NCBI GenBank assembly: GCA_048625195.1
Contig: JBMCRE010000001.1
Span: 5,396 to 69,395 of the forward strand
Direction: 5' to 3'
Length of the DNA: 64,000 nt
DNA from: Nanobdellota archaeon
Lineage (GTDB): Archaea; Nanobdellota; Nanobdellia; Woesearchaeales; UBA583
Part shown: positions 1 through 64,000 of the stretch, one piece after another
Layout: each line of letters starts with the position of its first letter
How positions within the stretch are numbered: the stretch's first letter is position 1
Made by a program: the position numbers and the translations under genes
Notes under the pieces: generated by a model
The model's database searches: none
Told to the model about the DNA's origin: nothing
Seen by the model: the letters and a program-made list of their open reading frames with translations, nothing else

Positions 1-1304
1 TGTGAAGGTGCTTTGAATTTTTTAGTGTTTATAGAAAAAGAAAACATTTTTAAAAATTCAATCCATTTATTTATTTCTCTTATATTTTCAACATTAATTG
101 TAGTTCCGTTTTTTAGTTGTACATATTTTCTACTTTTTAACATTAGTTGTTTTACAAATTCTAAATCAAAATATTCATCTCCTATTTTAAATTTTAATGT
201 AAATTCTAATAAATTTAATTTTTTATCTAAATTAGTGTCTAAAATAAAACTTGCTTTATCATTTTTCAATTTTAATTCTTGACCATGTTTGTAATTAATT
301 TCTAATAATTTTTGAGCATTTGGTAATACTTTATTGACAAAATTATTTAATTGAAAAATAGGAAGTACGATTTTAAATGGTCCTTTTATATATCTTCTAT
401 ATGTAATTAGACTATTTTTAAAAATATCTTCGAATATGTCTTCACTAAGCTCTTCATTGCTAACATATTTAATTAATTCATTGTTCTCTTTTATGATTTT
501 TATCAAACTAGTTTTGTCTAACCAGTCTTTAGTATCTAAATATTTATAATCATCTATCTTGTATGTTTTATTCCCAATTTTATATTTTAATTCTACAACA
601 ATAAAATGATTAGTTTTATCTACTTCTAAAATATTTTTTGCAACCTTTTCTTTTATATTTAGTTGTTGTAAATTTTTAATGTCTTGTGATATTATAGTAT
701 TATGTTCTTTTTCTAGAGTATTTAGATATTTTTTCTCAAATTCAAAAAAAAAATCAATTGAAATATTATAAGATTTCAATAAAAGATTTTGGTAAAAATT
801 TGAGTCTAGTAAATTTGAAAGTTTATATATTTTATTTTCGTTTTTTTTATATATAAATGCTTTATCTAAACCAAATATAAAGTTTTTATCATCGTGTAAA
901 ATAAATTGTATTTCTCCATGTTTATCAATTTTTAATTCAATTTTTAACTTATAATTTTTATTTAAGAATTGAACATGTTTTTTATTATACAATATTTTGA
1001 ATGAACTATTGGTTAAATGTGCAAAAAAAAAATCAAAATCGTTTAATACCTGATAATATGCTTGAGTTTGTGAGAGTTTATGTATAATATAATTTAACAT
1101 AGTGTGGTCGTCTTTAGATAGAAAATTTTCATTTTCATTTAATTGTAATATAGATTGTATTTCAATACAATTTAATCTTTCATTGTTAATTGAACAAAAG
1201 AAATATAACTTGTTTTCTATATGTTCAAAGTTATAAACTAGTTTGTTAAATTTTTTTATTGACTCTTTTATGTTTTTGTATTTATTTGTTGATATATTTG
1301 ACAT
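1..1304 (-). CDS. Hypothetical protein, 3' end beyond window start (>=434 aa; ATG at 1304..1302)
   Basis: Minus-strand frame from the ATG at 1304 stays open to position 1. I checked several 60-nt blocks for in-frame TTA/CTA/TCA on the plus strand and found none, which is very unlikely by chance in this AT-rich DNA. It is absent from the ORF track, presumably because no stop lies inside the window. K/N/I-rich composition like the neighbouring genes. No recognisable domain. Confidence 0.45.
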   Translation of the reverse strand, partial: MSNISTNKYKNIKESIKKFNKLVYNFEHIENKLYFFCSINNERLNCIEIQSILQLNENENFLSKDDHTMLNYIIHKLSQTQAYYQVLNDFDFFFAHLTNSSFKILYNKKHVQFLNKNYKLKIELKIDKHGEIQFILHDDKNFIFGLDKAFIYKKNENKIYKLSNLLDSNFYQNLLLKSYNISIDFFFEFEKKYLNTLEKEHNTIISQDIKNLQQLNIKEKVAKNILEVDKTNHFIVVELKYKIGNKTYKIDDYKYLDTKDWLDKTSLIKIIKENNELIKYVSNEELSEDIFEDIFKNSLITYRRYIKGPFKIVLPIFQLNNFVNKVLPNAQKLLEINYKHGQELKLKNDKASFILDTNLDKKLNLLEFTLKFKIGDEYFDLEFVKQLMLKSRKYVQLKNGTTINVENIREINKWIEFLKMFSFSINTKKFKAPS

Positions 1305-1501
1305 TTTATTTTTAAAATTATATAATTTCTATATTATTGTAGGTAACTATATTGACACTAATTAATACGCATTTATAAGTTTTGGGTAGAAAAAAATAAA
1401 TTTCTTAGTACTTATTTTCAAATATTATAAAAAAAATATTGAGAAATAAATTATGATAACAATGTACATTAATATGATAAATAATTATGAGAATAAAAAA
1501 G

Positions 1502-3373
1502 TTATTTTAAAATAGCTTTTATTCTACGAACTCCTGAAGAGCTACTTTGTTCTTTAATAATTTTAAAAGTGCCTAAGTCTTTTATATTATCAACATGAGG
1601 ACCACCACAAATTTCTTTGGAATAATTTCCAATTTTATAAATAGATACTTTTTGAGGATATCTTTCCCAGAAATCTGCAATAACACCACTTTTTTTGGCA
1701 TCTTCTTTGTCCATTTCATGTTTTTCAACTTTTGCTCCTTGTTGAATTGCATTATTTATCCACTCTTCGATTTTTATTTTTTCTTCATTAGTTAAAGCTC
1801 TATCAAAGTTAAAATCAAATCTTAATCTTTTATCTGTAATATTTGATCCTTTTTGTCTTATTTGGTTTGATTTTAAAACTTTTTGTATTGCAGATAATAG
1901 TAAATGTGTTGCCGTGTGATATTTTTTATTGATTAAAGAGCTGTCTGCAAGACCTGCTTTGAATTTTTTTTCTGATCCAATTCTTGATAATTCTTGATGT
2001 TTTTTTAATTCTTTTTTAAAATCATTTTCAATATTTTCATGGATTTTAATGTTTTTTTCTTTTGCAACTTCTAATGTAATTTCTTTTGGATATCCATAGG
2101 TTTGTAGTAAGTTAAAAACTTCAATTCCAGTTAATTCTTTATTAATTAATTTTTCAATTTCTTTTTCTCCTTTAATTAAGGTTTTTTGAAATTTTTTTTC
2201 TTCTTGTTCTAATTGTTCTAGTATTTTACTTTTATTATCTAATAATTCAATATAAGTATTTTTATATGTTGCAATTACAGTTTTAGCAAGTTGTTTTGTG
2301 AAATTTTCTTTAATACCTAATTTATATCCGAATCTTATTGCTCTTCTAATTAATCTTCTTGTGAAGTAGCCTTGATCTTTATTTGATGGACAAACACCAT
2401 CTGCAATTAAAAATGTAGACGCACGAATATGATCCATTATTATTCTAAATAATCTTGTATCTGAATCATTTATGCCATATTTTTTTTTAGATAATTCTTC
2501 TAATTTTTTTCTTGTGAGTTCAAATAAATCGCCCATAAAAACATCAGGATTATCTATTACAGCAACTGATAATCTTTCTAGTCCACCGCCAAAATCTATA
2601 TTCTTACCACTTAACTCTTCAAAACCATCTTTGGTTTTTTTATATTGCATAAAAACATTATTTCCAATTTCTAAAAATCTACCACAATCACATGCAGGGT
2701 GACATGGACTATTTTTATATTTTGAATTTTCATGAAGTTTTAAATGTGCTCCAAAATCCCAAAACATTTCTGAGTCGGGTCCGCCTGGCTCTCCAATTGG
2801 CATATTTTCTGGGACTCCTGCTCTTGACCACCAATTTTCTTTTTCATTATAATAAAAAATTCTTCCACCTTGCATTCCATTTTTTTCTGCCATATCGACT
2901 GCTTTGGCATCAATTTTGTATTTTTTAAATTCTTTTTGCCAAATTTCAACAGCTTCTTCATCGCGAGGAATTCCAAATTTTTTGTTTCCTCTGTATACTG
3001 AAACATAAATTCTTTTAGGATCAAGATGTAATTCTTTAGTTAAAAATTCAAATATCCAAGTTATTTGTTCTTTTTTAAAATAATCTGCTAATGACCAATT
3101 ACCAAGCATTTCAAAAAAAGTTGTATGTCTATTATCTCCAATAGAGTCATCATCGTCTAATTCTCCTGCACGAAAACATTTTTGAGAATCAACAATACGA
3201 TTTCCCATAGGATGTTTTTCTCCTAATAAATATGGAACCATTGGTTGCATTCCAGAACCAGTAAATAAGGTAGTTGGGTCATTTTCTGGAACAAGAGGAG
3301 CAGACTGGATAATAGCATGTCCTTTGCTTTGAAAAAACTGTAAATATTTTTCTCTTATATCATTTGTTTTCAT
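1502..3373 (-). CDS. alaS: Alanyl-tRNA synthetase, bacterial/eukaryal-type, catalytic + tRNA-recognition + editing domains, no C-Ala domain (623 aa)
   Basis: N-terminus KGH..LVPENDPTTLFTGSGM, then QKCFRAG and RHTTFFEMLGNWS (bacterial-type motif; archaeal type has FEMMAHHAF). Also VFMQYKK, GGGLERL and DH.RASTFLIADGV.PSN. Editing-domain motifs HTATHLL and CGGPHV. Protein ends right after VRRIKAIL. Confidence 0.85.
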   Translation of the reverse strand: MKTNDIREKYLQFFQSKGHAIIQSAPLVPENDPTTLFTGSGMQPMVPYLLGEKHPMGNRIVDSQKCFRAGELDDDDSIGDNRHTTFFEMLGNWSLADYFKKEQITWIFEFLTKELHLDPKRIYVSVYRGNKKFGIPRDEEAVEIWQKEFKKYKIDAKAVDMAEKNGMQGGRIFYYNEKENWWSRAGVPENMPIGEPGGPDSEMFWDFGAHLKLHENSKYKNSPCHPACDCGRFLEIGNNVFMQYKKTKDGFEELSGKNIDFGGGLERLSVAVIDNPDVFMGDLFELTRKKLEELSKKKYGINDSDTRLFRIIMDHIRASTFLIADGVCPSNKDQGYFTRRLIRRAIRFGYKLGIKENFTKQLAKTVIATYKNTYIELLDNKSKILEQLEQEEKKFQKTLIKGEKEIEKLINKELTGIEVFNLLQTYGYPKEITLEVAKEKNIKIHENIENDFKKELKKHQELSRIGSEKKFKAGLADSSLINKKYHTATHLLLSAIQKVLKSNQIRQKGSNITDKRLRFDFNFDRALTNEEKIKIEEWINNAIQQGAKVEKHEMDKEDAKKSGVIADFWERYPQKVSIYKIGNYSKEICGGPHVDNIKDLGTFKIIKEQSSSSGVRRIKAILK

Positions 3374-3509
3374 TATAATAATAAGATAATGTAAAGATTT
3401 TATAAAATTATTGATATTGATTTGATTTTTAAAGAAAATAACATATTTAAATATATTTTATTTGATTTTAATTAGATTAAAGATTTTATTAATTAATTTA
3501 AATTAAGTA

Positions 3510-3695
3510 CTAATATAATTCTAAAATCTCAGCACTAACTGCTGCTTTTCCACCTCTTGGTACAGCAATAAGTTCATTGCAATCTTTGTTTAAACAATAT
3601 ACTTTAGTAGATGCTCTACCAAATATAACCTGTTCGTTACCACATTTATGGCATTTAATTTTAATAAATCCTGATTTTTTTTTGCTATTATCCAT
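3510..3695 (-). CDS. rps27e: Ribosomal protein S27e (C4 zinc ribbon)
   Basis: IKCHKCGNEQVIFGRASTKVYCLNKDCNELIAVPRGGKA matches the S27e CxxC..CxxC / P.GGKA signature. Confidence 0.8.
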   Translation of the reverse strand: MDNSKKKSGFIKIKCHKCGNEQVIFGRASTKVYCLNKDCNELIAVPRGGKAAVSAEILELY

Positions 3696-3696
3696 T

Positions 3697-4098
3697 TTAT
3701 CTGTATGATTTTTGTCTCTTTGATCTTGCTTTTGAATTTCCTGGTTTATACATTTCTTTAAATCTAGTATCTGTTACTAATAGACTTCTATCGTATTCTA
3801 ACATTTTTTTCTTTAAATTGTCATCTTGAGTGATTTCAATTAATGCTTTTGCAATTGCTTGCCTTATAGCATCTACTTGTGAATTTTGACCTCCACCTAA
3901 TACATTAACTTTTATGTCATATTTGTTTTGAGAATCTGCTAATATTAGTGGTTCGTTAAGTTTTAATTGTAATAAGTTATTACTAACATAAGAGTTATGT
4001 TTTTGATTGTTAATATAAAATTCTCCTTTTCCTTTTTTTAAAACTGCTCTTGCAACTGCTGTTTTTCTTCTTCCTGTTTTTAATACTGCCTTTACCAT
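3697..4098 (-). CDS. rps9: Ribosomal protein S9 (uS9)
   Basis: GGGQNSQVDAIRQAIAKAL core and C-terminal ...KPGNSKARSKRQKSYR tail. Position after L13 as in archaeal operons. Confidence 0.85.
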   Translation of the reverse strand: MVKAVLKTGRRKTAVARAVLKKGKGEFYINNQKHNSYVSNNLLQLKLNEPLILADSQNKYDIKVNVLGGGQNSQVDAIRQAIAKALIEITQDDNLKKKMLEYDRSLLVTDTRFKEMYKPGNSKARSKRQKSYR

Positions 4099-4099
4099 T

Positions 4100-4552
4100 T
4101 TATTTTGACTTATTGTATCCTAATTTTTGACTGATATCTCCAACTTTAGTATAATAAAATACTGAATCATTATTTATTTTCACATTATCAAAATTTGCTT
4201 TTTGAGCATTAATTAGTGTACTAGGAGTTGAGTTATAACATTTGAGTCTTTTAAATGCTTCTGCACCTCTTTTATTTTTGTAAGGAAGCATATTTCGAAA
4301 TGCTCTTTTTACAATATCAGCAGGGCTTCTTGAATAATAAGGTCCTTGTTTGATAACTTTATTTGTTAATTTATTTTTATATTTTTCAAATAAATAATTT
4401 TTTCTTCCTAGTATAACAATATCTTTACAATTTACAATTTTGATATTTTCTCCTAATAGTAATTTTTTTGATATTTCACTTGCTAGTCTGCCTAGTATTA
4501 GATCTGTACCATCTATGATTGTTATATTTTCATCTTTAATTTCTTTTTTCAT
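4100..4552 (-). CDS. rpl13: Ribosomal protein L13 (uL13)
   Basis: IIDGTDLILGRLASEISKKLLLGENIKIVNCKDIVILG is the L13 N-terminal signature. Confidence 0.85.
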   Translation of the reverse strand: MKKEIKDENITIIDGTDLILGRLASEISKKLLLGENIKIVNCKDIVILGRKNYLFEKYKNKLTNKVIKQGPYYSRSPADIVKRAFRNMLPYKNKRGAEAFKRLKCYNSTPSTLINAQKANFDNVKINNDSVFYYTKVGDISQKLGYNKSK

Positions 4553-4563
4553 TTTTAATACCT

Positions 4564-5157
4564 CTACAATTGTTCCTCTAATTTTGTTATTTTGTCTATG
4601 ATTATCTCAATTGCCTTATTATATATTACTTTTGGCTCTAATTGCCCAAAAGGTTCTATAATTAATTCTAGTTTGTCATCTGTTTCTTGTAGATAAGAAT
4701 GTGCTGGTGACCATTTTGCATGTTCTTTTCCTTGTCCTAATATTGCTCTTAAATTTAAATCTAATTGATGATTTTTAAAAAGTTTAGTAATAGGAATTTC
4801 ATTATCTACTGGAACAATTTGAGGATCATCAGATTTTATAGAACAAGAATAAACAAATCCTGGTTCATTTTGTTTTAATGACATCTTAACCTCGCACATT
4901 GCACAGCCTACTCCACCACAACTACATTGACTTTTGAAATTATAGCTTTGAATATCTGTAGTTAATGGAATTAATCCTAACCTTTGTGCAATAGTTTCAT
5001 CATAAAGAGGAGATTCATTTTTAATAACTTCTACTTCTTCAATTGCAATTGTTGGAACTTCTTCTAATATAATTCTTCGAATTGAATTTACAATAGTATT
5101 GTATCCTTTTTCAAATGTAATAAATGCTTTGTTATTTTTTTGAGTGAATTCGACCAT
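4564..5157 (-). CDS. rpoD: DNA-directed RNA polymerase subunit D (Rpo3)
   Basis: Position between S11 and L13 as in the archaeal S13-S4-S11-RpoD operon. Cys cluster CSCGGVGCAMCEV typical of the archaeal Rpo3 Fe-S module. N-terminal dimerisation-domain similarity. Confidence 0.8.
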   Translation of the reverse strand: MVEFTQKNNKAFITFEKGYNTIVNSIRRIILEEVPTIAIEEVEVIKNESPLYDETIAQRLGLIPLTTDIQSYNFKSQCSCGGVGCAMCEVKMSLKQNEPGFVYSCSIKSDDPQIVPVDNEIPITKLFKNHQLDLNLRAILGQGKEHAKWSPAHSYLQETDDKLELIIEPFGQLEPKVIYNKAIEIIIDKITKLEEQL

Positions 5158-5165
5158 TTTGGATT

Positions 5166-5603
5166 TTAAACTCTTCTACCTCTTCTACCTGATTTTTTTC
5201 TACAACTATCATGTGGTACTGGTGTTACATCTTCAATTCTTCCTAACTTTATACCATTTCTTGTAAGCATTCTAATTGCAGCTTGAGCTCCTGGACCAGG
5301 TGTCATTGGTCCATTGTGTCCACCAACACCTCTTAATTTGACATATAAGGCATTAATGTTTGATTTTTTACATCCTTCTGCAATCTCTTTTGCAGCTGCC
5401 ATAGCTACATTAGGTGTTGCTCTTAGTCTGTCTGACTTGGAAACCATACCACCTGTGACTTTTACAAGCGTTTCTGAACCAGTTATGTCTGTAACATGAA
5501 GATGAGTATTGTTATATGACGAATAAATATGTATAATCCCCCAGTTTAATATATTTTCTTTATTTTCTTGTTTTTGTTCTTCTTTTTGTGCCATTTTATT
5601 CAA
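5166..5603 (-). CDS. rps11: Ribosomal protein S11 (uS11)
   Basis: [18 protein letters not shown]...[16 protein letters not shown]...[23 protein letters not shown]. The true start is probably the second Met (5594), which removes the 8-nt overlap with S4. Confidence 0.85.
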
Positions 5604-6231
5604 TTACCTCAGAAATTTCTTCATCATCAAGTTTAGCTTCTTTTTTGTCAAAATCTTCTTCTTTTTTGTTTAGAGGAATTTTTTCCATTTCTTCAACTTC
5701 AACCATACCACCACTTGCTAAAACCCTTTCAGGATGACTTTCATTATTTAGAGAAGATTCATTTTTAAATTTAATTAGAGGTTCTTCTAATAGTGAGACT
5801 GTATATGAGGGTGAATTTACACATTGATTCCCAACTAGAACATGTCCATGTACAATAAATTGTCTTGATTGTGCTGGAGTTCTTGCCATTTTGTTTTTAT
5901 ATAAGATATTAGATAATCTTCTATCTAAAATATCTCTTATTTGAATATCTAAAACTTCATCTAGAGATTGGGCGCTTGGGTCTAAAAAGCCTAGAGTTTT
6001 TAATTTTTCAATGAATTGTTTTGCTTCATCACTTTGTTTGGTTTGTATATTAGTATTTAACGATTTTGCAATTTTTTTGTAATTAGATAATTTTAATTCT
6101 ACTTTTCTTATAGCTTTTTTATTCTTTAACGAATAGTCATTCATTAAAATTGATTCGTCTTCAATAGTTTTTTTATCCCATCTTTTTTTATGAGATATGA
6201 ATTTTTTCCTATGTTTTTTTGCTAATCCCAT
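5596..6231 (-). CDS. rps4: Ribosomal protein S4 (uS4, archaeal S4P type), with an acidic C-terminal tail
   Basis: [41 protein letters not shown] (S4 RNA-binding domain). N-terminus MG.AKKHRKK like archaeal S4. C-terminal ~40 aa E/D/K-rich extension. Confidence 0.85.
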
Positions 6232-6233
6232 TT

Positions 6234-6737
6234 TTATTTGTTACCATTTAGTTTTTTTGATTTCATGGCTGCATACATTTTATTTTTTCTAAAGTTTGAC
6301 TTTGTTCTTTGACCTCTTAGAGTAACTCCAGCTTTTCTTCTTTGAGATTTATATGTTTTAAGCTTTGCAAATCTTCTTGTATTTTGTAATAATAAGAAGT
6401 CTATATCTTTAGATACATAGTGCAGATCTTCTCCAGTTTCTAATTCTTTTCTATTGTTTAATAACCATGTAGGTATTCCTACTTTTTTTGGATTACTTAA
6501 AAAAGATTCAATTTTTTCTACTTCTTCATCTGTTAGAGTATATATCTTTCTAGTTTTGTCAAATTTTAAAACATTACATAAAGCATTTGATAACATTACA
6601 TTAACGCCTTTAATTTGTGTAAAACCATACAGTAATGAATAAGTACCTTTAATGTCAGTATTAATAATTCTTATTTGTTCTACTTGTGATTCTTGAGTTT
6701 TAGCCATCTTGCTAATTATAGAAAAATCAAAAAGCAT
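6234..6737 (-). CDS. rps13: Ribosomal protein S13 (uS13)
   Basis: VRIINTDIKGTYSLLYGFTQIKGVN...KFDKTRKIYTLTDEEVEKI. First gene of the minus-strand r-protein/RpoD operon. Confidence 0.85.
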   Translation of the reverse strand: MLFDFSIISKMAKTQESQVEQIRIINTDIKGTYSLLYGFTQIKGVNVMLSNALCNVLKFDKTRKIYTLTDEEVEKIESFLSNPKKVGIPTWLLNNRKELETGEDLHYVSKDIDFLLLQNTRRFAKLKTYKSQRRKAGVTLRGQRTKSNFRKNKMYAAMKSKKLNGNK

Positions 6738-6760
6738 TTATAAAGATTTGCTAGTCTATT

Positions 6761-6770
6761 CCTTTATATA
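6761..6770 (-). promoter_or_regulatory. Putative archaeal TATA box (tatataaagg on the minus strand) 24-33 nt upstream of the S13 ATG; implies a leaderless or near-leaderless operon transcript
   Basis: The only TATA-like element at the expected -26/-30 spacing relative to the first operon codon. No Shine-Dalgarno-like sequence. Confidence 0.3.
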
Positions 6771-7082
6771 CTGTTTGTTACTACTACTAGTGTATTTGAA
6801 TCAATATAAAACTTAAATCATTTATCTTTGTTAATATTTAATTTTACAAATCTTTTTATGATATAGTAATGGTTTTTATAATAATAATAAGTGTTGTAAT
6901 AAATGTTTTCATATAATTATATAACTACATAATTTAGTAATAAAAAATGAAAAATGAAAATGTTTAAAAACTTCACATTAAATTTTATTCTTATTAATAC
7001 TTTATTAATATTTATATATTAATTAGATTTTATATATTAATATTAATTAAATTAATTATTAATAACTTGTGAAATTATACAA

Positions 7083-7721
7083 ATGAAAGAATCTGATGAG
7101 AAAAATTTTAATAATAAAAAAAATTATTACAAAAATAATGATAATGTATCTAATCAAAATTTTCGTAAAATAAGTAATAAATTTGATTTTCAAAATAAAT
7201 ATTTTTATATTCTATTTAGATATTTATTATTAATATTTTTAATATTTTTTTTTCAAACTGATTTTTTTAATAATATATTAATTGTAATTTTTACATTTAT
7301 ATCTTATTTTCTTTTAAAGAATGTTACACAAGTTGAATTATTAGAAAATTCCTTATTAATTAATAATGAGTATTTATTTTTGATAGTGGAGGAATGTATT
7401 GCACCTAGTGCTTATATATTTATTAGTTTAATATTTTTATCGATTCCAATTGAGATGAAAAATATCTTTAACATTTTAATCAGGTCAATTATATTATTTT
7501 CTTTTATTAATTTTATAAGGATTTTTCTTTTGATGTTAACACATATATACTATGGTGTTATTTTATTTGAAAAACTGCATATGATATTTTATGAAATAGT
7601 GAGTGGAATTATATTATTTTTTATTATAATTTATTATTTAAAAAAAGAAAAAATTAGAAAAAAATATCCTTTTATTTCAGATATTCAAAGGTTAATTTTT
7701 TCTTTTAGGAAAAAAGATTAA
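7083..7721 (+). CDS. Polytopic membrane protein with exosortase/archaeosortase-like motifs (alternatively CPBP/Abi-like)
   Basis: About 6 predicted TM helices. LIVEECIAPSAY resembles the exosortase active-site Cys region (..EACSG..S). INFIRIFLL resembles the conserved N-x-x-R-I helix. FEKLH could alternatively be the CPBP F-x-x-x-H motif. N/K-rich N-terminal tail. Confidence 0.35.
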   Translation: MKESDEKNFNNKKNYYKNNDNVSNQNFRKISNKFDFQNKYFYILFRYLLLIFLIFFFQTDFFNNILIVIFTFISYFLLKNVTQVELLENSLLINNEYLFLIVEECIAPSAYIFISLIFLSIPIEMKNIFNILIRSIILFSFINFIRIFLLMLTHIYYGVILFEKLHMIFYEIVSGIILFFIIIYYLKKEKIRKKYPFISDIQRLIFSFRKKD

Positions 7722-7752
7722 TTTTATAATTTATTAAATAATTGTTATATTA

Positions 7753-8163
7753 ATGGATGAGAATTTAAATTATCAAGAACGAGAATTATATATGCAAGAA
7801 TTAATGGATAATTATAATAATCCTAGAAATTTTGGAGTAATCAAAGATGATTGTTTTATTATTAAGAAAAAAAATACAACTTGTGGAGATTCATTTGATT
7901 TATATGTTCAATTAAATAATAGTAATTTAATAAAAGATATTAAATTTAATGGAGAAGGATGTGCAATTTCTACTGCTTCTTTTTCATTATTAACTCAAAA
8001 AATAAAAGGATTAAAAATTGAAGATGTAAAAAAGATAAATGAGAAAGATATAAAAAAAATGATAGGAATACCTATTAGTTATTCGCGACTTAATTGTGCA
8101 ATGTTGTCATTTAATGCTTTACAAGAATTTATTGATAAATATAATTTAAGAGATAACAAATAA
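7753..8163 (+). CDS. Fe-S cluster assembly scaffold, SufU/IscU (NifU N-terminal) family
   Basis: NYNNPRNFG, then CGD (first Cys), then NGEGCAISTASFSLLTQ (GxGCAISxAS SufU signature), then LNCAMLSFNAL third Cys. Confidence 0.7.
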   Translation: MDENLNYQERELYMQELMDNYNNPRNFGVIKDDCFIIKKKNTTCGDSFDLYVQLNNSNLIKDIKFNGEGCAISTASFSLLTQKIKGLKIEDVKKINEKDIKKMIGIPISYSRLNCAMLSFNALQEFIDKYNLRDNK

Positions 8164-8205
8164 TCTGTTTAGTATTATGTTGTAAATTGTTATATTATTA
8201 AATAT

Positions 8206-8700
8206 TCAAGGATATAAATCAGTTTTGTACGATGTCATTCCTCTTGGCATGGTAAATTTTATAGGAACATTAGTGTTTTTCTTAATATATCTGGTATTTA
8301 TTATTACATAATCATTTTCATTGATTTCATATCCTAGAGGTAATTGAAATTTTAATTCAATTACATCATCTGTATTTATATAGTTTTGTTTGAATTTTTT
8401 TCCTTTGTTGCTATAATTATAAGTGTAAGTATTTTGATCTAGTGTATTACCTGCTTTATAAGTGATAGTTTGAATTTTAGATGTTTGTAATTCAATTATT
8501 ATATCTTCAAAAAAAATTTCTACTGAGTCTTTATCTAATCTTGCCATAATACTAATATTATCTTGGCCTCCATCTATCTTGCCATTTTGAGTACCTACAA
8601 CATATACCCCAAATATTTCAAAATCACTTGAAAATTGATTATTCACTTGTTTTTTCGCATTTAGACCATCTTGTACTAAAATAAAACCAAATTCAATCAT
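8206..8700 (-). CDS. Hypothetical protein; possibly the body of a class III-signal surface protein separated from its signal peptide by a frameshift in a T6 run
   Basis: 164-aa ORF with no motif. Immediately upstream (8783..8706) is a 26-aa peptide MIKSKKAGHDSLILFMVALILSVFIF ending in TAA. One extra T in the TTTTTT run would fuse the two in frame. Confidence 0.4.
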   Translation of the reverse strand: MIEFGFILVQDGLNAKKQVNNQFSSDFEIFGVYVVGTQNGKIDGGQDNISIMARLDKDSVEIFFEDIIIELQTSKIQTITYKAGNTLDQNTYTYNYSNKGKKFKQNYINTDDVIELKFQLPLGYEINENDYVIINTRYIKKNTNVPIKFTMPRGMTSYKTDLYP

Positions 8701-8702
8701 TG

Positions 8703-8783
8703 TTAAAAAATAAAGACTGACAAAATTAAAGCAACCATAAATAGAATTAAACTATCATGACCTGCTTTTTTAGATTTAATCAT
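8703..8783 (-). pseudogene. 26-aa signal-peptide-like mini-ORF (MIKSKKAGHDSLILFMVALILSVFIF*); likely a detached N-terminus of the 8206..8700 gene (frameshift or phase variation)
   Basis: Read directly from the sequence. KKA + hydrophobic stretch is identical in style to the N-termini of the 11226, 8925 and 33259 genes. The stop lies 2 nt before the ATG at 8700. Confidence 0.3.
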
Positions 8784-8924
8784 AATTTTTTTAAAAATTG
8801 TTATTATTAACCTAATTTGTATTAATTAATTAGAAGTTACATGCTTATTATTATCATAAAAAATATAAAAAGTATAAGCTGGTATTTTTAATTAATTAAA
8901 ATTTCAATATTATAAAAATCAAGT

Positions 8925-11210
8925 TTAATTCCTTGAGTAAGTTGCACTATGTTTAACATCATTATATTCATTATTTTTGTTACCATACATGTCTATTGGT
9001 ATGATATTTTTATATGTTATAGTTTCCATGTTTGTTGTAAGAACTAATAAATTACCGTCTTTTCCAACTATTTTTTGTATTGTTTTTGGTTGTTTATCAT
9101 TATATGTAATTACTAATTCTCCTTCTAATTCAAGTATATTATTATCACTATTAATTTCATTCCAATTTAAATATAATTTTTCATTTCCATTTTCATTTTT
9201 TTTTCTAATTCCATTTACTTTTATAGAGTTATATGGATGTGGAGGTTTTTTATCTTTTATAGTAATTGCAGAAAATTTTGCAGGTTGAATTATATTATCT
9301 GTGTTATCTTTTATTAATTGATAAAATGTCAAATCATCATTAACTATCTTTTTAAAATTCCACTGTTTTTTTAGTGGTTTTATTAATCCATGTTTTTGAT
9401 TATTCATAGGTATGATGTAGATGTCATAATCTTTTTCGTTTTCTAAAATTAAATTATTAGTAAAAGTTTGTGATTCAATTATATGATTATATTTATTATC
9501 ATTTTGAATTTTAACATCAGATGTTACAATAAGATTAATATCTTGAGGTTCTTTTAGACTATCTGAACCATCATAATAATGACATTTATTAGATGTTGTA
9601 TCAATACATTGTTCACTGATTAATTCTCCTTTTTCTAAGATATATAAATCATAATGATTAAAAGAAGGATCTTCATAATCTTCAATATTTAAAATTAATG
9701 TGTTTTGATATCCTTCTTCTTCTCCTGTTATAGTATTATGATTATTTATTGTTATTGGGGATGGGCCAAATAAGTTTTGAGGAATTATTTTTTTAGTTTT
9801 TCCTTCAATATTTTCTACATTATAATTTAAATTTTGATCTGTTGCAAAAACATAAACAAAAATAGGTTTTTCTTCTAATAATTCAAATGTTTCTGTATCT
9901 TTATTGTATATTTGAGATAACTTTATTTTTTTAATCTCTTTATCATTGGCGTCTTTTATAAATGTTTTATCACTAGTGGTAATTAAAGTAATTGGTTTAT
10001 TAAAATCTTTAGAAAAAAAGTATTGATTATTATTTTCACTAATACCTGTATTTTCAAAGTCGGTTGGGATTTTATTTTTTCGTAATAAGTTAGTAATTTG
10101 ATCATAATTACTACTAGATTTATCAAAAAAGTTTTCATAAGAGTATAATATTACATAACTTTTGACTTTATCATAAAATCTAGGTTTTTCAATATGTAAT
10201 TCTATTGTTTTATCTAAACCTTGAAAGTGATTCAAGTTAAAATTTAAATAACTATATGGAATATTGTCTTTTAGAATAACACCAAAATTTAATTCCTCTA
10301 TATTGTTATTATTGCTAACTATAAAATTTAATCCATAATAATTGTCACTTTGTATGTCTAAATATTTTATTTCTAAATTATATTCTTGTAAAATTTTATC
10401 ATGAAAATTATTTAAATAATTCTCAGTTATATTTGTTATACATTTTAATTCGGTATTTTCATTGTTTTCTAAACATTTAGGTATTTCTTCTTCAATTTTG
10501 GTTGATAATTGTGGAATTAAATTATTTAATCCAATTAACAATTGTGGATATAAACCTAATGTGTGATTTGTATTGTAATTTAATTCTAAGTTTAAATCTC
10601 CTATTTTCGTTTGTTCTTTATAAGATGTTTTTATTTGTAAATCAATAGAATCAATCTCTTTGTCATAGTCTATATTAATTATTGGATTGCTATTGATATT
10701 TTGTTCTTTTAATCCATTTTGTAGATTTGTAAAAAGTCTATCTTCTAAAAAATATTTATATTTTTCTATAAATTCATCATTAAATTTAGCAGAGCAATTA
10801 CTATAATGGCTGTCATTATTTTGCATATTTACATCAAGGTTTTTTTCATTGTACCATAATTCTATTCCTTGTATTTTACAACCTAAATAATTACTATCAT
10901 CTCCTCCTTGAGTCCTTTTTGATAAATCATTTAGACTTAATCCTAAAGTTTTTGCAAAATCTTTTTTAGCAGTGTTTATTGTTTTAATGGTTTCTTCTTT
11001 TTTGTAAAAATTTTCAGCAGGAATTTTTGCATTAATATTGTCTACAACTAGTATGGTAGTATTATAATCTAAATCTTTTTTTGTAACATTAACAGGTAAG
11101 ATTAAAGTTAAGATTAGAAATATAAATAAAATCAAAATTACAGGAGTTATCATTGTTAAAAATCCAATTGCTTTTTTATTGTGAATCTTGTGATTAATTG
11201 TTGTTTTCAT
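8925..11210 (-). CDS. Large (761 aa) N-terminally anchored surface protein with class III-like signal (NKKA|IGFLTMITPVILILF...)
   Basis: Single N-terminal hydrophobic segment preceded by KK-A. The remainder is N/Y/T/D-rich and has several Cys pairs (extracellular-like). Tightly packed (15 nt) after the 183-aa pilin-like gene. Confidence 0.5.
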   Translation of the reverse strand: MKTTINHKIHNKKAIGFLTMITPVILILFIFLILTLILPVNVTKKDLDYNTTILVVDNINAKIPAENFYKKEETIKTINTAKKDFAKTLGLSLNDLSKRTQGGDDSNYLGCKIQGIELWYNEKNLDVNMQNNDSHYSNCSAKFNDEFIEKYKYFLEDRLFTNLQNGLKEQNINSNPIINIDYDKEIDSIDLQIKTSYKEQTKIGDLNLELNYNTNHTLGLYPQLLIGLNNLIPQLSTKIEEEIPKCLENNENTELKCITNITENYLNNFHDKILQEYNLEIKYLDIQSDNYYGLNFIVSNNNNIEELNFGVILKDNIPYSYLNFNLNHFQGLDKTIELHIEKPRFYDKVKSYVILYSYENFFDKSSSNYDQITNLLRKNKIPTDFENTGISENNNQYFFSKDFNKPITLITTSDKTFIKDANDKEIKKIKLSQIYNKDTETFELLEEKPIFVYVFATDQNLNYNVENIEGKTKKIIPQNLFGPSPITINNHNTITGEEEGYQNTLILNIEDYEDPSFNHYDLYILEKGELISEQCIDTTSNKCHYYDGSDSLKEPQDINLIVTSDVKIQNDNKYNHIIESQTFTNNLILENEKDYDIYIIPMNNQKHGLIKPLKKQWNFKKIVNDDLTFYQLIKDNTDNIIQPAKFSAITIKDKKPPHPYNSIKVNGIRKKNENGNEKLYLNWNEINSDNNILELEGELVITYNDKQPKTIQKIVGKDGNLLVLTTNMETITYKNIIPIDMYGNKNNEYNDVKHSATYSRN

Positions 11211-11225
11211 TTTGATTATAATAGA

Positions 11226-11777
11226 TTAGTATTGTTTGAATTTTATATATGCTTTTTTATTATCATTATTAGTTTTTAGGTAAAAAAAATAATTGTTTCT
11301 TCTTATTGATGCATCTAGATTTGAGTATTGCTCTATATCATCATAATATATTAATAATAATTTGTCTTTATTGATTTCATCAGATGAGAATCTTTGATAA
11401 TAATCAACTGGAGATAAATCTTGTGTATCTTGTAAATAAGCATATTTTTGTAGATAATTTTCACGTATTTTATTAACAATTGCTTCACTTTCTTCTGTGT
11501 TAATTGCAATGAGATCCTTAACAAAAAAAGTTTGATTTTCATCTAAATTTAATTCTAACAAGTCCTTTTTCTCTATTTTAGTCATTAAAAATGAATGGAC
11601 AAAGACAGCAGGAAATTGATAATTTAATTCAGGAGCATATTCATTAAACTGTTGTTTGCTATCTAATGATAAGTTATATACAAAATATGAAATAATACCC
11701 ACACAAACAATTGCAATAATTGCAATTATAAATTCAACGTCCATTCCAAAAGCTTTTTTGTTTTTTTTAATTTTCAT
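11226..11777 (-). CDS. Pilin-like protein with class III (prepilin-type) signal peptide (MKIKKNKKA|FGMDVEFIIAIIAIV...)
   Basis: Basic n-region, a K-A cleavage-site-like motif, an acidic residue early in the hydrophobic h-region (DVEF), then a ~150-aa soluble domain. 6 nt downstream of the 572-aa gene. Confidence 0.45.
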   Translation of the reverse strand: MKIKKNKKAFGMDVEFIIAIIAIVCVGIISYFVYNLSLDSKQQFNEYAPELNYQFPAVFVHSFLMTKIEKKDLLELNLDENQTFFVKDLIAINTEESEAIVNKIRENYLQKYAYLQDTQDLSPVDYYQRFSSDEINKDKLLLIYYDDIEQYSNLDASIRRNNYFFYLKTNNDNKKAYIKFKQY

Positions 11778-11783
11778 TTTGGC

Positions 11784-13502
11784 TCAATATTGCATTAATC
11801 CATGTGTTTTTTTATATATAGAATAAAGTTTCCATACATCATCTATATTGTCGATTTTTATTTTTTTATGTTTATGAGCTTTTGAAGATGATATTGGTTG
11901 TTCTTTTCTTTGTGGTAAATTAAATTGAGGCATGAGTGGTTTAAATAATTCATAAAACCCTTTGAAAGGTCCTAAAAACATAGTCATATCTATATCTTCT
12001 TTAGAATATTTGTTTTGATTATTACTGTAAGTAGTATTTTGATTATTGCTGAAGTTAAGGTTTTCTTTGTTATCAAAATAATTAGTATAATATAATAATT
12101 CTTCTTTTATTGTTGTTAGCTCTGAGATAAAATTTTCTAATAAATCTAAATTTTCATCTTTGATTTGTTGTCTGTAACTTGCAATTTCAAATAAGTTCCA
12201 ACAAAAACCTTTAAATTTTATTGAGTTTTTCATCCAAGGTACTTGTTGTATACCTTGTTGAGATTGTATTGCTTCTGTTCTTCTAATTTGATTAAATTCT
12301 AATTGTATACATGAAAATTTTGATAAATCATCTTTGTCTAATAATTTTTGTTGTAAATTTTGAAATTCTTTATGAGTGATTTCTTTCTTGTCGCTTGGAT
12401 AAAATATGTATTTTCCTTGATTTTCTCCTGCAATAAAACCACTTTTTCCTTTGAATTTTCCTTGAAATATTTCTTTCTCTATATATAATCCATATTTTGT
12501 AAATTCTAAGGCATTAAATTTATATCCTCCTCTTTCAAATCCTTTTATTCCTAAAGTTTTAACATACCATATTGAGGAATCAAATAATGAAACTAAGTCT
12601 GGATGCTCTGCTTCAAACCCTCTATGTAAATTATCATACCCAAGGCGTTCAGTTCGTTTTTTTATTTCCATTAATAAAGGTTTCATTATATTGATATGCA
12701 TTTGAATTGTGGAATACATTTGTTTTAGACTTGTAACTTTTATTTTGAATGTTGTTTGAGTATCTTTTATAGCTGAAGGTAGCCAATAATAAAATCTATA
12801 CATCATTCTTGCGGCAGCTTCTTTTGCATCTTTTGTAATATCTATTGAATAAATATTTTCATCGAGTTGTTCTTTTAATGTTTTATTAGTTTGAAATGGG
12901 TCGTCTAGAGATGTTCCAAAAAATAATTGTGGAAGTAATGTAAAATCTAGTCCTTGTTCGGCTGAAGATCTTTGCATTTGCCATAGTCTTCCTCCATCTA
13001 CTTCATTTACCCATTTATCTTTTAGATGCGAGATTGCTTCATTTCTTTCATCTCTTGCTTTTTTTAATTCTTTATTGTCATTATTTGTCCCTTTAGACTT
13101 TAATTCTTGAACAATTTTATCATTTTGAGTAACTTGGTTTATCCATTTATAATAAAAATCTGCCTGTTTAACTTCCTTGAGTAATGGGAATAAATGAACT
13201 TTTATTAGTTGAATTATTTGATTCAAATTTTCTTGAAATGCTCTGATGGTTCCTCCCTTTATTTGTCTAAGCTGCATTCCCAGTTGAGAATTTTCTGTAA
13301 AATGATGGTAATCTTCTAATTTTAACGTTGTATATCCTTTTCCTGTATAATATGCAAAATTAAAAAACCAATAATAACTTTCTGTTATGTCTTCGTTATA
13401 ACCTTCAAATCTGATTTCTTTATCAATAACAGCATTACTTCTAGTGGCATTTTTTATCATTTCATCTGCCTTACTTTGAAAATTTAAAGAATCATCATAC
13501 AT
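11784..13502 (-). CDS. Hypothetical cytoplasmic protein (572 aa), first gene of the surface-protein operon
   Basis: No TM or signal. No Walker motif (GKGYTT is not a P-loop). No recognisable domain. Co-directional and tightly linked with 11226 and 8925. Confidence 0.45.
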   Translation of the reverse strand: MYDDSLNFQSKADEMIKNATRSNAVIDKEIRFEGYNEDITESYYWFFNFAYYTGKGYTTLKLEDYHHFTENSQLGMQLRQIKGGTIRAFQENLNQIIQLIKVHLFPLLKEVKQADFYYKWINQVTQNDKIVQELKSKGTNNDNKELKKARDERNEAISHLKDKWVNEVDGGRLWQMQRSSAEQGLDFTLLPQLFFGTSLDDPFQTNKTLKEQLDENIYSIDITKDAKEAAARMMYRFYYWLPSAIKDTQTTFKIKVTSLKQMYSTIQMHINIMKPLLMEIKKRTERLGYDNLHRGFEAEHPDLVSLFDSSIWYVKTLGIKGFERGGYKFNALEFTKYGLYIEKEIFQGKFKGKSGFIAGENQGKYIFYPSDKKEITHKEFQNLQQKLLDKDDLSKFSCIQLEFNQIRRTEAIQSQQGIQQVPWMKNSIKFKGFCWNLFEIASYRQQIKDENLDLLENFISELTTIKEELLYYTNYFDNKENLNFSNNQNTTYSNNQNKYSKEDIDMTMFLGPFKGFYELFKPLMPQFNLPQRKEQPISSSKAHKHKKIKIDNIDDVWKLYSIYKKTHGLMQY

Positions 13503-13619
13503 TTTATATTATATTTAGATTATTTAGTATTTTAGTAGTTTAGTTTTAACTATTAAGGAGTATTTTTTATAATTTAAAAAAGTGGTTAATTTTATAAAAA
13601 CAACTTTTTTAATTTTTTT

Positions 13620-14441
13620 ATGAGTTTTAATATTTTTACAGATGGTGCATCAAGAGGAAATCCAGGAAAAGCTGGAATTGGTATTGTTATATATAAAAAT
13701 GATAAATGTATAGAAGAAATTAGTGATTTTATTGGTAATAAAACTAATAATGAAGCAGAGTATTTTGCAATAATTAGAGCATTAGAAAAATTATTAGAAT
13801 TAAATAGTAATAATAAAGCAAATTTGTTTAGTGATTCCGAATTATTAATTAAACAAATTAATGGGATTTATAAGGTTAAATCAAAAAATCTTATTGAATT
13901 AAATAACAAAGTAAGATTATTATTAAAAAAATTAGATGTGAATTTTGTGTGGATACCAAGAGAAGAAAATAAAATAGCTGATTTATTAGCAAATAAAGGA
14001 ATTGATATTAATAAAAGTAGTAATAAAGGCAATGTAAGTCAATTTGATAGATTTAAAAATAAACTTAATAATCAAGATTCAATCTTAAATGAATTATTAA
14101 TTGATAAATCTTTTTTTGGAAAAATTAATTGTTTTAAAATTCAATTGAATAATAATTTAGAAGTTTATTTTCATATGGGTTTATTAAAAAATAATAAGTG
14201 GGATTGGAAAAAAGTTAAAATGTCTGATGTTGAACTTGGACAAATAATTCATTTATTAAAGCATAATGAAGGTAAAGTAGCTTTTTTTCATAAATTTAAT
14301 CAAAATAAAACTCAAATTTGGTGTAATAAAGCTATTGATAGGTTTTCTATAAAAATTGATGAATATTCTAAGAATTTTACGATAGGAGAGTTTGAAGCTT
14401 TAAATATTATTATTGAAGAATGTATTAGAAGAAGGATTTGA
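13620..14441 (+). CDS. rnhA: Ribonuclease HI with ~140-aa C-terminal extension
   Basis: DGASRGNPGKAGIGIVI (first catalytic Asp), TNNEAEYFAIIRAL (catalytic Glu), SDSELLIKQINGIYK (catalytic Asp), WIPREENKIADLLAN (catalytic Asp). The extra C-terminal domain has no known motif. Confidence 0.8.
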   Translation: MSFNIFTDGASRGNPGKAGIGIVIYKNDKCIEEISDFIGNKTNNEAEYFAIIRALEKLLELNSNNKANLFSDSELLIKQINGIYKVKSKNLIELNNKVRLLLKKLDVNFVWIPREENKIADLLANKGIDINKSSNKGNVSQFDRFKNKLNNQDSILNELLIDKSFFGKINCFKIQLNNNLEVYFHMGLLKNNKWDWKKVKMSDVELGQIIHLLKHNEGKVAFFHKFNQNKTQIWCNKAIDRFSIKIDEYSKNFTIGEFEALNIIIEECIRRRI

Positions 14442-14523
14442 AGTCAGAAAAAATATAAAAAGTTTAAAAAGGCAATAATTATTAAAGAACTGAAGAGATT
14501 TTTGTCTTTTAATCTTTTAAATT

Positions 14524-15027
14524 TTATTTTATTTCGATATAATTTTGATTTTTCTTTTTATGTTTTTTAGAAAATAAATTTATATTTTTAATTTTTTCTT
14601 TTAATGAAATTTTGTTTTTAATTTTTAATTCAAGATTGTTTTTTTTTGAAGGGGTGATTTTATGTATAGTATGTTTGAGGTTTCTTTTTGATTTTTCTTT
14701 GTATTTTTTGATTTTTTGATTTTCAATATAATTACTAATTTTTCTTACAATAAAACTTCTATTATATACTATATATAAACCTACTGTAAATGAAAATACA
14801 GCTGTTATTATCATATTTACAAATTTAGAAAATATCATTAAAGTTACAAAATATATCAATACTATAGCTAAAACACTAATTAGATATAATGTGATATTTA
14901 ACCGAAGATAATGTGTATTATCTAAAAAAAAATCAATTTTTTTTTTAGCTTTATTTTTTCTTCTCATAAAAATGATGAAAACTTGTTTGTTTTTAAACAT
15001 TTCGTATTGTTGGTATATGCACATCAA
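14524..15027 (-). CDS. Small membrane protein (2 TM), K-rich tail, hypothetical
   Basis: Hydrophobic helices LISVLAIVLIYFVTLMIF and ITAVFSFTVGLYIVY. No motif. The start is probably a downstream Met. Confidence 0.3.
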   Translation of the reverse strand: MMCIYQQYEMFKNKQVFIIFMRRKNKAKKKIDFFLDNTHYLRLNITLYLISVLAIVLIYFVTLMIFSKFVNMIITAVFSFTVGLYIVYNRSFIVRKISNYIENQKIKKYKEKSKRNLKHTIHKITPSKKNNLELKIKNKISLKEKIKNINLFSKKHKKKNQNYIEIK

Positions 15028-15039
15028 TTATTTAAAAAT

Positions 15040-15702
15040 TTAAAAATATTGTCTTATAATGTTTTCTAATAACATAGAATATTGATAAGGACTAGGGTTG
15101 TTTGAAGTATCAAAATTAAATAAAATTCCTTGTTTTGTTGTATTTTGAGCATATTGTATTTTTTCTTTTTTTTCTTTAAAAGTTAATTGGAAACTTGATT
15201 TTTGTTTAAATTCATGTTTTGAAGTTTGTTCTTGTCTTGCTCTTTGATATTGTACCTCTTTAGATACAGACATTAATAGTACATTATTTTGTGTGATTTG
15301 ATATAAATTATTTTCTGCTAAAAGAGCAGCTTCTAATAAGATTAATCCGTTTTGTATTTGGTTTACATTATGTTGTATTATATTTTTACAATTTTTTTCC
15401 ATGAATTTATTATAAAGTGTTGATTTATATTCGTCGTTAAAAATTAATTTTTGTAATTTTGTTGTGTTTATTGAACTGTCTGCAAGTAAAAGATTTGAAC
15501 GAAATAAATCTACAAGTTCTTCTCTTATGTGTAAATATTCTTTATTAGAGCTTAAAATTTGTGACCCTAATTCGTCATACGATATATGTAATGCTTGTAA
15601 TTTATATTTATTAGTTGCAATATTAACTAAAATTTTTGATGCATAACTTTTTCCTGAATATTTCTCTCCAGTGATACCAAGTAAGATTTTATTATTGAAC
15701 AT
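15040..15702 (-). CDS. P-loop nucleoside/nucleotide kinase-like protein (dephospho-CoA kinase / CoaE-like N-terminus)
   Basis: ILLGITGEKYSGKSYASKIL is a GxTGxxxSGKS Walker A at the extreme N-terminus, as in CoaE/uridine kinase-like enzymes. The rest is unassigned. Confidence 0.4.
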   Translation of the reverse strand: MFNNKILLGITGEKYSGKSYASKILVNIATNKYKLQALHISYDELGSQILSSNKEYLHIREELVDLFRSNLLLADSSINTTKLQKLIFNDEYKSTLYNKFMEKNCKNIIQHNVNQIQNGLILLEAALLAENNLYQITQNNVLLMSVSKEVQYQRARQEQTSKHEFKQKSSFQLTFKEKKEKIQYAQNTTKQGILFNFDTSNNPSPYQYSMLLENIIRQYF

Positions 15703-15989
15703 TTTTTATTGTTTTGGTAATGTATTTAATTTTAATTATCTGTTTTGAAGATTTATATCTTAATAATTAAATATATAAATTATATAAATGTATAATTAAT
15801 AAGGATTTAGATAATTTATATTATAGTATTTAAGTTTTCTTATCCTTTATTAAAACTTATTAAAAATTAAATTTTGTTTTAATTTATAAATTTAACTCAG
15901 CATTGTAAATACTATAGGAATACGACAACTATTAACTACTTTAAAATTATTGCTAATTCATATAAGAAATAGATTTATGTTTAAAATAT

Positions 15990-18900
15990 ATGAATAACAC
16001 TAGAGATGATTTTGCAAAGAAGAATAAGGGAAAACATAAAGAAAAACATCACGTTGAAATAAATAAAAAAGATGATGATTCTTTGAAAGTTAACAAGAAT
16101 ATGAACATTCTTGAAGAGAGTTTAGATATGACTAAAAAACTTAAATTAGAAATCAAAAAAATACATAGTTCTAAAGAACAGTTGAAAAAACATTTAGAAT
16201 CTTTACAAAAAAGAATAGATAAACATGAAATTTCTAAAAATATTAGTAATAAAAATGTTGATAAAGAGGATATTTCTTCAAACGTTTTATCTCATCTAAA
16301 ACAAGAGATTGAAAAGGATTTTGAACCTATTTTTGAAAAATATGATATTAATTTTGCAAAAGAAAATATTTTAAATGAAGTTAATGATACTATTGAATCT
16401 CAATTTCAAAAACTAAAGTCACAAATTGATTCTTCTAATTTTAAAGAAAAAAGATATAATACACAAAAGCTTTCTGATTTAGAAGCTAGAGTATTAGAAT
16501 CATTGAGTGAAAATAAAAAATTAAATGAAGAAATTAAAAAAATTCAAAAATCTGCAAAAAATTTAAAATTATCTCAAGAAATTGAAACAAAAATTTATGA
16601 AGTAGTTTCTAAGTTTAATAAAAAGTATTTTAAGATGCTTGATGCTAATACTATTGAAGTTGAAGAAATCAAACAAGATACTCTAAAAATTGATAAACAA
16701 ATCTCTAAAGTAAAAAAAGTGTTACAAGAAGAGTTTAAAGAAAAAAATACTGACATTGCATCTATACGATCAAAAATTACAAATTTAGAGAAAGACAATG
16801 AATCTATAAAAAAACTACTCGAACGATATGAAAATGATTTATACAATAAATCAAACCAAGAGTTTGTTAAAATAGAGAGTAAAATTCAAAAAGCATTTGA
16901 AAAAAAGTTGACTAATTATAGTGAAAAATTAAATGAGAATTTGTCAAATAAAATATTTGATTCTTTAGAAGAATTAAAAAAATTAAAATTAAATATTGAG
17001 AAACAAACTGATAAAATTAAAACTGATTTTTTAAATCAAAAAAATTCTCAAGAGGATTTTTTAATAACTAAATATAATCAAATTATAGATAATATAGAGT
17101 ATACAAAGAATAAAATTGCAGATGAGAATAAAAAAGAACTTTCATTGATTAGAGATGATGTTTTAAATCGAATAAAAGATGATGTTAAAAATAAAATTGA
17201 AAAACTAATTTTAAAATATAAGGATGAAAAATTAAATTTTGAGAATGAATTAAATTCATATAAAAATGAGCTTGAAAAGACATCTCGAAAATCTATTAAC
17301 GATATTTTAAAGAAAACTCAAGAATTAAAATTTTCAAAACAAGATATTGATAAATTTGTTGATAATATAAAAGAAGAGGTAGTAGAGCAAAATAAGAAAT
17401 TTGAAGAATTCAAAAATAATTTAATGCTTGAAAATAAAGAAAATAAATCTAACTTAATTGATGAAATTTCTAAAAAAGAGGCAAAAAGTAAGGCAGAAAT
17501 TAATGATTTAATTAATAGTACTAAAGAAGAGATTTCTTCACAAATTGTATCTAATAATGAATTTTTAAACAAAATAAATGTTGATAATAAAAAGAATAAA
17601 GAAGAAATATTTGAACAAATAGATTCTAAATTTTTAAAAACAAACGAACAATATAATCAAGAATTTAACTCTCAAATGCTTTTATTTAATAGAAAAATTG
17701 AAGAAAAAGAACAAGAATTTGAAAATAAATTGCAAGAAATTGAAAATCAAGAAAATAAAATTATTGAAGAATTGAATGAATATAAAACCAATCTTGGAGA
17801 ACTAACTAAAAATTATATTGATCAATTAGATAAAGAATTACAAAATTTAAAAAGAACTGAAGCTAATTTCGAAGATGAAGTTCATGCTTATTCAATAAAA
17901 ATTGATGAATTAACTAAAATCAAAAAATTAGAATTAACTGATCATACTCAAGAGTTACAAAAAGAGTTAAAATATATTTTAGAGGAACAAAAAAATAAAT
18001 TTGAAGTTAATGAAAATAATTTTAAAGAAATTTTTAGAGAAAAAATAAATAATTTAAATGATACAATTAATCATAGATTAGATAAAATAGAAAAAACAAT
18101 TTATGATAAAAGTTTAGAAAAAATTGAAAAAAAAATATCTAAAGAACTTGAAATTTTTAAAACCTATGAGCAAACAATTGAATTAAAAGAATCAGAATTA
18201 AGCAAAAAAATTGATTCAATAAATGATGAACATGAACTTATTATGGCTGACATAGAAGTTGCTAAAAATACTTTAAAAGATAAGATAGAAGAAAAACTAA
18301 ATCAAACAGATAAAGAAATAAAAAATAAGTTTTTAGATTATGATTCGGATTTTTCTAATTTTAAACATTTAATTGTTGATGAAATTGAGGACTTTATAAA
18401 AGAGATTGATACTAAATTTATAAACTATGACTCATCATTGCAAAAATTTAAGACAGCTATTATAGATGAAGTTGAAGGTTTTGTTAAACAAATTCATCAA
18501 GATACAACAAGTAAAACTCAAAAAGTAGAAAGTACAATGACAAAGCTTAACTTTACAAATACTCAAATTAATGAGACATTTTCAAAATTGAAAAACTTTG
18601 AAGAAATTTTTAATAATCAAATTGACGGATTAAAATTACAAATAAAAAATAATGAAGAGAAGATAAATCAATTAAATTTAGATACTGCAAAAGAATATTC
18701 AAATAAAAATATTTTGTATGATATTTCAGTTCCAAAAATGTCTAACAATCAGGATGATATTAATAGTGAAATAGAAAAATTAAGACTTGAAATTCAAAAT
18801 AATAAAAAAAAGATTAATAATATCGATTCAAATTATTATGTAGATAATTATCAAAATAGAGGTGATTCGAATTTAGAATCTTTAGGATTTGATATTAAGA

Positions 18901-19250
18901 CTTATGACAAAAAAGAGTCAGAAGAGTTATATAAATATGAGGATAAATTGTCTGATTTACAAAAGAATGTAAATATGCAAATTAATGAATTGAAATTAAT
19001 TGTTGATCAAACTAAAAAACAAGTTGAATCTTTTAGCTATGATAAAATTAATACTTATATACATAAAAACAAGGTGTATGATTTAGTTCATAATATGCAA
19101 GAGTATGAAGAACAGTTGGTAGCATTAATTGAAAATTTACAATCTAAAGGAGCAAGTGACGAATATATTAAAATAGCTTTAACCAATAAAGGACATCCAA
19201 GATTTTATGTTAAATTTGTAATGGAAAATTTATATGAACTTTTTAATTAA
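15990..19250 (+). CDS. Giant coiled-coil protein (1086 aa) with a short globular C-terminus
   Basis: Nearly the entire sequence is K/E/N/L/I heptad-like coiled coil with no Walker motifs (so not SMC/Rad50). The last ~60 aa (..KGHPRFYVKFVMENLYELFN) are non-repetitive. Two antisense track ORFs inside it are artefacts. Confidence 0.6.
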   Translation: MNNTRDDFAKKNKGKHKEKHHVEINKKDDDSLKVNKNMNILEESLDMTKKLKLEIKKIHSSKEQLKKHLESLQKRIDKHEISKNISNKNVDKEDISSNVLSHLKQEIEKDFEPIFEKYDINFAKENILNEVNDTIESQFQKLKSQIDSSNFKEKRYNTQKLSDLEARVLESLSENKKLNEEIKKIQKSAKNLKLSQEIETKIYEVVSKFNKKYFKMLDANTIEVEEIKQDTLKIDKQISKVKKVLQEEFKEKNTDIASIRSKITNLEKDNESIKKLLERYENDLYNKSNQEFVKIESKIQKAFEKKLTNYSEKLNENLSNKIFDSLEELKKLKLNIEKQTDKIKTDFLNQKNSQEDFLITKYNQIIDNIEYTKNKIADENKKELSLIRDDVLNRIKDDVKNKIEKLILKYKDEKLNFENELNSYKNELEKTSRKSINDILKKTQELKFSKQDIDKFVDNIKEEVVEQNKKFEEFKNNLMLENKENKSNLIDEISKKEAKSKAEINDLINSTKEEISSQIVSNNEFLNKINVDNKKNKEEIFEQIDSKFLKTNEQYNQEFNSQMLLFNRKIEEKEQEFENKLQEIENQENKIIEELNEYKTNLGELTKNYIDQLDKELQNLKRTEANFEDEVHAYSIKIDELTKIKKLELTDHTQELQKELKYILEEQKNKFEVNENNFKEIFREKINNLNDTINHRLDKIEKTIYDKSLEKIEKKISKELEIFKTYEQTIELKESELSKKIDSINDEHELIMADIEVAKNTLKDKIEEKLNQTDKEIKNKFLDYDSDFSNFKHLIVDEIEDFIKEIDTKFINYDSSLQKFKTAIIDEVEGFVKQIHQDTTSKTQKVESTMTKLNFTNTQINETFSKLKNFEEIFNNQIDGLKLQIKNNEEKINQLNLDTAKEYSNKNILYDISVPKMSNNQDDINSEIEKLRLEIQNNKKKINNIDSNYYVDNYQNRGDSNLESLGFDIKTYDKKESEELYKYEDKLSDLQKNVNMQINELKLIVDQTKKQVESFSYDKINTYIHKNKVYDLVHNMQEYEEQLVALIENLQSKGASDEYIKIALTNKGHPRFYVKFVMENLYELFN

Positions 19251-19278
19251 TTTATAATTTTTTAACTTTTATCTAATT

Positions 19279-19941
19279 TTACTTGGATTTTTGATCCCAA
19301 CTGTTAAAATATACCATGTTTTTTGTTGGTATTTTTTTTACTGTTGGGTTCTCTAAAGGATATCCTATTGGAATAATTGCATCTATATTTAAGTGAGGAG
19401 GAACATTGAAAATGGATTTTAAAACGTTATTGTCACCACATTCTACCCAGCATGCACCTAAATTGTAAAAGTGAGTAGTCATTATGATATTTTCAATTAA
19501 TGCTGCGGTATTTTGAATAGAATATGTTTTTCCATATTCTGGATATACATTAATTATTTCATTATCATCTCTTACTATAACTAAACAATATGGTGCATCT
19601 GATATCCAATATTGCTGTAGAGCTGCTTGTGCAGCTTTATATTTAGTTTCTTGATTGTCTACAACTATTATTTTTGTGTTTTGTATATTACCTGCACACG
19701 GAGCATTTAGTCCAGATTCTATGATTGTATGAATTATTTTGTAATCAATTTGTTTGTTTGAAAATTTTCTAATACTTCTTCTTGTTTTGAATTTTTCAAT
19801 ACATTGTTCTTCAAAAGATTTTTTTAATTTCTCATTTTCTTGTCTTAGTTGTTTTATTTCTTCTTTTGCTGTTATCGAATTAGATTTTTTACTAAATATG
19901 TTTTGGGGTTTTAATAGTATTTTTTGTATTTTTTCTTTCAT
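19279..19941 (-). CDS. Nitroreductase-family (FMN-dependent NAD(P)H oxidoreductase) protein with ~55-aa N-terminal coiled-coil extension
   Basis: RRSIRKFSNKQIDYKIIHTIIESGLNAPCAGNIQNTKIIVV matches the nitroreductase N-terminal FMN-binding region. C-terminal ..IIPIGYP. Confidence 0.7.
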   Translation of the reverse strand: MKEKIQKILLKPQNIFSKKSNSITAKEEIKQLRQENEKLKKSFEEQCIEKFKTRRSIRKFSNKQIDYKIIHTIIESGLNAPCAGNIQNTKIIVVDNQETKYKAAQAALQQYWISDAPYCLVIVRDDNEIINVYPEYGKTYSIQNTAALIENIIMTTHFYNLGACWVECGDNNVLKSIFNVPPHLNIDAIIPIGYPLENPTVKKIPTKNMVYFNSWDQKSK

Positions 19942-20481
19942 AAATATAATAATTATAATGAAAGTTTATAAATTTTTTTAATAAAAAATATAATATTTTT
20001 AGTTTTTAATAATAGTATCTTTTCTTTTTTCGATTATTACATAAATAAATTTAAAAATACTTTATATTTTTAAAAGAATAATGGATAAAGAAAACAAAGA
20101 GGGAATTTCAAATTATATTGAAAAAAATATGAATTTCACAGATTTTTTTTATCTTCTTTTTTAATTATATCAATTGCTTTTTAGTACAAAAATGGTATAG
20201 GGATTTTATTTTATGATGATTTAAATAACATTGGCACTATAATTGAAAATGATATTTCAATTGCTTTGTTTGTATTCTAAAGGCATTTATAACCGAAGAT
20301 TATTCAAAAACCGCTTTAAAAAGAGCAAATCTTGATGATTTAAAGCCAAAAATGAGTAATTTGAAGTAATATTTTTATATTGTTTTATCTAAATTGAATA
20401 AAAATATTTATTTTATAAAATAATTTTATATTTAATTTTCTAACCACTTTTTTTATAAATAAGTTTGGATTATTTGTTTGT

Positions 20482-22230
20482 ATGAATAAGACAAGTAATA
20501 AGCTTTTTTTCGAAGAGTTGATAAACAAAATACATAATAATAATATTTCATCTGCAAAAGAATTAAATTTATTAAAGATAAAACTTGCTAAAAAATATAA
20601 AATTAATAAAGTTGTTAAAAATTCTCAAATAATTGGATTTGCAGATAAGGAAACAAGGGAAAAATTAATCAATTTATTGAATATCAAACCTATTAGAGAT
20701 ATTTCTGGAGTAAATGTTGTTGCTTTATTTACAAAACCACATAATTGTCCTCATGGTAGATGTGTTTATTGTCCTGGTGGATTAAAGTCAGAATTTGGTG
20801 ATACACCACAAAGTTATACTGGATTTGAACCTGCAGCACTTCGAGCAATTAGAAATAATTATGATCCTTATTTTCAAGTTTTTAATAGATTAGAACATTA
20901 TGTAATAAATGGCAAAATTCCTGATAAGTTAGAATTAATTTTTATGGGAGGAACTTTTCCTGTTTTAGATAAGAACTATAGAGATAATTTTGTCTATTAT
21001 GTATATAAAGCTATTAATGATTTTAGTGAAGAATTTTTATATTTAGATGAAAATAATAAGAAGCAAGTTGATTTTAAAAAGTTCAATATTTTTTTTGAAA
21101 CAGATAAAGATTTAAATTCTAAAGAAAGAGAAAAAAATATATTAGAGAAATTTGAACAATTAAAATATAACAATAATAATGATAGTTGTGATAATTATAA
21201 AGATGAAATAAAAAAAGTTCAATATGCTTTAATTCGCCCAATTGGTTTAACTATTGAAACAAGACCAGATGAGACATTAAAGAAAAGTTGTTTAGAGATG
21301 TTAAATTATGGATGTACTAGATTTGAGATAGGTGTGCAATCTTTAAATGATGAAGTATTGAAAAAAAATAATAGAGGTCATGGTTTGAAAGAAATCAAGG
21401 AATCTTTTGAAATTTTAAAAGATATGTGTTTTAAAATTAATGTGCATATGATGATTGGTCTTGCTTTTTCTGATATTGCCAAAGATAAAAAGTCTTTAAT
21501 TGATTTGTTTAAAGATAGGAGTTTTAGGCCAGATATGATAAAAATATATCCTTGTTTAGTTGTTAGAGGTACTAAACTTTATGATATGTATAAATTAGGA
21601 CAATATACTCCGATTAAAACACAAAAAGCTAGTGAAATAATCTCTAAGAGTTTTAAATATTTTCCAAGATATGTTAGGGTTATGAGAGTTCAAAGGGATA
21701 TTCCAACTCAAAATGTAGTAGCAGGAGTTTTAAACTCAAACTTGAGAGATTATGTTGATGCAAAATTAAAAAACGAAAATATAATCTCTATTGATATTCG
21801 TTCACGAGAAATAGGCCATAGGTTGTTAAAAGGATATAATATAGGTGATTTTAAAATTAAAGTAACAAAGTATGATTCTTCAGGAGGAATAGATTTTTTT
21901 ATAGAGTCAGTTGATAATCAGGATACTTTGATGGGATTTGTTAGGTTAAGATTTCCAGGGGAATATGGTTATATTGATGAAATAAGTGAAGGAAGTGCCC
22001 TAATTAGGGAATTGCATATTTATGGATCAACAGTTAGTGTAGGAAATTGTGGAGATGTAAAAGATTTTCAACATAAAGGTTGGGGAAAAAAATTATTGCA
22101 AAAAGCTGAGGATATTGCTAAAGAACACGGCTTTGAAAAAATGGTAGTAATTTCAGGAGTAGGTGTTAGGGAATATTATCAAAAACTGGGTTATCATCTT
22201 GAAAAATATTATATGGTAAAAAAAATATAA
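20482..22230 (+). CDS. elp3: Elp3 homolog (radical-SAM + GNAT; tRNA wobble uridine carboxymethylation)
   Basis: Radical SAM cluster motif CPHGRCVYCPGG. Central Elp3 core (IETRPD, RFEIGVQS). C-terminal GNAT domain HKGWGKKLLQKAE..GVG. Confidence 0.9.
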   Translation: MNKTSNKLFFEELINKIHNNNISSAKELNLLKIKLAKKYKINKVVKNSQIIGFADKETREKLINLLNIKPIRDISGVNVVALFTKPHNCPHGRCVYCPGGLKSEFGDTPQSYTGFEPAALRAIRNNYDPYFQVFNRLEHYVINGKIPDKLELIFMGGTFPVLDKNYRDNFVYYVYKAINDFSEEFLYLDENNKKQVDFKKFNIFFETDKDLNSKEREKNILEKFEQLKYNNNNDSCDNYKDEIKKVQYALIRPIGLTIETRPDETLKKSCLEMLNYGCTRFEIGVQSLNDEVLKKNNRGHGLKEIKESFEILKDMCFKINVHMMIGLAFSDIAKDKKSLIDLFKDRSFRPDMIKIYPCLVVRGTKLYDMYKLGQYTPIKTQKASEIISKSFKYFPRYVRVMRVQRDIPTQNVVAGVLNSNLRDYVDAKLKNENIISIDIRSREIGHRLLKGYNIGDFKIKVTKYDSSGGIDFFIESVDNQDTLMGFVRLRFPGEYGYIDEISEGSALIRELHIYGSTVSVGNCGDVKDFQHKGWGKKLLQKAEDIAKEHGFEKMVVISGVGVREYYQKLGYHLEKYYMVKKI

Positions 22231-22325
22231 AATAACTAATACTAAAATAAAAAAGAATATTTTTCCATTATTTAGCAATTTTAGTGTAATTATAATAACA
22301 TTTTTTCTTGTTTTCTTTTTTATGT

Positions 22326-23039
22326 TTAATTAAATTTAGTTTTTTTTAGTGGATTAAGAATATTAAAAATTGCATTTAAGAGTATTTTGAAAAATTTTGT
22401 TTTTGTTAGAGGATGTTTTATAACTATTGTTTTGTTTTGTTTGATTGCATTAATGATATCTTTTTTATTATTTGAAGAGTTAATTAATGTGTATACATTT
22501 CCTTGAAAATTTAGATTATGTACATCACAATTTCCTACAAGTGGTTTATTATATTTTTGTGCCATCTTTATTGTCTTTTTGTTTAAATTAAAATTTTTTA
22601 AGTAAAAAAAAGAAATTTCGTAGGCATCAAATAATGTTTTATATTTTTTTATATTGTCTTTTAGGCAACTTGAATGAATAAAATATGGGTGTGGTGCAAT
22701 TATTAACATTTGAGGATTATTGTTTTTAAGTGTTTGTAATTGATTTAAAGATTTTATCTTTTCAACTTCTTCTTTAGGAGCATTATAAATTAATACATGT
22801 TGTTTATTGATTGTTTTTTCAATTCCTTCAATTAATGTGATTCCTTTTGTTTTTGCGTATTTTATAGCATTATTGTCATCGAAATTTTTATCATGACAAG
22901 TAATACCAATGACATGATATCCTCTTTTATACATTTCATCTATAATTTGTTTATTAGTATATCGAATTGAAGTGTCCTTAGGGTCTAAATTGGTATGAAT
23001 GTGTAATTCTGTTTTTAATTGTGCTTGAGTGTTCAACAT
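22326..23039 (-). CDS. PHP-domain metal-dependent phosphoesterase
   Basis: ELHIHTNLD (PHP motif I HxH) and GITCHD (motif II), with further His/Asp positions (APHPYF, GNCDVHNL). Confidence 0.6.
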   Translation of the reverse strand: MLNTQAQLKTELHIHTNLDPKDTSIRYTNKQIIDEMYKRGYHVIGITCHDKNFDDNNAIKYAKTKGITLIEGIEKTINKQHVLIYNAPKEEVEKIKSLNQLQTLKNNNPQMLIIAPHPYFIHSSCLKDNIKKYKTLFDAYEISFFYLKNFNLNKKTIKMAQKYNKPLVGNCDVHNLNFQGNVYTLINSSNNKKDIINAIKQNKTIVIKHPLTKTKFFKILLNAIFNILNPLKKTKFN

Positions 23040-23140
23040 ACTTTATTAAATATAAATTTATTTATATGCGTTTTTAAAATAAATATTTGACATTAATGTT
23101 ATAACAAACTTTTATAAATAATCTTATTTTATATAGATAT

Positions 23141-23302
23141 ATGAATAATAATTTAAAAAAATTTGGTATTATGTTGATTTTATTATCAATTTTTTTGACA
23201 ATTCCTTATTTATTTACAAAAAATATTGGACTCTCTGTTCTTATAGCATTAATTGCTTTAGTTGTTGTGAAATGAGAAGAGATTAAGAGCTTTAGGGCTT
23301 AA
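23141..23302 (+). CDS. Possible small membrane/Cys-rich peptide (53 aa, MNNNLKKFGIMLILLSIFLTIPYLFTKKYWTLCSYSINCFSCCEMRRIKSFRA) running into the tandem repeat
   Basis: Read from the sequence. The frame depends on an A7 homopolymer (23218-23224). With A6 it would instead be a 44-aa purely hydrophobic peptide ending at 23276. Speculative. Confidence 0.2.
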
Positions 23303-23488
23303 GAGACTAAGAGCTTAAGGGACTAAGTGATTAAGAGATTAAGAGTTTTAGGGCTTAAGAGACTAAGAGCTTAAGGGACTAAGTGATTAAGAGATTAAGA
23401 GTTTTAGGGCTTAAGAGACTAAGAGCTTAAGGGACTAAGTGATTAAGAGATTAAGACTTTTAGGGCTTAAGAGACTAAGAGCTTAAAG
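23281..23488. repeat. Tandem repeat: 56-bp unit x ~3.7 copies, each unit being 7 degenerate 8-bp sub-repeats (AAGRGNNT: tagggctt/aagagact/aagagctt/aagggact/aagtgatt/aagagatt/aagagttt)
   Basis: tagggcttaagagactaagag... recurs at 23293, 23349, 23405 and 23461 (exact 56-nt spacing). Stops occur in all six frames, so it is noncoding. GC-richer than its surroundings. No unique spacers, so it is not CRISPR. Confidence 0.85.
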
Positions 23489-23999
23489 AAGTGTTAGCTT
23501 TTTAGCTCTTCATCACTTGAACTATATAAATTAATATTCATTGAATATGTAATTTATTTTTTTATTAGAGTGTAAATATCTTAATATTAAATGAATTTGC
23601 ATAACTATGTCTATTATTATTGCAAAATAAAATAATAATATTTGTATGTTTTGTTTTAATATAAATAATAAAAACATGCATACAAAAAACATGCTATAAA
23701 CTAAGATTAGTTTGTTCTGATAGTCTTTTAGAGATTTATATTTATATTTTCCTACTTTATACATATATTTATTTAAAAATTATTTTATTTATAAATTTAA
23801 TTACGTTTTTGTAATATGTGTATTTTATTTGACCGATTTTATACATTCATAATTTTTAGAAGTAACAACAAGTTTTAATTTAAAAATAATATCTCAATAG
23901 ATTTTTTGATGTAAAATGTTTTTTGTGTATATTTCTCAATCAAAATAATAATAATTATAATGAGTTTAACTTACTTTAACTTGACTTTACCTAAAAAGA

Positions 24000-24680
24000 T
24001 TATATTTGTCGGTTTAACAAGGTAATAGGATATACCACATTTTTTCCAGACATTCGTTCTATTTTAATATTCTGCTCAAGTTCTAATTCTTTTAAATAAT
24101 TATAAAAAGTAGCTTTTGAACAGTATCTATAATGATCTACGAATAAAAATTTTAATTCACTTAGATACATCCCATTTTCAGATATCATAGTTGTTAATTT
24201 TTGTTTTAGTATCTCTCTTTTGTTTGCTTTTGCTTTAAATGCTAAGAGTGCTTCATATGGATCTTTGATATGACTACTTTGGGTTTTTTTATTTTTATTT
24301 GATAAATTCGTTTGCATGTTTTCGTTTTCATTACTAACGTTATTGGAGTTTGTAATTACTTCATGCTGTGTTTGTTTTGGAGTATTAGTAGATATGTTTT
24401 CGTTTTTATTGGTTTGAGGAATATTGTGTTTATTTGATTGAAAATCCTTTATATAATCTATTGCTATTTTTAAACCATTTAATTCGCCTTTTAGTTCAGA
24501 AATATTATAATTAAGGTTATCTATTTTGTTTCTTAATTGAGAATTTTCTTCATTGATTTTATATAAATTGTTTTTTAATTGAAAATTTTCATCTTTTAGA
24601 GTTTCTATATCAAGTTTGCATTTTGCAAAACCTTTTTTGATTATATCTCTGATGTCATCCATATTATTATTTAATTTCAC
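24000..24680 (-). CDS. Coiled-coil protein with C-terminal winged-helix domain (putative DNA-binding regulator)
   Basis: N-terminal ~90 aa heptad-rich (LKDENFQLKNNLYKINEENSQLRNKIDNL...). C-terminus ..MYLSELKFLFVDHYRYCSKATFYNYLKELELEQNIKIERMSGKNVVYPITL looks wHTH-like. Confidence 0.4.
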   Translation of the reverse strand: MKLNNNMDDIRDIIKKGFAKCKLDIETLKDENFQLKNNLYKINEENSQLRNKIDNLNYNISELKGELNGLKIAIDYIKDFQSNKHNIPQTNKNENISTNTPKQTQHEVITNSNNVSNENENMQTNLSNKNKKTQSSHIKDPYEALLAFKAKANKREILKQKLTTMISENGMYLSELKFLFVDHYRYCSKATFYNYLKELELEQNIKIERMSGKNVVYPITLLNRQI

Positions 24681-25113
24681 TTATTTATATAATTTATGTT
24701 TTTAAAGAGTAGTTGTTATTTGAAAAATTGTACTTTATTAGGTTTAAATATATTTGTCAAAGAGTATATAATTATGTTAAATAATAAATATATTTAAAAA
24801 AAAATGTCACTAACCAAGATGTGCTAACAAAATTTATAACTAAAACTATTTTTAGATATTCTATAATGGAAAAAGTAGAAATAAAAAAAATATCTATTAA
24901 AGATCAAGAAGAAGAAAAAATTAAAAATCAAAAATTTGTTGAATCTATGCTTAGAAGAATGAATCAAAAAAAATATACTTAAAGTTTTTACTATGTTTTA
25001 TTTTATATTGTACTTATTTTATTGATAATTCCTTAAATTATTAGTTTTATTTTGTTTGTAAAAGCTATTTTTTAGTAATAAAATTTATAAAGCGTTTTTA
25101 ATTATCTTTATTT

Positions 25114-25434
25114 ATGAAAATTCCTAAACAAATAAAGAGGTATTGTCCTAGTTGCAAAAAACATACTTCTCAAAAAGTTAAAAATGAAAAAAATAGAGGA
25201 AAGAGTAAAACTCATCCTTTAACAAGATTTTCAAAAGTAAGGCAAGAACTTAGAGGTATTGGTATTGGTAGAGGAAATCAAGGAAGAATGAGTAGAGGAG
25301 CTATGAATTCTTGGAAAAGATTTAACAAGAAACATTCTAAGAAAACTGATTTTAGATATAAATGTATGGAGTGCAATAAAACTAATGTATCTGCTAGTTC
25401 TGGAATTAGATCTAAAAAAATTTCTGTTGAGTAA
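25114..25434 (+). CDS. rpl44e: Ribosomal protein L44e (eL42)
   Basis: KQIKRYCPSCKKHTSQKV...KCMECNK zinc ribbon plus basic K/R-rich middle, as in L44e. Confidence 0.85.
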   Translation: MKIPKQIKRYCPSCKKHTSQKVKNEKNRGKSKTHPLTRFSKVRQELRGIGIGRGNQGRMSRGAMNSWKRFNKKHSKKTDFRYKCMECNKTNVSASSGIRSKKISVE

Positions 25435-25499
25435 ATATTATAATTTTTTATTAATTATAGTTTTTATAATTTTTTAAGTTATATATTATTATTTTTTAA

Positions 25500-27272
25500 A
25501 TGGTACGGCTAGCAGTTATAAATAAGGAAAAGTGTAAACCTAATGTTTGTAGTTGGGAGTGTGCTAAATCGTGTCCTGTGAATATGACAGGTTCAGAATG
25601 TATATATGAAGGTCCTGATAAGAAATCAAGGATTGATGAGATATTATGTACAGGATGTGGAATTTGTCCTAAACAGTGTCCTTTTTCCGCTATTACTATT
25701 ATTAATTTACCTGAAGCTTTAAATAAAGATCCTATACATCAATATGGTGAAAATGGTTTTAGAATATTTGATTTACCAATAATTCAAGAAGGCAAAATCA
25801 CAGGAATTTTAGGTAGAAATGGAATAGGAAAATCTACAGTAATTAATGTTTTAGCAAATACTTTGTATGCTAATTTTGGAGATAATTCTAAGTTAGAAGA
25901 TAAAAAAAATAAAGAAGAGTATTTTAAACAATTAAGTAGTTTATTTAAAGGTAGTTTACTTCAAAATTATTTTTTAAGATTAGAAAAAGGAGAAATTAAA
26001 ATTTCTTATAAACCTCAACAAATAATTAATATTCCTAAATTGTTTAAAGGAAAAGTAAAAGATTTATTTTTAAAGGTAAATAGTGATATAAAAAAAATTG
26101 ATAAAATAACTCAAAAATTAGGAATTGAACAGGTTTTAGATAGAGATATAAGTGTATTATCAGGTGGAGAGTTACAAAGAGTTGCAATAAGTGCTTGTTT
26201 GTTAAAGGATAGTTCTAATTTTTATGTTTTTGATGAAATTACTAATTATTTGGATATTTATCAAAGATTGAATACTTCTAGGTTGATTAAAGAGAGTGTT
26301 GAAAAAAAAACTGCTTTGGTGGTTGAACATGATTTAGTTGTTTTAGATTTTTTAGTAGATTATATCCATATTATGTACGGACAACCTGGTGCTTATGGAA
26401 CAATGACTGGTGTTAAAACATCAAAGGTAGGAATTAATGATTATTTAGAAGGGTTTTCTAAGGAAGAAAATGTGAGATTTAGAGATAAGCCTATTACTTT
26501 TGAAAAGGAAAGTGCAGGGGAGGCAAAAAGAGTTGCAATTCTTGCTAATTGGGAAGATAAAAGTATTTGCTTGGGGGATTTTAAATTAGATATAAAAGGA
26601 GATAATATTAAAAAAGGAGAAATTATTGGAGTTATTGGAAGAAATGCATTAGGTAAATCTACTTTTATAGAACATGTTGCAAAAAATGGTTTTGAAGATG
26701 AGAAAGTTGTTATTTCTTATAAACCACAGTTAATACCAAAAAGTGAAAATACTGTTTATGAAGAATTATGTCAATTTGGTAATTTTACAGATAATTTTTA
26801 TGAAGTATATGTATTAACTCCTTTAAATATTTATAATATATTAGAAAAAAAAGTTGATAATTTATCAGGTGGAGAATTGCAAAGATATGCTATTGCTAAG
26901 TGTTTATTAGAAGATGCTAATTTGTATTTAATTGATGAGCCAACTGCTTTTTTAGATGTTGAAGATAGGCTGAAAATATCTAAGATGATAAAAAATTTTA
27001 TGACATTAAAAGAGAAAAGTTCTTTTATTATTGATCATGATCTTGTATTTTTAGATTATTTATCAGATAAATTACAGGTTTTTATAGGAGAACCTTCTAT
27101 TTATGGAGTAGCAAATAAAACTGAATCTATGAGAGATGGTATGAATCGTTTTTTAAAGGAGTTAAATGTTACATTTAGAAGAGATGAAAATAATAAAAGA
27201 CCTAGAGTAAATAAACCTGGTAGTGTTAAAGATTCTAATCAAAGAAGAATTGGTGAATATTATTATGTGTGA
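25500..27272 (+). CDS. abcE1: ABCE1 / RNase L inhibitor (ribosome recycling ATPase): twin 4Fe-4S domain + two ABC cassettes
   Basis: CKPNVCSWECAKSCPV and CTGCGICPKQCP ferredoxin motifs. Two Walker A (GRNGIGKST, GRNALGKST). Two ABC signatures (LSGGELQR x2). Walker B DE(I/P). Confidence 0.9.
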   Translation: MVRLAVINKEKCKPNVCSWECAKSCPVNMTGSECIYEGPDKKSRIDEILCTGCGICPKQCPFSAITIINLPEALNKDPIHQYGENGFRIFDLPIIQEGKITGILGRNGIGKSTVINVLANTLYANFGDNSKLEDKKNKEEYFKQLSSLFKGSLLQNYFLRLEKGEIKISYKPQQIINIPKLFKGKVKDLFLKVNSDIKKIDKITQKLGIEQVLDRDISVLSGGELQRVAISACLLKDSSNFYVFDEITNYLDIYQRLNTSRLIKESVEKKTALVVEHDLVVLDFLVDYIHIMYGQPGAYGTMTGVKTSKVGINDYLEGFSKEENVRFRDKPITFEKESAGEAKRVAILANWEDKSICLGDFKLDIKGDNIKKGEIIGVIGRNALGKSTFIEHVAKNGFEDEKVVISYKPQLIPKSENTVYEELCQFGNFTDNFYEVYVLTPLNIYNILEKKVDNLSGGELQRYAIAKCLLEDANLYLIDEPTAFLDVEDRLKISKMIKNFMTLKEKSSFIIDHDLVFLDYLSDKLQVFIGEPSIYGVANKTESMRDGMNRFLKELNVTFRRDENNKRPRVNKPGSVKDSNQRRIGEYYYV

Positions 27273-27431
27273 ATCGATTTTTAATTCATTCTAATTCAAA
27301 ATCTTTAATAAATTGTTTAATAAAACTATATTTATTTAGATAGTTAAAACCTTTATCAGTTAGAGAAATAGGGTTTAGATATCAAGTGCTGAAGGGCTGT
27401 TTCTTAATTTATTAAATTCTTTGTCTCTTGT

Positions 27432-27746
27432 TTATCTATAATTTAAAATTAAATATATGATAATGATTGATATAATTAATAAAATAATTACATTTTTTAA
27501 ATCTTTGAATGTATAATTCGTAAAAACAAGAATTAATGTTATAGTTAATGTCATAAGAAAAACTCCTAAAAGGAGTAAATATGTTGTATATGCATAATTA
27601 TTAATTTTTTTTATGTTTTCAACTTGTTCATTATTTTGATTAATATTATTATTTTGATTAGTAGTGTTATTCTGAGAATAAATAGATATTATTGTTGTTA
27701 GTAATATTAAAAATAATAAACTTATATTTATTATATTTTTTTTCAT
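27432..27746 (-). CDS. Small secreted/membrane protein (N-terminal signal, N/Q-rich linker, C-terminal TM), hypothetical
   Basis: MKKNIINISLLFLILLTTIISIYS then NQNNNINQNNEQ then two hydrophobic helices. Confidence 0.3.
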   Translation of the reverse strand: MKKNIINISLLFLILLTTIISIYSQNNTTNQNNNINQNNEQVENIKKINNYAYTTYLLLLGVFLMTLTITLILVFTNYTFKDLKNVIILLIISIIIIYLILNYR

Positions 27747-27887
27747 ATATTTTTATATTTATTATTATATTTAAAGTTTTGTAATTTTATAATATGTATG
27801 ATAAATAATTTTATTTTAAATTGTTTAATATGTTTTAAAAATAATAGTATTTGTTCTGTTTTATATGTTTAAAAAAAATTATAAATT

Positions 27888-28259
27888 TTAAATAAATACA
27901 CCAAATAGTGCACCTTCTTGACCAGGTCTTGAAGTTATTCTAACATCGCCTTTTTGAGTTCTTACAATACAACCTTTAGAAATAATATTTCGTCTTGTCC
28001 AATTTATATTTGCAGGATTATTAACAACACTTAATATTTTTAATTTAATAGTTTTATCGTTTTGATTGACACAAACATTTTCTCCTACAAGTAAAGATTT
28101 TTTAATATTTCCACCTCTTGTTCTCTTTATTTTAACTCGTTGTTTTCCAATGTTAGTTAATGCACTAACACCTGCTAATTCCATAGCTCTTTTTTTTCTT
28201 ATATTATTATATTTTGTTCCTGAAACTTTTCTTTTAGATCTAAATTGTGAATTTGCCAT
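27888..28259 (-). CDS. rps8e: Ribosomal protein S8e
   Basis: MANSQFRSKRKVSGTKYNNIRKKRAMELAG parallels the S8e N-terminus (MA..QGRS.RK.SGG.Y...RKKRK.ELG). Confidence 0.85.
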   Translation of the reverse strand: MANSQFRSKRKVSGTKYNNIRKKRAMELAGVSALTNIGKQRVKIKRTRGGNIKKSLLVGENVCVNQNDKTIKLKILSVVNNPANINWTRRNIISKGCIVRTQKGDVRITSRPGQEGALFGVFI

Positions 28260-28260
28260 T

Positions 28261-28839
28261 TTATCTTAACCTCCCTGAGTTTGCTTTTAATGATGGTCTT
28301 GCTTTTTCGCTACCAATACCTTTTTTGTGTAATCCTCTTGATTTTTTTCCTGCAGAAGTTAATCCTCTGTCTGCTCTTCTTGTGTGTTTATTAGAAATTA
28401 ACCAATTGATTTTATTATCTGAATAAATTTGTGGATGATATACATCTACTAATATTATTTCATAAAAATAACTTTTTTCATCTTGGCCAATCCAGTATGA
28501 ATTTATAACTTCTAAATTAGGATATTTTTTTTGTGCTTTTTCTTCACATATCCATTGATAGCTTTTAGATTGTGTTATCTTAGTGGATAAATTTCCTCCA
28601 TCTCTTCCTTTTTTAATTTGAGGATTTCTTTTTCCACCTCTTTTAACTCTTACTCTTGCAATTACAAAACCTTGTTTTGCTCTGTATCCTAGAGCTCTTG
28701 CTCTGTCTATTCTTGTTGGATGTTCAACTCTTTCTATAGAGTTACCTTTTCTCCATTCTACAAGTTTTTCTTTATATGAATTTCCAAGATTTTTTCTTGG
28801 TTGTTTCCATGCTTCTTTTATATATTTTAAATAACCCAT
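28261..28839 (-). CDS. rpl15e: Ribosomal protein L15e
   Basis: MGYLKYIKEAWKQPRK...LVEWRK matches the L15e N-terminus (MGAYKYIQELWRKKQSD). Basic throughout. Confidence 0.85.
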   Translation of the reverse strand: MGYLKYIKEAWKQPRKNLGNSYKEKLVEWRKGNSIERVEHPTRIDRARALGYRAKQGFVIARVRVKRGGKRNPQIKKGRDGGNLSTKITQSKSYQWICEEKAQKKYPNLEVINSYWIGQDEKSYFYEIILVDVYHPQIYSDNKINWLISNKHTRRADRGLTSAGKKSRGLHKKGIGSEKARPSLKANSGRLR

Positions 28840-29195
28840 TTTTAATTTAAAATTGATATTCTTTTTTTAGATTTATAAGTTTTGTATTTATATCTAAATT
28901 TTGATTCGTTAGAACCAAATTATAAAATATTAACTAAAAACCCGCATCAGTTTTATTTTTATTACATCATCGCCGATTTTTTTAGATTAATATAGTAAGT
29001 ATAAATTTGTTTTGTTTTAAAAAGATTACTATGTTTAATTGGTTGTACAATCAGATGTCATATATTACTAGTCTAAAAAAAATATTTAATTTGTTTAATT
29101 TTAATTGATATTTTATTAAAAATTTAAATAAAGAATTGTTTTAAAAAGCTTAAATAAAATAAATTAAAAAATTAACTTTTTTAAAATTAATACAA

Positions 29196-29211
29196 ATATA
29201 TATATATATAT
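29196..29211. repeat. (AT)8 microsatellite in the intergenic region
   Basis: atatatatatatatat, read directly. Confidence 0.6.
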
Positions 29212-29229
29212 TATTTCTGTTTTAGATTA

Positions 29230-29640
29230 ATGGAGTTTGAATTATTAAATCTTAAGAGCGAATTCTTAAGAGAATTAATTAATGAAATCCAAAGAGTTGA
29301 GATTACTCTATGGGATTGTTTGAAATATAACAATAAAAAAGAAATTCCTAATAAATTAGATTATATGCAAAAGTTAATATTAGATTCTTTAAAAATATTA
29401 AATGAAAGTTCAGTGGAAGTTGCACTTTTTTATTTAGGAAAAACTCAAAATGCATGTTTAATTGAAAAAGAATTAAAGAAATTATATATTATTATAGAAA
29501 AACAAAAAGAAAGTTTAACAGAAATAGAAAACATACCAGAAAATAAAATAATTTTAATATTAGATGCAAATAAATCTAACCCTATGGAATTTTCACAAAG
29601 TTCACAAAAAATTAGTTATATGTTAAGTTTATTTGAATAA
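29230..29640 (+). CDS. Hypothetical protein (136 aa)
   Basis: ORF with native composition and no recognisable motif. Confidence 0.3.
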   Translation: MEFELLNLKSEFLRELINEIQRVEITLWDCLKYNNKKEIPNKLDYMQKLILDSLKILNESSVEVALFYLGKTQNACLIEKELKKLYIIIEKQKESLTEIENIPENKIILILDANKSNPMEFSQSSQKISYMLSLFE

Positions 29641-29727
29641 TGCATTATTATTTTAAAATCGTCATTCCTTTTTATTATTGAACAATAATAATAAAAGATT
29701 ATATATAAAAAATTATAAGTATAAAAT

Positions 29728-30333
29728 ATGTATATAGGTAATTCAATAATAGATGGTTTAAAAATCTTAGGTTTCGATAAAGAAACCATAAAAAAGGTAT
29801 CAAGAGAAAAAAGTTTAGAAGAGATATTCCTAAGTACTCTGTTTCTAAATTATATCATAGTTTTAGTAATTTTTATGATAACTGTGATTTTAGGAGGTAA
29901 TATTCAATTAAACAATAAAGATTTAAATATGTCTGTTTTTTTTGGACTTTTAATGATATATCCTTTCGCATATAATGTGATTATATATATGGTATATGGC
30001 TTGTTTGGTTTTATGTCAGAACTATTAAATTCCACAAAAAAAATTAAACCTTTAGTTTCAGTTGGTTTTCATACTGCAATAGTGTATACTTTAGTTTTTT
30101 ATATTATAGGTTTAATTACAACATTTGATTATGTATATGGGTTGTTTTTATTTGCATTGTTTGTAGTATATTTCTTATTGACAATGTTTTTGTCTTTAAT
30201 GACAATCTATAATTTTTCTACTCAACAAGCATTAATGGTTTTAATTATACCACTTTTAATATGTGTAGGAGCATTGTTGTTATTAATAATGTTTGTTGAT
30301 TTGAAAACAATAATTAGTTTTTTTTTAACATAA
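29728..30333 (+). CDS. Polytopic membrane protein (4-5 TM), hypothetical (Yip1-like topology)
   Basis: Soluble N-terminal ~35 aa followed by several hydrophobic helices. Confidence 0.4.
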   Translation: MYIGNSIIDGLKILGFDKETIKKVSREKSLEEIFLSTLFLNYIIVLVIFMITVILGGNIQLNNKDLNMSVFFGLLMIYPFAYNVIIYMVYGLFGFMSELLNSTKKIKPLVSVGFHTAIVYTLVFYIIGLITTFDYVYGLFLFALFVVYFLLTMFLSLMTIYNFSTQQALMVLIIPLLICVGALLLLIMFVDLKTIISFFLT

Positions 30334-30356
30334 AAACTTAATATATTTTTTGAAAA

Positions 30357-31169
30357 TTATTTATGGAGATTTAAATATTCTTCTTCCATATCATGTAAAT
30401 CACCTGGAATTATAATACAAATTGGTTCTTTGAAATTTTTATGTTTATCTATTTTAATTAATCCCTCAATATTATCATATAAAATTTCTTCATCTTGAAA
30501 GCCTAATCTTGAACAAATAATAGCAGAAGTATCTTTGTTGATGATTTGTGCATCTTTTTCTTCGATTTCTTCGTTTTCTAACATAATTTTTGGGATTTTT
30601 AAAAGAAATTCTAAAGCATCACTTGCTTTTAAATATTTTTGGTTAGATTTATATGAAATATCATTTGAAGGATTTAGGTCTAATAAAAATAATGAATGTG
30701 CACCTGTCTTAAAATTATCATAAAAAGTTAAAAATGGGGTTCGAGGCATAAATTTTTCGCTAAAAAATGGAATAGATGTAATCTTTCCAAATTTATAAAA
30801 TTGTAATCCTGTTTTTCCAATAAAGTTTGCAATTGACACATTATGATAAATTTTTGACTTAACATTCATTTTTTCTGCTCTTAAGAGTAAATCAGTATGT
30901 GTTGTTGCAATAAGAGGATCACCGATAACTAATAGAGAGATATCTTCTTTTTTTGAGGGATTTAATATTTCATCTTCTATTTTTGTTTCAATTAAATCTC
31001 TATTTGATATTATAATTTTTTTATTTAGATATGTTTCTAATTCTTCTATGGGAGTTTCATAAAAACATGTGTAATATTCTAAATAAACCTTTGAACTATT
31101 TTTTATAACATCAAGCATTTCTGTGTTAATGTGTTCTTTTTTTGTTCCTATACCTATTAAATGTAACAT
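30357..31169 (-). CDS. dph5: Diphthine synthase (Dph5/DphB), EF-2 diphthamide biosynthesis methyltransferase
   Basis: MLHLIGIGT...VYLEYYT...LLVIGDPLIATTHTDLLLRA...SIANFIGKTGLQFYKFGKITSIPF is the tetrapyrrole-methylase-fold Dph5 signature. Confidence 0.85.
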   Translation of the reverse strand: MLHLIGIGTKKEHINTEMLDVIKNSSKVYLEYYTCFYETPIEELETYLNKKIIISNRDLIETKIEDEILNPSKKEDISLLVIGDPLIATTHTDLLLRAEKMNVKSKIYHNVSIANFIGKTGLQFYKFGKITSIPFFSEKFMPRTPFLTFYDNFKTGAHSLFLLDLNPSNDISYKSNQKYLKASDALEFLLKIPKIMLENEEIEEKDAQIINKDTSAIICSRLGFQDEEILYDNIEGLIKIDKHKNFKEPICIIIPGDLHDMEEEYLNLHK

Positions 31170-31267
31170 ATAATTTAAAGATTACAATATATTTATAAGT
31201 TTTATTTATTAGTAATAAATTAAAAAAAATTAATAAATTTGAAATTTGTAATATATATAATTATTTT

Positions 31268-33265
31268 TTAATTAAATATTGGATCATAACTCTTATCTTT
31301 TTTAGCTAAGTTTTGAACATATTCAAAAAAGTCTAAATAATCATCTTCTTGTATTTGATAAATAGAACCAGGAATAACAAATTGTACTTTGTTTCCTAAA
31401 TTAACATTAGGAGTCCAGTTTTCTTTTTCATAAAATCCTCTTAATTCATTATTTGAGTCCATATAAAAAATACTTAAATTATATTTAACATTGTTTAAAT
31501 CTAAAAATTCTAATTTATCCATAAATCCTTCATCTGTTGGCCAGAATACTGTACTTTCAAAATCATGTTTTTTATTTTCTAAAGTTAAGTAAATAGAACC
31601 ATCTGACTTATCTAATACTCGTTTTCCTGAACCTGTTTCTCTATATTTTATTAAAAAAGTGCTTGCACTAACTTGAAATGTTTTTTTAGGAATTAATTGT
31701 AATTCTATGTCGTTATCTCCATAAAACACTTCTCTTCCCAGCAAACTATCATCAGTATCTATTCTTTTTTCTGTTGTATGATAACCACTTTTTTGAGCAA
31801 TAATTTGTCCTTGAGTACAATAAGGAAAGTTAGTTTGTAATCTTGCATGGGATTGATAATTAGGTTTTTTAATAGTTCCCATATCACATTTTACATTAAT
31901 ACATTTATAACTTATGTTAACATTTGATAAATAATTATCATTAGTGTCTCTTGCAGTTACATATAAAGGATATTTTTTACTTTGATTTGAACAATAATTA
32001 TCTTGATTAAATGTTGAAGGTTCAGGTAATAATATATTTTTTCCTGTATCTTTGGGTTCATTATTTTTAATTTTGACTCTTAGAGGAAATTGAAAAAAGT
32101 ATTGATTTCCATTTTCATTATAATCTGTTAATTTAATAATTAAATCATAATCCATCTCGTATAGATGATGATATACTTGAATACAAGGAATTGGAATCTG
32201 TGTTCCTAAATCTACCTCCATCAACATTGATTTTACTATGTTCCCTGAACTAGGAGTAACTTCAAAGGTTCTAAAAGAATCCCTTTGAAAAAAACCATCT
32301 CTATTATTTACTTGAGTTGATGGTAATAAAACATTTACATCATAATTTTCAAAAGTTTTTTTTGGATTAATTAAAGGAAATGTATAGAAGTTATCATAAT
32401 ATGCTCTACCTTCCTTACTAGTATATTCATCATTAAAAGTTAAATCATATAGCTCTTTTTTTGGATAAGTTCCTATAAATTGCAAATATTTGAAATTATT
32501 ATTATTTAGATTTATAACATTGTTTTTTATTTGAGGAACAGTCCATATCCTTCTTCCACAACTAAATGTCATTCCTTCTGTTGGAACAGAGTCTTGTGAA
32601 GAATAATCATTTGCACTTCTAATTTGATCTAAAGTTAATTCTTCAAATAAATATGTTTGAGATTCTAAATTGTATATCTCAACTGCAAGTTTGTATAAGT
32701 CTCCTAATCTTAAGTTTGGAATATTTATATTAAATTCTGAAACAGTAATAAAATTTTCATCTTTATATTCTTTTATTTTTATAGGATAATTAGTCTCTAT
32801 CATAACATTGTGATCGTTGATTGAGGTATCTACAAAAAAATCACCATCATGTGTTATCATATAAAATTCTTCTAAAGTTTTTAAGTTATGAGTAATACAG
32901 CTTAAGCTTTCTGAGGTTATATATTCTTCTAATTCATTTTCCATAAAAGCAATAGTTGGGATATCACCTCTTTGAGTATCCCAGTTAGGAATTTTAAAAC
33001 CAAAATCTGTATGTGCACGAGGATCTTTATCTATAAATATGGGTATATTAATATAACCACCTTGTGTACCTAATAAGAAAAGCCCCCTTTGAGATGCAGA
33101 CTCTATACAGTCTTCTACAATTTGAGAAACTTCATTTTTCATTTTATCATCTTTAGATTGCCATAATGAAAAATCATCTGTCATAAAAAAGAACATTGTA
33201 ATAATAATTAACACTATTCCTATAATTATAAAAATACTAATTTGGTTTTTTTGATTTTTTAACAT
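31268..33265 (-). CDS. Large (665 aa) N-terminally anchored surface protein, class III-like signal (MLKNQKNQ|ISIFIIIGIVLII...)
   Basis: Single N-terminal TM. The body is Y/N/D/T-rich with several Cys (CIT.., CGRR, CIQV, CSNQ, CINVKC, YCTQG). Overlaps by 7 nt with the upstream 133-aa pilin-like gene. Confidence 0.5.
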   Translation of the reverse strand: MLKNQKNQISIFIIIGIVLIIITMFFFMTDDFSLWQSKDDKMKNEVSQIVEDCIESASQRGLFLLGTQGGYINIPIFIDKDPRAHTDFGFKIPNWDTQRGDIPTIAFMENELEEYITSESLSCITHNLKTLEEFYMITHDGDFFVDTSINDHNVMIETNYPIKIKEYKDENFITVSEFNINIPNLRLGDLYKLAVEIYNLESQTYLFEELTLDQIRSANDYSSQDSVPTEGMTFSCGRRIWTVPQIKNNVINLNNNNFKYLQFIGTYPKKELYDLTFNDEYTSKEGRAYYDNFYTFPLINPKKTFENYDVNVLLPSTQVNNRDGFFQRDSFRTFEVTPSSGNIVKSMLMEVDLGTQIPIPCIQVYHHLYEMDYDLIIKLTDYNENGNQYFFQFPLRVKIKNNEPKDTGKNILLPEPSTFNQDNYCSNQSKKYPLYVTARDTNDNYLSNVNISYKCINVKCDMGTIKKPNYQSHARLQTNFPYCTQGQIIAQKSGYHTTEKRIDTDDSLLGREVFYGDNDIELQLIPKKTFQVSASTFLIKYRETGSGKRVLDKSDGSIYLTLENKKHDFESTVFWPTDEGFMDKLEFLDLNNVKYNLSIFYMDSNNELRGFYEKENWTPNVNLGNKVQFVIPGSIYQIQEDDYLDFFEYVQNLAKKDKSYDPIFN

Positions 33266-33660
33266 TTCATTAACCTCAATGAATTTATTTGTACTGACTT
33301 ACCATAACATAAAAATTTATTACCTTGCAAATCTTGATAATAAGGATATAAGACGAATTTAGGGTTATCATTAACGCTGAAACTCATACCATCTGTTTTA
33401 GTTGCAGGAATACTAAAAAGTTTATTATTCTCGATGTTAGTTTGAAAGCTCATTACACTATTTCCCTTATTTCTTATTTCAATATATACTGAATTATCTC
33501 TTAAACAATTTTTTGTTACTTCAAAATCATAATCTTTACAATTAGGATGATCTTCTTTGAAAAATGTTGCTAATGTACTTAAAATTAAAGTTGTCATTAA
33601 TAAAGATATAATAACAATAATAACAAAATATGTAGCTAAGGCTTTCTTGTTTGTTTTCAT
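33259..33660 (-). CDS. Pilin-like protein with class III-type signal peptide (MKTNKKA|LATYFVIIVIISLLMTTLIL...)
   Basis: Basic n-region + KKA + 25-aa hydrophobic stretch, then a ~100-aa domain with 4 Cys. Confidence 0.45.
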   Translation of the reverse strand: MKTNKKALATYFVIIVIISLLMTTLILSTLATFFKEDHPNCKDYDFEVTKNCLRDNSVYIEIRNKGNSVMSFQTNIENNKLFSIPATKTDGMSFSVNDNPKFVLYPYYQDLQGNKFLCYGKSVQINSLRLMKC

Positions 33661-33825
33661 AAAATTAAAATCAAACTAATATTTTATAAATATATGTATT
33701 TTTCAAGGAGTAATAATATTTTTAATTGTTAAAATTTTAATAGTTTATTTATATTGTATCTTGTTTTTATATACACTATCTTGAAACTACAAAATTTTAT
33801 AAATGTTAAATAATAAAAATAAAAT

Positions 33826-34437
33826 ATGTTTGAAATTGAATTATTAGATTTGATAAATAAAGCCAAGAAGACACAAGATAATTATGAACTTAACAATATT
33901 AAAGATTCTATATCTAATTTAATTTTTCAAAATAATGATGAGTTTAATAAATTTATTTCTAAGAATGATATTGATATGCAAACACAAGAATTTTTAAAAT
34001 CTTGTATAAAAAAAACATATAAAAATGATGAAAATAAATTTAGTGATTCAAAAAGTGATTTAGATAATATTAAAAATTATTATATGAGTTGGTTAGAGCA
34101 TTATAATAAAAATAATAATGTAGTTGATGATAATTGTAATATGGTAATTGATGAAATAATAAATTTTTATGTTTTGAATCGTTTTAATGTCATTTTAAGT
34201 ATCTTGAAAATCGTTGAAACACAAGATTATGAAGCTTTTAAATGGCATTTAAAAAATAAATTGAGATTATATTTTTCCAATCAAATAAGAAACTATATTA
34301 AATCTAGTAATTATCAAAATTTGAATTTTTTTAAAAAAATTAGGAAAAAAAATGCAATACATTATTTAATTTCTGCTATTAGTAAATATGAATTTGATAT
34401 TAAATTAATTAATGAGGTATTAGAAAATGAGTATTGA
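33826..34437 (+). CDS. Hypothetical protein (203 aa), divergent from the pilin-like pair
   Basis: No motif. Overlaps the next gene by 11 nt (operon). Confidence 0.35.
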   Translation: MFEIELLDLINKAKKTQDNYELNNIKDSISNLIFQNNDEFNKFISKNDIDMQTQEFLKSCIKKTYKNDENKFSDSKSDLDNIKNYYMSWLEHYNKNNNVVDDNCNMVIDEIINFYVLNRFNVILSILKIVETQDYEAFKWHLKNKLRLYFSNQIRNYIKSSNYQNLNFFKKIRKKNAIHYLISAISKYEFDIKLINEVLENEY

Positions 34438-36070
34438 AAATAAAATTAGTAGTATGGAAAAAAAATTAAATAAAATTGATGAACATTCTAGTACAAGACC
34501 TGTTAGTAAAAATGAACCTGTTGAGGCAACTAGTGGTTTTTTTAAAGTAATAGAATTAATTTTATATCCTTTTCTTTTGTTTTATATTTTTTTAAAAGTA
34601 GGATTTATAGGAGTAGACTGGATTGGTTCTTTAATTGCTAATAGTTTATCTTTTTTACAAGTTAAAAGTGTTTTTGGTATCTTTTCTGGAGATTTTTATT
34701 TAGGAATGATTGTTTTGGTTATATTATTTTTTATTTATTTCAATATTTTTGCTTTGTTTCCTTTAACATATTTTTTGACTATAAGAAGTGAACCTTTAGA
34801 TAAAATATATAAACAAATAAAAGTTGAGTTAATTATTGTTGTTTGTTTAATGATTCCTTTATTTCTTGCAATGTCTTATGGTTTAGTAATAGGTGATGAT
34901 GGAAGTATGAAAGAAGATACTAGAAAATTTAATATTAATCTTAATGAAAAAATTGAAAATTTAAAAAGTGGTCCTTTATGTTATTTATTTAATAGTCCTA
35001 TTGACTGTATGCAAAACCAAGAAACGACTACTGCTAAAAAAACAACAAGAGCAGAGTATAATGTTTATTTTAAAACTCCAGATTATAACTATGTTCAAAA
35101 TTTAGAGAAATTTAAACAAAGACCATATTATTTAAATTATGAGATTAAAGCAAAGGGAAGTCCTTTATATTTAGATAAAATTGAGTGTTATGCAAATAGG
35201 GTAGATGATAAAAACTTGCTGTATAGAGAATCTTTAGAAAATAGAAAAATTGAGACTAATCAACGTTTACCTGTAAGTGATATAAAATGTGATTTAAATG
35301 AATTAACTATTGATGGTAAAATTGATGAAGACTTTAAATTAATTACATTGTTATATTATGAAATTGAAAGTCAATATACTCAATCTTTTTATGTTTATAA
35401 TGTTGATAAATATATTGAAACTAATTATGGTAACAGTGATGGGTTAAATATAATTGATATTGAAGAAGAAATAAGGAAAAAACTTAATATTGAAAGTCCT
35501 ATTAAATCAAATAATTATTTTGATTTAAAAGTTTATACTTCTCCTAAATTACCTTTTTTTGTTGGAAAAGATTATGATGATAATAATATATATATGAGTT
35601 TTACTTTTACTAAGGATAGTGTTTATGATAAAGTATTAAATAATACTTTAATAAATTACTCTTTACCTAACTTTGTTGAAATGAATTGTGATGATACAAA
35701 TTGCAATGAGAACATTGAAAATCTTATTACATCATATAATGAGGAGTCTAATATAGAGTTAAATCTACTCTTGAAAGATAATATAATTGAACGAGAAGCA
35801 TTATCAGATAAAATTAATTTTAATATTAAAAGTAATTTAGTGAAAAAAAATGTTATTTCTTTAGTAATTAATAATCCTGATTATGTCGAAGAAGAAGAAA
35901 ACAATAAAAGTGATGTTAATCTCAACATTAATGATTTTGAAAATGAAAATATTTCTGATGAAAGCGATAATAACTTAGAAGTAGATGAGAAGGATGACAA
36001 TATTGTTACCAATCAAGAAAATAATAATGATTCACAATACTTTCAAGAAGATGATTTTAGAGGAAGGTGA
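34427..36070 (+). CDS. Membrane protein (4 TM) with large extracytoplasmic domain and acidic C-terminal tail
   Basis: Hydrophobic helices at residues ~40-150, then a Y/N/D-rich domain, then EEEENNKSD...DE-rich tail. Confidence 0.45.
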   Translation: MSIENKISSMEKKLNKIDEHSSTRPVSKNEPVEATSGFFKVIELILYPFLLFYIFLKVGFIGVDWIGSLIANSLSFLQVKSVFGIFSGDFYLGMIVLVILFFIYFNIFALFPLTYFLTIRSEPLDKIYKQIKVELIIVVCLMIPLFLAMSYGLVIGDDGSMKEDTRKFNINLNEKIENLKSGPLCYLFNSPIDCMQNQETTTAKKTTRAEYNVYFKTPDYNYVQNLEKFKQRPYYLNYEIKAKGSPLYLDKIECYANRVDDKNLLYRESLENRKIETNQRLPVSDIKCDLNELTIDGKIDEDFKLITLLYYEIESQYTQSFYVYNVDKYIETNYGNSDGLNIIDIEEEIRKKLNIESPIKSNNYFDLKVYTSPKLPFFVGKDYDDNNIYMSFTFTKDSVYDKVLNNTLINYSLPNFVEMNCDDTNCNENIENLITSYNEESNIELNLLLKDNIIEREALSDKINFNIKSNLVKKNVISLVINNPDYVEEEENNKSDVNLNINDFENENISDESDNNLEVDEKDDNIVTNQENNNDSQYFQEDDFRGR

Positions 36071-36176
36071 ATATAATTAATTTGTAAAATGTTAAATAAT
36101 CAACGAGTTTAAAAATATAAGTAAAGTTTTTAAAAGAATTAATATCTTTTTTACTAATAGTAAAATTATTTTTTTA

Positions 36177-36257
36177 GTGGGGTTTGCTAAGTGGTCAAAG
36201 GCGCTCGGCTCAAGACCGAGTCCGAAAGGTTCAAGGGTTCGAATCCCTTACCCCACA
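36177..36257 (+). tRNA. tRNA-Leu (anticodon CAA), 81 nt, short type-II variable arm, CCA not encoded
   Basis: Cloverleaf folded by hand. Acceptor GTGGGGT/ACCCCAC. Anticodon stem CTCGG/CCGAG with loop CTCAAGA (U33-CAA-G37). Variable region TCCGAAAGGTTC. T-arm AAGGG-TTCGAAT-CCCTT. Discriminator A. Confidence 0.75.
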
Positions 36258-36430
36258 CTATATGTGTATAAAAAATTCTTAAATAGTCAAAAACTATGTT
36301 TGTTGATACCTTTTTTGTTTACAAAAAAGAAGTTAATTACCCCAAATATATTTATTGAATTATATATGTTATATGTGTGTAGCATTTAAATACATAAGTT
36401 TTATTAATGTGTGTATAATATCTTTATTAA

Positions 36431-36733
36431 ATGCAAAAAAATAACAAATATGATTTATCTTTTAAAAAAAAAGTAGAATTTAATATTTTATTTGAGTCTT
36501 TAATTGGAAAAGAAATAGAGATTATCGATTCAACTAATAAAAATTTAATAGGAATAAAAGGTATATTGATTTATGAAAGTTTTAATTTGCTTTATGTAGA
36601 CACTAATGGAATTGTGAAGAAAATACTAAAAAATGTTGTTGTATTAAAAATTAAATATGAAAATCAATATCTTAAGGTAAATGGGGAAGTTTTAAAAGGA
36701 ACTTTGATCACGAGGTTAAAAAAGATAAAATAA
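36431..36733 (+). CDS. rnp1: RNase P protein subunit Rpp29 (Rnp1/Pop4)
   Basis: LIGKEIEIIDSTNKNLIGIKGILIYESFNLLYVD...LKVNGEVLKG matches the Rpp29 Sm-like core (LIGLEVEVVESTNPSLVGLKGRVVDETKNML.I...V.GRLL.GRPE). Confidence 0.75.
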   Translation: MQKNNKYDLSFKKKVEFNILFESLIGKEIEIIDSTNKNLIGIKGILIYESFNLLYVDTNGIVKKILKNVVVLKIKYENQYLKVNGEVLKGTLITRLKKIK

Positions 36734-36798
36734 AGTTATAATTGCACTTAATCATAACATTTTTAAATATATATTTCTTAAGTATATAGTTATATAAT

Positions 36799-37347
36799 TT
36801 GAAATTCTATAAAAATTATGCAAATGGTATTAAAATGGAAAGAACAGATAAGACAAATTCAATTTTAAGACAGTTTAAGAAAAAAAGTAAAAGAGTCATA
36901 AATAAAGATTTTTTTACAGAATTTTTTTATTTAAATCGGCATCGAAGAGCAATAGAGTTTCTTTTTAATCAAGATGAGTTGATTTTAGAAGAATTTTTAA
37001 AAAAATTTTTGCCTTTAGAATTTCAAGATTTTGTTGAATTAAAATTATTAAATGATTCTGAAGAAGAAATTAGAACATGGTATTATGATAATGAAAATCT
37101 TGTTTTGGTATTAAAAATTAATTGGGGATTTAGAAAAGAAGAAATTTCGATAGATGTAGATATTGAAAATTTTTGTGTTACATCAATTAATGAAGAAGGA
37201 TTTGTATTTAAACAAATTGATTACTATTTATTAAATGAATTTATTATTAGTTTTATAACAAATCAGGCAAATAATTTGTCGAAAACTTTTGAAAATATTG
37301 TAGATAATAAAAAGAAACAAAATATTGATTCTAAATCTCAAAAATAA
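36799..37347 (+). CDS. Hypothetical protein (182 aa)
   Basis: ORF with native composition and no motif. Confidence 0.35.
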   Translation: MKFYKNYANGIKMERTDKTNSILRQFKKKSKRVINKDFFTEFFYLNRHRRAIEFLFNQDELILEEFLKKFLPLEFQDFVELKLLNDSEEEIRTWYYDNENLVLVLKINWGFRKEEISIDVDIENFCVTSINEEGFVFKQIDYYLLNEFIISFITNQANNLSKTFENIVDNKKKQNIDSKSQK

Positions 37348-37454
37348 ATAGTTAAAAATATTTCTTTGTTAAGAGTAATAATAAAATAATATATGTCTAT
37401 AATATATTTATCATAATAAAATAGTTGTTGGTTTTAAATTTGATTTTTTGTTAT

Positions 37455-38591
37455 TTAAAGATTTATAACTATTTCATTATTTTTATAATCTAATTTTGCT
37501 ATTAATTTAGATAGTTGTGGATTATTTTTGATAGTTTGTTGTACATCTTCCCATCCTTTTTCTTTTCCTGCTTTGTTTATAGATTTTAACAAGTCATCAA
37601 TTGTTGAATAGTTCTTATAAATTTTTTCTCCTATTTCTTTGTATTTTTCATAATCTTGTAATATTTGTTTTTTTTGTTCTTTTTGAGTTTCTAATCTGTG
37701 TTGTAACCTTTCAAGTTCTTTATGTAAATTTTCTTCGTATTTATCTTTTTTTATTTGGAATTGTTTGTAATAATTTTTAATAGTTTCATTAAAATTAGAT
37801 TTCTTTTTTTGTTCTAGATTTATACTATTAAATTTGAAGGGTAAGAAATCATAAATTTTATTATCTTTATATACTTGATAAGCAGTTATTTTTTTGTTTT
37901 TAATATCACTTAAAGTTTTACAAATATTTTGTATTTCTTTTGTGTCTAATTTGATTATTTCTTTATTTTTATCTATATTTGAAAGGTTACACACTTCTTC
38001 GGCATATTTTCCTCCCATTCCAAATTTAATTGCTAAAAATTTTACAAGGTTTAAATCTGAAGTTGAAATCTCTTCTCTTAATATTTTAGTATTTATATTA
38101 TGAATGTTTAATTTTTTTTGCGGTGGAAGTTCATATACATTATTTACCATTAAAGCTCTATCTTTAAATTTTTTCTTATATAATGAATTTTTTATGTTAA
38201 AGTTTTCATCACAAATAATTATATTGCCATTTGCAAATAATTCCATAATTAAATAAAAAGATTCTATTTTTTCATCTTGATTTTTTTTGTCTATTTTAAA
38301 TGTTAAAATTCTTTCACCTTCTATTTGTTTTATTTCTCTTATATATCCATTCTTTAAATGCTTTCTTAAAAATATTATAAAATTAGGAGGAAATGAACCA
38401 TCAGTTTTTTTATTTCCAATATAGATGTATTTTGATACTTTATTTGTTAAAAATATATTTCCAAGAGTTTTTATGTAAATTTTGAGGTAAAATGTATCAT
38501 CTTCAAAATAAAAATTATCTATTCTTTGATTCTCTAATATTTGTAATTCTTTTGTTAAAAAGTATAAATCCATTGAAGATATTTGTTTCAT
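37455..38591 (-). CDS. NFACT-family protein (Rqc2/NEMF/FbpA homolog; ribosome quality control), short form
   Basis: N-terminus MDLYFLTKELQ.L...RIDNFYFEDDTFYLKIY...FPPNFIIFLRKHLKNGYIREIKQIEGERILTFKI...FYLIMELFANGNIIICD matches the NFACT-N domain. Followed by a coiled coil. At 378 aa it lacks the long C-terminal NFACT-R/C region. Confidence 0.65.
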   Translation of the reverse strand: MKQISSMDLYFLTKELQILENQRIDNFYFEDDTFYLKIYIKTLGNIFLTNKVSKYIYIGNKKTDGSFPPNFIIFLRKHLKNGYIREIKQIEGERILTFKIDKKNQDEKIESFYLIMELFANGNIIICDENFNIKNSLYKKKFKDRALMVNNVYELPPQKKLNIHNINTKILREEISTSDLNLVKFLAIKFGMGGKYAEEVCNLSNIDKNKEIIKLDTKEIQNICKTLSDIKNKKITAYQVYKDNKIYDFLPFKFNSINLEQKKKSNFNETIKNYYKQFQIKKDKYEENLHKELERLQHRLETQKEQKKQILQDYEKYKEIGEKIYKNYSTIDDLLKSINKAGKEKGWEDVQQTIKNNPQLSKLIAKLDYKNNEIVINL

Positions 38592-38726
38592 AAATATTAA
38601 AGTATAATTAAATTTATAATATTTTGTTTTAAGTTTGGTTAAATAAAATTATTTATAATGTTGTATTTATAAAAATAAAAAACTTTTTAATAAAAGGATA
38701 ATATTATATATAATATTTAAATTAAA

Positions 38727-39974
38727 ATGAAAAAAGAATATGAAATATTAAAAGGAACTAAAGATAGTATACCTTCAAAGCAAATTAAAATTAATTTTGT
38801 ACTTGATGTTATAAGAGAACAATTTGAAAAATATGGATTTAGACCATTTGATACACCCATTATTGAATATTTAGAAACTCTTACTAATAAATATGATGAT
38901 GATGCCGAAATTGTTCAAGAAATTTTTAAGTTGAGTGATAGAGGGGATAGGAAATTGGGTTTAAGATATGATTTAACTGTTCCTCTTTGTAGATATATAT
39001 CTATAACAAAACAATTAAAGAAACCTTTTAGAAGATATCAAATAGGTAAGGTTTTTAGAGATGGTCCAATCAAGCTAGGTAGAGATAGAGAATTTATTCA
39101 ATGTGATGGAGATGTTATAGGTATTAATGGTAGAGAGATTGAAGCAGAACTTATGATTTTATTCTATGAGACATACACTAAATTGAAAATTAATGCAGTT
39201 ATTGAATTGAATAATAATAAAATATTGAGAGGAGCTTTTTTACAAGAAGGGTTTAAAGATGAAGATCTTGAAAGTTTAATTTTAAGTGTTGATAAATTAA
39301 AAAAAATAGGTTATGATAATGTTTTAAAGGAAATTAAAACAAAAGGGTTTGATGAACAAAAGATTAGAAAATCGTTAGAGATTCTTGGTTGTAAAAAAAT
39401 AATTGAAATTAAAAAGTTAGCAAAAAATAAAATTTTAAAAGAAGGTATTGATGAGTTAGAACAATTAATTTCTTTGATAAAACCTTTTGTAGATTATAGA
39501 ATTAATTTTTCTATGTCAAGAGGGTTAAATATTTATACAGGAAATATTTGGGAAGCATATATGAAAGATGAAAAAATATTGTCTTCTATTGGTTCTGGAG
39601 GACGATATGATAATGTAATTGGTGAGTTTCAAGGAACTGGTGATGTAGTTGATGCAGTTGGTATATCTTTTGGGTTAGTTCCTATTTTAAATGGATTAGA
39701 TGATGATAAGATTATTGAGAAAGAAACTTTAACTGATTTATTAGTTATGCCTCTTGATTCTAACTGTGTAATTAAATGCTTTGAGTTAGTAAAGAAGTTA
39801 AGAGAAAATAAAAATGTTGAGTTGTTTTATGGAAACAAAGTTAAACAAGCGTTTAGTTATGCTGAATCTTTAAAGATTAAAGAAATTGCTTTTATTGGTG
39901 AAAAGGAAATAGAAAATAAGAAGTTTAAAATAAAAAATATTCAAACTGGTGTTGAAAGAGAATATGAAATGTGA
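38727..39974 (+). CDS. hisS: Histidyl-tRNA synthetase
   Basis: LKGTKDSIP (G.RD motif). FRRYQIGKVFRDGPIKLGRDREFIQCDGDVIG (class II motif 2). GGRYD (motif 3). C-terminal anticodon-binding domain. Confidence 0.9.
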   Translation: MKKEYEILKGTKDSIPSKQIKINFVLDVIREQFEKYGFRPFDTPIIEYLETLTNKYDDDAEIVQEIFKLSDRGDRKLGLRYDLTVPLCRYISITKQLKKPFRRYQIGKVFRDGPIKLGRDREFIQCDGDVIGINGREIEAELMILFYETYTKLKINAVIELNNNKILRGAFLQEGFKDEDLESLILSVDKLKKIGYDNVLKEIKTKGFDEQKIRKSLEILGCKKIIEIKKLAKNKILKEGIDELEQLISLIKPFVDYRINFSMSRGLNIYTGNIWEAYMKDEKILSSIGSGGRYDNVIGEFQGTGDVVDAVGISFGLVPILNGLDDDKIIEKETLTDLLVMPLDSNCVIKCFELVKKLRENKNVELFYGNKVKQAFSYAESLKIKEIAFIGEKEIENKKFKIKNIQTGVEREYEM

Positions 39975-40330
39975 ATATTTACTCTTTATTAATTATCATT
40001 GTTACCATATTTCTATTAAATTCTTATATTTTAAAATAATTTTTTGTTGGTTTTTAAATAATGTTTCATACTCCTGAGCTACTTTTATTCTTAAGTTAAG
40101 GTATTTTTGGTAAATTTATTGATTTGGAATTTATAGCTATTGATATTTCTTTTTTTATAAATTATTTTATAGTTTATAAATTATAAATATTAGTATATAA
40201 AAATTATAATAAATCCTACGCTATACTTGTAGAATATCAATTGATTTAAACTGTATTATAAAAATGAATTAAATTTTAATTTTTGTTTTTATAATTGCAA
40301 AATTAAGTATTATAATAATAATTATTATTA

Positions 40331-41899
40331 TTAATTCTTTGCAACTTCTACAATAGGTTTTCTTCTTGAATTTGTCTCAAAACTCTCAATAATGATATCT
40401 GCCTCTTCTTGGTTTGCAGTTATAAAAGAAAATTTATCACAAACTTTTATATCTTGTAGAGATGTTAATTTACTATTTGTATTTCTTTCTAAAAATTTAA
40501 TTAAACTTTTTTCATTGATTTTATCAATTTGTCCTTTTGCAATAAATAGTCTAACATTTTTATTAGATGTTTTATTTTTCTTAGTTGTATTATTTTTATC
40601 TGAGATATTATTATTCTTATTTTCAAGCTTTTCTAACAATGCATTAATTATTTTTGATGAATCATGTTGCTCTAATAGTTTTTTAGTTAATTGTGTATAT
40701 TGATTAGAACTATTTTTTAAAATTATATTTTCAATTTCTTCATTAAATCTTTTTTCTTTTTTTATATCTAATTCTTTTTGAGATGGTAAATTGCTTTTTT
40801 GAAGTTTTACTTTTAATGTTTTTTCTATTAATGAAATTTTTCTACTTTCTGCTGGAGTTACTAAGGATATTGCCTTTCCTTTATTGCCTGCTCTTCCTGT
40901 TCTACCAACTCTATGAGTATATGTTTCAATATCATCTGGTAAGTTGTAATTAATTATATGAGATAAATTCTCAACATCTATTCCTCTTGCAGCAACATCT
41001 GTTGCAACTAGTATGTTTAATCTTTGTTCTTTAAATTTTTTTAATATTCTTTCTCTTTTATTTTGCATTATATCACCATGAATAAAGTCAACATTATGCT
41101 TAGTTTTTCTTAGAGCAGATGCTACTTTTTCAACATCAACTTTTGTTCTACAAAAAATAATACCATAAAAAAAATTATCTATATCTATAATTGTGCTTAA
41201 AGTGTCAAATTTATCTGACTGTTTTGCAACATAAAAACTATGTTCAATTAAATTGTTAATTTTTTGTTCATTTGCAATTTCAATGATTTTTTGATTTTTC
41301 ATATATTTTTTAGATAAAGTTTTTATTCTTTGAGGCATTGTAGCTGAAAATAAATATACTTTTTTTTCTTTTGCTGATGATTTTAATACAAATTCTATAT
41401 CTTCAATAAATCCCATTTTAAGCATTTCGTCTGCTTCATCTAAAATGAAATACTTTGCATCGTTTAAAATTAATTTTTTTCTTTTTAATAAATCAACAAC
41501 TCTTCCTGGAGTTCCAACTACAATGTCTATACCTCTTTCTAAGGATCTGATTTGATTAGTAATGGGAGAACCTCCATAAACTGTTAAAATTTTTAGTTTT
41601 TTTTTTGCACTAAATATTTCTAATTCTGAAGAGACTTGCAAAGCAAGTTCTCTGGTAGGGGCTAATATGATTGCTTTTGGAATTTTATTTTTTGCATTTA
41701 TTAAATCTATTAAGGGTAATCCAAATGCACCTGTTTTTCCTGTGCCGGTTTGAGCTATTCCTATTATATCATATTTTTGTTCAAAAATAATTGGTATTAT
41801 TTTCTCTTGTACTTGTGTGGGTATTTTAAAGCCTTTTTGTGATATTACGCTTAAAGTTTCTTTACTTAAATTTAAATTTTCAAATTTTATTTGTTCCAT
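40331..41899 (-). CDS. DEAD-box ATP-dependent RNA helicase with C-terminal DbpA-like RNA-binding extension
   Basis: Q-motif region, AQTGTGKT, PTRELA, DEAD, SAT, HRVGRTGRAG. C-terminal ~70 aa RRM-like fold (VRLFIAKGQIDK...). Confidence 0.9.
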   Translation of the reverse strand: MEQIKFENLNLSKETLSVISQKGFKIPTQVQEKIIPIIFEQKYDIIGIAQTGTGKTGAFGLPLIDLINAKNKIPKAIILAPTRELALQVSSELEIFSAKKKLKILTVYGGSPITNQIRSLERGIDIVVGTPGRVVDLLKRKKLILNDAKYFILDEADEMLKMGFIEDIEFVLKSSAKEKKVYLFSATMPQRIKTLSKKYMKNQKIIEIANEQKINNLIEHSFYVAKQSDKFDTLSTIIDIDNFFYGIIFCRTKVDVEKVASALRKTKHNVDFIHGDIMQNKRERILKKFKEQRLNILVATDVAARGIDVENLSHIINYNLPDDIETYTHRVGRTGRAGNKGKAISLVTPAESRKISLIEKTLKVKLQKSNLPSQKELDIKKEKRFNEEIENIILKNSSNQYTQLTKKLLEQHDSSKIINALLEKLENKNNNISDKNNTTKKNKTSNKNVRLFIAKGQIDKINEKSLIKFLERNTNSKLTSLQDIKVCDKFSFITANQEEADIIIESFETNSRRKPIVEVAKN

Positions 41900-42212
41900 A
41901 TTTTATTTTATATTTTTATAAGAATTAATCAATAAAAGTTAAAAGTGATGTTCTTATTTTGATAAACTCTATATAAGAGAATATTATTGACTTTTTAAAA
42001 GTTTATATAATAAATTTTGTAAAATCTAATAATTTACTGTTGTAATTATTCTAGAATTAAGTTTTAAAGTGTTTAATGTTATAAATTTAACGTTTTTTAC
42101 TTTTAACTTGATATTTAATTTTAGAAATTGTCGTATTTTCTTTTATCTTAAATTATTTACAATTTTAATACTTTATTATTGTTATTTCTATGTTAGAATT
42201 CTTTAACATGCT

Positions 42213-42356
42213 TTAATTGTTTTTTGATTTTTTAAAACATTCACTACAAAATAATTTTTTGCCTTCTATTGGTAAAAATGGTACTTGAGTGTCTGCTCCA
42301 CATTGAGTGCATTTAGCTTTGTAATATGTATTTTGTGAATTGTTATATTTATCCAT
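42213..42356 (-). CDS. Small C4 zinc-ribbon protein (47 aa: MDKYNNSQNTYYKAKCTQCGADTQVPFLPIEGKKLFCSECFKKSKNN), not in the ORF track
   Basis: Found by reverse-complement reading. CxxC-x17-CxxC. Sits in a 570-nt gap between the helicase and histone genes. Confidence 0.4.
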   Translation of the reverse strand: MDKYNNSQNTYYKAKCTQCGADTQVPFLPIEGKKLFCSECFKKSKNN

Positions 42357-42477
42357 TTTTTTGTTTTTAGTTAATATTAATTAAATATTTCTTTTTATAT
42401 GTTGTATTGTAAATATATTTTAATATTAGTTACTTATAAATTTTTATTTTTAATATTTTTAAAAAAATAAAAAAAAT

Positions 42478-42831
42478 TTATAAATCTCTTGCAGAAATTG
42501 TTTTTCTGTTATTTGCTTGAGCTCTTTTTTCTGCTTGTTTAATCATATCAATTAATACTTCATTTAAATGACTTGCAAAATCACCTGAAATATTCATTCC
42601 AGAAACAATATCTTTTACTTTTGATTTTACAATTAACATAACTTTTGAGTTTGTTTTTCCAATGAAAACATCTTTTCCTTGAATAGTTTTTCTATTGTTT
42701 GATTCTGCTCTTTTAGATGCTTTTTCTACTAATGCTACTGCAGCTTCGTTTAGTTCAGCTGTAAAGTCACCTGAAACATTAACATCTTTTACTACTTCTT
42801 TAATTTTTGATTTTACTACAATCATTTCCAT
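42478..42831 (-). CDS. Tandem histone-fold (pseudodimeric) protein
   Basis: Two ~57-aa repeats (..VKSKIKEVVKDVNVSGDFTAELNEAAVALVEKASKRAESNNRKTIQGKDV and ..VKSKVKDIVSGMNISGDFASHLNEVLIDMIKQAEKRAQANNRKTISARDL). A long alpha2 followed by N.RKTI..(K/R)D mirrors the archaeal histone ..GRKTIKAEDI L2/alpha3 signature. Confidence 0.5.
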   Translation of the reverse strand: MEMIVVKSKIKEVVKDVNVSGDFTAELNEAAVALVEKASKRAESNNRKTIQGKDVFIGKTNSKVMLIVKSKVKDIVSGMNISGDFASHLNEVLIDMIKQAEKRAQANNRKTISARDL

Positions 42832-42947
42832 TTTTTATTTTATTTTAAGGTATTATTACCTGTACTTTAAATTCAAAATGCTGTATTTATAAAACTTTCG
42901 AGTAAATTGCAAATAAAAAGCAATAAATGGAGCTAAAACTGTCTTTT

Positions 42948-43628
42948 TTATGATTTTTCACCTTTATCAAAACCATTGAGTAAATCGTTTAATACAGCTT
43001 TTATATTATTAACTTTAATTACTCCTGATGCAACTAAAATACCTTTTGCTCCTAATTGTATAGCTATTTTTACATCATTTTGATTTTTGATTCCTGCACC
43101 TACTAAAAGAGGTATTGAACCTGCTTGTTTTACTGATTTTATGATTAATTCTGGGTTTGCAGTTGTGATAGAGATGTCTCCTCCAATTAATTCTTTTGGT
43201 TCTACTGCTATAAAATCAGGATTATATTGAGATATTTTTTTAATTACTTTGTGATTTCGTGCACATAAACAAACTTCTAAATCTGCACGCTTTGCAAATT
43301 CTACTCTACTTTTGATTTCTTTATAATTATAAGTTAAATTATGTTCGCTATGGTTTATTAGTGTTCCACTAACTAGACAATCTTTTAAAGCCAAAGGAAC
43401 TATATATCCTGTATGTGCTCCAAAATCCATATTATCAATATGTTGAGAATATGTCTTAACACCTACCTTACTAACCTCTCTTAGATCGATATATGAAGGA
43501 CATAAGATTATTTCTACTCCTAAGTTTTGAGCTTTTTTTTCTAGTTGTTTGCATATTCGTGCAATTTTTATAGCATTACTTCCTAATGATTCTTTATATG
43601 TTTTTAAGTTAATTATTAATTTATACAT
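42948..43628 (-). CDS. tpiA: Triosephosphate isomerase, archaeal type (~225 aa)
   Basis: LIINLKTYKES, GTLINHSEH, DFIAVEPKELIGGDISITTANPELI, LLVGAGIKNQNDVKIAIQLGAKGILVASGVIK aligns almost residue-for-residue with archaeal TIM. Confidence 0.85.
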   Translation of the reverse strand: MYKLIINLKTYKESLGSNAIKIARICKQLEKKAQNLGVEIILCPSYIDLREVSKVGVKTYSQHIDNMDFGAHTGYIVPLALKDCLVSGTLINHSEHNLTYNYKEIKSRVEFAKRADLEVCLCARNHKVIKKISQYNPDFIAVEPKELIGGDISITTANPELIIKSVKQAGSIPLLVGAGIKNQNDVKIAIQLGAKGILVASGVIKVNNIKAVLNDLLNGFDKGEKS

Positions 43629-44022
43629 GATTATAGTAAAATTTTATTACTATATAAAAATTTGTAATTACAATATAAAAATTATTATTATTTGTTGATA
43701 TGTAAATTTTTGTTTAAATCTATTTATCCCTTTGTTACTACTGAATTGTTTATATTTATTTTTGTGAGTATTTAAATTTTAATTTTTAGTTAATTTTTTA
43801 TATTAAGTAAATAGATGATTTTATAATTAAAATAATGTTAAATTGCTAAATTTGTAAAAAAACAAGTTGGTTAAATTCTTAGAATACAAGTATTAGTTAA
43901 TATCTTTTGCTTTTAATTATTTTATTTATTAAATTATATTCTAATATTTTGGTAATTGATTTTAAAAGTTATTGAATTTTTAAAATTATCTTAATAGATT
44001 AAACTAACTATGAATCATTTTA

Positions 44023-44976
44023 TTAGATAAAAACACTTGTTAAATAAATAAAATATAATATTAACATAATGATTGCGTGTCTTTTTGTTATCTTTTTTTT
44101 CTTTAAATAAAAAATAAAAATTATAACTGAAGTAATTAAGAAGAAAATACTTAAATAATAAGATGAATTTTGAAAAGAAAATTTATGTATAAGGGTTGAA
44201 AAACCAACTATTAATAATATATTGGATATATTACTTCCAATAATATTTCCTATTGCAATATCAAATTCTTTTTTTTTTGCACTTGTATATGTAACTACTG
44301 CCTCAGGTAGAGAAGTTGCAAAAGCAAGTGTTGTTAGAGTTAAATATTCTATAGGTATAGTTAATAATAATCCTAATTGTTCTATAGAATATATAACACC
44401 TTTTGCAGATAAATTCAGTACTATTATACTTATTAATAAAATGATTAATAATATTATTGTAGATTTTTTTTTTGTTTTAGTTTTTATTTCATTAACTTCT
44501 TGAATTATTTTATCTTTCTTGTTATTTTTAATTGTTCTATATATATAATATATGTAAATGATTATTAAAATGAATCCTATTATTTGATATATTTGATTTG
44601 CTATAGTAATGTATGATAAAATTAGTGTTGAGAGTATTAAAATGTAGATATCATATTTTTTAAAATTAATTTTTAAATTTTTAGAAAATAAAATTAAAAT
44701 TGGAAATACTAAAAGAATATTAGCTATATTACTTCCAATTACTGTTCCAAAAACAAAAGCAGATGGTTCAATAATTGTAAAAGTTGCAATTATTACAGTT
44801 ATTAATTCTGGAAATGATGTTCCTATTGCAACAATGGTAATTCCAATGATAAATTTATTTAAACCTATTTTTTCTCCTAATTGTGATGAACTTGAAATAA
44901 AGTAATCAGAAGATTTAATTAAAAAATAAAAACTCAAACACATTAAAAAAATATAAAGAGATAAAATTAATATCAT
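44023..44976 (-). CDS. Ca2+/cation antiporter, CaCA family (YrbG/NCX-like)
   Basis: Two alpha-repeats: GTSFPELITVIIATF....GTVIGSNIANILLV and ATSLPEAVVTYTSAKKKEFDIAIGNIIGSNISNILL. 10 TM. Confidence 0.8.
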   Translation of the reverse strand: MILILSLYIFLMCLSFYFLIKSSDYFISSSSQLGEKIGLNKFIIGITIVAIGTSFPELITVIIATFTIIEPSAFVFGTVIGSNIANILLVFPILILFSKNLKINFKKYDIYILILSTLILSYITIANQIYQIIGFILIIIYIYYIYRTIKNNKKDKIIQEVNEIKTKTKKKSTIILLIILLISIIVLNLSAKGVIYSIEQLGLLLTIPIEYLTLTTLAFATSLPEAVVTYTSAKKKEFDIAIGNIIGSNISNILLIVGFSTLIHKFSFQNSSYYLSIFFLITSVIIFIFYLKKKKITKRHAIIMLILYFIYLTSVFI

Positions 44977-45048
44977 AATAGGTATAGTTTGAAATTGTTT
45001 TTAAAAGTTTTGATATAATAAAATAAAAATAAAAATAATATGGTAAAA

Positions 45049-45801
45049 CTATGGTTGCCAAGGACCAGGTGCAATAACAGTTGTTGGTGTTTCCATTTGA
45101 TTAGTTACAGTACTTGCACCACCGTGTCCACTACTTGAACCACTAGAGATATTTTTCTCAATTATGGTTTTCTTACTTGATGAATCACTTTTACCTGCAC
45201 TGTATCCTAATATTGAAGTCCATAATGCAATAGATGTTGCATCTGATGCTTTTGCAGAAATAAGAGTATCTTCAATACCTTTAATTGCTGCATAGGTTCT
45301 AACTTGAGTTGCTAAAACAGGCATACTATTTTGATATTGTTCCACTAAACTTAAAGCTGCATTATATTTTGATTCCCAAGAGTGATTAGGACTAGTAATA
45401 ACGCTATTGTTTAAGGCTTTAACTGGTTGTCCCATCATTGCATTTGCTTGAACTAATTCAATAACTGTATCTAAACCTTGTTTATAACCTGCGATTTCTT
45501 GAGTTGGTATGTTTTCACTTTCTGGAACTTTATATCCATTTCTGATTAATCCTTCCCAGAAATCTTTAAAGTATTGCATTGCTTTGTTTTCTTTTTCTTT
45601 TGGAACTACTTGATAATCACTTTTTCTTAAATTGTATGCTTGGTTACCAACAATATTTTGTGTATGTTGTGTTTGTGATAACATAGAATCTCTTATTGCT
45701 TTATTTGATGTTTGTATTGTTGCACCTTTATTTCCACATCCTGTACCCATAGATAAAGCTGCAAGTAATAATCCTGTACCTATTAATGTTGATTTTTTCA
45801 T
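45049..45801 (-). CDS. Secreted lipoprotein-like protein, compositionally atypical (A/G/Q/S/T-rich)
   Basis: MKKSTLIGTGLLLAALSMGTGC, a lipobox-like signal with Cys. C-terminal S/G-rich tail. Visibly higher GC than its neighbours. Its ATG overlaps the stop of the upstream gene (ATGA). Confidence 0.5.
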   Translation of the reverse strand: MKKSTLIGTGLLLAALSMGTGCGNKGATIQTSNKAIRDSMLSQTQHTQNIVGNQAYNLRKSDYQVVPKEKENKAMQYFKDFWEGLIRNGYKVPESENIPTQEIAGYKQGLDTVIELVQANAMMGQPVKALNNSVITSPNHSWESKYNAALSLVEQYQNSMPVLATQVRTYAAIKGIEDTLISAKASDATSIALWTSILGYSAGKSDSSSKKTIIEKNISSGSSSGHGGASTVTNQMETPTTVIAPGPWQP

Positions 45802-47063
45802 TCTTTATTCCCTCCTAATTCTTGATTTATAATACTATAAACTTGATTTTCATATTCTGATAAATTTTGGTCTACTCTTTGATTTAATATTGCTTGACCT
45901 GTTTTAATACCATTATCGGTTAAATCATGTTGTGTTCCGTCATATCCTGTAATACTACCTTGTAAAATAGTATTAATTGGTAAAACTATTCTTGCTAATG
46001 CGTTGTCTGCTAAAAAGCCTCTTAATTGATCTCTTTCAATAAAAGCTGAAACATCTACTAAATAACCATTACCTAAGTTTTGATTTTCATAAAAATGTCT
46101 TGCAACAGATTCATGAATTGCATGATATGTTATTGCATCATGTAGTAAAGCTGGTGTTAGTTCTTCTCTTTGATCTTCATATAAAATTTCCTTTCCCAAT
46201 ATATTTTCTAAGTCTGAAAGTTTTATTGCAGAAATTCCTACATTCTCATGTGTCATTCCGTTTAAATTTGCATCATGTATTGCTTTCATATATGAATTAA
46301 CCAACTGAGTTTGTCCTTTACCATTTGGTCTATATAGTCCTGTAGTAATAAAATCTAAAAAAACTGATTCTGGTTTTACTTTATTTGCTTTATTAAATAG
46401 TAATTCATCTTGGTGTATAACTGTAGAGTCATATACTGAAAAATTGTTGTTGTCGTTTTTTTCTATTTTGGATATATGACCATTAAAATTTTGTGGAAAA
46501 TATAAAATATCTCCTTGAAATTGTCTAGTAGATGTTTTTGTAGATTGTTTTGGAATAGTTTGAGGTGTTTTTTTTGATTTTTCTGAAATTTCAGTTTCTA
46601 ATTTGGATTCTTTTGATGTTTCTTGAACTCCTGGTATTACTCCTATTTGATTTGTTTGGGGGTTATAAACTAATCTGTTATTACCTACTACTGGAAAATT
46701 ATTATGCCCTTCTCTAAAAGGATTTTTTGCTGTTGCAAAGTTATTAGATTCTTGTAGAGAGAGTTTTCCATCTTTATTTCCTCTAAATTTATCAATTAAA
46801 TATTCTATATCAATATTTGATTTATATGCGCTATGTGCATCAGAGCCTTTTTTAACAGTAAATGGAATAGTTATTTTATCTTGTATGTTTTCATGAAATA
46901 CTGGTTGTTTTTCAACTACTTGTTGAGTAGTTTTTTGGGGTTCTTGAAAAACTGATGCAATCTCTTTTCCACTTGCTCCTGACCATGCTTGCAATGCAGG
47001 AAAGATTGTTAATGCTCCTGCGAGTCCTAATGTTGCAATTTTTTTTTTTAATTTATTTACCAT
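45798..47063 (-). CDS. Secreted protein (421 aa) with signal peptide; same atypical composition
   Basis: MVNKLKKKIATLGLAGALTIFPALQAWSGAS, a Sec signal with an A-x-S-like cleavage site. No TM afterwards. Q/G/T/V-rich. Translationally coupled to the lipoprotein gene. Confidence 0.5.
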   Translation of the reverse strand: MVNKLKKKIATLGLAGALTIFPALQAWSGASGKEIASVFQEPQKTTQQVVEKQPVFHENIQDKITIPFTVKKGSDAHSAYKSNIDIEYLIDKFRGNKDGKLSLQESNNFATAKNPFREGHNNFPVVGNNRLVYNPQTNQIGVIPGVQETSKESKLETEISEKSKKTPQTIPKQSTKTSTRQFQGDILYFPQNFNGHISKIEKNDNNNFSVYDSTVIHQDELLFNKANKVKPESVFLDFITTGLYRPNGKGQTQLVNSYMKAIHDANLNGMTHENVGISAIKLSDLENILGKEILYEDQREELTPALLHDAITYHAIHESVARHFYENQNLGNGYLVDVSAFIERDQLRGFLADNALARIVLPINTILQGSITGYDGTQHDLTDNGIKTGQAILNQRVDQNLSEYENQVYSIINQELGGNKE

Positions 47064-47132
47064 TTTTTTTAATAATAATATTATTATATCTTTTTATTTA
47101 TAAACTTTTTGCTTGTCTTCACTAATAAATAA

Positions 47133-47978
47133 TTAATTTTTATTTATGATTTCTTTAAAGTCTTTTTCTAATGTCAAAAGCATTGCATATCCTTTATCAT
47201 TAGTAGGTTTAAATGTTGATTTTAATTGATTAACATAACTAGATAATCCTTTTTTATCTGTATTTTTTGAAAAATATGAGTCTACTGCAAGTTCAAATAA
47301 TGTTTGAATATTCATATTGTTAGGAGATGTATCTTCTTTGTGATATGCTGTAATAATTTTATCAAATGCCTCACCTAAAGGCATTGAAGTATTAAATAAC
47401 GATACTTGATTTGTTTTTGTATTATAAGTTAGAGTTTCATTTTTACTGCTAATTAAAACTGGATATTTAATAGGAGTTCCATTATAGTCTTGCATAGATT
47501 TTCTATCTAAAAAATGATTTTGTTTATTTAATCTTGATTCTAAACTGCTTATTGCTTCACTTGTTTTGTTTTCAATATTTTTAATCGAATTTGACAAATT
47601 AGCTTCCAAAGATTCAAATCGTTGAGAATCTAATTGACTTTGTACTACTTGAGGCGCATGAAATTCATTTTGCATATCTTTTATTTGTTTAGATTGAGAG
47701 ATATTTAATAATAAAAAATATCCTATAGATGAATATATTAATACTTCTTTTAAAGGAATGTTAGAAAAATTAATATTAGGAATTTTAACATTAGATATAT
47801 AATCTTTCCATTTAAAAAATGATGGTAATTGAAATTGTGACTTTGAAGTATTTATGTTTTGACTATTAGACTCTTCCTCTTTATAAGTAATTGCTGGAGA
47901 TTCTAATGCAGCTTTTATCTTTCTTAACTTTCTTTGTTCTTTAGTTTCTGGGTTAACTTTAAATATATTTAATTCCAT
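47133..47978 (-). CDS. Membrane-anchored protein (type II topology); paralog of the 48162..48830 C-terminal domain
   Basis: TM VLIYSSIGYFLLLNIS at ~aa 80. The C-terminal region (..NIQTLFELAVDSYFSKNTDKKGLSSYVNQL..GYAMLL) aligns with the C-terminus of the divergent 48162 gene (..NTYTLFQLMALGLDNKNISHKELDLYLSKL..GFDAYQNL). Confidence 0.45.
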   Translation of the reverse strand: MELNIFKVNPETKEQRKLRKIKAALESPAITYKEEESNSQNINTSKSQFQLPSFFKWKDYISNVKIPNINFSNIPLKEVLIYSSIGYFLLLNISQSKQIKDMQNEFHAPQVVQSQLDSQRFESLEANLSNSIKNIENKTSEAISSLESRLNKQNHFLDRKSMQDYNGTPIKYPVLISSKNETLTYNTKTNQVSLFNTSMPLGEAFDKIITAYHKEDTSPNNMNIQTLFELAVDSYFSKNTDKKGLSSYVNQLKSTFKPTNDKGYAMLLTLEKDFKEIINKN

Positions 47979-48161
47979 TTTTTATTTATTATATACTTAT
48001 TATTAATATTTATTTATAAATCTTTTCTTATTTTTCACTGTTTAGTAATTAAATTTAATTACAATAAGTGGTAGTGATGAGTTGTTTTTATTTGTAACTA
48101 CTGCCAAGGTGTTACTTTCGATAGGTTTATAAATTACTAATTATTAATAATCTTAAAGAAA

Positions 48162-48830
48162 ATGGGAATTATTAATGAAAACACTGTGAATAAATATAAT
48201 AATGCATTTAATGGAAATTCTAAAGCACAATTAATCAAAAAAGGTTTAATATATGGATTAAGTCTACTTGTTTTAAGTGGAGGAATGTATGGTATTAATA
48301 AAAATAAAAATAATATATCATCAAATTCTAGTCAAGTTGAATTCCTTAAACAACGACAAAATGTACACAAACACAATTTAGAATCTCTAATTGATGATAT
48401 TCAAACTAATGTTGATAATATAGTAGAACAATCTTCTCAACCTCAAAGTTATCTGGAGAAATATCTTGTAGACAATAAAAACAGGTCTAATTATAACTTT
48501 GACATATTTATAGATGATGACTCTCAAAAATTATTAATGACTTATGATAAAAATAATAATCTTATTAAAATAGGTGAAAAAAGCATAAAATTAGATGAAT
48601 TTTTAAATCTTTCATTAGATAATTATTTAAAAAGTGCTCAAAATCAAACTCCTGGAGAGAAAAATACATATACTTTATTTCAATTAATGGCTTTAGGATT
48701 GGATAATAAAAATATCTCTCATAAAGAATTAGATCTATATTTATCAAAACTAGATCAAATATATAAAAAAAACAGCGATAATGGTTTTGATGCTTATCAA
48801 AATTTAAAATTTCAATTAAATAATTTATAA
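48162..48830 (+). CDS. Membrane-anchored protein (N-terminal TM), paralog of 47133..47978
   Basis: TM LIYGLSLLVLSGGMYGI. Shared C-terminal domain as described for the 47133..47978 gene. Divergently transcribed from its paralog. Confidence 0.45.
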   Translation: MGIINENTVNKYNNAFNGNSKAQLIKKGLIYGLSLLVLSGGMYGINKNKNNISSNSSQVEFLKQRQNVHKHNLESLIDDIQTNVDNIVEQSSQPQSYLEKYLVDNKNRSNYNFDIFIDDDSQKLLMTYDKNNNLIKIGEKSIKLDEFLNLSLDNYLKSAQNQTPGEKNTYTLFQLMALGLDNKNISHKELDLYLSKLDQIYKKNSDNGFDAYQNLKFQLNNL

Positions 48831-49050
48831 TTATTATGATTATATATTAAAAAAATATATTAAAATCATCTTTATTTTATCTTATTATAAGTTTCTTAAC
48901 TCCTTATTAATAATAATTAATCATTTTAAATCTGTTCAATATTATATTATATAATGGTGTTTAAGAATAGAGTATAATCTTAAATATATATAAAAATGTA
49001 GGAATTATTATTTAATTTGGAATTTAAATAATAATTAGAATTTATAAAAA

Positions 49051-50370
49051 ATGGGAGATAATTTAAATAAAATTAATTTAGAACATGTAACTAAAGTTGA
49101 AGGTCATGCAGAGGTAGATATTTCTATAAAAAATGGTAAAGTTGAAAAAGCTAATGTTCATAGTGTTGAAGGAGCTAGATATTTTGAAGGATTGATTAGA
49201 GGAAGAAAATATGATGAAGTAACTTTGATTACATCGAGAATTTGTGGAATTTGCTCTTGTGGGCATACTGTGTGCTCAATAAAAGCAATTGAAAATGCTT
49301 TTTCTATAAAAGTAAGTAGACAGACTGAATTATTAAGAGAGCTAATAACTATTGGAGAGAGAATTCGTTCTCATGCATCTCATATTTATTTTTTTTGTTT
49401 ACCTGATTATTTAGGATATTCTTCTGCAATTGATATGGCAAATAAGTATGCATCACAAATAAAAGATGCTATGGATATTGTGCGAGTTGGTAATAATCTT
49501 ATTAAATTAATTGGAGGAAGAGATATGCATCCATTTGTAAGTGTCCCAGGAGGATTTACAAAAATACATTCCCAAGAGGAATTTATTAATATAAAAGAAG
49601 AACTTAAAAATATAATACCTGCAATAAAAAGGACAATTACATTATTTGCAAGTTTAAATGTTCCAAAGTATAAAAAAAAAGATACTATATTTTTATCATT
49701 AGATAATCATAGGTCTTATCCTTTGCATACTGGGGATATAATTACTAATAGTAAAATTAAATTTAAACAAAAAGATTATAAAAATTTCATTAAAGAGACA
49801 TTTCATAAGGGTTCAACTGCTAAATTTGCAACAATTCAAGGCAAAGAATATACTACTGGTGCACTTGCAAGAATAAATAATTCTTATGGTAAATTATCTA
49901 AAGATACTAAAGATATGATTAAAAGATTAAATTTGAATTTTCCATCAACTAATTTATTTGATCAAAATTTAGCTCAAGCATTAGAAATTTTACATTGGAC
50001 TCAAAGAGGAATTGAAATATTAGAAAAAAATAATTTTAAAAGTGAAGATAAACAAGATATTAAATTGCAAAAAGATGTAAAAGAGTATCGAGGTATTGCT
50101 GCAATTGAAGTACCAAGAGGAATTTTATTTCATGATTATACTTTTGATGAAAAAGGTATTTTAATTAATGCTAATATTATTACTCCAACTGTTCAAAATT
50201 TACCTGATATGGAAGTTAATGTTCAAAATTATTTAAATCAAGTTTTAGAAAATGAACCTAATAAAAAAAAGAAAGAATTGGTTTTAGAAATTGAAAAAAT
50301 GATTAGAGCTTTTGATCCTTGTTTTAGTTGTTCAACTCATTTTTTAAAAGTTAATTGGAAAAATAAATAA
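49051..50370 (+). CDS. [NiFe]-hydrogenase large subunit, group 3-like (FrhA/MvhA-type termini); no small subunit adjacent
   Basis: N-terminal VEGHAEV...RICGICSCGH (L1 Ni-binding CxxC). C-terminal DPCFSCSTH (L2 DPCxxCxxH, which defines groups 1-3 rather than group 4). Confidence 0.8.
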   Translation: MGDNLNKINLEHVTKVEGHAEVDISIKNGKVEKANVHSVEGARYFEGLIRGRKYDEVTLITSRICGICSCGHTVCSIKAIENAFSIKVSRQTELLRELITIGERIRSHASHIYFFCLPDYLGYSSAIDMANKYASQIKDAMDIVRVGNNLIKLIGGRDMHPFVSVPGGFTKIHSQEEFINIKEELKNIIPAIKRTITLFASLNVPKYKKKDTIFLSLDNHRSYPLHTGDIITNSKIKFKQKDYKNFIKETFHKGSTAKFATIQGKEYTTGALARINNSYGKLSKDTKDMIKRLNLNFPSTNLFDQNLAQALEILHWTQRGIEILEKNNFKSEDKQDIKLQKDVKEYRGIAAIEVPRGILFHDYTFDEKGILINANIITPTVQNLPDMEVNVQNYLNQVLENEPNKKKKELVLEIEKMIRAFDPCFSCSTHFLKVNWKNK

Positions 50371-50429
50371 AATTGATATTTGTTTTGTTTTTTTAATAAA
50401 TAAATATTATTTGTTTATTTTAATTATAA

Positions 50430-50837
50430 TTAATTTTCTATATTATCTAAAGTTTTACTCCAAAGTTTATGAATGTTACAATATGCTCTTACTTGCAATA
50501 TTTGAGAATTTATTGGAATTATAAATTCTGCTTTTGGTTTTTGATTTGGATTTAATTGTTTTTTTAATGTAATGTCATTATCTGTTATAACTTCTATCCA
50601 TTCAATATAATGTTTTTCTTCCATTGGATGCATAGTTTCACCTATTTGAATATAAATTATATCATCTTGGATTTTAATAAATGGGACGTGTTTTTCTTTT
50701 GATGTATTTATTGTATTTTCTTCTTGAATTTGCATTGGCTGATTACAACATACTAATTCTCCTTCTCCTGTATTTAATATTTTTACAATGTTTCCACAAA
50801 CTTCACATTTATATATTTCATTTAATTTAGTTGCCAT
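50430..50837 (-). CDS. dfx: Desulfoferrodoxin (2Fe superoxide reductase); the track ORF extends to 50885 but the real start is most likely MATKLNEIYK..
   Basis: EIYKCEVCGNIV...GELVCCNQPM (desulforedoxin FeS4 centre). KEKHVP..I......HPM...H.IEWI and C..H.LW (SOR centre). Near-collinear with Desulfovibrio Dfx. Confidence 0.85.
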   Translation of the reverse strand: MATKLNEIYKCEVCGNIVKILNTGEGELVCCNQPMQIQEENTINTSKEKHVPFIKIQDDIIYIQIGETMHPMEEKHYIEWIEVITDNDITLKKQLNPNQKPKAEFIIPINSQILQVRAYCNIHKLWSKTLDNIEN

Positions 50838-50927
50838 ATTATTATTTAAGATATTCATTATTATAAATTTAATTGTTTTACTCAATTTAATTTAGGTTTT
50901 TTGTGATTTTTTTTTTATTTTTTTCAG

Positions 50928-52121
50928 TTGTTAAGTGCGTTTATAAAAAATGATTTATTATATCTATGTATTATGGAAGAAAAATTTTCACCATTAACAT
51001 TTTTAGCATCGTTAGGAGCTGGTGGTATTGCAATAATGCCTTTTGTATTAATGCAATATACATTAGAACATGGAAAAGGTTTAATTACAAGAAGTAAATT
51101 ATGGGATTTAGTAAATACTTTAAATTTAAATTCATATTATTATTTTGGATTAGAATTCGTTATGATATTGTTTACTATTATTCATTTTGTACTTACAATC
51201 TTTTTTGGATATAAATTATTTAAGTGGATGCAAACTAAAGATTATTTATTATTAGTTTCAAATCCTTTAACAAATGCTACTCTTTTAGCACCTTTAATTT
51301 CTATATTAATGACAATGAATGTTTTTATTGGTCCTATTAGATATTTTTTACCAATAATGTATAATAATTTTCAAAGTTTGTTTTTACCTGCAATGATTTT
51401 TTGGAGTATATTATTTGTTTTTATAATGTATGTAGAGGTTAATTTATTAAGTATATCTTTTAAAAAAGGTTTTGATATTGAAAAGATAAATTTTGGTTGG
51501 CTGTTGCATCCATTTTTATTAGGAATGCTTAGTGTTGTAGGTTCTGGGATTGCAGCTATGAGTCAGGATTTTCTGATTGCCAATATTGCAGCTTTTATGA
51601 CTTTAATTTCTGTTAGTATGGGAGTATTTTTATTATTAGTTAAAATGATAGTTTTATTTACAAGACATTTTAGTCTAAAAGGTTTACCTGAAAAGAATTT
51701 TTTGCCAAGTTTTTTAATTGTTATACCAAATATTACTCTATATGCAATTACAGCATTTAGATTAGGACATTTTTTAGAAACACATCAAGGATTTCATTTA
51801 GGACCTTATTTTTATTTAGTAATAGGATTTTTCTTTGCATTTGAAATTTGGTATTTTTTATTTGGATTAACATTATTAGTTGATTATTTTAAGAAACATC
51901 ATTTTAAAGATTTTTATATAACTCAATGGGGTTTGATTTGTCCAGTAGTTGCATTTGGTGTTTTAGGTTCGTTTGCATATAAAATTTTATTGCCTTATAA
52001 AATATTTTATATTATATTAGTTTTAACAATGTTAATTGCAATAATTTTATATTTTGAATTATTATTAAAACATTTTAAATGTTTAAATAGTAAATCTAAA
52101 AAAATTAATTGTCAAATTTAG
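50928..52121 (+). CDS. Polytopic membrane protein (~10 TM), putative transporter (TDT/TehA-like topology)
   Basis: Ten hydrophobic segments. No diagnostic motif recognised. The start may be the internal MEEKF. Confidence 0.35.
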   Translation: MLSAFIKNDLLYLCIMEEKFSPLTFLASLGAGGIAIMPFVLMQYTLEHGKGLITRSKLWDLVNTLNLNSYYYFGLEFVMILFTIIHFVLTIFFGYKLFKWMQTKDYLLLVSNPLTNATLLAPLISILMTMNVFIGPIRYFLPIMYNNFQSLFLPAMIFWSILFVFIMYVEVNLLSISFKKGFDIEKINFGWLLHPFLLGMLSVVGSGIAAMSQDFLIANIAAFMTLISVSMGVFLLLVKMIVLFTRHFSLKGLPEKNFLPSFLIVIPNITLYAITAFRLGHFLETHQGFHLGPYFYLVIGFFFAFEIWYFLFGLTLLVDYFKKHHFKDFYITQWGLICPVVAFGVLGSFAYKILLPYKIFYIILVLTMLIAIILYFELLLKHFKCLNSKSKKINCQI

Positions 52122-52193
52122 TTTTATAACTGAATTTGTTTTAACAATTATTGACTAAAGTTTATAAATTACGAAATTCTTATATATATTATT

Positions 52194-52535
52194 ATGGATG
52201 CGTTAATAATGAGTTATTTAGTAGTATTAATTATATTTATTGTGTCAGCATTACCTTTACATTTTGCTGTTAAATTTGTAGGTGGTAAAACCTATTTTTT
52301 AAAAAGTTTAGTAATTGTTATTTTAACTGGGTTTATTGCCTCTGCTATTACTATATTTTTTCCATTTGCAAATTTAATTATATTTTTGGTTCTAATATGG
52401 ATATATCATGAAGTGTTTAGACTAAAATGGATAAAAGCATTTTTAGTATTAATATTACAAGCTATATTTATGTTTATATTAGCTGTAATATTAGTATTTT
52501 TCTTTAGTTTTAATTTATTATTTAATTTTTTTTAA
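52194..52535 (+). CDS. Small membrane protein (3-4 TM), hypothetical
   Basis: Almost entirely hydrophobic. Confidence 0.3.
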   Translation: MDALIMSYLVVLIIFIVSALPLHFAVKFVGGKTYFLKSLVIVILTGFIASAITIFFPFANLIIFLVLIWIYHEVFRLKWIKAFLVLILQAIFMFILAVILVFFFSFNLLFNFF

Positions 52536-52618
52536 TTAGATTTTTAGTTTAGTTTAGTTATTTTTTCTTTTTTATATTATTATTATTATTATTTTTTATA
52601 TTTATTTTTATTTAATAT

Positions 52619-53476
52619 TTATTCAATTATAATAACTATTAAATATCCTAGAATCATAAATAAAACTATTAATAGAGTATTTATTATATTGAAGTTTGTA
52701 GATAAAATTATTGTTTTTATTGGTGTTGATAAAGCTCCTAATACTAAACCTAATAAAAAAAATAATGTTTTACATTTATCTTTTTTAAATAAATAATCTA
52801 TTACTCTTGATATTGTTATTGCTCCTAATATTGCCCCTATTGCAAAACTTAAAATTATTTTGTATTCTTTGATAATATTATGTAGAGCACCATAAACTAT
52901 ATTGTATAAACCAAGTATATATAATATAAATGAACCTGATATTCCCGGTAAAAACATTGCAGAAATTGCTAAAAATCCTCCAAAAGTTATATATATTAAT
53001 GATGCAGAACTTAAATTGGTTGTATTAAAAAAAATAAAAGATAAACCTATTAAAAAACCAATAAACCCTATTAAATAATTATTAAAACTATAATTTTTTA
53101 ATTCTTTTTTGATAAAAATTGTAGATGCAAAAATTAATCCAACAAAAAATGATAATATTAAACTTTGATAATATTCTAATAAATATAATATTAATTTTGA
53201 AATTAAAAAAATAGCACTAAATATCCCTAAAAATAATATTAATAAAAAATCTATGTTTAATTTAAAGAAGTCTTTTTTAAAATTTTTAAAATCTCCTTTG
53301 AATAGTTTGAGATTCATATAAAAAAAATCTTTATTTGTGAGATTTTTTATTGAAGAGATAAATTTTTCATATATACCAGTAATAAATGCGATTGTTCCTC
53401 CACTTATACCAGGTATTACATCACAAGTTCCCATTGCAAAACCTTTTAAATATACTTTTAAATAATTTTTATTCAT
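52619..53476 (-). CDS. DUF368 (COG2035)-family membrane protein
   Basis: Duplicated P-G-I-S-G-(G/S) motifs, DVIPGISGGTIAFITGIYE and FLPGISGSFILYILGLY, each at the start of a 4-TM half. Confidence 0.5.
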   Translation of the reverse strand: MNKNYLKVYLKGFAMGTCDVIPGISGGTIAFITGIYEKFISSIKNLTNKDFFYMNLKLFKGDFKNFKKDFFKLNIDFLLILFLGIFSAIFLISKLILYLLEYYQSLILSFFVGLIFASTIFIKKELKNYSFNNYLIGFIGFLIGLSFIFFNTTNLSSASLIYITFGGFLAISAMFLPGISGSFILYILGLYNIVYGALHNIIKEYKIILSFAIGAILGAITISRVIDYLFKKDKCKTLFFLLGLVLGALSTPIKTIILSTNFNIINTLLIVLFMILGYLIVIIIE

Positions 53477-53477
53477 T

Positions 53478-54509
53478 TTATATGTTTATAATGATTAAGT
53501 TGTCAATCTCTTTTGCGAATTTGAATAGTCCTTTTGGACAGTTTTCAATAAAAAATATTTTTGGTTTTTGAGATGAGGTGTAATATTTTATGATTTGGTT
53601 TTGATTTGGTTTTTTATAAAAGAAATAACAATCTATCTCGATTAATATTTTTGAGAGTTGTAAATTTGTTTTATAATAAATACCCTTATCATCTTTTTGC
53701 TTACTCTCTATTGTTAAATAATTTTCTTTTAAAAAATTCTCAATAAAATTTTCTTTTTGGTTTTTTTGCATTTTAATGTTTAATTCTTTCTGATTTTTTG
53801 AATTTTGATATGTATTATTATTGTTTTGATTGTTATTAGTTGAATTAAAGTTGTTTGATGTGTTATAATTTGAATTATTATTTAATTGATTAGATTGATT
53901 GCTTAGTTCTTGCTTGATATTTGAATTAAATGTTTGCTGATTGGATTGATTATTGTTGTGATTATTGTTATAGTTTTGATTGTTATTATTATTAGATTGT
54001 TGTTGGGTAGTTGTTGATTTATTGATTTGTTGTTGGTTTTTGTTTTTTTGTGTATTAGATTTGGGATTTAATGCTTCTAATATTTGTGACTTTGTATCAT
54101 CTAAATTTCTTTGATACCAAACCCAAAATTTGAAATTTTTATTATTATTGGTAAGTTCTAATTGGTATGCAAAATCTTTTATATTTCCTATTGCTAATCG
54201 TTCCTGAATCGTCAAACTATTGTCATTAACTATTTGTTTTTCTTTTAGTTTATGAAAGATTTCTTTTTCATTTTTAGAAAGATGTTTCTCGCCTAACTCT
54301 ATTAAAACTGAGGATTGTTTTGGATCATAATAATATGGTGTAGAAGATAATTTTAAATAAGTTATCTTAATTAATTTCTCTTTTGCAAGTTCTGATAGAG
54401 CAGCCGATGCTATTGTTGTTGTTGTATCAAAAACTTGTGCAACAGATGAAGGAATAACAGCTTTTTCTTGTTTTATATATCTTAAAAGATTATCTTTAGT
54501 TAGTATCAT
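53478..54509 (-). CDS. Tandem winged-helix protein with long N/Q-rich low-complexity linker (TFE/TFIIE-alpha-like wH?)
   Basis: Two wH-like units ending in aromatic wings (..ITYLKLSSTPYYYDP.. and ..NFKFWVWYQRNLDD..), reminiscent of the TFE ..GWIYYYW.. wing. Then ~120 aa of NNNQNN repeats, then a C-terminal domain. Confidence 0.35.
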   Translation of the reverse strand: MILTKDNLLRYIKQEKAVIPSSVAQVFDTTTTIASAALSELAKEKLIKITYLKLSSTPYYYDPKQSSVLIELGEKHLSKNEKEIFHKLKEKQIVNDNSLTIQERLAIGNIKDFAYQLELTNNNKNFKFWVWYQRNLDDTKSQILEALNPKSNTQKNKNQQQINKSTTTQQQSNNNNNQNYNNNHNNNQSNQQTFNSNIKQELSNQSNQLNNNSNYNTSNNFNSTNNNQNNNNTYQNSKNQKELNIKMQKNQKENFIENFLKENYLTIESKQKDDKGIYYKTNLQLSKILIEIDCYFFYKKPNQNQIIKYYTSSQKPKIFFIENCPKGLFKFAKEIDNLIIINI

Positions 54510-54777
54510 AGTTATATTAATTTATTTGATTTTTTTAAACTTTGCTATAAGATGAACAGTGATAAAAAAATGAAATTAAAGAATTTTAATAAAATATATT
54601 AAGAAAAATTTAATTTTTAAGAACTTATAAATTTTATTTTATTGAATTAATACTATTAATGATGTTTAATAATGATAAATCGGATTATGCACCTAAAAAT
54701 GCACTTGAATTAAAACAAATATTCTCAATAATTTAATTAATAAAAATATTTTTAAATACTAAAAACATATAGATATT

Positions 54778-56871
54778 ATGAGAATTAAAGAGAAAGAATA
54801 TTTTGATAAGAGTAAAAAATTGTTAGAAATAGATAAAAAAAATATACAAAAACCTGATGCAGAAAGTATTATTAATGATTTAAAAAATGTAATAAGATAT
54901 CATGACTGGAGATATTATGTAAAAAATGATCCTATTATCTCCGATAAAGAATATGATGAACTTTTTGATTTGTTAAAAAATATAGAATCGAAGTGGCATG
55001 ATTTAAGAGATAAGAATTCACCAACTCAAAGAATATCTGAAAAAATTACTGATGAATTTAAAAGTGTTGAACATTTAAAACCTATGTTATCATTAGATAA
55101 TTCGTATGATAAAAATGATATCAAGGATTTTTATAAAAGAGTTAAAAGAAATCTTTCAAAAAAGGATATTAAATATTCTTTGGAACCTAAACTAGATGGT
55201 AGTGGAATCTCTATAATTTATGAAAATGATAATCTTATAAGAGGAGCAACTCGTGGAAATGGAATAAGAGGTGATGATGTTACAGGAAATATAAAGACAA
55301 TAAAAACTATCCCACTAATTGCTAAATTTGACAACGAAGGAATTAAAAAAATAGAAATAAGGGGTGAAGTTTTACTTAGTAAAAAAAGGTTTAATGAAAT
55401 TAATAAGCAACGTAGAAAGAATTCGAAAAATCTTTTTGCAAATCCAAGGAATGCAGCTGCAGGAACAATAAGATTACAAGATCCTAAAGAAGTTTCTAAG
55501 AGAGAACTTGAAATAATTGTATATCAAATAACTACTGCTCTTGATAAAAATGAAAAAGAATTACTTGGAAAAGATATTAAAAGTCAACAAGAAAGCATTA
55601 AACTTCTTAAAAGATTAGGTTTTAAAACTTTGCTTGACGAGACAGAAATCGGAAGAGATATAGATGATATATTAAAATATTCGAAAGAATGGAACAATAA
55701 AAGAGACAATTATCCTTATGAAGTTGATGGTCTTGTAATAAAGATTGATAATATACAATTTCATGAGAAATTAGGTTTTACTTCTAGACATCCAAAATGG
55801 GCTATTGCACATAAGTTTGAAGCAAAGCAAGCTACTACAGAAATAACAGAAGTGATATTTAATGTAGGAAGAAGTGGTATTGTAACTCCTGTTGCAAAAC
55901 TTGATCCTGTTAATATTGGAGGTGTTAATATTTCATCTGTGTCTTTGATTAATGAAGATTTTATAAATGAAAAAGATATACGAGAGAAAGATCAAATACT
56001 TATTGAGAGAGCAGGAGATGTTATACCTTATGTTGTAAAATCTATAAAAGATGCAAGAAAAAAAGATTCAGAAAGGATAAAGTTTCCACAAAAATGTCCT
56101 TCATGTAATCATAAAATAAAAAGAATAGATGATGAAGTTTATTGGAGATGTTTCAATTCTCAATGTCCAGCACAAATAAAAGAGAAAATTAGACACTTTT
56201 CATCTAAAGAATGTATGGATATTAAAGGTCTTAGTGAAAAGACTATAAATAAATTGTATGAGACTGGTGATTTGAGGAATATTGCTGACATATATAGATT
56301 TGATTATGAAAAACTAAAAAGTTATCCAAGATTTGCTAAAAAATCTATTAATAACATTAAGAAAGCTATTGAAGATTCAAAAAGTAGAGATTTATATTGT
56401 CTAATAAATGGATTAGGTATACCACTTATTGGAAAGAATCATTCAAGAATACTTTCATTAAATGTTGATAGCATCGATGATATTATTAAACTAAAAATTA
56501 ATGATATGATAAAATTCGAGGATTTTGGAATTATAACTACTAAAAGTGTTTACAATTTTTTCAAAGAAGAAAGTAACTTAAAAATTATATCAGAATTGAA
56601 AAAATTAGGAGTTAATACTAAAAATAAAAAAAGTACCAAATCTGACAAATTAAAAGATAAAACTTTTGTGTTTACAGGTTCACTTGATGATTATACCAGA
56701 GAAGAAGCACAAAATATTGTTGAAGAACTAGGGGGAAGAGCAACATCATCTATTAGCTCAAATACCGATTTTCTTATTGTTGGAAAAAATGTAGGTTCTA
56801 AATATAATGAAGCTAAAAAGTATGATGTAAAAATTATTAATGAAAAAGAGTTCAAAAAACTTATTAGTTAA
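54778..56871 (+). CDS. ligA: NAD+-dependent DNA ligase (LigA): adenylation, OB, Zn-finger, HhH, BRCT
   Basis: EPKLDGSGISIIY (KxDG adenylation site). CPSCNHKIKRIDDEVYWRCFNSQC (Zn finger). HhH repeats. C-terminal BRCT (KTFVFTGSLDDYTREEAQNIVEELGGRATSSISSNTDFLIVG). Confidence 0.9.
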   Translation: MRIKEKEYFDKSKKLLEIDKKNIQKPDAESIINDLKNVIRYHDWRYYVKNDPIISDKEYDELFDLLKNIESKWHDLRDKNSPTQRISEKITDEFKSVEHLKPMLSLDNSYDKNDIKDFYKRVKRNLSKKDIKYSLEPKLDGSGISIIYENDNLIRGATRGNGIRGDDVTGNIKTIKTIPLIAKFDNEGIKKIEIRGEVLLSKKRFNEINKQRRKNSKNLFANPRNAAAGTIRLQDPKEVSKRELEIIVYQITTALDKNEKELLGKDIKSQQESIKLLKRLGFKTLLDETEIGRDIDDILKYSKEWNNKRDNYPYEVDGLVIKIDNIQFHEKLGFTSRHPKWAIAHKFEAKQATTEITEVIFNVGRSGIVTPVAKLDPVNIGGVNISSVSLINEDFINEKDIREKDQILIERAGDVIPYVVKSIKDARKKDSERIKFPQKCPSCNHKIKRIDDEVYWRCFNSQCPAQIKEKIRHFSSKECMDIKGLSEKTINKLYETGDLRNIADIYRFDYEKLKSYPRFAKKSINNIKKAIEDSKSRDLYCLINGLGIPLIGKNHSRILSLNVDSIDDIIKLKINDMIKFEDFGIITTKSVYNFFKEESNLKIISELKKLGVNTKNKKSTKSDKLKDKTFVFTGSLDDYTREEAQNIVEELGGRATSSISSNTDFLIVGKNVGSKYNEAKKYDVKIINEKEFKKLIS

Positions 56872-56880
56872 TAAAGATAT

Positions 56881-58602
56881 TTATTTTTTGTTTTTAAAAT
56901 GTTTTATGAAATCTTTATAGGGAAGCGTGTTTATGACATCGTTTTTTGTTAGCCAGCCTCTTCTTGCTTGAGAAATTCCGTATTTTATAAAATTGAGATT
57001 AGAGATATTATGAGTATCAGTATTTATAACAAATTTTGCACCACATTCCTTTGCAAATTTTATATTTATATCGTTGAGGTCTAACCTTTTAGGGTTTGAG
57101 TTTATTTCTAAACATTTGTTATTTTTTGCGATTTCTTTGTATATTTTTTTTGAGTCAAATTCTATTTCTGCTCTTTTTCCAATTATTCTACAAAGAGGAT
57201 GACCTAATATGTCTAAATTCTCATTATTAATTGCATTTAGTATACGATTTGTCATATCTTTTTTTGATAGTTTAAATTTTTTATGAATTGAACATATCTT
57301 AATATCAAGTTTCTGTAAAGTATCATCATCATAATCAAGACTTCCATCTTCGAGAATATCTATCTCGGAACTTTTCAATATTTTCATTTGTGAATTTTTT
57401 TGCAATTTATCTATCTCTTTTATTTCCTTTTTTAGTTCATTTTTGCTCAATCCTGATGCTATAATTGCAGATTTAGAATGATCACTAATTGCAATATATT
57501 CATATCCTTTTTCTTGTGTAGCATCAACAATTTCTTTTATTGTGTTATTACCATCTGTCAATTTACTATGGATATGAAGGTCTCCTTTTATATCTTTTAG
57601 TTTAATTAGTTTTGGAATCTGATTCTTCTTTGCAGTTTCTATTTCACCTTTGTTTTCTCTTAATTCAGGAGGTATCCATTGCATTTTTAACTTATTATAA
57701 ATATCCTCCTCTTTTTCACCTGCAATTTTTTTGTTTTTTTTGTTGTATAGACCATATTCTGATAATTTATATCCTTTTTTCTGAGCGATTTTACGCAATT
57801 CTATATTGTGCTCTTTACTTCCAGTGAAATACTGCATTGCTGCACCAAAACTTTTCTTATCTATTAATCTTAAATCTATTTGAATATTGTTTTTTAAAAT
57901 TATTGTGCTTTTAGATTTTCCTTTTGATATTATATCTGATATATCATCCATATTTGTAAAAACATCTATCACTTTCTGGGGTTCTTTTGAGAATGCGAGT
58001 ATGTCAATGTCTCCGATTGTCTCTTTTTGTCTTCTAAGAGAACCTGCATAAATTATCTTATCAATTGGGGATTTAGCTTTCAATTTTTCAATGATTTCTT
58101 CTGCAATGGGCATCGCTTCTGATATAAGCATTCGCTCGGATACTTTTTCATATCTTTGAATAGATTTCTTTATATTATCCTGAGTCTTCTGACCAAATCT
58201 TTCGAGTTCTTTTATCTTATCTTGTTCTATTGCTTCTTTTAAGTCTTTAATGTTTGATATTTTTAATTCTTCTTGAAGCTCTTTTATCTTTTTAGGTCCT
58301 AATCCTTCAATTTTCATGAGTAAAGATTGTGATAAAGGAATTTGCTTGAAAAGTTCTTCAAATTCTTTTACTTTTCCATTTAAAATATATTCTTCAAGAT
58401 GTTTTGCTATTGATTCACCTACTCCAGGGAGTTTCTTTAATGCATTTATTCCTTTTTTCTCATAAAGTTTAGTAATATTATGGTTTAGATTTTCTATGCT
58501 ATTTGCAGCTGTTCTATACGCAATAGGTTTCCATTCAACCCCTTTTATTTCGTATGCGTTAGCAACATTGTTTAATATCTCTATTAATTCTTTGTTTATC
58601 AT
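56881..58602 (-). CDS. polX: DNA polymerase X family with C-terminal PHP 3'-5' exonuclease/phosphoesterase domain (PolX)
   Basis: N-terminal HhH (GVGESIAKHL, LGPKKIKEL). Pol-beta nucleotidyltransferase GSLRRQKETIGDIDIL. PHP motifs GDLHIHSKLTDG and AISDHS. Confidence 0.85.
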   Translation of the reverse strand: MINKELIEILNNVANAYEIKGVEWKPIAYRTAANSIENLNHNITKLYEKKGINALKKLPGVGESIAKHLEEYILNGKVKEFEELFKQIPLSQSLLMKIEGLGPKKIKELQEELKISNIKDLKEAIEQDKIKELERFGQKTQDNIKKSIQRYEKVSERMLISEAMPIAEEIIEKLKAKSPIDKIIYAGSLRRQKETIGDIDILAFSKEPQKVIDVFTNMDDISDIISKGKSKSTIILKNNIQIDLRLIDKKSFGAAMQYFTGSKEHNIELRKIAQKKGYKLSEYGLYNKKNKKIAGEKEEDIYNKLKMQWIPPELRENKGEIETAKKNQIPKLIKLKDIKGDLHIHSKLTDGNNTIKEIVDATQEKGYEYIAISDHSKSAIIASGLSKNELKKEIKEIDKLQKNSQMKILKSSEIDILEDGSLDYDDDTLQKLDIKICSIHKKFKLSKKDMTNRILNAINNENLDILGHPLCRIIGKRAEIEFDSKKIYKEIAKNNKCLEINSNPKRLDLNDINIKFAKECGAKFVINTDTHNISNLNFIKYGISQARRGWLTKNDVINTLPYKDFIKHFKNKK

Positions 58603-58677
58603 AATATCTTATGGTGTTTATATTATAAAAATTTATTGATTATAACTTATTTTACAATATATTCTTAAATATTTTGT

Positions 58678-60219
58678 TTATTTTTTAGATTCAATAATAT
58701 AATTTTCTTCAAGTTCTTTGCTAAAATTTAAATTACCTGTTCCTGAAGGTAGTATGTATGCATAAATATTATCAATATCTATTCGTAAACCATTATCTAA
58801 TCTAAACATTAAAGCAGGTCCAATTAAACTATTAATATATTTAGAAAAACGATTAACAATAACTGAATCATATTTAATTCCTGCATATAAATTAAGTTCT
58901 TCAATTGCTTTTTTAACAGGCATTTTTTCATACCCTGAATAATAATTACCATAAACCATATGTTCAAAAGATTCACAAATTCTAATTATCCTTGATAAAC
59001 TTGGAATCTGTTTTTTAGAAATTCTAGGATATCCTAAACCATTCCAATCGCAGTGATGATGCAAAACAATATTTGAGCATCCAGCAAGCCATGGAGATTT
59101 TGATATTATATCATTAGCTGTGTTTGGATGTTGTTGAATTTTGTACAAATCTTTTGTACTAAGATTAGTTTTTTGAAGCATATCTTTTGTAATTTGTAAA
59201 CTTGCATAACCAATATCCTTATACATTATTGATTTAAAAAGTAAATCTTTATCTGTTGGTGCTAAATCTATTTTATGGGCAAAATCCATTGCAATTTTTA
59301 TCAACCTTTTATTATGATGCCACATTTGAGGTACTTTCTTGTATATAGATTTTTTATAAAATTGAAGAAATTTATTTAATATGTTTGAATGATTTATTGA
59401 TTTATTTTTATAAAGTTTAAATTCTGCTCTCATGATAACAGAATCAGAATTCTCAAAAGATGTTTCTTGCATATCATATCCCAAAGATACACTCAGAGGA
59501 TAATTTATTTTTGAAGATGTTTTTTTTATAATTTTTGAAATTTCTTGACATTTATCTTCAAGAGTTTTTTTTGTGGGTTTTCTTACAAGAGCTATGAACT
59601 CATCAGCTTTTTCTCCTCTTCGACCTACATAATCGCTTTTCCTAAAAGAGTTTTTCATTATTTCTGCAAAAAGTTTTATTAGATAATCACCAAATGAATG
59701 ACTAAAAACATCGTTAGCAAGTTTCAAATAATCAATATCTGCAAATATAATACCAAACTTTTCGTTTCTAAGATTTTCTAAATGAAAAATTTGCTCATTA
59801 ATATATTTCATATTATATAATCCTGTAAAAGAATCGTTTAAACCTTTGTATTTTGATATATCATTTACAATAATTAAAACACCAGTTGGCTCATTTTTTT
59901 CATCTTTGATAAGTTTTCCTGATACTTCCTGAACTTTAGGATTTTTAATATCAAAATTATTGATATGCTCAATTGTAATTGGAACATCTGATCTTTTAAC
60001 ATCTTTTATAACACAATCACAAACTTCATCAAATGGTTTAAAGCAACTTAATTCTATACCTTCACGTCTTTCATTAGTATAGATAATTTCACCTGTTTCA
60101 TGATTAAGAAAATAAAAAATATTTGGAAAATTATCTAATAAATTTCTTAATTGATTAAGTTCATCAGATGTATTTTTAAGTTTCTGTTCAAGATTATTAA
60201 ATATGTTATTTTTATCCAA
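58678..60219 (-). CDS. PAS - degenerate GGDEF - HD-GYP domain protein (c-di-GMP-type signalling architecture)
   Basis: N-terminal PAS-like fold. GGDEF-domain core FTGLYNMKYINEQ...FGIIFADIDYLKLANDVFSHSFGDYLIKL...RRGEKADEF, where the GG(D/E)EF site is replaced by GEKADEF. HD-GYP domain ..YKDIGY.. (HD becomes KD) and HHHCDWNGLGYP (HHExxDGxGYP). Confidence 0.7.
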   Translation of the reverse strand: MDKNNIFNNLEQKLKNTSDELNQLRNLLDNFPNIFYFLNHETGEIIYTNERREGIELSCFKPFDEVCDCVIKDVKRSDVPITIEHINNFDIKNPKVQEVSGKLIKDEKNEPTGVLIIVNDISKYKGLNDSFTGLYNMKYINEQIFHLENLRNEKFGIIFADIDYLKLANDVFSHSFGDYLIKLFAEIMKNSFRKSDYVGRRGEKADEFIALVRKPTKKTLEDKCQEISKIIKKTSSKINYPLSVSLGYDMQETSFENSDSVIMRAEFKLYKNKSINHSNILNKFLQFYKKSIYKKVPQMWHHNKRLIKIAMDFAHKIDLAPTDKDLLFKSIMYKDIGYASLQITKDMLQKTNLSTKDLYKIQQHPNTANDIISKSPWLAGCSNIVLHHHCDWNGLGYPRISKKQIPSLSRIIRICESFEHMVYGNYYSGYEKMPVKKAIEELNLYAGIKYDSVIVNRFSKYINSLIGPALMFRLDNGLRIDIDNIYAYILPSGTGNLNFSKELEENYIIESKK

Positions 60220-60313
60220 TTTTAACTTCTAAGTGTTTTTTATTATTCATAAGGTTTTTTGTTTTAAAAATAATAACTTTGAAAATTCAATAATTTTATA
60301 AAGTATTTTTAAA

Positions 60314-60495
60314 AAGCTTAAATTTTAAGATTTAATAGATTTCGTATTATAAAATTAATATTTTTTTGAAACTTTGAATGTATAGAGAACTTTGAAAAAC
60401 TCAATAGTTTTTAATAAATATCTTTGGAAAGCTTAAATTTAAAGGTTTCATAGATTCGAATTTATTAAATCAGTACTTTTTCAAAGTTCTCTATA
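60314..60495. repeat. Composite intergenic repeat: ~35-nt direct repeats (60314-60348 and 60429-60463), each followed by one arm of a 20-nt near-perfect inverted repeat (60381-60400 tatagagaactttgaaaaac and 60476-60495 ctttttcaaagttctctata)
   Basis: Read directly from the sequence. 19/20 complementarity between the arms. 75-nt spacer. Lies in a ~600-nt divergent intergenic region. Confidence 0.55.
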
Positions 60496-60895
60496 TTAAA
60501 ATAGGTTCAAAATTAATAAAAATCTTTGTATTTTAAATATTAAAGTTCATTATAATAATATTGACTTTTTTAATGAAGATAAAGTTTTGTTTCTAAATTA
60601 AAGATAATAATACAATTAACTAGAAAAAAATTTAATAAATTAATTAAATAATGATGACATTAATGACTTATTTAGAAAATTAGAAGTAATTCATAATCAA
60701 GATGAAAATTATAAAGAAACATTAGAACAAGTATCTTGGAATAAATTATTAGATTTTAATGAAGAATATAATACAAAAAGCTGGTATTCTTTTAAATAAA
60801 ATTATTATTTTATATTTTTGTTTATTTTATTTCATTTTATTTTATTTTTTAAAATTAATAGAAATCTTTTTAAATTCAAACTACTAATTTTATAT

Positions 60896-61309
60896 ATGGT
60901 TGAAGAAACATTATTTGAAAAAATTATAAAAGGTGAAATTCCTTCATATAAAATTTATGAAGATGAAAAACATTATGCGTTTTTAGATATTTCTCCTTTT
61001 GAAAAAGGTCATACATTAGTTGTGCCTAAGAAACCTTATAAGACTATTTTTGATATGCCTCAAAGTGAATATTTAGAGTTAATGAAAGTTGTATATAAAA
61101 TCTCACTTCATTACGAAAAAGTATTAGGTTGTGGTATAAATATTTGGAATAATAATAAAAATATCGCTAATCAACTTATATATCATGTTCATGTGCATAT
61201 TATTCCAAGACTTGAGAATAAGGCTGCATATGCACTAGAAAATGGAACAAAATATGGTAATGAAAAAGAGGCGAAAAATACTGCTTTAAAACTTGCTTTA
61301 AAGGAATAG
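60896..61309 (+). CDS. HIT-family (histidine triad) nucleotide hydrolase; start moved to MVEETLF (the track ORF starts at 60818 in a hydrophobic leader)
   Basis: LFEKIIKGEIPSYKIYEDEKHYAFLDISPFEKGHTLVVPKK and the histidine triad HVHVHIIPR. Confidence 0.8.
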   Translation: MVEETLFEKIIKGEIPSYKIYEDEKHYAFLDISPFEKGHTLVVPKKPYKTIFDMPQSEYLELMKVVYKISLHYEKVLGCGINIWNNNKNIANQLIYHVHVHIIPRLENKAAYALENGTKYGNEKEAKNTALKLALKE

Positions 61310-61312
61310 AAA

Positions 61313-61636
61313 ATGGTAGAATTTTGTAAAAATTGTGATGCGATAATTATAGGAAAAAAAGGAGAAGAAGTTAAATGTAGTGCTTGTGGAGAAGTTCAAA
61401 AAACTCAAAGTTCATTATCTTTAAATATAAAAGTTGAACCTAAAAAACAAGAAAAAGAGGTTTTAGATAAAAATACATCTGAGGGGGAAATTCATCCAGT
61501 TATTCAGGCAGAATGTCCAAAATGTCATTTTAAAGAAGCTTATTATTGGACAAAACAAACAAGAGCTGGTGACGAACCAGAAACTATGTTTTTTAAATGT
61601 GTAAAATGTAAACATCAATGGAGAGAATATAGATAA
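61313..61636 (+). CDS. tfs: Transcription factor S (TFS/TFIIS C-terminal-type; RNA polymerase subunit M-like)
   Basis: N-terminal Zn ribbon FCKNCDAII...CSACGEV. C-terminal TFIIS-type ribbon CPKCHFKEAYYWTKQTRAGDEPETMFFKCVKCKHQW with the acidic DE hairpin. Confidence 0.85.
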   Translation: MVEFCKNCDAIIIGKKGEEVKCSACGEVQKTQSSLSLNIKVEPKKQEKEVLDKNTSEGEIHPVIQAECPKCHFKEAYYWTKQTRAGDEPETMFFKCVKCKHQWREYR

Positions 61637-61665
61637 TATTTAATATTCTTTGAAATTGTCAAATA

Positions 61666-61902
61666 TTAATAATATTTAAATAATAATATACAAATAATTG
61701 ATATAAATATAAATAAAATTCCTTGAATATAGAATCTGTCATAAAATAAAAACATTGAAGTTAAAATAAAAATAAGAGATGCTGCTAAACAAAGATATTT
61801 AAACAATTTATATAAGTAATTAAAAATTATTTTTTCAAAAGGTGTTGATGATAAATCTTTATTCTCATCTTTAATTAATTCAAGCATTGTTTTTTTTGTC
61901 AT
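61666..61902 (-). CDS. Small membrane protein (2 TM), hypothetical
   Basis: Two C-terminal hydrophobic helices. Nothing else. Confidence 0.25.
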   Translation of the reverse strand: MTKKTMLELIKDENKDLSSTPFEKIIFNYLYKLFKYLCLAASLIFILTSMFLFYDRFYIQGILFIFISIICILLFKYY

Positions 61903-62006
61903 ATATTTTAATTAGAAAATTATGTTAATAAACTTTTGCGTTTTTGTTGTATTTTGAGATAAATTTTAAAATATTGAAAAATATTTTTGTGTTAATATTT
62001 TTCTAA

Positions 62007-63878
62007 CTATTTTTTCTTATTGTTCTTTTTATCTTCTTTATCTTTTTCTTTTGCTTGAGTATCTACTACTTCTTCTTCTTTATTCTTATTGTCTGATTTT
62101 GTTTCTTTTGTTTGATTTGCTTGGTCTTCTTGAGCTTGTTTTTGATACATTTCTACAAAAATTTCTTGAGCTTTTTTATTTATCTCATCCATTTTTGTCT
62201 TAATTTTTTCTACATCTCTTTTTTCTGCTTTAAGCATTTCTTCAAGCTCTTTAATTAAATCCATAACTGGACTTACTTTTTTTTGATCAACTTTATCTTT
62301 ATTTTCTTCTAAAGTTTTTTTAGTTTGATATACTATTTGTTCTGCTTGATTTACTGTTTCAATTTCTTCTTTTCTTTTTTTATCTTCATCAGCATTTTTC
62401 TCAGCTTCTTCTTGCATTCTTTTAATTTCTTCTTCAGATAAATTAGATGTTGCAACTATTTTAATTGACTGTTCTTTTCCTGTTCCTTTGTCTTTTGCAG
62501 ATACATTTACAATTCCATTTGCATCTATATCAAAAGTAACTTCTATTTGTGGCACCCCTCTTGGAGCAGGAGGAATTCCTGTTAAATCGAATCTTCCTAT
62601 TTCTTTGTTATCATTAAACATTGCTCTTTCTCCTTGACCAATTCTAATTGTTACAGCATTTTGATTATCTTGAGCAGTTGAAAATACTTGTGATTTTTTA
62701 CTTGGAATTGTTGTATTTTTATCAATTAATTTTGTAAATACTCCTCCTAGAGTTTCAATACCTAAAGATAGAGGTGTTACATCTAATAATAAAACGTCTT
62801 TAACATCTCCTGCTAAAATACCTCCTTGAATTGATGCTCCCATAGCAACTGCTTCATCTGGGTTTACTGATTTATCAGGGTCTTTGTTTGTAATGCTTTT
62901 AACCATATCTTGAACTGCTGGTATTCTTGTAGAACCACCTACTAATATGATTTTATTAATTTCTGATTCTTTTAATTTAGAATCTTTTATTGCTTGATTA
63001 GTTGTTTTTCTTAATTTTTCTAATATATCATCAATTAATTCATTAAATTTCGCTCGTGTGATTTTCATATCTAAGTGTTTAGGACCATTAGCATCTGCTG
63101 TAATAAATGGTTCTGAAATTTGAGTTTCAAGTCTTGAAGATAATTCTATTTTTGCTTTTTCTGCTGCATTTTTTACTCTTTGAGCAGATTGTGCATCATT
63201 TCTTAGATCTATACCATGTTCTGATTTAAATTCTTTTGCAATATAATCAATTAATAGTTTATCAATATTATCTCCACCTAAATGATTATCTCCTGATGTA
63301 GATTTTACTTCAAAAACACCATCATCTAATTCTAAAATTGAAACATCAAATGTTCCTCCACCAAAATCAAAAACAAGTACATTTTGTGTTTCTTCTTTTG
63401 CAATTCCATAGGCAAGTGATGCAGCAGTTGGTTCGTTAATAATTCTTTCAACTTCAAATCCTGCAATTTTACCTGCATCTTTAGTTGCTTGTCTTTGAGC
63501 ATCGCTAAAATATGCTGGAACTGTAATTACTGCTTTTTTAACTTCTTGTCCTAAATAACTTTCTGCATCTTTTTTTAATTTTTGTAAAATAATTGCTGAA
63601 ATCTCTTGAGGTGTATATTCTTTATTATGAATTTTTACCTTATAATCTTCACCCATATGAGTTTTAATTGATGCAACTGTTTCATTTGGTTTTACAATTG
63701 CTTGTTTTTTTGCAGGTTCTCCTACAATTCTTTCTCCTGACGCATTAATATGAACTACTGAAGGTGTAGTTCTTGTACCTTCACTATTTGGAATTACAGT
63801 TGAAGTACCGTTTTCCATAATAGACATACATGAATTTGTAGTTCCTAAATCTATTCCTAAAATTTTTTCTTTTCCCAT
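62007..63878 (-). CDS. dnaK: Chaperone DnaK (Hsp70)
   Basis: [38 protein letters not shown]. Full nucleotide-binding + substrate-binding + lid domains. K/E-rich C-terminal tail. Confidence 0.95.
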
Positions 63879-63892
63879 TTTTCTTATTTTTT

Positions 63893-63905
63893 TTTATATT
63901 TTAAG
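63893..63905 (-). promoter_or_regulatory. Putative TATA box (ttaaaatataaaa on the minus strand) 15-27 nt upstream of the dnaK ATG; leaderless-type promoter
   Basis: AT-rich TATA-like element at the expected spacing. No SD-like sequence. Confidence 0.3.
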
Positions 63906-64000
63906 TTTTTGATAAAAATATTAGTGTTTATTTATTTATAAAGTTTTTGATTTTTTACTTTACACTAAATAATTCATATAAAATAAGGATTTGATAAATT

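Follow-up and report, generated by a model that had tools for sequence, protein, structure and literature searches.

A conserved three-gene cassette of undescribed protein families encoding candidate prepilin-type surface proteins in DPANN archaea

Introduction

Locus A raises the question whether its minus-strand genes encode a cell-surface structure and, if so, of which kind. The locus lies in a 64 kb stretch of DNA from a very small archaeon of the symbiotic type; the whole stretch was analysed and is termed the window. An earlier note on this DNA had described locus A as a four-gene operon and had counted five proteins with a common N-terminal signal, two of them at a second locus (locus B). 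The gene layout, the N-terminal motifs, the conservation and the family membership of these proteins were analysed, and the features are summarized in Table 1.

Table 1. Positions of the features of locus A and locus B in the window
Feature	Positions	Strand	Basis or remark
g1, 572-aa cytoplasmic protein, first cassette gene	11784..13502	minus	ORF, without hydrophobic segment
g2, 183-aa prepilin-like protein	11226..11777	minus	ORF and single N-terminal hydrophobic segment
g2 putative class III leader MKIKKNKKA, codons 1-9	11751..11777	minus	Motif conserved; proposed cleavage after Ala9
g3, 761-aa prepilin-like large surface protein	8925..11210	minus	ORF and single N-terminal hydrophobic segment
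g3 putative class III leader MKTTINHKIHNKKA, codons 1-14	11169..11210	minus	Proposed cleavage after Ala14
g4 N-terminal fragment, 26 aa, leader MIKSKKA and H-domain	8703..8783	minus	Ends at frameshift-made TAA
g4 C-terminal fragment, 164 aa, archaellin/pilin-family body	8206..8700	minus	PF01917 match, above the cut-off once fused
g4 frame-change site, T6 run	8705..8710	minus	Read from sequence
Locus B small protein, 133 aa, leader MKTNKKA and H-domain, four Cys	33259..33660	minus	Prepilin-like candidate
Locus B large protein, 665 aa, N-terminal anchor MLKNQKNQ before ISIF, eight Cys	31268..33265	minus	No K-[G/A]

Results

Gene layout of the two loci

The minus-strand ORFs of 572, 183, 761, 26 and 164 aa at locus A were found to be genuine, in a sequence of 22% G+C with lysine-rich products. 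The spacing of 6-15 nt claimed for them holds for g1-g2 (6 nt) and g2-g3 (15 nt) and fails for g4, at 141 nt. The fourth gene of the supposed operon, a 26-aa peptide plus a 164-aa ORF, proved to be two halves of one frameshifted gene. Locus A is two separate things, the cassette g1-g2-g3 and, downstream of it, an independent archaellin-family pilin gene, g4.

The frames of g4 are fused by one additional T in the T6 run, or by a -1 slip, and the run is identical in the independent Logan assembly L022. The fused product matched Arch_flagellin (PF01917) with 36.9 bits (E 6e-9, profile positions 7-148) against a gathering cut-off of 29.5. The 164-aa ORF alone gave 25.3 bits over profile positions 25-148, and the 26-aa fragment adds the absent positions 7-24. 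Read from the sequence, the two ORFs are one archaellin-family gene split by a frameshift. Since the fused product scores above the cut-off, one body does belong to a known family; the claim that none of the five bodies matches a family thus fails for g4 and stands for g2, g3 and the 133-aa and 665-aa proteins. The likeness of g4 to the archaellins (FlaA/B) runs from the N-terminal helix through the body; it differs from them in its broken reading frame and in a window without fla/arl accessory genes. Searches for PDB sequence relatives of g4 and for g4 relatives in the metagenome scan found none. No relationship to g4 was seen for g2 by hhalign or for the 133-aa protein by BLASTP.

At locus B the genes of the 665-aa and 133-aa proteins overlap by 7 nt. 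They had been taken for two further genes with the same N-terminal design, which is correct for the 133-aa protein only. The 665-aa protein begins with MLKNQKNQ directly before ISIF and has no K-[G/A], so the motif is common to four proteins and not five. The 133-aa protein had no significant family match in Pfam and nothing usable in NCBIfam, and the 665-aa protein no match in either.

The N-terminal motif

Motifs were located with our own rule-based scan, the criterion of G, A or S at position -1 being taken from PMC4371748. A basic start ending in K-K-A and followed by a hydrophobic segment is present, as described earlier, in the 183-aa, 761-aa and 26-aa products; the leaders are those of Table 1. 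Each motif protein has one N-terminal membrane segment and no other (Kyte-Doolittle scan). The six-frame scan for [KR][GA] plus an H-domain within the first 30 residues returned five ORFs in the whole window, namely g2, g3, g4, the 133-aa protein and one 42-aa ORF. As a control, other ORFs with an N-terminal hydrophobic segment were scanned, and only 4/36 carried [KR][GA]; two of these four are likely pilins and one adjoins a T2SSE/T2SSF cluster.

The orthologues revealed which parts of the motif are kept. Position -1 is G, A or S in every g2 and g3 orthologue, with one Ser among them. Position -2 is K or R in 28/35 orthologues in the control comparison and in 4/4 motif proteins of the window, and it is uncharged (N, S, L or Q) in 7/35. 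About 20 hydrophobic residues follow the site directly. The leaders are basic and 5-27 residues long, and their sequence upstream of K-K-G is highly variable. When the g2 and g3 families were compared by hhalign, their sole similarity was the leader motif M..KnKKG. The shared N-terminal design is far beyond chance.

The g3 sites KG↓LSF, KA↓VSF and KG↓ISF (arrow, proposed cleavage) are akin to published PibD sites, which include RA↓LS and RA↓VS (PMC4371748). In g2 the leader is followed by FGMDVE, with acidic residues at +4 and +6; the orthologues keep the basic-K-[G/A] pattern and, in the main subfamily, E or D near +5, and an acidic residue near +5 is a feature of EppA/bacterial-type sites (PMC4371748). 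These features of g2 and g3 fit archaeal class III (prepilin) signals. The class III, prepilin-like interpretation put forward before was strengthened, with leader, small -1 residue and H-domain kept across the g2 and g3 orthologues and g4 an archaellin/pilin-family member. Scans of 20 g2 and 18 g3 members gave no match to Pfam Class_IIIsignal or to any pilin family.

Conservation of the cassette

The synteny check recommended for related DPANN genomes was run. The order g1-g2-g3 is a conserved unit at 22/22 distinct related Woesearchaeota/Nanoarchaeota loci (the window's own excluded), with differing flanks and with g1 always 6-20 nt upstream of g2. The loci belong to one clade of Woesearchaeota-type DPANN archaea. 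Complete genomes bearing the cassette include CP060218.1 and OZ242164.1, and it is also on the 1.09-Mb ENA contig ctg52608. Neither g4 nor the locus B genes have a counterpart at any related locus, and the five proteins therefore do not form one set; only g1-g2-g3 is conserved. A mobile element or provirus was set aside as an explanation, given the single copy, the housekeeping flanks that differ among genomes and the lack of viral matches. The cassette probably represents a known kind of surface system made of previously undescribed protein families (g1, g2 and g3).

The three protein families

After its leader, g2 continues into the H-domain and a predicted extracellular body of about 140 aa, and its relatives are about 190 aa in size. 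No Pfam domain was found in the 20 members scanned, NCBIfam scans of g2 and g3 yielded no usable match, and PDB sequence and profile searches with the g2 family gave nothing significant. The AF2 model, built from 11 sequences only, had a pLDDT of 56. In it residues 14-45 form an N-terminal helix and the body, modelled with little certainty, is largely helical, with no clear pilin alpha/beta fold.

In g3 the leader is followed by IGF, the H-domain and a predicted extracellular body with three conserved Cys pairs. In the alignment of 18 orthologues, [LIV]-[SGA]-F comes directly after K-K-[G/A/S], and cysteines are conserved together with the motifs LYSYENFFD and VFAVD..NY, over lengths of 400-790 aa. 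The 18 members contained no Pfam domain, including none of substrate-binding-protein type, and PDB searches with the family gave no match.

In the cytoplasmic g1 a linker around aa 480-537 is disordered, and the C-terminal helix is conserved. Its AF2 model (pLDDT 72.6) consists of long helices and a beta-sheet and gave no fold match in fold searches; Pfam, NCBIfam and PDB sequences also gave no match, and an exact-match look-up of g1 yielded no contig. The 96 close homologues (36-73% identity) are all hypothetical proteins of Woesearchaeota/Nanoarchaeota, and the full HMMER search extended the family to 170 clusters. Thus g1 belongs to a DPANN-wide family without recognisable fold or domain. 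Distant homologues in other DPANN occur without g2 or g3, and the cassette-bearing clade has an additional beta-rich insert that the solitary homologues lack. A role of g1 as ATPase was set aside: its GKFKGKS stretch does not make a Walker A motif, and P-loop families gave no match.

Pilus machinery

The absence of an assembly ATPase, platform protein or prepilin peptidase from the window was confirmed by Pfam scans of 45 ORFs, none of which matched T2SSE, T2SSF or A24. The result is in accordance with tblastn, in which the ATPase and the platform protein encoded by a DPANN pilus cluster served as queries and nothing was found in the window. At the related loci no T2SSE/T2SSF genes were found within 6-10 kb of the cassette, and no peptidase near any copy. 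The machinery had been suggested to be possibly novel on such grounds. However, archaeal pilin genes usually sit outside machinery operons (PMC4858521), so that absence from the neighbourhood does not point to novelty. The pilins cognate to nanoarchaeal pilus ATPases were unidentified in earlier surveys (PMC4858521), and type-IV-filament systems are encoded by DPANN archaea (10.64898/2026.04.22.720090).

A canonical T2SSE/T2SSF-type filament cluster was seen in DPANN locus L023, where the pilus cluster lies 3.5 kb upstream of a distant g1 homologue. It is missing at the related syntenic locus L024; the closeness at L023 is therefore probably a coincidence and was rejected as evidence tying g1 to pili.

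Discussion

The explanation favoured here, held as probable by a modest measure, is that g2 and g3 are surface proteins of the prepilin type, and that the genes for their display machinery lie outside the locus. Both would be synthesised with a class III signal, a short basic leader ending in K/R-G/A and then about 20 hydrophobic residues, and would most likely insert into the membrane N-in/C-out. The leader would probably be removed by a PibD/EppA-type peptidase, and the proteins displayed through the retained hydrophobic helix, probably by a type-IV-filament ATPase and platform, peptidase and display machinery alike being encoded away from the cassette. The large g3 may be a disulfide-stabilised modular or tip adhesin with g2 as its small minor-pilin-like partner, or the two may form a bindosome-like surface assembly, and g1 may serve on the cytoplasmic side as scaffold, chaperone or regulator. 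Since removal of the leader leaves mature g2 and g3 without a cytoplasmic part for g1, the tight coupling of g1 is a point that this explanation does not account for. Also speaking against it are the 7/35 orthologues without a charged residue at -2, the lack of Pfam Class_IIIsignal or pilin-family matches among g2 and g3 members, the low-confidence g2 model, the distant g1 homologues that occur without g2 or g3, and the absence of peptidase, ATPase and platform genes from the window and from the surroundings of the related loci.

Known systems offer several likenesses. The archaeal pilins (Haloferax PilA1-6, Methanococcus EpdA-E, Sulfolobus AapA/B) have in common with g2 and g3 the basic leader, the small residue (G/A) at -1, the K/R found at -2 in most orthologues and the stretch of about 20 hydrophobic residues. 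They retain this stretch at the mature N-terminus, and their genes are often found apart from the ATPase/platform operon, as here. The acidic residue of g2 near +5 is the likeness to EppA substrates. The cassette proteins differ from these pilins in that no pilin family matches the bodies of g2 and g3, g3 measures 400-790 aa, and both are coupled to the conserved cytoplasmic g1. Bindosome-type class III substrate-binding proteins are likewise large extracellular proteins with a prepilin signal for display and not for a thin fibre, but g3 has no substrate-binding-protein domain and bas-like ATPase/platform genes are absent nearby. Bacterial large or modular minor pilins and tip adhesins (GspK, Streptococcus sanguinis PilB/PilC) join a pilin-type N-terminus to a large functional body. 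Their likeness to g3 lies in this architecture and in an adjoining gene for a small pilin-like partner, and it is one of analogy, not of sequence or fold.

Two precedents bear on the position of g1. In the PilM-PilN-PilO system of bacterial type IV pili, a cytoplasmic protein is encoded just upstream of bitopic proteins with very short conserved cytoplasmic N-termini. This is the layout of g1 upstream of g2 and g3, although g1 has no actin-like or other recognised fold, no PilN/PilO family membership was found, and the Pfam and PDB sequence searches showed no homology. In halobacterial type IV pilus loci an intracellular coiled-coil accessory protein, arCOG07564, is found (PMC4858521), a precedent for pilin genes accompanied by a helical protein of the cytoplasm that is no ATPase; g1 is much larger and has a beta-sheet domain as well.

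The layout in which PilM binds the short cytoplasmic tail of PilN is also the model for a rather unlikely but serious competitor. In it g2 and g3 would be ordinary signal anchors of type II (N-in) that stay uncleaved and form a membrane-spanning complex with g1. The complex could, for instance, be a scaffold of the envelope or serve division or host contact, and K-K-G would be a juxtamembrane docking peptide for g1 and not a peptidase site. Such anchors would suit the constant position of g1 close upstream of g2, the beta-rich insert of the cassette-bearing g1 clade and the conserved leaders, which would make up all of g2 and g3 that faces the cytoplasm and are the only feature common to both families. 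The lack of pilus machinery near any related locus and the g2 model without a clear pilin fold point the same way. A docking peptide, however, has no need of the prepilin-site features observed, that is, the small -1 residue, the mostly K/R -2 position and the acidic residue of g2 at about +5. The great variation in leader length and in the sequence upstream of K-K-G argues against docking too, and g1 homologues in other DPANN work without g2 and g3.

A more far-reaching proposal, considered improbable, is a DPANN-specific, self-contained envelope-spanning module. Here g1 would be a new kind of cytoplasmic protein, with a novel fold, a disordered linker and a conserved C-terminal peptide, that binds the conserved K-K-G tails of the two surface proteins. 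A structure for host contact would be built or controlled by the module with no need of the canonical ATPase and platform of pili.

The stronger claim of the note, a novel filament or apparatus for host attachment, is still harder to credit; taken as self-contained, it would likewise dispense with the canonical type-IV-filament ATPase and platform and use g1 as a novel cytoplasmic assembly factor. It would agree with a cassette that never adjoins type-IV-filament genes and with three undescribed families, one of them (g1) lacking any fold match. Against it, g1 contains neither a nucleotide-binding motif or domain nor a membrane segment, and g3 is far too large and too variable in length for a major subunit. 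Moreover, archaeal pilins are as a rule encoded at a distance from the machinery, and canonical type-IV-filament clusters occur in related DPANN.

Least credible of all is that signal peptidase I removes the N-termini as Sec-type signals, or that the resemblance merely follows from a proteome rich in lysine and encoded by AT-rich DNA: the composition of the genome and the positive-inside rule would yield basic N-termini ahead of a hydrophobic stretch, but G and A, rare in such a composition, are fixed at -1, the motif is rare in the controls, the H-domains are long (about 25-30 residues) with no A-x-A-type site after them, and other exported proteins of the window bear classical signals (a lipobox at 45049-45801 and ...LQAWSG at 45798-47063).

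Conclusion

DPANN archaea of the Woesearchaeota type have not been cultivated, and contact with host cells is probably essential to them. The cassette supplies two conserved candidate prepilin-type surface proteins; one of them, g3, has the large size, the many cysteines and the variability that an adhesin would be expected to show. The cassette also ties both surface proteins to a DPANN-wide cytoplasmic family without annotation or a recognisable fold. The display of g2 and g3 as prepilin-type surface proteins would, if confirmed, offer an entry point to the study of DPANN attachment and the first functional context for the orphan g1 family.

Results

The g2 and g3 genes, which together with g1 form the cassette g1-g2-g3 of locus A, most likely encode prepilin-type surface proteins, whose processing and display would depend on machinery from other parts of the genome; confidence in this reading is moderate. 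The minus-strand ORFs of locus A were confirmed from the sequence at the coordinates claimed earlier. The claimed gaps of 6-15 nt were found for g1-g2 (6 nt) and g2-g3 (15 nt), while g3 is separated from the 26-aa ORF by 141 nt.

Features of the window and of compared contigs (L-numbers)
Feature	Position	Strand	Description
g1	11784-13502	-	572 aa; no hydrophobic segment
g2	11226-11777	-	183 aa; exactly one hydrophobic segment, N-terminal
g3	8925-11210	-	761 aa; exactly one hydrophobic segment, N-terminal
26-aa ORF of g4	8703-8783	-	exactly one hydrophobic segment, N-terminal
B133	33259-33660	-	133 aa; exactly one hydrophobic segment, N-terminal
B665	31268-33265	-	665 aa; exactly one hydrophobic segment, N-terminal
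LigA	54778-56871	+	bacterial-type; NAD-dependent DNA ligase with BRCT
PolX	56881-58602	-	bacterial-type; PHP domain
DnaK/Hsp70	62007-63878	-	bacterial-type
Pacearchaeosortase-like	7083-7721	+	212 aa, multi-pass membrane; NF033505 (NCBIfam) at 57.9 bits against a cut-off of 80, E 1.3e-15; signature TIGR04178 (exo/archaeosortase); ~480 nt from locus A end
RNase H fusion	13620-14441	+	RNase H (residues 1-128) plus ~145-aa unannotated C-terminal half; divergent from g1
1086-aa protein	15990-19250	+	no cysteines; no Pfam or NCBIfam match; conserved in second assembly L022
Gene trio	45049-47978	-	successive unannotated genes (250, 421, 281 aa), slightly richer in G+C; first with bacterial-style lipobox (LSMGTGC), second with classical Sec signal
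439-aa protein	49051-50370	+	two stretches matching [NiFe]-hydrogenase large subunit family, the best-scoring at profile positions 1-98 of 508
513-aa protein	58678-60219	-	GGDEF diguanylate-cyclase and HD_5 (HD-GYP-like) domains; archaea seldom carry genes for cyclic-di-GMP signalling
139-aa gene	L015 6727-7146		directly after g3; prepilin-like start NNNRA|VYNIVTISLLLVV; no Pfam match
Type-IV-filament cluster	L023 344-6500		on a DPANN contig (JGI 3300071326); canonical; pilin-like 249-aa protein (ETKKG|QIWISALLY), T2SSE ATPase, 85-aa gene, two T2SSF platform genes; 3.5 kb upstream of distant g1 homologue; not on related syntenic L024
AP_endonuc_2-like	L023 13177-15243; L024 12078-13757		560-690 aa; weak match (xylose-isomerase-like TIM barrel); seen in three contexts, each time 1-3 genes after a distant g1 homologue
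Sigma-70 protein	L024 15675-20900		1741 aa; bacterial regions 1.2, 2, 3, 4; contig labelled Candidatus Woesearchaeota; could be gene transfer or mis-binning

The K-K-A ahead of a hydrophobic stretch, described earlier as common to five proteins, was seen in g2, g3, the 26-aa ORF and B133 of locus B and was absent from its neighbour B665 (MLKNQKNQ|ISIF). When all six frames of the window were scanned for [KR][GA] followed by a hydrophobic 15-mer within 8 residues, only the same four and one 42-aa ORF were returned; this rare motif clusters in loci A and B. Classical signals, a lipobox among them, are found on other exported proteins of the window.

All g2 and g3 orthologues possess a basic leader of 5-27 residues followed by a hydrophobic stretch, with G or A (S once) at -1 and K/R at -2 in 28 of 35. 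The g3 sites read KG|LSF, KA|VSF, KG|ISF and KA|IGF (the bar marks the proposed cleavage site), and the g2 sites continue with 3-5 mixed residues and E or D at about +5 (such as KG|SLAQE, KG|MLFAE and KA|QLYQE; KA|FGMDVE in the window copy). Archaeal prepilin sites are defined by G/A/S at -1, a charged -2 and an H-domain, acidic +5 being a criterion for EppA/bacterial-type sites, and published examples include RA|LS, RA|VS and KG|QI (PMC4371748). Judged by sequence, the g2 and g3 N-termini appear to match these criteria well, in accordance with the class III signals proposed earlier. Profile-profile comparison of the two families revealed a sole similarity, the leader M..KnKKG (13 columns, E 2e-4). 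Among 71 control ORFs of >=100 aa, drawn from the window and the loci and all with a hydrophobic segment at the N-terminus, [KR][GA] lay just upstream in 32, of which 28 were g2 or g3 orthologues; the other four include ETKKG|QIWISALLY, directly upstream of the T2SSE/T2SSF pilus cluster of L023, and an ORF after g3 in L015.

Neither g2 nor g3 has a relative in Pfam or PDB. The g3 family, with long and short subfamilies, keeps three conserved Cys pairs and the motifs LYSYENFFD and VFAVD..NY, and g2 conserves PELSYEFP..FVHSFL, Y.VKDL and NYFFYLKT. The predicted g2 structure (pLDDT 56, only 11 sequences usable) showed a long N-terminal helix (14-45), followed by a body that is mainly helical and uncertain.

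Conservation was analysed at 22 distinct related loci, obtained by look-ups of three homologues, a one-genome-per-GTDB-species scan and a metagenome scan. The synteny looked for in relatives was present at all 22, where g1 is followed within a few nt by a g2 orthologue (190-215 aa) and then a g3 orthologue (400-790 aa), and the flanking genes vary from locus to locus. None of these loci has a counterpart of g4, of either locus B protein or of the sortase-like gene next to locus A, and no locus A protein carries a C-terminal sorting signal. In the records of several cassette-bearing MAGs (L010, L005, L008, L013, L019, L021) the organism is given as 'Bdellovibrionales bacterium' or 'uncultured Methanosarcinales archaeon', probably through mislabelling or mis-binning of DPANN contigs. 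The window itself (G+C 19-29%) contains archaeal housekeeping genes (Elp3, ABCE1/RLI, ribosomal proteins) along with bacterial-type ones including LigA and DnaK; with the source labels of the g1 homologues, this assigns it to a Woesearchaeota-type DPANN archaeon.

The 26-aa and 164-aa ORFs of g4, earlier taken as a peptide and a separate ORF, are to be read as one gene. The first terminates at TAA within ...TTT ATT TTT TAA CA ATG..., and the second starts 2 nt past its end in a different frame; the two join into a 192-aa protein if the T6 run 8705-8710 gains a T or the ribosome slips by -1. This fused product matched Pfam Arch_flagellin (PF01917; E 6e-9, positions 7-148) at 36.9 bits, exceeding the cut-off of 29.5, compared with 25.3 bits and positions 25-148 only for the 164-aa ORF alone; by sequence match, the missing N-terminal helix is supplied exactly by the 26-aa ORF. 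The T6 run is identical in L022, a Logan assembly made independently for this organism (SRR21542054). On the family match and the shared run, g4 is a single archaellin/pilin-family gene whose frameshift lies in the DNA itself; a pseudogene, a phase-variable gene or one expressed via frameshifting are the possible readings. The earlier statement that no body matches a known family thus holds for g2 and g3 and fails for g4. No g4 relative was found in the metagenome scan either, and g4 is separate from the cassette.

The 96 close g1 homologues (36-73% identity; labelled Candidatus Woesearchaeota, Nanoarchaeota or Nanoarchaeia) are all unannotated and have no Pfam domain. The AF2 model (36 sequences, pLDDT 72.6) pairs a beta-sheet with helices of great length (73-136, 224-283, 437-473); a disordered linker rich in asparagine (~480-537) comes next, and a conserved C-terminal helix ends the chain. 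A profile search run exhaustively against 1.84 billion cluster representatives gave 170 clusters, about 100 of them distant full-length homologues (450-560 aa), named Woesearchaeota or 'archaeon' where the sources name them. These share LKD.W...VEGG, LPDLFF, YLRQ.Y and the C-terminal W..Y..YKK.H...W and lack the beta-rich insert of cassette-clade g1; in three contexts no g2- or g3-like gene follows them.

Discussion

Pfam scans of 45 window ORFs gave no T2SSE, T2SSF or Peptidase_A24 domain, bearing out the earlier claim that assembly ATPase, platform protein and prepilin peptidase are missing from the window, and tblastn with the L023 ATPase and platform proteins gave no match in the window or any cassette locus. 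Such absence is not unusual, because archaeal pilin genes lie mostly outside machinery operons, and cognate pilins of nanoarchaeal ATPases are not identified (PMC4858521). DPANN archaea carry type-IV-filament systems (10.64898/2026.04.22.720090), as L023 likewise shows.

The main rival, in which g2 and g3 stay uncleaved and dock to g1 as a bitopic complex via their K-K-G tails, is rather unlikely; it explains the coupling to g1 better than the prepilin reading and the site-like residues less well. The self-contained novel apparatus of the earlier note is possible but improbable and unsupported, machinery-free pilin loci being not unusual (PMC4858521).

As prepilin-type proteins, g2 and g3 may pair as minor pilin and large adhesin or may form a bindosome-like assembly, with g1 as their cytoplasmic partner, perhaps a scaffold, chaperone or regulator. 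Given the distant Woesearchaeota and 'archaeon' homologues, some without g2 and g3, g1 represents a DPANN-wide cytoplasmic family, of which one clade acquired the insert and became constantly linked to g2 and g3.

Follow-up and report, generated by a model that had tools for sequence, protein, structure and literature searches.

Overlapping genes for a small and a large protein with predicted prepilin-type signals in a woesearchaeal genome, the large one from a widespread DPANN family

The window, by which we mean the whole 64,000-nucleotide stretch of contig JBMCRE010000001.1 analysed here, has a GC content of about 22% and belongs to the genome of a DPANN archaeon (Woesearchaeota/Nanoarchaeota). 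Two divergent gene pairs, here called locus B, occupy positions 31,268 to 36,070:

33259..33660, minus strand: gene (ORF) for a 133-aa protein with the leader MKTNKKA, cut predicted before L8
31268..33265, minus strand: gene (ORF) for a 665-aa protein of a DPANN-wide, uncharacterised family
33245..33265, minus strand: codons 1-7 of the 665-aa gene, leader MLKNQKN, removal by a prepilin-type peptidase predicted before Q8
33164..33244, minus strand: codons 8-34, hydrophobic N-terminal helix QISIFIIIGIVLIIITMFFFMTDDFSL, a membrane or filament-core segment
32051..33160, minus strand: codons 36-405, compact, family-defining alpha/beta N-domain, from a separate AlphaFold model
31361..31978, minus strand: codons 430-635, beta-sandwich region (Ig-like/CnaB/carboxypeptidase-regulatory-like), from AlphaFold secondary structure and Foldseek
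33661..33825, no strand: AT-rich spacer of 165 bp between the divergent pairs, with presumed promoters
33826..34437, plus strand: gene (ORF) for a 203-aa soluble protein of unknown function
34427..36070, plus strand: gene (ORF) for a 547-aa membrane protein

The four reading frames, their divergent layout and the overlaps of 7 nt (ATGTTAA) between the 133-aa and 665-aa genes and of 11 nt between the 203-aa and 547-aa genes are exactly as given in a preliminary description of this DNA. Since each of the four has homologs elsewhere, we take all of them to be real genes and not chance reading frames. The same description called the 665-aa product a giant surface protein; a large protein with a class III signal it is, whereas "giant" overstates 665 aa. 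A sigma-70-type scan of the spacer, a model not applicable to archaea, gave no more than the shuffled expectation.

The plus-strand pair is as first described, a 203-aa protein of unknown function and a membrane protein with an acidic tail. The latter starts with a tail of about 35 aa, followed by three to four predicted transmembrane segments (residues 36-157) and a large Cys-containing C-terminal region; among 5.8 billion proteins it retrieved itself and one homolog of 53% identity. The 203-aa protein has a sub-threshold SeqA_C match as its only Pfam hit and a 57% identical homolog in another locus (L018), whose gene again overlaps its partner gene (515 aa) and whose divergent neighbour is lipoprotein-like, not pilin-like. 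In no other locus examined was a pair of this kind joined to the pilin-like pair. The 203+547 pair is a lineage-specific orphan unit, unrelated to the pilin-like module.

The 665-aa protein has a single transmembrane segment, at the N-terminus (hydropathy segment at residues 4-35), and a hydrophilic C-terminus. Its AlphaFold model (mean pLDDT 85) leads from a long N-terminal helix through a compact 370-aa alpha/beta domain to Ig-like beta-sandwiches. The helix of residues 5-34 runs on as helix 38-67 into the globular domain, where a four-stranded antiparallel sheet follows, a modelled geometry compatible with a pilin-like head. Modelled alone, the N-domain reached a pLDDT of 86 and a pTM of 0.85; it carries the conserved motifs QGGY, KIPNWD, RLGDLY, NNNNFKYL and CIQxYHHLYxLDYDL and four invariant Cys. 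Searches with this domain gave no match at E < 0.01 in either the PDB or the viral BFVD, and Foldseek retrieved no type IV pilin with it. The beta-sandwich region begins with four invariant Cys and is followed by a C-terminal helix (640-656); its Foldseek matches in the PDB include a TIE protein, SlaB, Gram-positive pilins and teneurin, with E values of 1e-6 to 1e-4.

A word-indexed search found 92 homologs of about 620-700 aa, and a profile of the N-domain matched 5,625 representative 50%-identity clusters. Identity across woesearchaeal relatives is 40-57%, and eight Cys are invariant. With no Pfam domain in any of 45 members, and with neither a Pfam nor an NCBIfam model of its own, this family (the 665 family) is very widespread but undescribed. 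Its N-terminal motif, K-[K/R]-[G/A/S] before and Q-[IVL]-[T/S]-x-F-I-I-I-[G/A/S] after the predicted cut, occurs in 209 of 224 sampled members, the other 15 being N-terminally truncated sequences, mostly short gene calls. The hydrophobic positions are looser (Q-[IVL]-[T/S]-[IVL]-F-[IV]-[IV]-[IVL]-[G/A/S]), and hydrophobicity extends from +2 to +9 and beyond. After a leader with a median of 7 aa, position -2 is K/R in 186/209 and -1 is G/A/S in 203/209; Gln at +1 is invariant, and T/S at +3 (198/209) and F at +5 (199/209) are nearly so. This position-specific conservation around a small -1 residue points to a peptidase site rather than a plain membrane anchor. As judged from sequence, the family N-terminus is a canonical archaeal class III (prepilin-type) signal, from which processing and surface location would follow. 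Archaeal class III signals are recognised by a basic leader, K/R at -2, a small -1 residue and a hydrophobic helix of at least about 20 residues, and these features are present in both the 665 and the 133 families. The window copy of the 665-aa protein has Asn at -1, the sole such case among the 209 members, and this might impair cleavage. Searched whole, the 665-aa and 133-aa proteins had no significant match to Class_IIIsignal (PF04021), Pilin_N (PF07790) or Arch_flagellin (PF01917); with N-terminal fragments, the only Pfam matches were Tad (E 0.13) and Class_IIIsignal (E 9).

In the 133-aa protein, a hydrophobic helix extends to about residue 35 and precedes a Cys-containing domain of about 95 aa, probably a beta-sandwich. 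An alignment of 11 family members shows K-K-[A/S/G] and then [ILV]-x-[S/T]-[Y/H] in 11/11, with conserved Cys at C41, C52, C118 and C133, and Pfam returned nothing significant for this protein, with scattered weak Ig-like matches only. In 12/12 woesearchaeal loci with upstream DNA present, a homolog of the 133-aa gene lies directly upstream of the 665 homolog, the junctions being mostly overlaps of 7 or 13 nt or gaps of 0-2 nt. The small partner occurs only among Woesearchaeales-type relatives of the woesearchaeal clade; upstream of the 665 homolog, more distant members carry a soluble ORF of about 45 aa instead.

In relatives, the pair sits among further large class III proteins. The woesearchaeal order of four genes, for a Sec-signal protein of about 260 aa, a class III protein of about 900 aa and proteins of about 132 and 670 aa, was found in 8 of 11 GTDB loci and in one further locus (L020). 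HMMs of the first two families match nothing in the window, which keeps only the last two genes; CP060218.1 likewise lacks the first two at the site of the pair. The class III protein two genes upstream (about 900 aa, range about 770-1005 aa) is the true paralog of the 665 family: the two families align with an hhalign probability of 99.3% (E 1.7e-20) and have the first 200 or so residues of the N-domain in common. In one locus (L014), a gene with an Arch_flagellin domain directly follows the pair. In distant relatives, the 665 homolog overlaps by 4 nt the gene of a giant Sec-signal protein of 1,772-3,064 aa, and these giant partners of other lineages (1.8-3 kaa) carry SLT or VanY domains. Flanking genes at the loci examined are housekeeping genes. 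A Pfam/NCBIfam scan of the window, a few small ORFs left out, found no type IV pilus ATPase, TadC/platform protein or A24 peptidase, and no pilus ATPase, platform or A24 peptidase occurs among the flanking annotated genes and ORFs of about 15 other loci of the family.

In its Gln at +1, the 665 family agrees with the QxSxE-type signals (class III, PF04021) of EppA substrates in Methanococcus. The Epd/EppA type (PF04021, QxSxExxxL; Epd pilins and minor pilins of Methanococcus maripaludis) resembles the family in its basic leader, small -1 residue, Gln at +1, Ser/Thr at +3 and hydrophobic helix, in genes that lie outside the ATPase locus and in the clustering of several pilin-like genes. However, +5 in the 665 family is Phe and not Glu, the Pfam model is unmatched (E 9), the mature part is a novel alpha/beta and Ig-like protein of about 630 aa instead of a pilin of about 60-150 aa, and Epd machinery genes were not seen near the family. 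An Epd-type "system 1" has been reported in some DPANN (bioRxiv 10.64898/2026.04.22.720090), and Makarova et al. (2016, PMC4858521) noted one nanoarchaeal clade of pilus ATPases for which no matching pilins could be found. Where a large protein has a class III signal but falls outside the major pilin families, the usual interpretation is a minor pilin or an adhesin (PMC4858521). Like the adhesins or minor pilins predicted in archaeal type IV pilus loci (Makarova, Koonin and Albers 2016, PMC4858521) and bacterial tip complexes such as GspK or PilY1 with minor pilins, the 665-aa protein is large and presumably extracellular, with a prepilin-type N-terminus, a smaller pilin-like partner, conserved Cys and a presumed low-copy, filament-associated role. 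It differs from these in that it lacks a DUF2341/PilY-type domain, shows no detectable homology to the arCOG families concerned by the methods applied, is not encoded in a pilus locus and is far more conserved than typical minor pilins.

The 133-aa and 665-aa proteins most likely form a surface complex that is processed by a prepilin peptidase, either as a minor/tip pilin or as a membrane-anchored envelope protein, processing and location being read from the signal. The version that we prefer, and to which we give about an even chance, is a coupled pair of type IV pilin-like proteins in a roughly 1:1, low-abundance minor or tip complex that contacts a host cell or surface. We propose that (i) the two genes would be translationally coupled, each product being made with a short Lys-rich leader; (ii) a PibD/EppA-type prepilin peptidase would cut before Q8 of the 665-aa and L8 of the 133-aa protein; (iii) the remaining hydrophobic helix would stay in the membrane or, after extraction, become part of the helical core of a filament resembling a type IV pilus; (iv) the disulfide-stabilised outer parts would face outward, namely a small beta-domain of the 133-aa protein and the novel 370-aa alpha/beta domain and Ig-like beta-sandwiches of the 665-aa protein; (v) the complex, as a minor or tip subunit of the filament, would mediate host-cell or surface contact. 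Directly established are the genes, how they are coupled and kept in order, the signal motif across the family, the arrangement of domains and the non-homology with a second locus described below; cleavage, extracellular location, complex formation, filament incorporation and an adhesive role are inferred. The eight invariant Cys and the beta-sandwiches, which resemble adhesin and pilin shaft domains and SlaB, are extracellular features and speak for a pilin pair, as do the signal motifs of both families, the KKA motif at other N-termini of the window, the gene coupling, the modelled helix geometry, the class III neighbours in relatives and the usual interpretation of large class III-signal proteins. 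Against it stand the pilus machinery genes not found near, the unmatched Pfam pilin models, the Foldseek search without a type IV pilin, the Asn at -1 of the window copy, the restriction of the 133-aa partner to the woesearchaeal clade and an identity of 40-57%, which is high given that pilins and adhesins evolve fast.

Possible, though in our estimate somewhat unlikely, is that these class III-signal proteins never enter a filament and, once cleaved, remain anchored in the cytoplasmic membrane by the N-terminal helix as a conserved structural part of the DPANN envelope, for example by holding or arranging, as a stalk or anchor, the large or giant secreted proteins encoded alongside (compare the bindosome proposal for Sulfolobus). 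The substrate-binding proteins of the Sulfolobus bindosome, membrane- or pseudopilus-anchored, likewise have a prepilin-type signal and helix in place of a Sec signal and are encoded away from assembly machinery, whereas the 665-aa protein has neither a solute-binding-protein fold nor an ABC transporter neighbour. A family this widespread (5,625 clusters), uniform in length and well conserved looks more like a core envelope component than a variable adhesin; its housekeeping neighbourhoods, with no pilus machinery found close by, agree with this. The 4-nt overlap with a giant Sec-signal gene in distant relatives resembles the slaA-slaB arrangement, in which the S-layer stalk SlaB of Sulfolobales is co-transcribed with the large SlaA, and the tandem beta-sandwiches of SlaB are among the best structural matches to those of the 665-aa protein (Foldseek E 4.9e-6; TM-scores low, 0.13-0.18). 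However, anchors of the SlaB type combine a Sec signal with a coiled coil and a C-terminal transmembrane segment, and lack the N-terminal prepilin-type anchor and additional 370-aa domain of the 665-aa protein. We rejected a SlaB-like S-layer anchor as such: the likeness is limited to the beta-sandwiches, and the single transmembrane segment is N-terminal. The genes of a DPANN-specific "dark matter" cluster of secreted proteins, cls.004306 (NEQ255), adjoin those of S-layer-like proteins (Makarova, Wolf and Koonin 2019, PMC6393860). By description only, it resembles the 665 family in being DPANN-restricted, secreted, uncharacterised and adjacent to large surface proteins in a housekeeping context; the two could be one family or separate ones, and to that extent the cluster favours an envelope role. 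Against such a role, no giant partner and no ~900-aa paralog lies next to the pair in the window, and the strict conservation of the cut-site motif and of the first nine or so residues past the predicted cut suggests filament-like helix-helix packing.

It is improbable that the N-termini are uncleaved signal-anchors of a type II membrane protein, that is, a tethered extracellular protein with a small membrane partner and no prepilin processing. The lack of a significant Pfam pilin or class III match, the failure to find peptidase or pilus genes nearby and the atypical Asn at -1 in the window copy would suit an anchor of this kind, but a plain anchor needs no K/R at -2, G/A/S at -1, Q at +1, T/S at +3 and F at +5, and these five positions are held in about 200 of 209 divergent members.

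The preliminary description had also compared the pair with a second locus of the window, here called locus A:

8925..11777, minus strand: gene for a 183-aa protein (11226..11777) followed by the gene for a 761-aa protein (8925..11210), both with KKA-type class III-like N-termini

The small-then-large arrangement at 11226/8925 is real, with 15 nt between the two genes; the gene order 572-183-761 is kept in another locus (L016), and a split archaellin-like gene ends locus A. The KKA motif occurs at three other N-termini of the window, those of the 183-aa and 761-aa proteins and of the archaellin-like gene. At both loci the N-termini are pilin-like, with a Lys-rich leader, a small -1 residue and a hydrophobic helix, and are not generic transmembrane helices. 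The two loci thus share their gene order and the type of N-terminal signal, but the "same arrangement" does not extend to homology. BLASTP gave E 0.59 or worse for 665 against 761 and E 0.34 or worse for 133 against 183. In pairwise hhalign, the 665 and 761 families align over 30 signal/TM columns only (probability 11%; 0.2% for the 665 family against the single 761-aa sequence) and the 133 and 183 families over 16 columns of the KNKKA leader (2.9%). That loci A (183+761) and B (133+665) are paralogous small-plus-large cassettes within a single modular surface system, and might serve as alternative adhesins, is therefore very unlikely and largely refuted at the level of sequence: gene order, strand logic and KKA-type leaders are alike and an archaellin-like gene ends locus A, but no BLASTP or profile similarity extends past the signal/TM segment, the ~900-aa paralog family matches 665 (99.3%) and 761 at only 20% within the TM, a search of 5.8 billion proteins yields three homologs of the 761-aa protein while those of the 665 family run to thousands, and the two cassettes are unlinked in other genomes. 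The 761-aa protein is thus not detectably a paralog of the 665-aa protein, the true one being the ~900-aa class III protein absent from the window. For such look-alike gene pairs in one genome, the duplicated-cassette reading was tempting but wrong, and is corrected here.

Few DPANN archaea are in culture; a life attached to host cells is assumed for many of them, although little is known of how they attach. The source organism is a tiny, probably symbiotic archaeon. More speculatively, and with considerable doubt, the ~650-aa family could be the DPANN-wide core of an undescribed host-contact apparatus, a prepilin-processed protein with a new alpha/beta fold that would serve as cap or anchor of a filament and as a docking site for large secreted partners, namely the ~900-aa paralog in Woesearchaeales and giant proteins with peptidoglycan-cleaving SLT or VanY domains in other lineages. 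If so, such a module would form a physical connection between pilus-type assembly and the host envelope, which it would help to attack or to hold on to. With thousands of clusters of uniform architecture, a main domain without a PDB or viral structural match, a near-invariant prepilin-type signal and constant gene partners, be it a small class III protein, the paralog or a giant secreted protein with cell-wall hydrolase domains, the 665 family offers a concrete candidate, open to testing, for a surface structure conserved in DPANN.

At locus B, the gene pair under study here together with its divergent neighbours, the four open reading frames (ORFs) and both overlaps lie exactly where the preliminary description placed them.

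Genes at locus B
31268..33265, minus strand: 665-aa protein
33259..33660, minus strand: 133-aa protein; 7-nt overlap (ATGTTAA) with the 665-aa gene
33826..34437, plus strand: 203-aa protein
34427..36070, plus strand: 547-aa membrane protein; 11-nt overlap with the 203-aa gene

We regard all four as genes rather than chance ORFs because homologs of each exist elsewhere. They share the window, which has a GC content of about 22%, with archaeal housekeeping genes, among them those for ribosomal proteins S8e and L15e, RLI, Elp3 and HisRS. A scan for sigma-70 promoters and terminators was uninformative for an archaeon of such low GC content. Pfam and NCBIfam searches with the eight proteins of locus B and of the look-alike locus A, plus two neighbours, gave nothing significant apart from a match to Yip1 (201-aa ORF) and a sub-threshold one to Arch_flagellin (164-aa ORF).

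The 547-aa protein matched only itself and one homolog (53% identity) in the database; the gene before that of the homolog encodes a 199-aa protein 57% identical to the 203-aa one. At the loci carrying the pilin-like pair, tblastn detected neither protein, and we rejected a pilus-locus role for them. Since their sole recurrence elsewhere has a lipoprotein-like gene as its divergent neighbour, we treat the 203-aa and 547-aa genes as a putatively independent, lineage-specific unit.

The 665-aa protein belongs to a large and uniform family, with relatives in Woesearchaeota/Nanoarchaeia MAGs. A word-indexed search returned 92 homologs, nearly all of 620-700 aa, with 40-57% identity among Woesearchaeal relatives and about 24% in a more distant set; a genome scan used 24 closer sequences. 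When the N-terminal alpha/beta domain (N-domain; residues 36-405, excluding the TM segment) was searched as a profile against 1.84 billion representatives, 5,625 representative clusters matched at E<=1e-3, 2,873 at E<=1e-10 and 986 at E<=1e-30, and in the 150 matches listed its start falls, with few exceptions, close to residue 40 of a 610-700 aa protein. None of 45 family members matched any Pfam model, and neither NCBIfam nor PDB sequence profile searches gave a match. The alignment contains eight invariant cysteines, the remaining invariant positions being mostly Gly, Pro, Trp and aromatic residues, a pattern better suited to a structural or binding protein stabilised by disulfides than to an obvious enzyme. 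The AlphaFold model (45 sequences; mean pLDDT 85) has the following predicted organisation.

Predicted regions of the 665-aa protein
5-34: hydrophobic helix, running on as helix 38-67
Up to about 405: alpha/beta region, followed by a low-confidence linker
About 430-635: beta-sandwich domains
640-656: C-terminal helix

In Foldseek searches against the PDB, the full model found only generic tandem Ig-like matches (B. anthracis TIE, SlaB, Gram-positive pilins and teneurin; E 1e-6 to 1e-4, TM-scores <=0.15), and the N-domain alone had no significant match in the PDB or BFVD.

The N-termini of the 665 family do not look like generic TM helices. Aligning 224 members on the first Gln preceding a hydrophobic 13-mer gave 209 sequences that keep the prepilin-type pattern, with a leader of median length 7 aa; the other 15 are sequences cut short at the N-terminus, mostly through short gene calls.

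Residues around the predicted cut site of the 665 family
-3, K: 148/209
-2, K/R: 186/209
-1, G/A/S: 203/209
+1, Q: 209/209 (by construction of the alignment)
+2, I/V/L: 196/209
+3, T/S: 198/209
+5, F: 199/209
+9, G/A/S: 207/209

The conservation of charged and small residues before the junction and of Q-x-T/S-x-F after it argues against a plain membrane anchor, and we read this layout as that of a predicted class III (prepilin-type) signal. The Gln at +1 recalls the EppA/Epd type (PF04021).

The small gene lies upstream of the large one and is tightly coupled to it in all 12 Woesearchaeal loci in which upstream DNA is present. The two overlap by 7 nt in L005, L007, L010, L014, L015 and L020 and by 13 nt in L008, and are separated by 0-2 nt in L006, L009 and L011 and by 58 nt in L012, where the ORF call takes the first start codon. 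Homologs of the 133-aa protein were found by tblastn at nine distinct GTDB loci, the CP060218.1 gene being retrieved again as L001 and L002; the small gene of OZ242164.1 (L003/L015) was recognised by gene order and alignment, that of L020 by gene order, and that of L013 is present as its C-terminal part only, at a contig edge. Identity to the window protein is just 18-28% across an alignment of 11 sequences, which share K-K-[A/S/G] followed by [ILV]-x-[S/T]-[Y/H], a hydrophobic helix and four conserved Cys (C41, C52, C118 and C133). Pfam gave nothing consistent for these 11 members, the scattered matches being insignificant and several of them to Ig-like domains.

The pair forms the second half of a four-gene cluster in eight of the 11 GTDB loci, and also in L020; this cluster encodes, in order, a ~260-aa Sec-signal protein, a class III protein of 770-1005 aa, a ~132-aa protein and a ~670-aa protein. 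The large class III protein has the same K-x-Q-I-S/T-I-F start as the 665 family, and the ~900-aa family is its true paralog: hhalign joins the two over about 200 columns that take in the signal and the beginning of the N-domain (probability 99.3%, E 1.7e-20). HMMs of the ~900-aa and ~260-aa families, the upstream half of the cluster, had no match in the window. In distant DPANN relatives, a gene for a ~615-aa family member overlaps by 4 nt one for a giant Sec-signal protein of 1,772-3,064 aa (L004 7871..15184; L019 9858..18945; L017 2953..12905; a JGI 3300072015 contig); the giant protein of L019 has an SLT lytic transglycosylase domain, and another of them shows a weak VanY match. Ahead of the family gene, three of these four places have a ~45-aa soluble ORF (MKKYLL..EDE..LW..F) resembling a small regulator of the ribbon-helix-helix type, whereas L017 has a gene for a 294-aa multi-TM membrane protein instead.

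Further pilin-like genes occur around some of these loci. Upstream of the four-gene cluster, L014 (2798..5539, KKGIGPVIA..; Pfam DUF7483, E 5e-90) and L020 (2280..5834, NKGISPVVA..) encode large proteins with PilA-type class III starts, and both stretches resemble islands made up of large pilin-like proteins. In L014, the 670-aa family gene is followed immediately by an ORF (8005..9060) in which a Yip1 membrane domain and an Arch_flagellin domain occur together; the C-terminal part of this ORF shares 35% identity with the archaellin-like 164-aa ORF of the window. The window has a Yip1-domain gene (29728..30333, plus strand) on the opposite strand to the 665-aa gene and about 1 kb away from it.

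The best-supported reading is that the 133-aa and 665-aa proteins are prepilin-type peptidase substrates that end up outside the cell, where their N-terminal helices would hold them in place; gene coupling and co-conservation suggest that they would act together. That they form a minor or tip complex of a filament, a reading that includes the general claim of a class III surface pair, has in our judgement an even chance of being correct, and draws on precedent (PMC4858521), on the residues conserved just past the predicted cut and on the way the genes group with those of other class III proteins. A membrane-anchored envelope component is a possibility that we entertain tentatively: it would fit the strong conservation of the 665 family, the housekeeping context, the lack of a type IV filament ATPase, platform protein or A24 peptidase among the scanned window ORFs and the relatives' loci examined, and the coupling of family genes to genes for giant secreted proteins, which is reminiscent of SlaA/SlaB. 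An uncleaved anchor appears improbable given the conserved junction. Two observations nonetheless count against the class III reading, namely that curated Pfam pilin and class III models do not significantly match the 665-aa or 133-aa N-termini, and that the window's 665-aa gene encodes Asn at the predicted -1 position (codon 7, 33245..33247), the sole Asn among 209 members.

The preliminary description had also proposed loci A and B as two paralogous small-plus-large cassettes, which we reject as highly improbable: BLASTP found no similarity between the 665-aa and 761-aa or the 133-aa and 183-aa proteins, and hhalign aligned only 30 signal/TM columns (probability 11%) and 16 leader columns (probability 2.9%) of the respective families. 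The ~900-aa paralog profile likewise had no match to the 761 family beyond the TM segment, and the 761-aa protein has only three homologs in 5.8 billion proteins. What the loci have in common is the leader type: NKKA/L (133-aa; slash at the predicted cut), NKKA/F (183-aa), NKKA/I (761-aa) and SKKA/G (archaellin-like fragment) would all fit one peptidase specificity.

Features in and around locus A
7083..7721, plus strand: 212-aa five-TM protein, about 500 bp from locus A
8206..13502, minus strand: separate operon, 572-183-761 plus an archaellin-like gene
8206..8783, minus strand: archaellin/pilin-like gene in two pieces

The 572-aa protein is soluble and of unknown function, and the 572-183-761 order is kept in one related contig (L016 5606..10810; 56%, 41% and 39% identity). 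In the split gene, a 26-codon ORF with a class III-type leader (MIKSKKAGHDSLILFMVALILSVFIF, then stop) ends in a T6 run (about 8703-8708), where one extra T would bring it in frame with the 164-aa ORF; a reconstruction joined at a marginally different point gives a Pfam Arch_flagellin match that begins at profile position 8 (E 3e-6, 28 bits; cut-off 29.5). The split may reflect an error in the assembly, a pseudogene or a site prone to slippage. The 212-aa protein matches the NCBIfam pacearchaeosortase model NF033505 (E 1.3e-15, 57.9 bits; cut-off 80) and an exosortase/archaeosortase signature; the proteins of loci A and B showed no sorting signal at their C-termini.

Elsewhere, the window contains bacterial-type genes and ORFs without a Pfam match.

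Other window genes
15990..19250, plus strand: 1,086-aa Lys/Glu/Asn-rich protein, apparently coiled-coil, without TM segment or Pfam match
45049..47978 (minus), 48162..48830 (plus) and 53478..54509 (minus): ORFs of 250, 421, 281, 343 and 222 aa without Pfam or NCBIfam match
54778..56871 (plus), 58678..60219 (minus) and 62007..63878 (minus): NAD-dependent DNA ligase (LigA with BRCT), GGDEF + HD-domain protein and DnaK/Hsp70, probably acquired from bacteria

As kinds, large class III-signal proteins, and in DPANN 'dark' pilin-like genes, are already known (PMC6393860, PMC4858521), and the 665 family may overlap the DPANN cluster cls.004306/NEQ255. The resources searched held no description of its combination of signal, novel domain and Ig architecture, of its fixed small partner or of the paralog cluster. 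As a candidate for a conserved surface structure of DPANN archaea, the 665 family is in our view solid and testable.

Follow-up and report, generated by a model that had tools for sequence, protein, structure and literature searches.

The question raised by this locus is why the large, catalytic subunit of a [NiFe]-hydrogenase (alpha) should be encoded by itself in a Nanoarchaeota/Woesearchaeota (DPANN) MAG of 22% GC, and whether such a solitary gene still serves a working enzyme. The initial annotation of this DNA had called the arrangement unusual and had left a choice between partner subunits encoded elsewhere and a sensory or remnant hydrogenase. Here we consider alpha together with the window around it (by which we mean the whole 64 kb stretch of DNA that was analysed), with its relatives and with a candidate delta subunit from another contig. 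We argue that an operon has most likely been split, such that a functional group 3b alpha gene has moved away from delta and its partners are encoded elsewhere in the same genome.

Results

Identity and class of the large subunit

The alpha gene and the parts of its product that bear on classification are:

49051..50370, + strand: alpha (HydA/ShyA/HyhL-type) large subunit gene of a group 3b [NiFe]-hydrogenase, 439 aa, from the ORF and its Pfam, NCBIfam and PDB matches
49237..49266, + strand: N-terminal Ni-Fe ligand motif RICGICSCGH, residues 63–72, with Cys65 and Cys68
50314..50340, + strand: C-terminal Ni-Fe ligand motif DPCFSCSTH, residues 422–430, with Cys424, Cys427 and His430
50341..50367, + strand: C-terminal extension FLKVNWKNK, presumed maturation tail, nine residues after the last His

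The alpha protein is NCBI MFW6285588.1 (P0001; 100% match), and in the Pfam scan PF00374 (NiFeSe_Hases; cut-off 25.8) recognizes it at 118.8 bits with E=4e-34, which bears out the original reading of the ORF as a 439-aa [NiFe] large subunit with both ligand motifs. The columns of both motifs are invariant in alignment A1; the counterpart of the N-terminal motif in solved group 3b enzymes is RICSFCSAAH, and that of the C-terminal motif in 5yxy and 9nez is DPCISCSVH. A tail of about ten residues after DPCxxCxxH had been described; the extension is indeed present, its exact length being nine residues, and its FLKVNW stretch is kept in 20 of 20 aligned relatives (A1). The length is no anomaly, given that characterised group 3b enzymes have four residues after the His.

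The placement in group 3, at first argued from the His ending and the size of the protein, can be refined to group 3b on the NCBIfam and PDB scores. The ShyA (287 bits) and HydA (274 bits) models score above those of VhuA (184 bits), FrhA (147 bits) and NuoD (16–23 bits), and among PDB entries the best scores go to T. kodakarensis HyhL (5yxy) and the P. furiosus SHI alpha subunit (9nez/9e15), with about 236 bits along the whole protein, as compared with 190 bits for group 3c, at most 160 bits for group 3a and 115 bits for group 3d. Since the full-length homology is to solved group 3b structures (E=7e-69), the fold of alpha is settled. Judged by its sequence, alpha is a group 3b, NAD(P)-coupled, sulfhydrogenase-type large subunit, and since its scores lie far under the NCBIfam equivalog cut-offs (700 for ShyA and 880 for HydA) it belongs to a distant orthologue or paralogue lineage and not to ShyA/HydA proper.

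Two further placements were considered and rejected. A Nuo/Ech-like non-hydrogenase homologue, which the initial annotation had named as one outcome that would overturn its reading, is at variance with the low NuoD scores and with the presence of both ligand motifs, and alpha falls inside the [NiFe] hydrogenases. The large subunits of the sensory group 2b hydrogenases (HoxBC/HupUV) have no C-terminal extension and are still encoded beside their small subunit; alpha differs from them in having the extension, and it groups with 3b by every score.

The operon of the relatives and the window around alpha

Among the relatives delta lies directly 5' of alpha, in the two closest (81–82% identity) as in the others, and the usual arrangement is a beta-gamma-delta-alpha operon. 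The gene order in L001, L003, L005, L007, L008 and L009 reads Fer4_22 / NAD_binding_1+DHODB_Fe-S_bind / Oxidored_q6 / NiFeSe_Hases, and genes for HypA and HypC lie within a few kb of the relatives' operon. Delta sits 5' of alpha at each of 26 distinct genome-derived loci (distant operons, obtained from a contig scan with a delta+alpha concatenate) and at each of the 71 metagenome loci whose DNA extends far enough 5' to be informative (from a scan with alignment A1). The gap between delta and alpha in the relatives' operons is 1–4 nt, delta stopping 1 nt before alpha in the closest relative (P0002, 82%); an 81-aa ORF lies between the two genes in L008, and a nucleotidyltransferase gene in L009. 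The coupling of delta to alpha is otherwise very stable, with no second break among the approximately 97 relatives whose context can be read.

In the present locus a spacer takes the place of delta:

48831..49050, no strand: AT-rich spacer in place of the relatives' delta gene, 220 nt, without a delta remnant

That the upstream flank is noncoding had been recognized from the start, at a length of 210 nt that has to be corrected to 220 nt. Neither tblastn nor tblastx found a delta remnant within this spacer. In the 64 kb window as a whole, tblastn gave no match to P0124, the candidate delta described below, or to the beta, gamma, delta, HypA and HypC proteins taken from four relatives. Pfam scans of the approximately 57 window ORFs revealed no member of the Oxidored_q6, Hyp or HycI families, no transposase, no [FeFe] hydrogenase or HyhS-fusion gene near alpha and no candidate alternative partner for it. 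The search for partner genes took in 49 kb on the 5' side of alpha and 13.6 kb on its 3' side, and nowhere within the window do delta, beta and gamma stand beside alpha as in a group 3b cluster. The homology of the window to the relatives is limited to 49060–50370, and flanking synteny, which was sought in order to place the breakpoint, is absent beyond the alpha ORF. The solitary context of alpha is real and rare, just as had been proposed, and it is no chance pattern, because delta lies upstream of alpha in every informative relative locus.

Expression signals

Two elements flank the coding sequence:

49023..49030, + strand: TATA-like box TTTAAATA, putative promoter, 28 nt 5' of the ATG
50380..50394, + strand: oligo-T tract TTGTTTTGTTTTTTT, possible archaeal terminator, 10 nt beyond the alpha stop, within the 59 nt that separate the convergent genes

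The start of alpha is of the class ‘TATA only, no SD’, whereas in the relatives L007, L001 and L115 an AGGAGG or GGAGG Shine–Dalgarno (SD) site lies within the 3' end of delta. Across the window genes, 15 TTWAWAWA boxes fall in the bin from −30 to −26 and one to six in each of the other bins; a box at −36 to −22 was found for 19 of 57 window genes, as compared with 7 of 57 for the control interval. We suggest that the alpha transcript arises from a putative promoter of its own and is probably leaderless; the motif is short and AT-rich in a 22%-GC genome, and it is backed by this positional enrichment. Since archaeal transcription generally terminates at oligo-T tracts, TTGTTTTGTTTTTTT may be read as the corresponding terminator.

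Integrity of alpha and selection acting on it

Alpha keeps every one of the 141 clade-invariant residues in A1 (141/141), and the Tajima relative-rate chi-square was below 2.2 in every test, with no rate acceleration in alpha. Its dN/dS values of 0.129–0.166 compare with 0.127–0.189 between in-operon pairs, bearing in mind that pairwise dN/dS averages both lineages and is therefore blind to a very recent loss of function. The GC3 of alpha is 0.089, that of the neighbouring genes 0.07–0.12 and that of the relatives 0.18–0.38. A recent horizontal acquisition of alpha was rejected in view of this fully host-like GC3. As far as can be read from the sequence, alpha is intact, is not a remnant and is subject to purifying selection as the in-operon copies are. 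The suggestion of a sensory or remnant hydrogenase finds no support in view of purifying selection, a steady rate, the retention of all invariant residues, codon composition resembling that of the host and a promoter-like element belonging to alpha itself.

A candidate delta subunit on another contig

The delta protein MFW6285954.1 (P0124; 287 aa) is intact, is 83% identical to the delta of L007 and matches the P. furiosus SHI delta subunit over its full length (145 bits). Its number is 366 after that of alpha, in an accession series that runs consecutively along the contig (from alpha, 588, to LigA, 594, there are exactly seven genes). It is encoded on a 54,750-bp contig that contributes none of the 120 best alpha homologues. 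Measured against the L007 orthologues, FYMINK-directed substitutions stand at 24:4 in delta and 34:13 in alpha, the controls being roughly symmetric; moreover, the identities of delta and of alpha to each relative locus run in parallel. Going by accession proximity, composition and co-divergence, MFW6285954.1 is most likely encoded in the same genome as alpha. Since an intact delta with a nearby accession lies on a contig without alpha and has the same AT-driven amino-acid bias, the partners are most likely located elsewhere in the same genome, and here the earlier idea that the partner subunits are encoded elsewhere gains support. Batch-submitted MAGs also receive neighbouring accession blocks.

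One alternative is that beta, gamma and delta have been lost, that alpha is an orphaned leftover which has not yet decayed, and that MFW6285954.1 comes from another MAG of the same submission. We consider this improbable. The assignment of delta to the genome of alpha is indeed an inference, the genomes of DPANN archaea are patchy and reduced, the 64 kb contain neither a partner gene nor a maturation gene, and a very recent relaxation of selection would escape pairwise dN/dS; but a decaying gene is hard to reconcile with the full set of invariant residues and the unaccelerated rate, with a dN/dS of 0.13–0.17 relative to operon-bearing relatives that differ by approximately 19% of their amino acids, or with the replacement of the SD site by a promoter-like box where such boxes typically lie in this genome. 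It would, in addition, call for a second and independent anomaly, namely a delta without alpha in another MAG that is equally AT-rich, equally related and within the same accession block.

The desulfoferrodoxin neighbour and a possible new role

Downstream, alpha converges with the following gene:

50430..50837, − strand: desulfoferrodoxin (Dfx; 2Fe superoxide reductase), approximately 135 aa from ATG 50837, convergent with alpha

The convergent superoxide reductase had been correctly identified: at 167.5 bits TIGR00320 clears its cut-off of 146.9, the models TIGR00319 and TIGR00332 pass too, and Pfam finds both domains, Desulfoferrod_N and Desulfoferrodox, so that the protein has the N-terminal desulforedoxin-like FeS4 domain as well as the C-terminal ferrous-iron (neelaredoxin) domain. 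The maximal ORF reaches TTG 50885 and the Logan gene call (L033) begins at 50858; translation probably begins from an ATG, either at 50837 or at 50858, and not from TTG 50885. In none of the relatives examined does Dfx lie beside the hydrogenase. Dfx and the hydrogenase had together been taken to indicate a strictly anaerobic, H2-linked life; a generally anaerobic lifestyle still follows, while the pairing itself, because it is not conserved in relatives, has no specific functional meaning beyond that. A TsoY-family gene is likewise adjacent to alpha.

One could nevertheless imagine that alpha has entered a new partnership or role without beta-gamma-delta, be it as an H2 sensor, with another Fe-S partner (for instance a HyhS fusion, as in archaeal hybrid hydrogenases) or in a Dfx/TsoY oxidative-stress module. 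Its transcription unit is independent of delta, Dfx and the TsoY-family gene are adjacent, and archaea are reported to pair some [NiFe] large subunits with unconventional partners (PMC11216029). We judge this very unlikely, however, as alpha is indistinguishable from its in-operon orthologues in conserved positions and in rate, so that nothing suggests a changed interface, as the cognate intact delta is very probably present in the genome, and as the adjacency to Dfx is conserved in no relative and the window offers no alternative partner. We likewise give little credence to the bolder proposal that the detached alpha, freed in stoichiometry and regulation from beta-gamma-delta, has a distinct role through co-expression with Dfx/TsoY or through a non-canonical electron-transfer partner; were it true, it would be a natural case of modular [NiFe] large-subunit re-use in a minimal archaeon.

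Soundness of the assembly

Independent Logan contigs of run SRR21542054, on which no paper was found in the literature, match the window at 38162–50126 and 50206–60423 with 99.99–100% identity. One of them (L034, 99.99% identity) runs from the upstream gene across the 220-nt spacer and 1,076 nt into alpha, differing at one position, and the gap between the two contigs falls inside alpha, from 50126 to 50206. Repeats at the alpha junction are confined to low-complexity AT matches. That an assembly or binning artefact has made the contig chimeric at the AT-rich spacer, alpha in truth following delta, is the least probable reading of all, for although the junction is AT-rich and of low complexity and the Logan contigs break within alpha, an independent contig crosses the junction, there is no repeat to mislead the assembler, the GC3 of alpha is host-like, and true operons, which leave 1–4 nt, have no room for a 220-nt spacer with a promoter-like box.

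Discussion

To return to the split operon, we suggest that the ancestor carried a beta-gamma-delta-alpha operon in which alpha would have been translated from an SD site in the end of delta, and that a rearrangement in this lineage alone, after its split from the 81–82% identical relatives, parted alpha from delta. Alpha would now form its own transcription unit amid unrelated genes, preceded by the TATA-like box at −28 in place of an SD site and followed, beyond its stop codon, by the oligo-T tract. Its product most likely assembles with delta MFW6285954.1 from the other contig, presumably together with beta and gamma, and we infer that the genes for beta, gamma and the Hyp proteins are present in the genome of alpha. 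The resulting complex, a cytosolic one, is predicted to pass electrons between NAD(P)H and H+/H2, presumably in the H2-evolving direction, and fermentative reductant may be disposed of via this complex.

The predicted enzyme resembles P. furiosus sulfhydrogenase I/II (HydBGDA/ShyBCDA) and T. kodakarensis Hyh, to which alpha matches with approximately 236 bits over residues 8–432 and the candidate delta with 145 bits. The four Cys ligands, the terminal His and a short C-terminal tail are common to all of them, as is the four-subunit gene set found in the close relatives of alpha. Differences from the Pyrococcus/Thermococcus enzymes lie in the mesophilic-type, 22%-GC DPANN host, in a tail of nine rather than four residues and in the absence of delta from the surroundings of alpha. 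For Woesearchaeota, hydrogenases of group 3b are already in the literature (PMC8421398). The Woesearchaeota/Nanoarchaeota operons (for example CP060218.1, CP060219.1 and JGI Ga0377182_005599) belong to the same clade, with 48–82% identity, the same HFLKVNW tail and the same predicted function; they nevertheless keep beta-gamma-delta-alpha together, and alpha is fully detached, with its own start signals, only in the present genome. The hybrid [FeFe]-[NiFe] complexes of Thermoplasmatota, in which HyhL occurs with a HydA-HyhS fusion, set an example of a large subunit of the group 3 type being used outside the usual operon layout (PMC11216029). Unlike those hybrids, alpha has no [FeFe] or HyhS-fusion gene near it, and a canonical stand-alone delta exists. 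The locus is best read as a split operon, and not as a new kind of hydrogenase or a new enzyme class.

Finally, the locus records a rare break between delta and alpha; with it, internal initiation coupled to an SD site has given way to a start that lies close to the putative promoter and is probably leaderless. The case also counsels caution, in that a catalytic subunit which seems orphaned in a fragmented MAG is not to be regarded as sensory or decaying until the other contigs have been checked. For the DPANN host itself, the inference of H2 metabolism most likely stands.

The hydrogenase gene and its class

The gene studied here, alpha, encodes a [NiFe]-hydrogenase large subunit that is 100 % identical to MFW6285588.1, an NCBI entry titled 'Ni/Fe hydrogenase subunit alpha [Nanoarchaeota archaeon]' from a MAG contig of 92.5 kb, and matches Pfam NiFeSe_Hases at 4e-34. 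The ORF, its two ligand motifs and the convergent desulfoferrodoxin gene (Dfx) had been described accurately in the initial annotation, as reading of the ORF and the Pfam and TIGR00320 matches confirm:

49051–50370 (+), alpha, 439 aa
alpha residues 63–72 (+), RICGICSCGH, in the translation
alpha residues 422–430 (+), DPCFSCSTH, in the translation, followed by the nine residues FLKVNWKNK
50430–50885 (−), two-domain desulfoferrodoxin ORF, convergent with alpha, above the TIGR00320 equivalog cut-off
50973–52121 (+), TsoY-family gene, next beyond Dfx

The spacer upstream of alpha is 220 nt long, and GC content (22 %) is uniform along the window. Dfx probably starts at the ATG at 50837 or 50858; its adjacency to alpha is conserved in no relative and is therefore incidental. 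The TsoY-family protein is a SLAC1/TehA-like membrane protein encoded divergently from Dfx; at 277 bits it passes the cut-off of 250 for the 'selenoprotein TsoY' equivalog, but as its ORF is uninterrupted it appears to be a non-selenocysteine form.

The best NCBIfam models for alpha are two group 3b alpha equivalogs (ShyA, 287 bits; HydA, 274 bits), followed by VhuA (184) and FrhA (147); a NuoD-type homologue can be dismissed, as such models reach merely 16–23 bits. The top solved structures, at about 236 bits over residues 8–432, are likewise group 3b (Thermococcus kodakarensis HyhL, 5yxy; Pyrococcus furiosus sulfhydrogenase I alpha, 9nez and 9e15), with 190 bits for a group 3c and 115 bits for a group 3d structure. 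The proposed group 3 membership is thus narrowed to group 3b and, since the scores fall far below the ShyA and HydA equivalog cut-offs, to a DPANN lineage of it that is distinct from ShyA and HydA proper. Several Woesearchaeota subgroups have already been reported to carry group 3b hydrogenases (PMC8421398).

Integrity of the alpha subunit

A sensory or remnant hydrogenase, as once considered for this gene, finds no support. Alpha keeps 141/141 invariant columns of a 20-sequence alignment, including the proton-transfer VEGH region, both ligand motifs, the EVPRG arginine and the HFLKVNW tail. Tajima relative-rate tests against the relatives P0002 and P0003 with nine outgroups gave chi-square values of at most 2.2, and NG86 dN/dS against in-operon genes (0.129–0.166) compares with 0.127–0.189 for in-operon pairs. 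GC3 of alpha (0.089) is host-like (other window genes 0.07–0.12; relatives 0.18–0.38), which indicates that the gene has long been resident in the host genome. Nor does the concern over a missing maturation extension apply, since characterized group 3b enzymes carry a tail of only four residues, in contrast to nine here. We conclude that alpha encodes a genuine group 3b [NiFe]-hydrogenase large subunit that looks functional.

Detachment from the ancestral operon

In 6/6 relatives (48–81 % identity) the canonical cluster runs Fer4_22 (diaphorase subunit beta), NAD_binding_1+DHODB_Fe-S_bind (diaphorase subunit gamma), Oxidored_q6 (small subunit delta) and NiFeSe_Hases (alpha), and in the closest relative, P0002 (82 %), 1 nt separates the end of delta from alpha. 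Delta lies directly upstream of alpha in all 26 distinct genome-derived loci, with loosened spacing only in L008, L009 and L031 (a 210-nt gap in the last). Of 80 metagenome loci, 71 extend 700 nt or more upstream of alpha, and each of these has delta there, within 300 nt in 69 cases and 430–480 nt away in two. Among about 97 loci the window is the sole exception, which bears out the view that a lone large subunit is unusual; the solo context is genuine as well as rare. Homology between window and relatives is confined to 49060–50370, the flanks not being shared.

Relatives' hydrogenase loci attract insertions: in L009 an NTP_transf_2/Polbeta nucleotidyltransferase gene (7187–7996) separates delta from alpha and a ParE toxin lies downstream, in L008 an 81-aa ORF (7754–7999) occupies the same place, and in L001 an IS200-type Y1 transposase (9771–10181) closely follows alpha. 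Such insertions could represent intermediates toward the full delta–alpha split of the window.

An assembler artefact is rejected as the cause of the solo context: in an independent Logan assembly of SRR21542054, one contig (L034) matches 38162–50126 with one mismatch and runs from the upstream 222-aa ORF across the spacer and 1,076 nt into alpha, a second (L033) is identical to 50206–60423, and no significant repeat was found at the junction upstream of alpha. Both contigs stop inside alpha, leaving a 79-nt gap (50126–50206); strain heterogeneity within the gene, or low coverage there, could explain gap and mismatch.

The start signals of alpha have changed too, in the direction that detachment would predict. 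Across 57 window genes, TTWAWAWA boxes cluster 26–30 nt upstream of start codons (15 in that 5-nt bin, 1–6 per bin elsewhere); 19/57 genes have one at −36 to −22, against 7/57 in a control interval. Six operon-internal genes carry GGAGG or GAGGT at −16 to −4, and none of the 57 has both box and Shine–Dalgarno (SD) site, so that the two classes are exclusive; this suggests leaderless mRNAs for the 19 box-bearing genes. Alpha has TTTAAATA at −28 (49023–49030), no SD site, and an oligo-T tract after its stop codon, while in L007, L001 and L115 AGGAGG or GGAGG precedes alpha inside the 3' end of delta. Judged by motif position, alpha would thus be transcribed on its own, probably into a leaderless mRNA. 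Taken together, alpha is a gene detached from the ancestral beta–gamma–delta–alpha operon in one DPANN lineage.

Other genes of the window

Pfam scans of about 57 ORFs show the window to be an ordinary piece of archaeal chromosome, with genes for ribosomal proteins S9, L13, S11, S4, S13, S8e and L15e; RNA polymerase subunit D, RLI, Elp3, TFS, RNase P p29 and histone; Ala- and His-tRNA synthetases, TIM, DnaK, LigA and PolX. Several further genes are listed here:

45049–48830, four ORFs without Pfam match directly upstream of alpha (250, 421, 281 and 222 aa)
53478–54509 (−), 343-aa protein without Pfam match; about 120 residues in its centre form an Asn/Gln-rich tract of low complexity; conserved in Logan contig L033
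54778–56871 (+), bacterial-type NAD-dependent DNA ligase LigA (MFW6285594.1)
56881–58602 (−), PolX-PHP polymerase, adjoining LigA; both also on L033
58678–60219 (−), 513-aa protein, GGDEF diguanylate-cyclase domain (E=8e-21) then HD_5 (HD-GYP-like) domain
8206–8700, weak archaeal flagellin/pilin-like match, beside the first of the next five
8925–11210, 11784–13502, 15990–19250, 31268–33265 and 34427–36070, large ORFs (547–1086 aa) without Pfam match at E<=1e-3

The 250- and 421-aa ORFs have signal-peptide or lipobox-like N-termini, the 281-aa protein is a weak paralogue of the 222-aa one (26 % identity, E=4e-8), and a 94-nt stretch (71 % identity) is common to the upstream regions of the 421- and 281-aa genes. 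Since archaea are generally considered to encode cyclic-di-GMP signalling proteins only rarely, the GGDEF/HD_5 gene may be a bacterial acquisition. The five large ORFs are typical DPANN 'dark' proteins.

Location of the partner subunits

The reported lack of a small subunit, diaphorase or maturation protease near alpha holds for the window: Pfam detected no Oxidored_q6 small subunit, diaphorase, Hyp protein or HycI-type protease among the ORFs, and in tblastn of the window, queries from four relatives (beta, gamma, delta, HypA and HypC) and the candidate delta hit only the unrelated RLI ferredoxin domain.

That candidate, MFW6285954.1, emerged from a search that used the closest relative's delta as query. 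It has 287 aa with every Cys motif intact, is 83 % identical to the delta of L007, and aligns full-length with P. furiosus SHI delta (145 bits). It lies on a 54,750-bp contig of a MAG labelled 'Nanoarchaeota archaeon' at NCBI; since no alpha was found on this contig among the best 120 alpha homologues, it too is without an adjacent alpha. Its accession number is 366 after that of alpha, in a series running gene by gene (alpha 588 to LigA 594 for seven genes in the window; RLI, 564). Its FYMINK content is the highest of all delta homologues, with FYMINK-directed substitutions of 24:4 against L007 delta; alpha shows the same pattern (highest content, 34:13), and control pairs are roughly symmetric. 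Moreover, delta/alpha identities to relative loci co-vary (L007, 83/81; L009, 72/71; L001, 65/67; L003, 55/52). Considering the accession series, the absence of an adjacent alpha, the FYMINK bias and the co-varying identities, delta is most likely encoded elsewhere in the same genome, in line with the earlier suggestion that partner subunits lie elsewhere. The partners of alpha would then most likely be encoded in trans, a gene arrangement that is rare but biologically ordinary.
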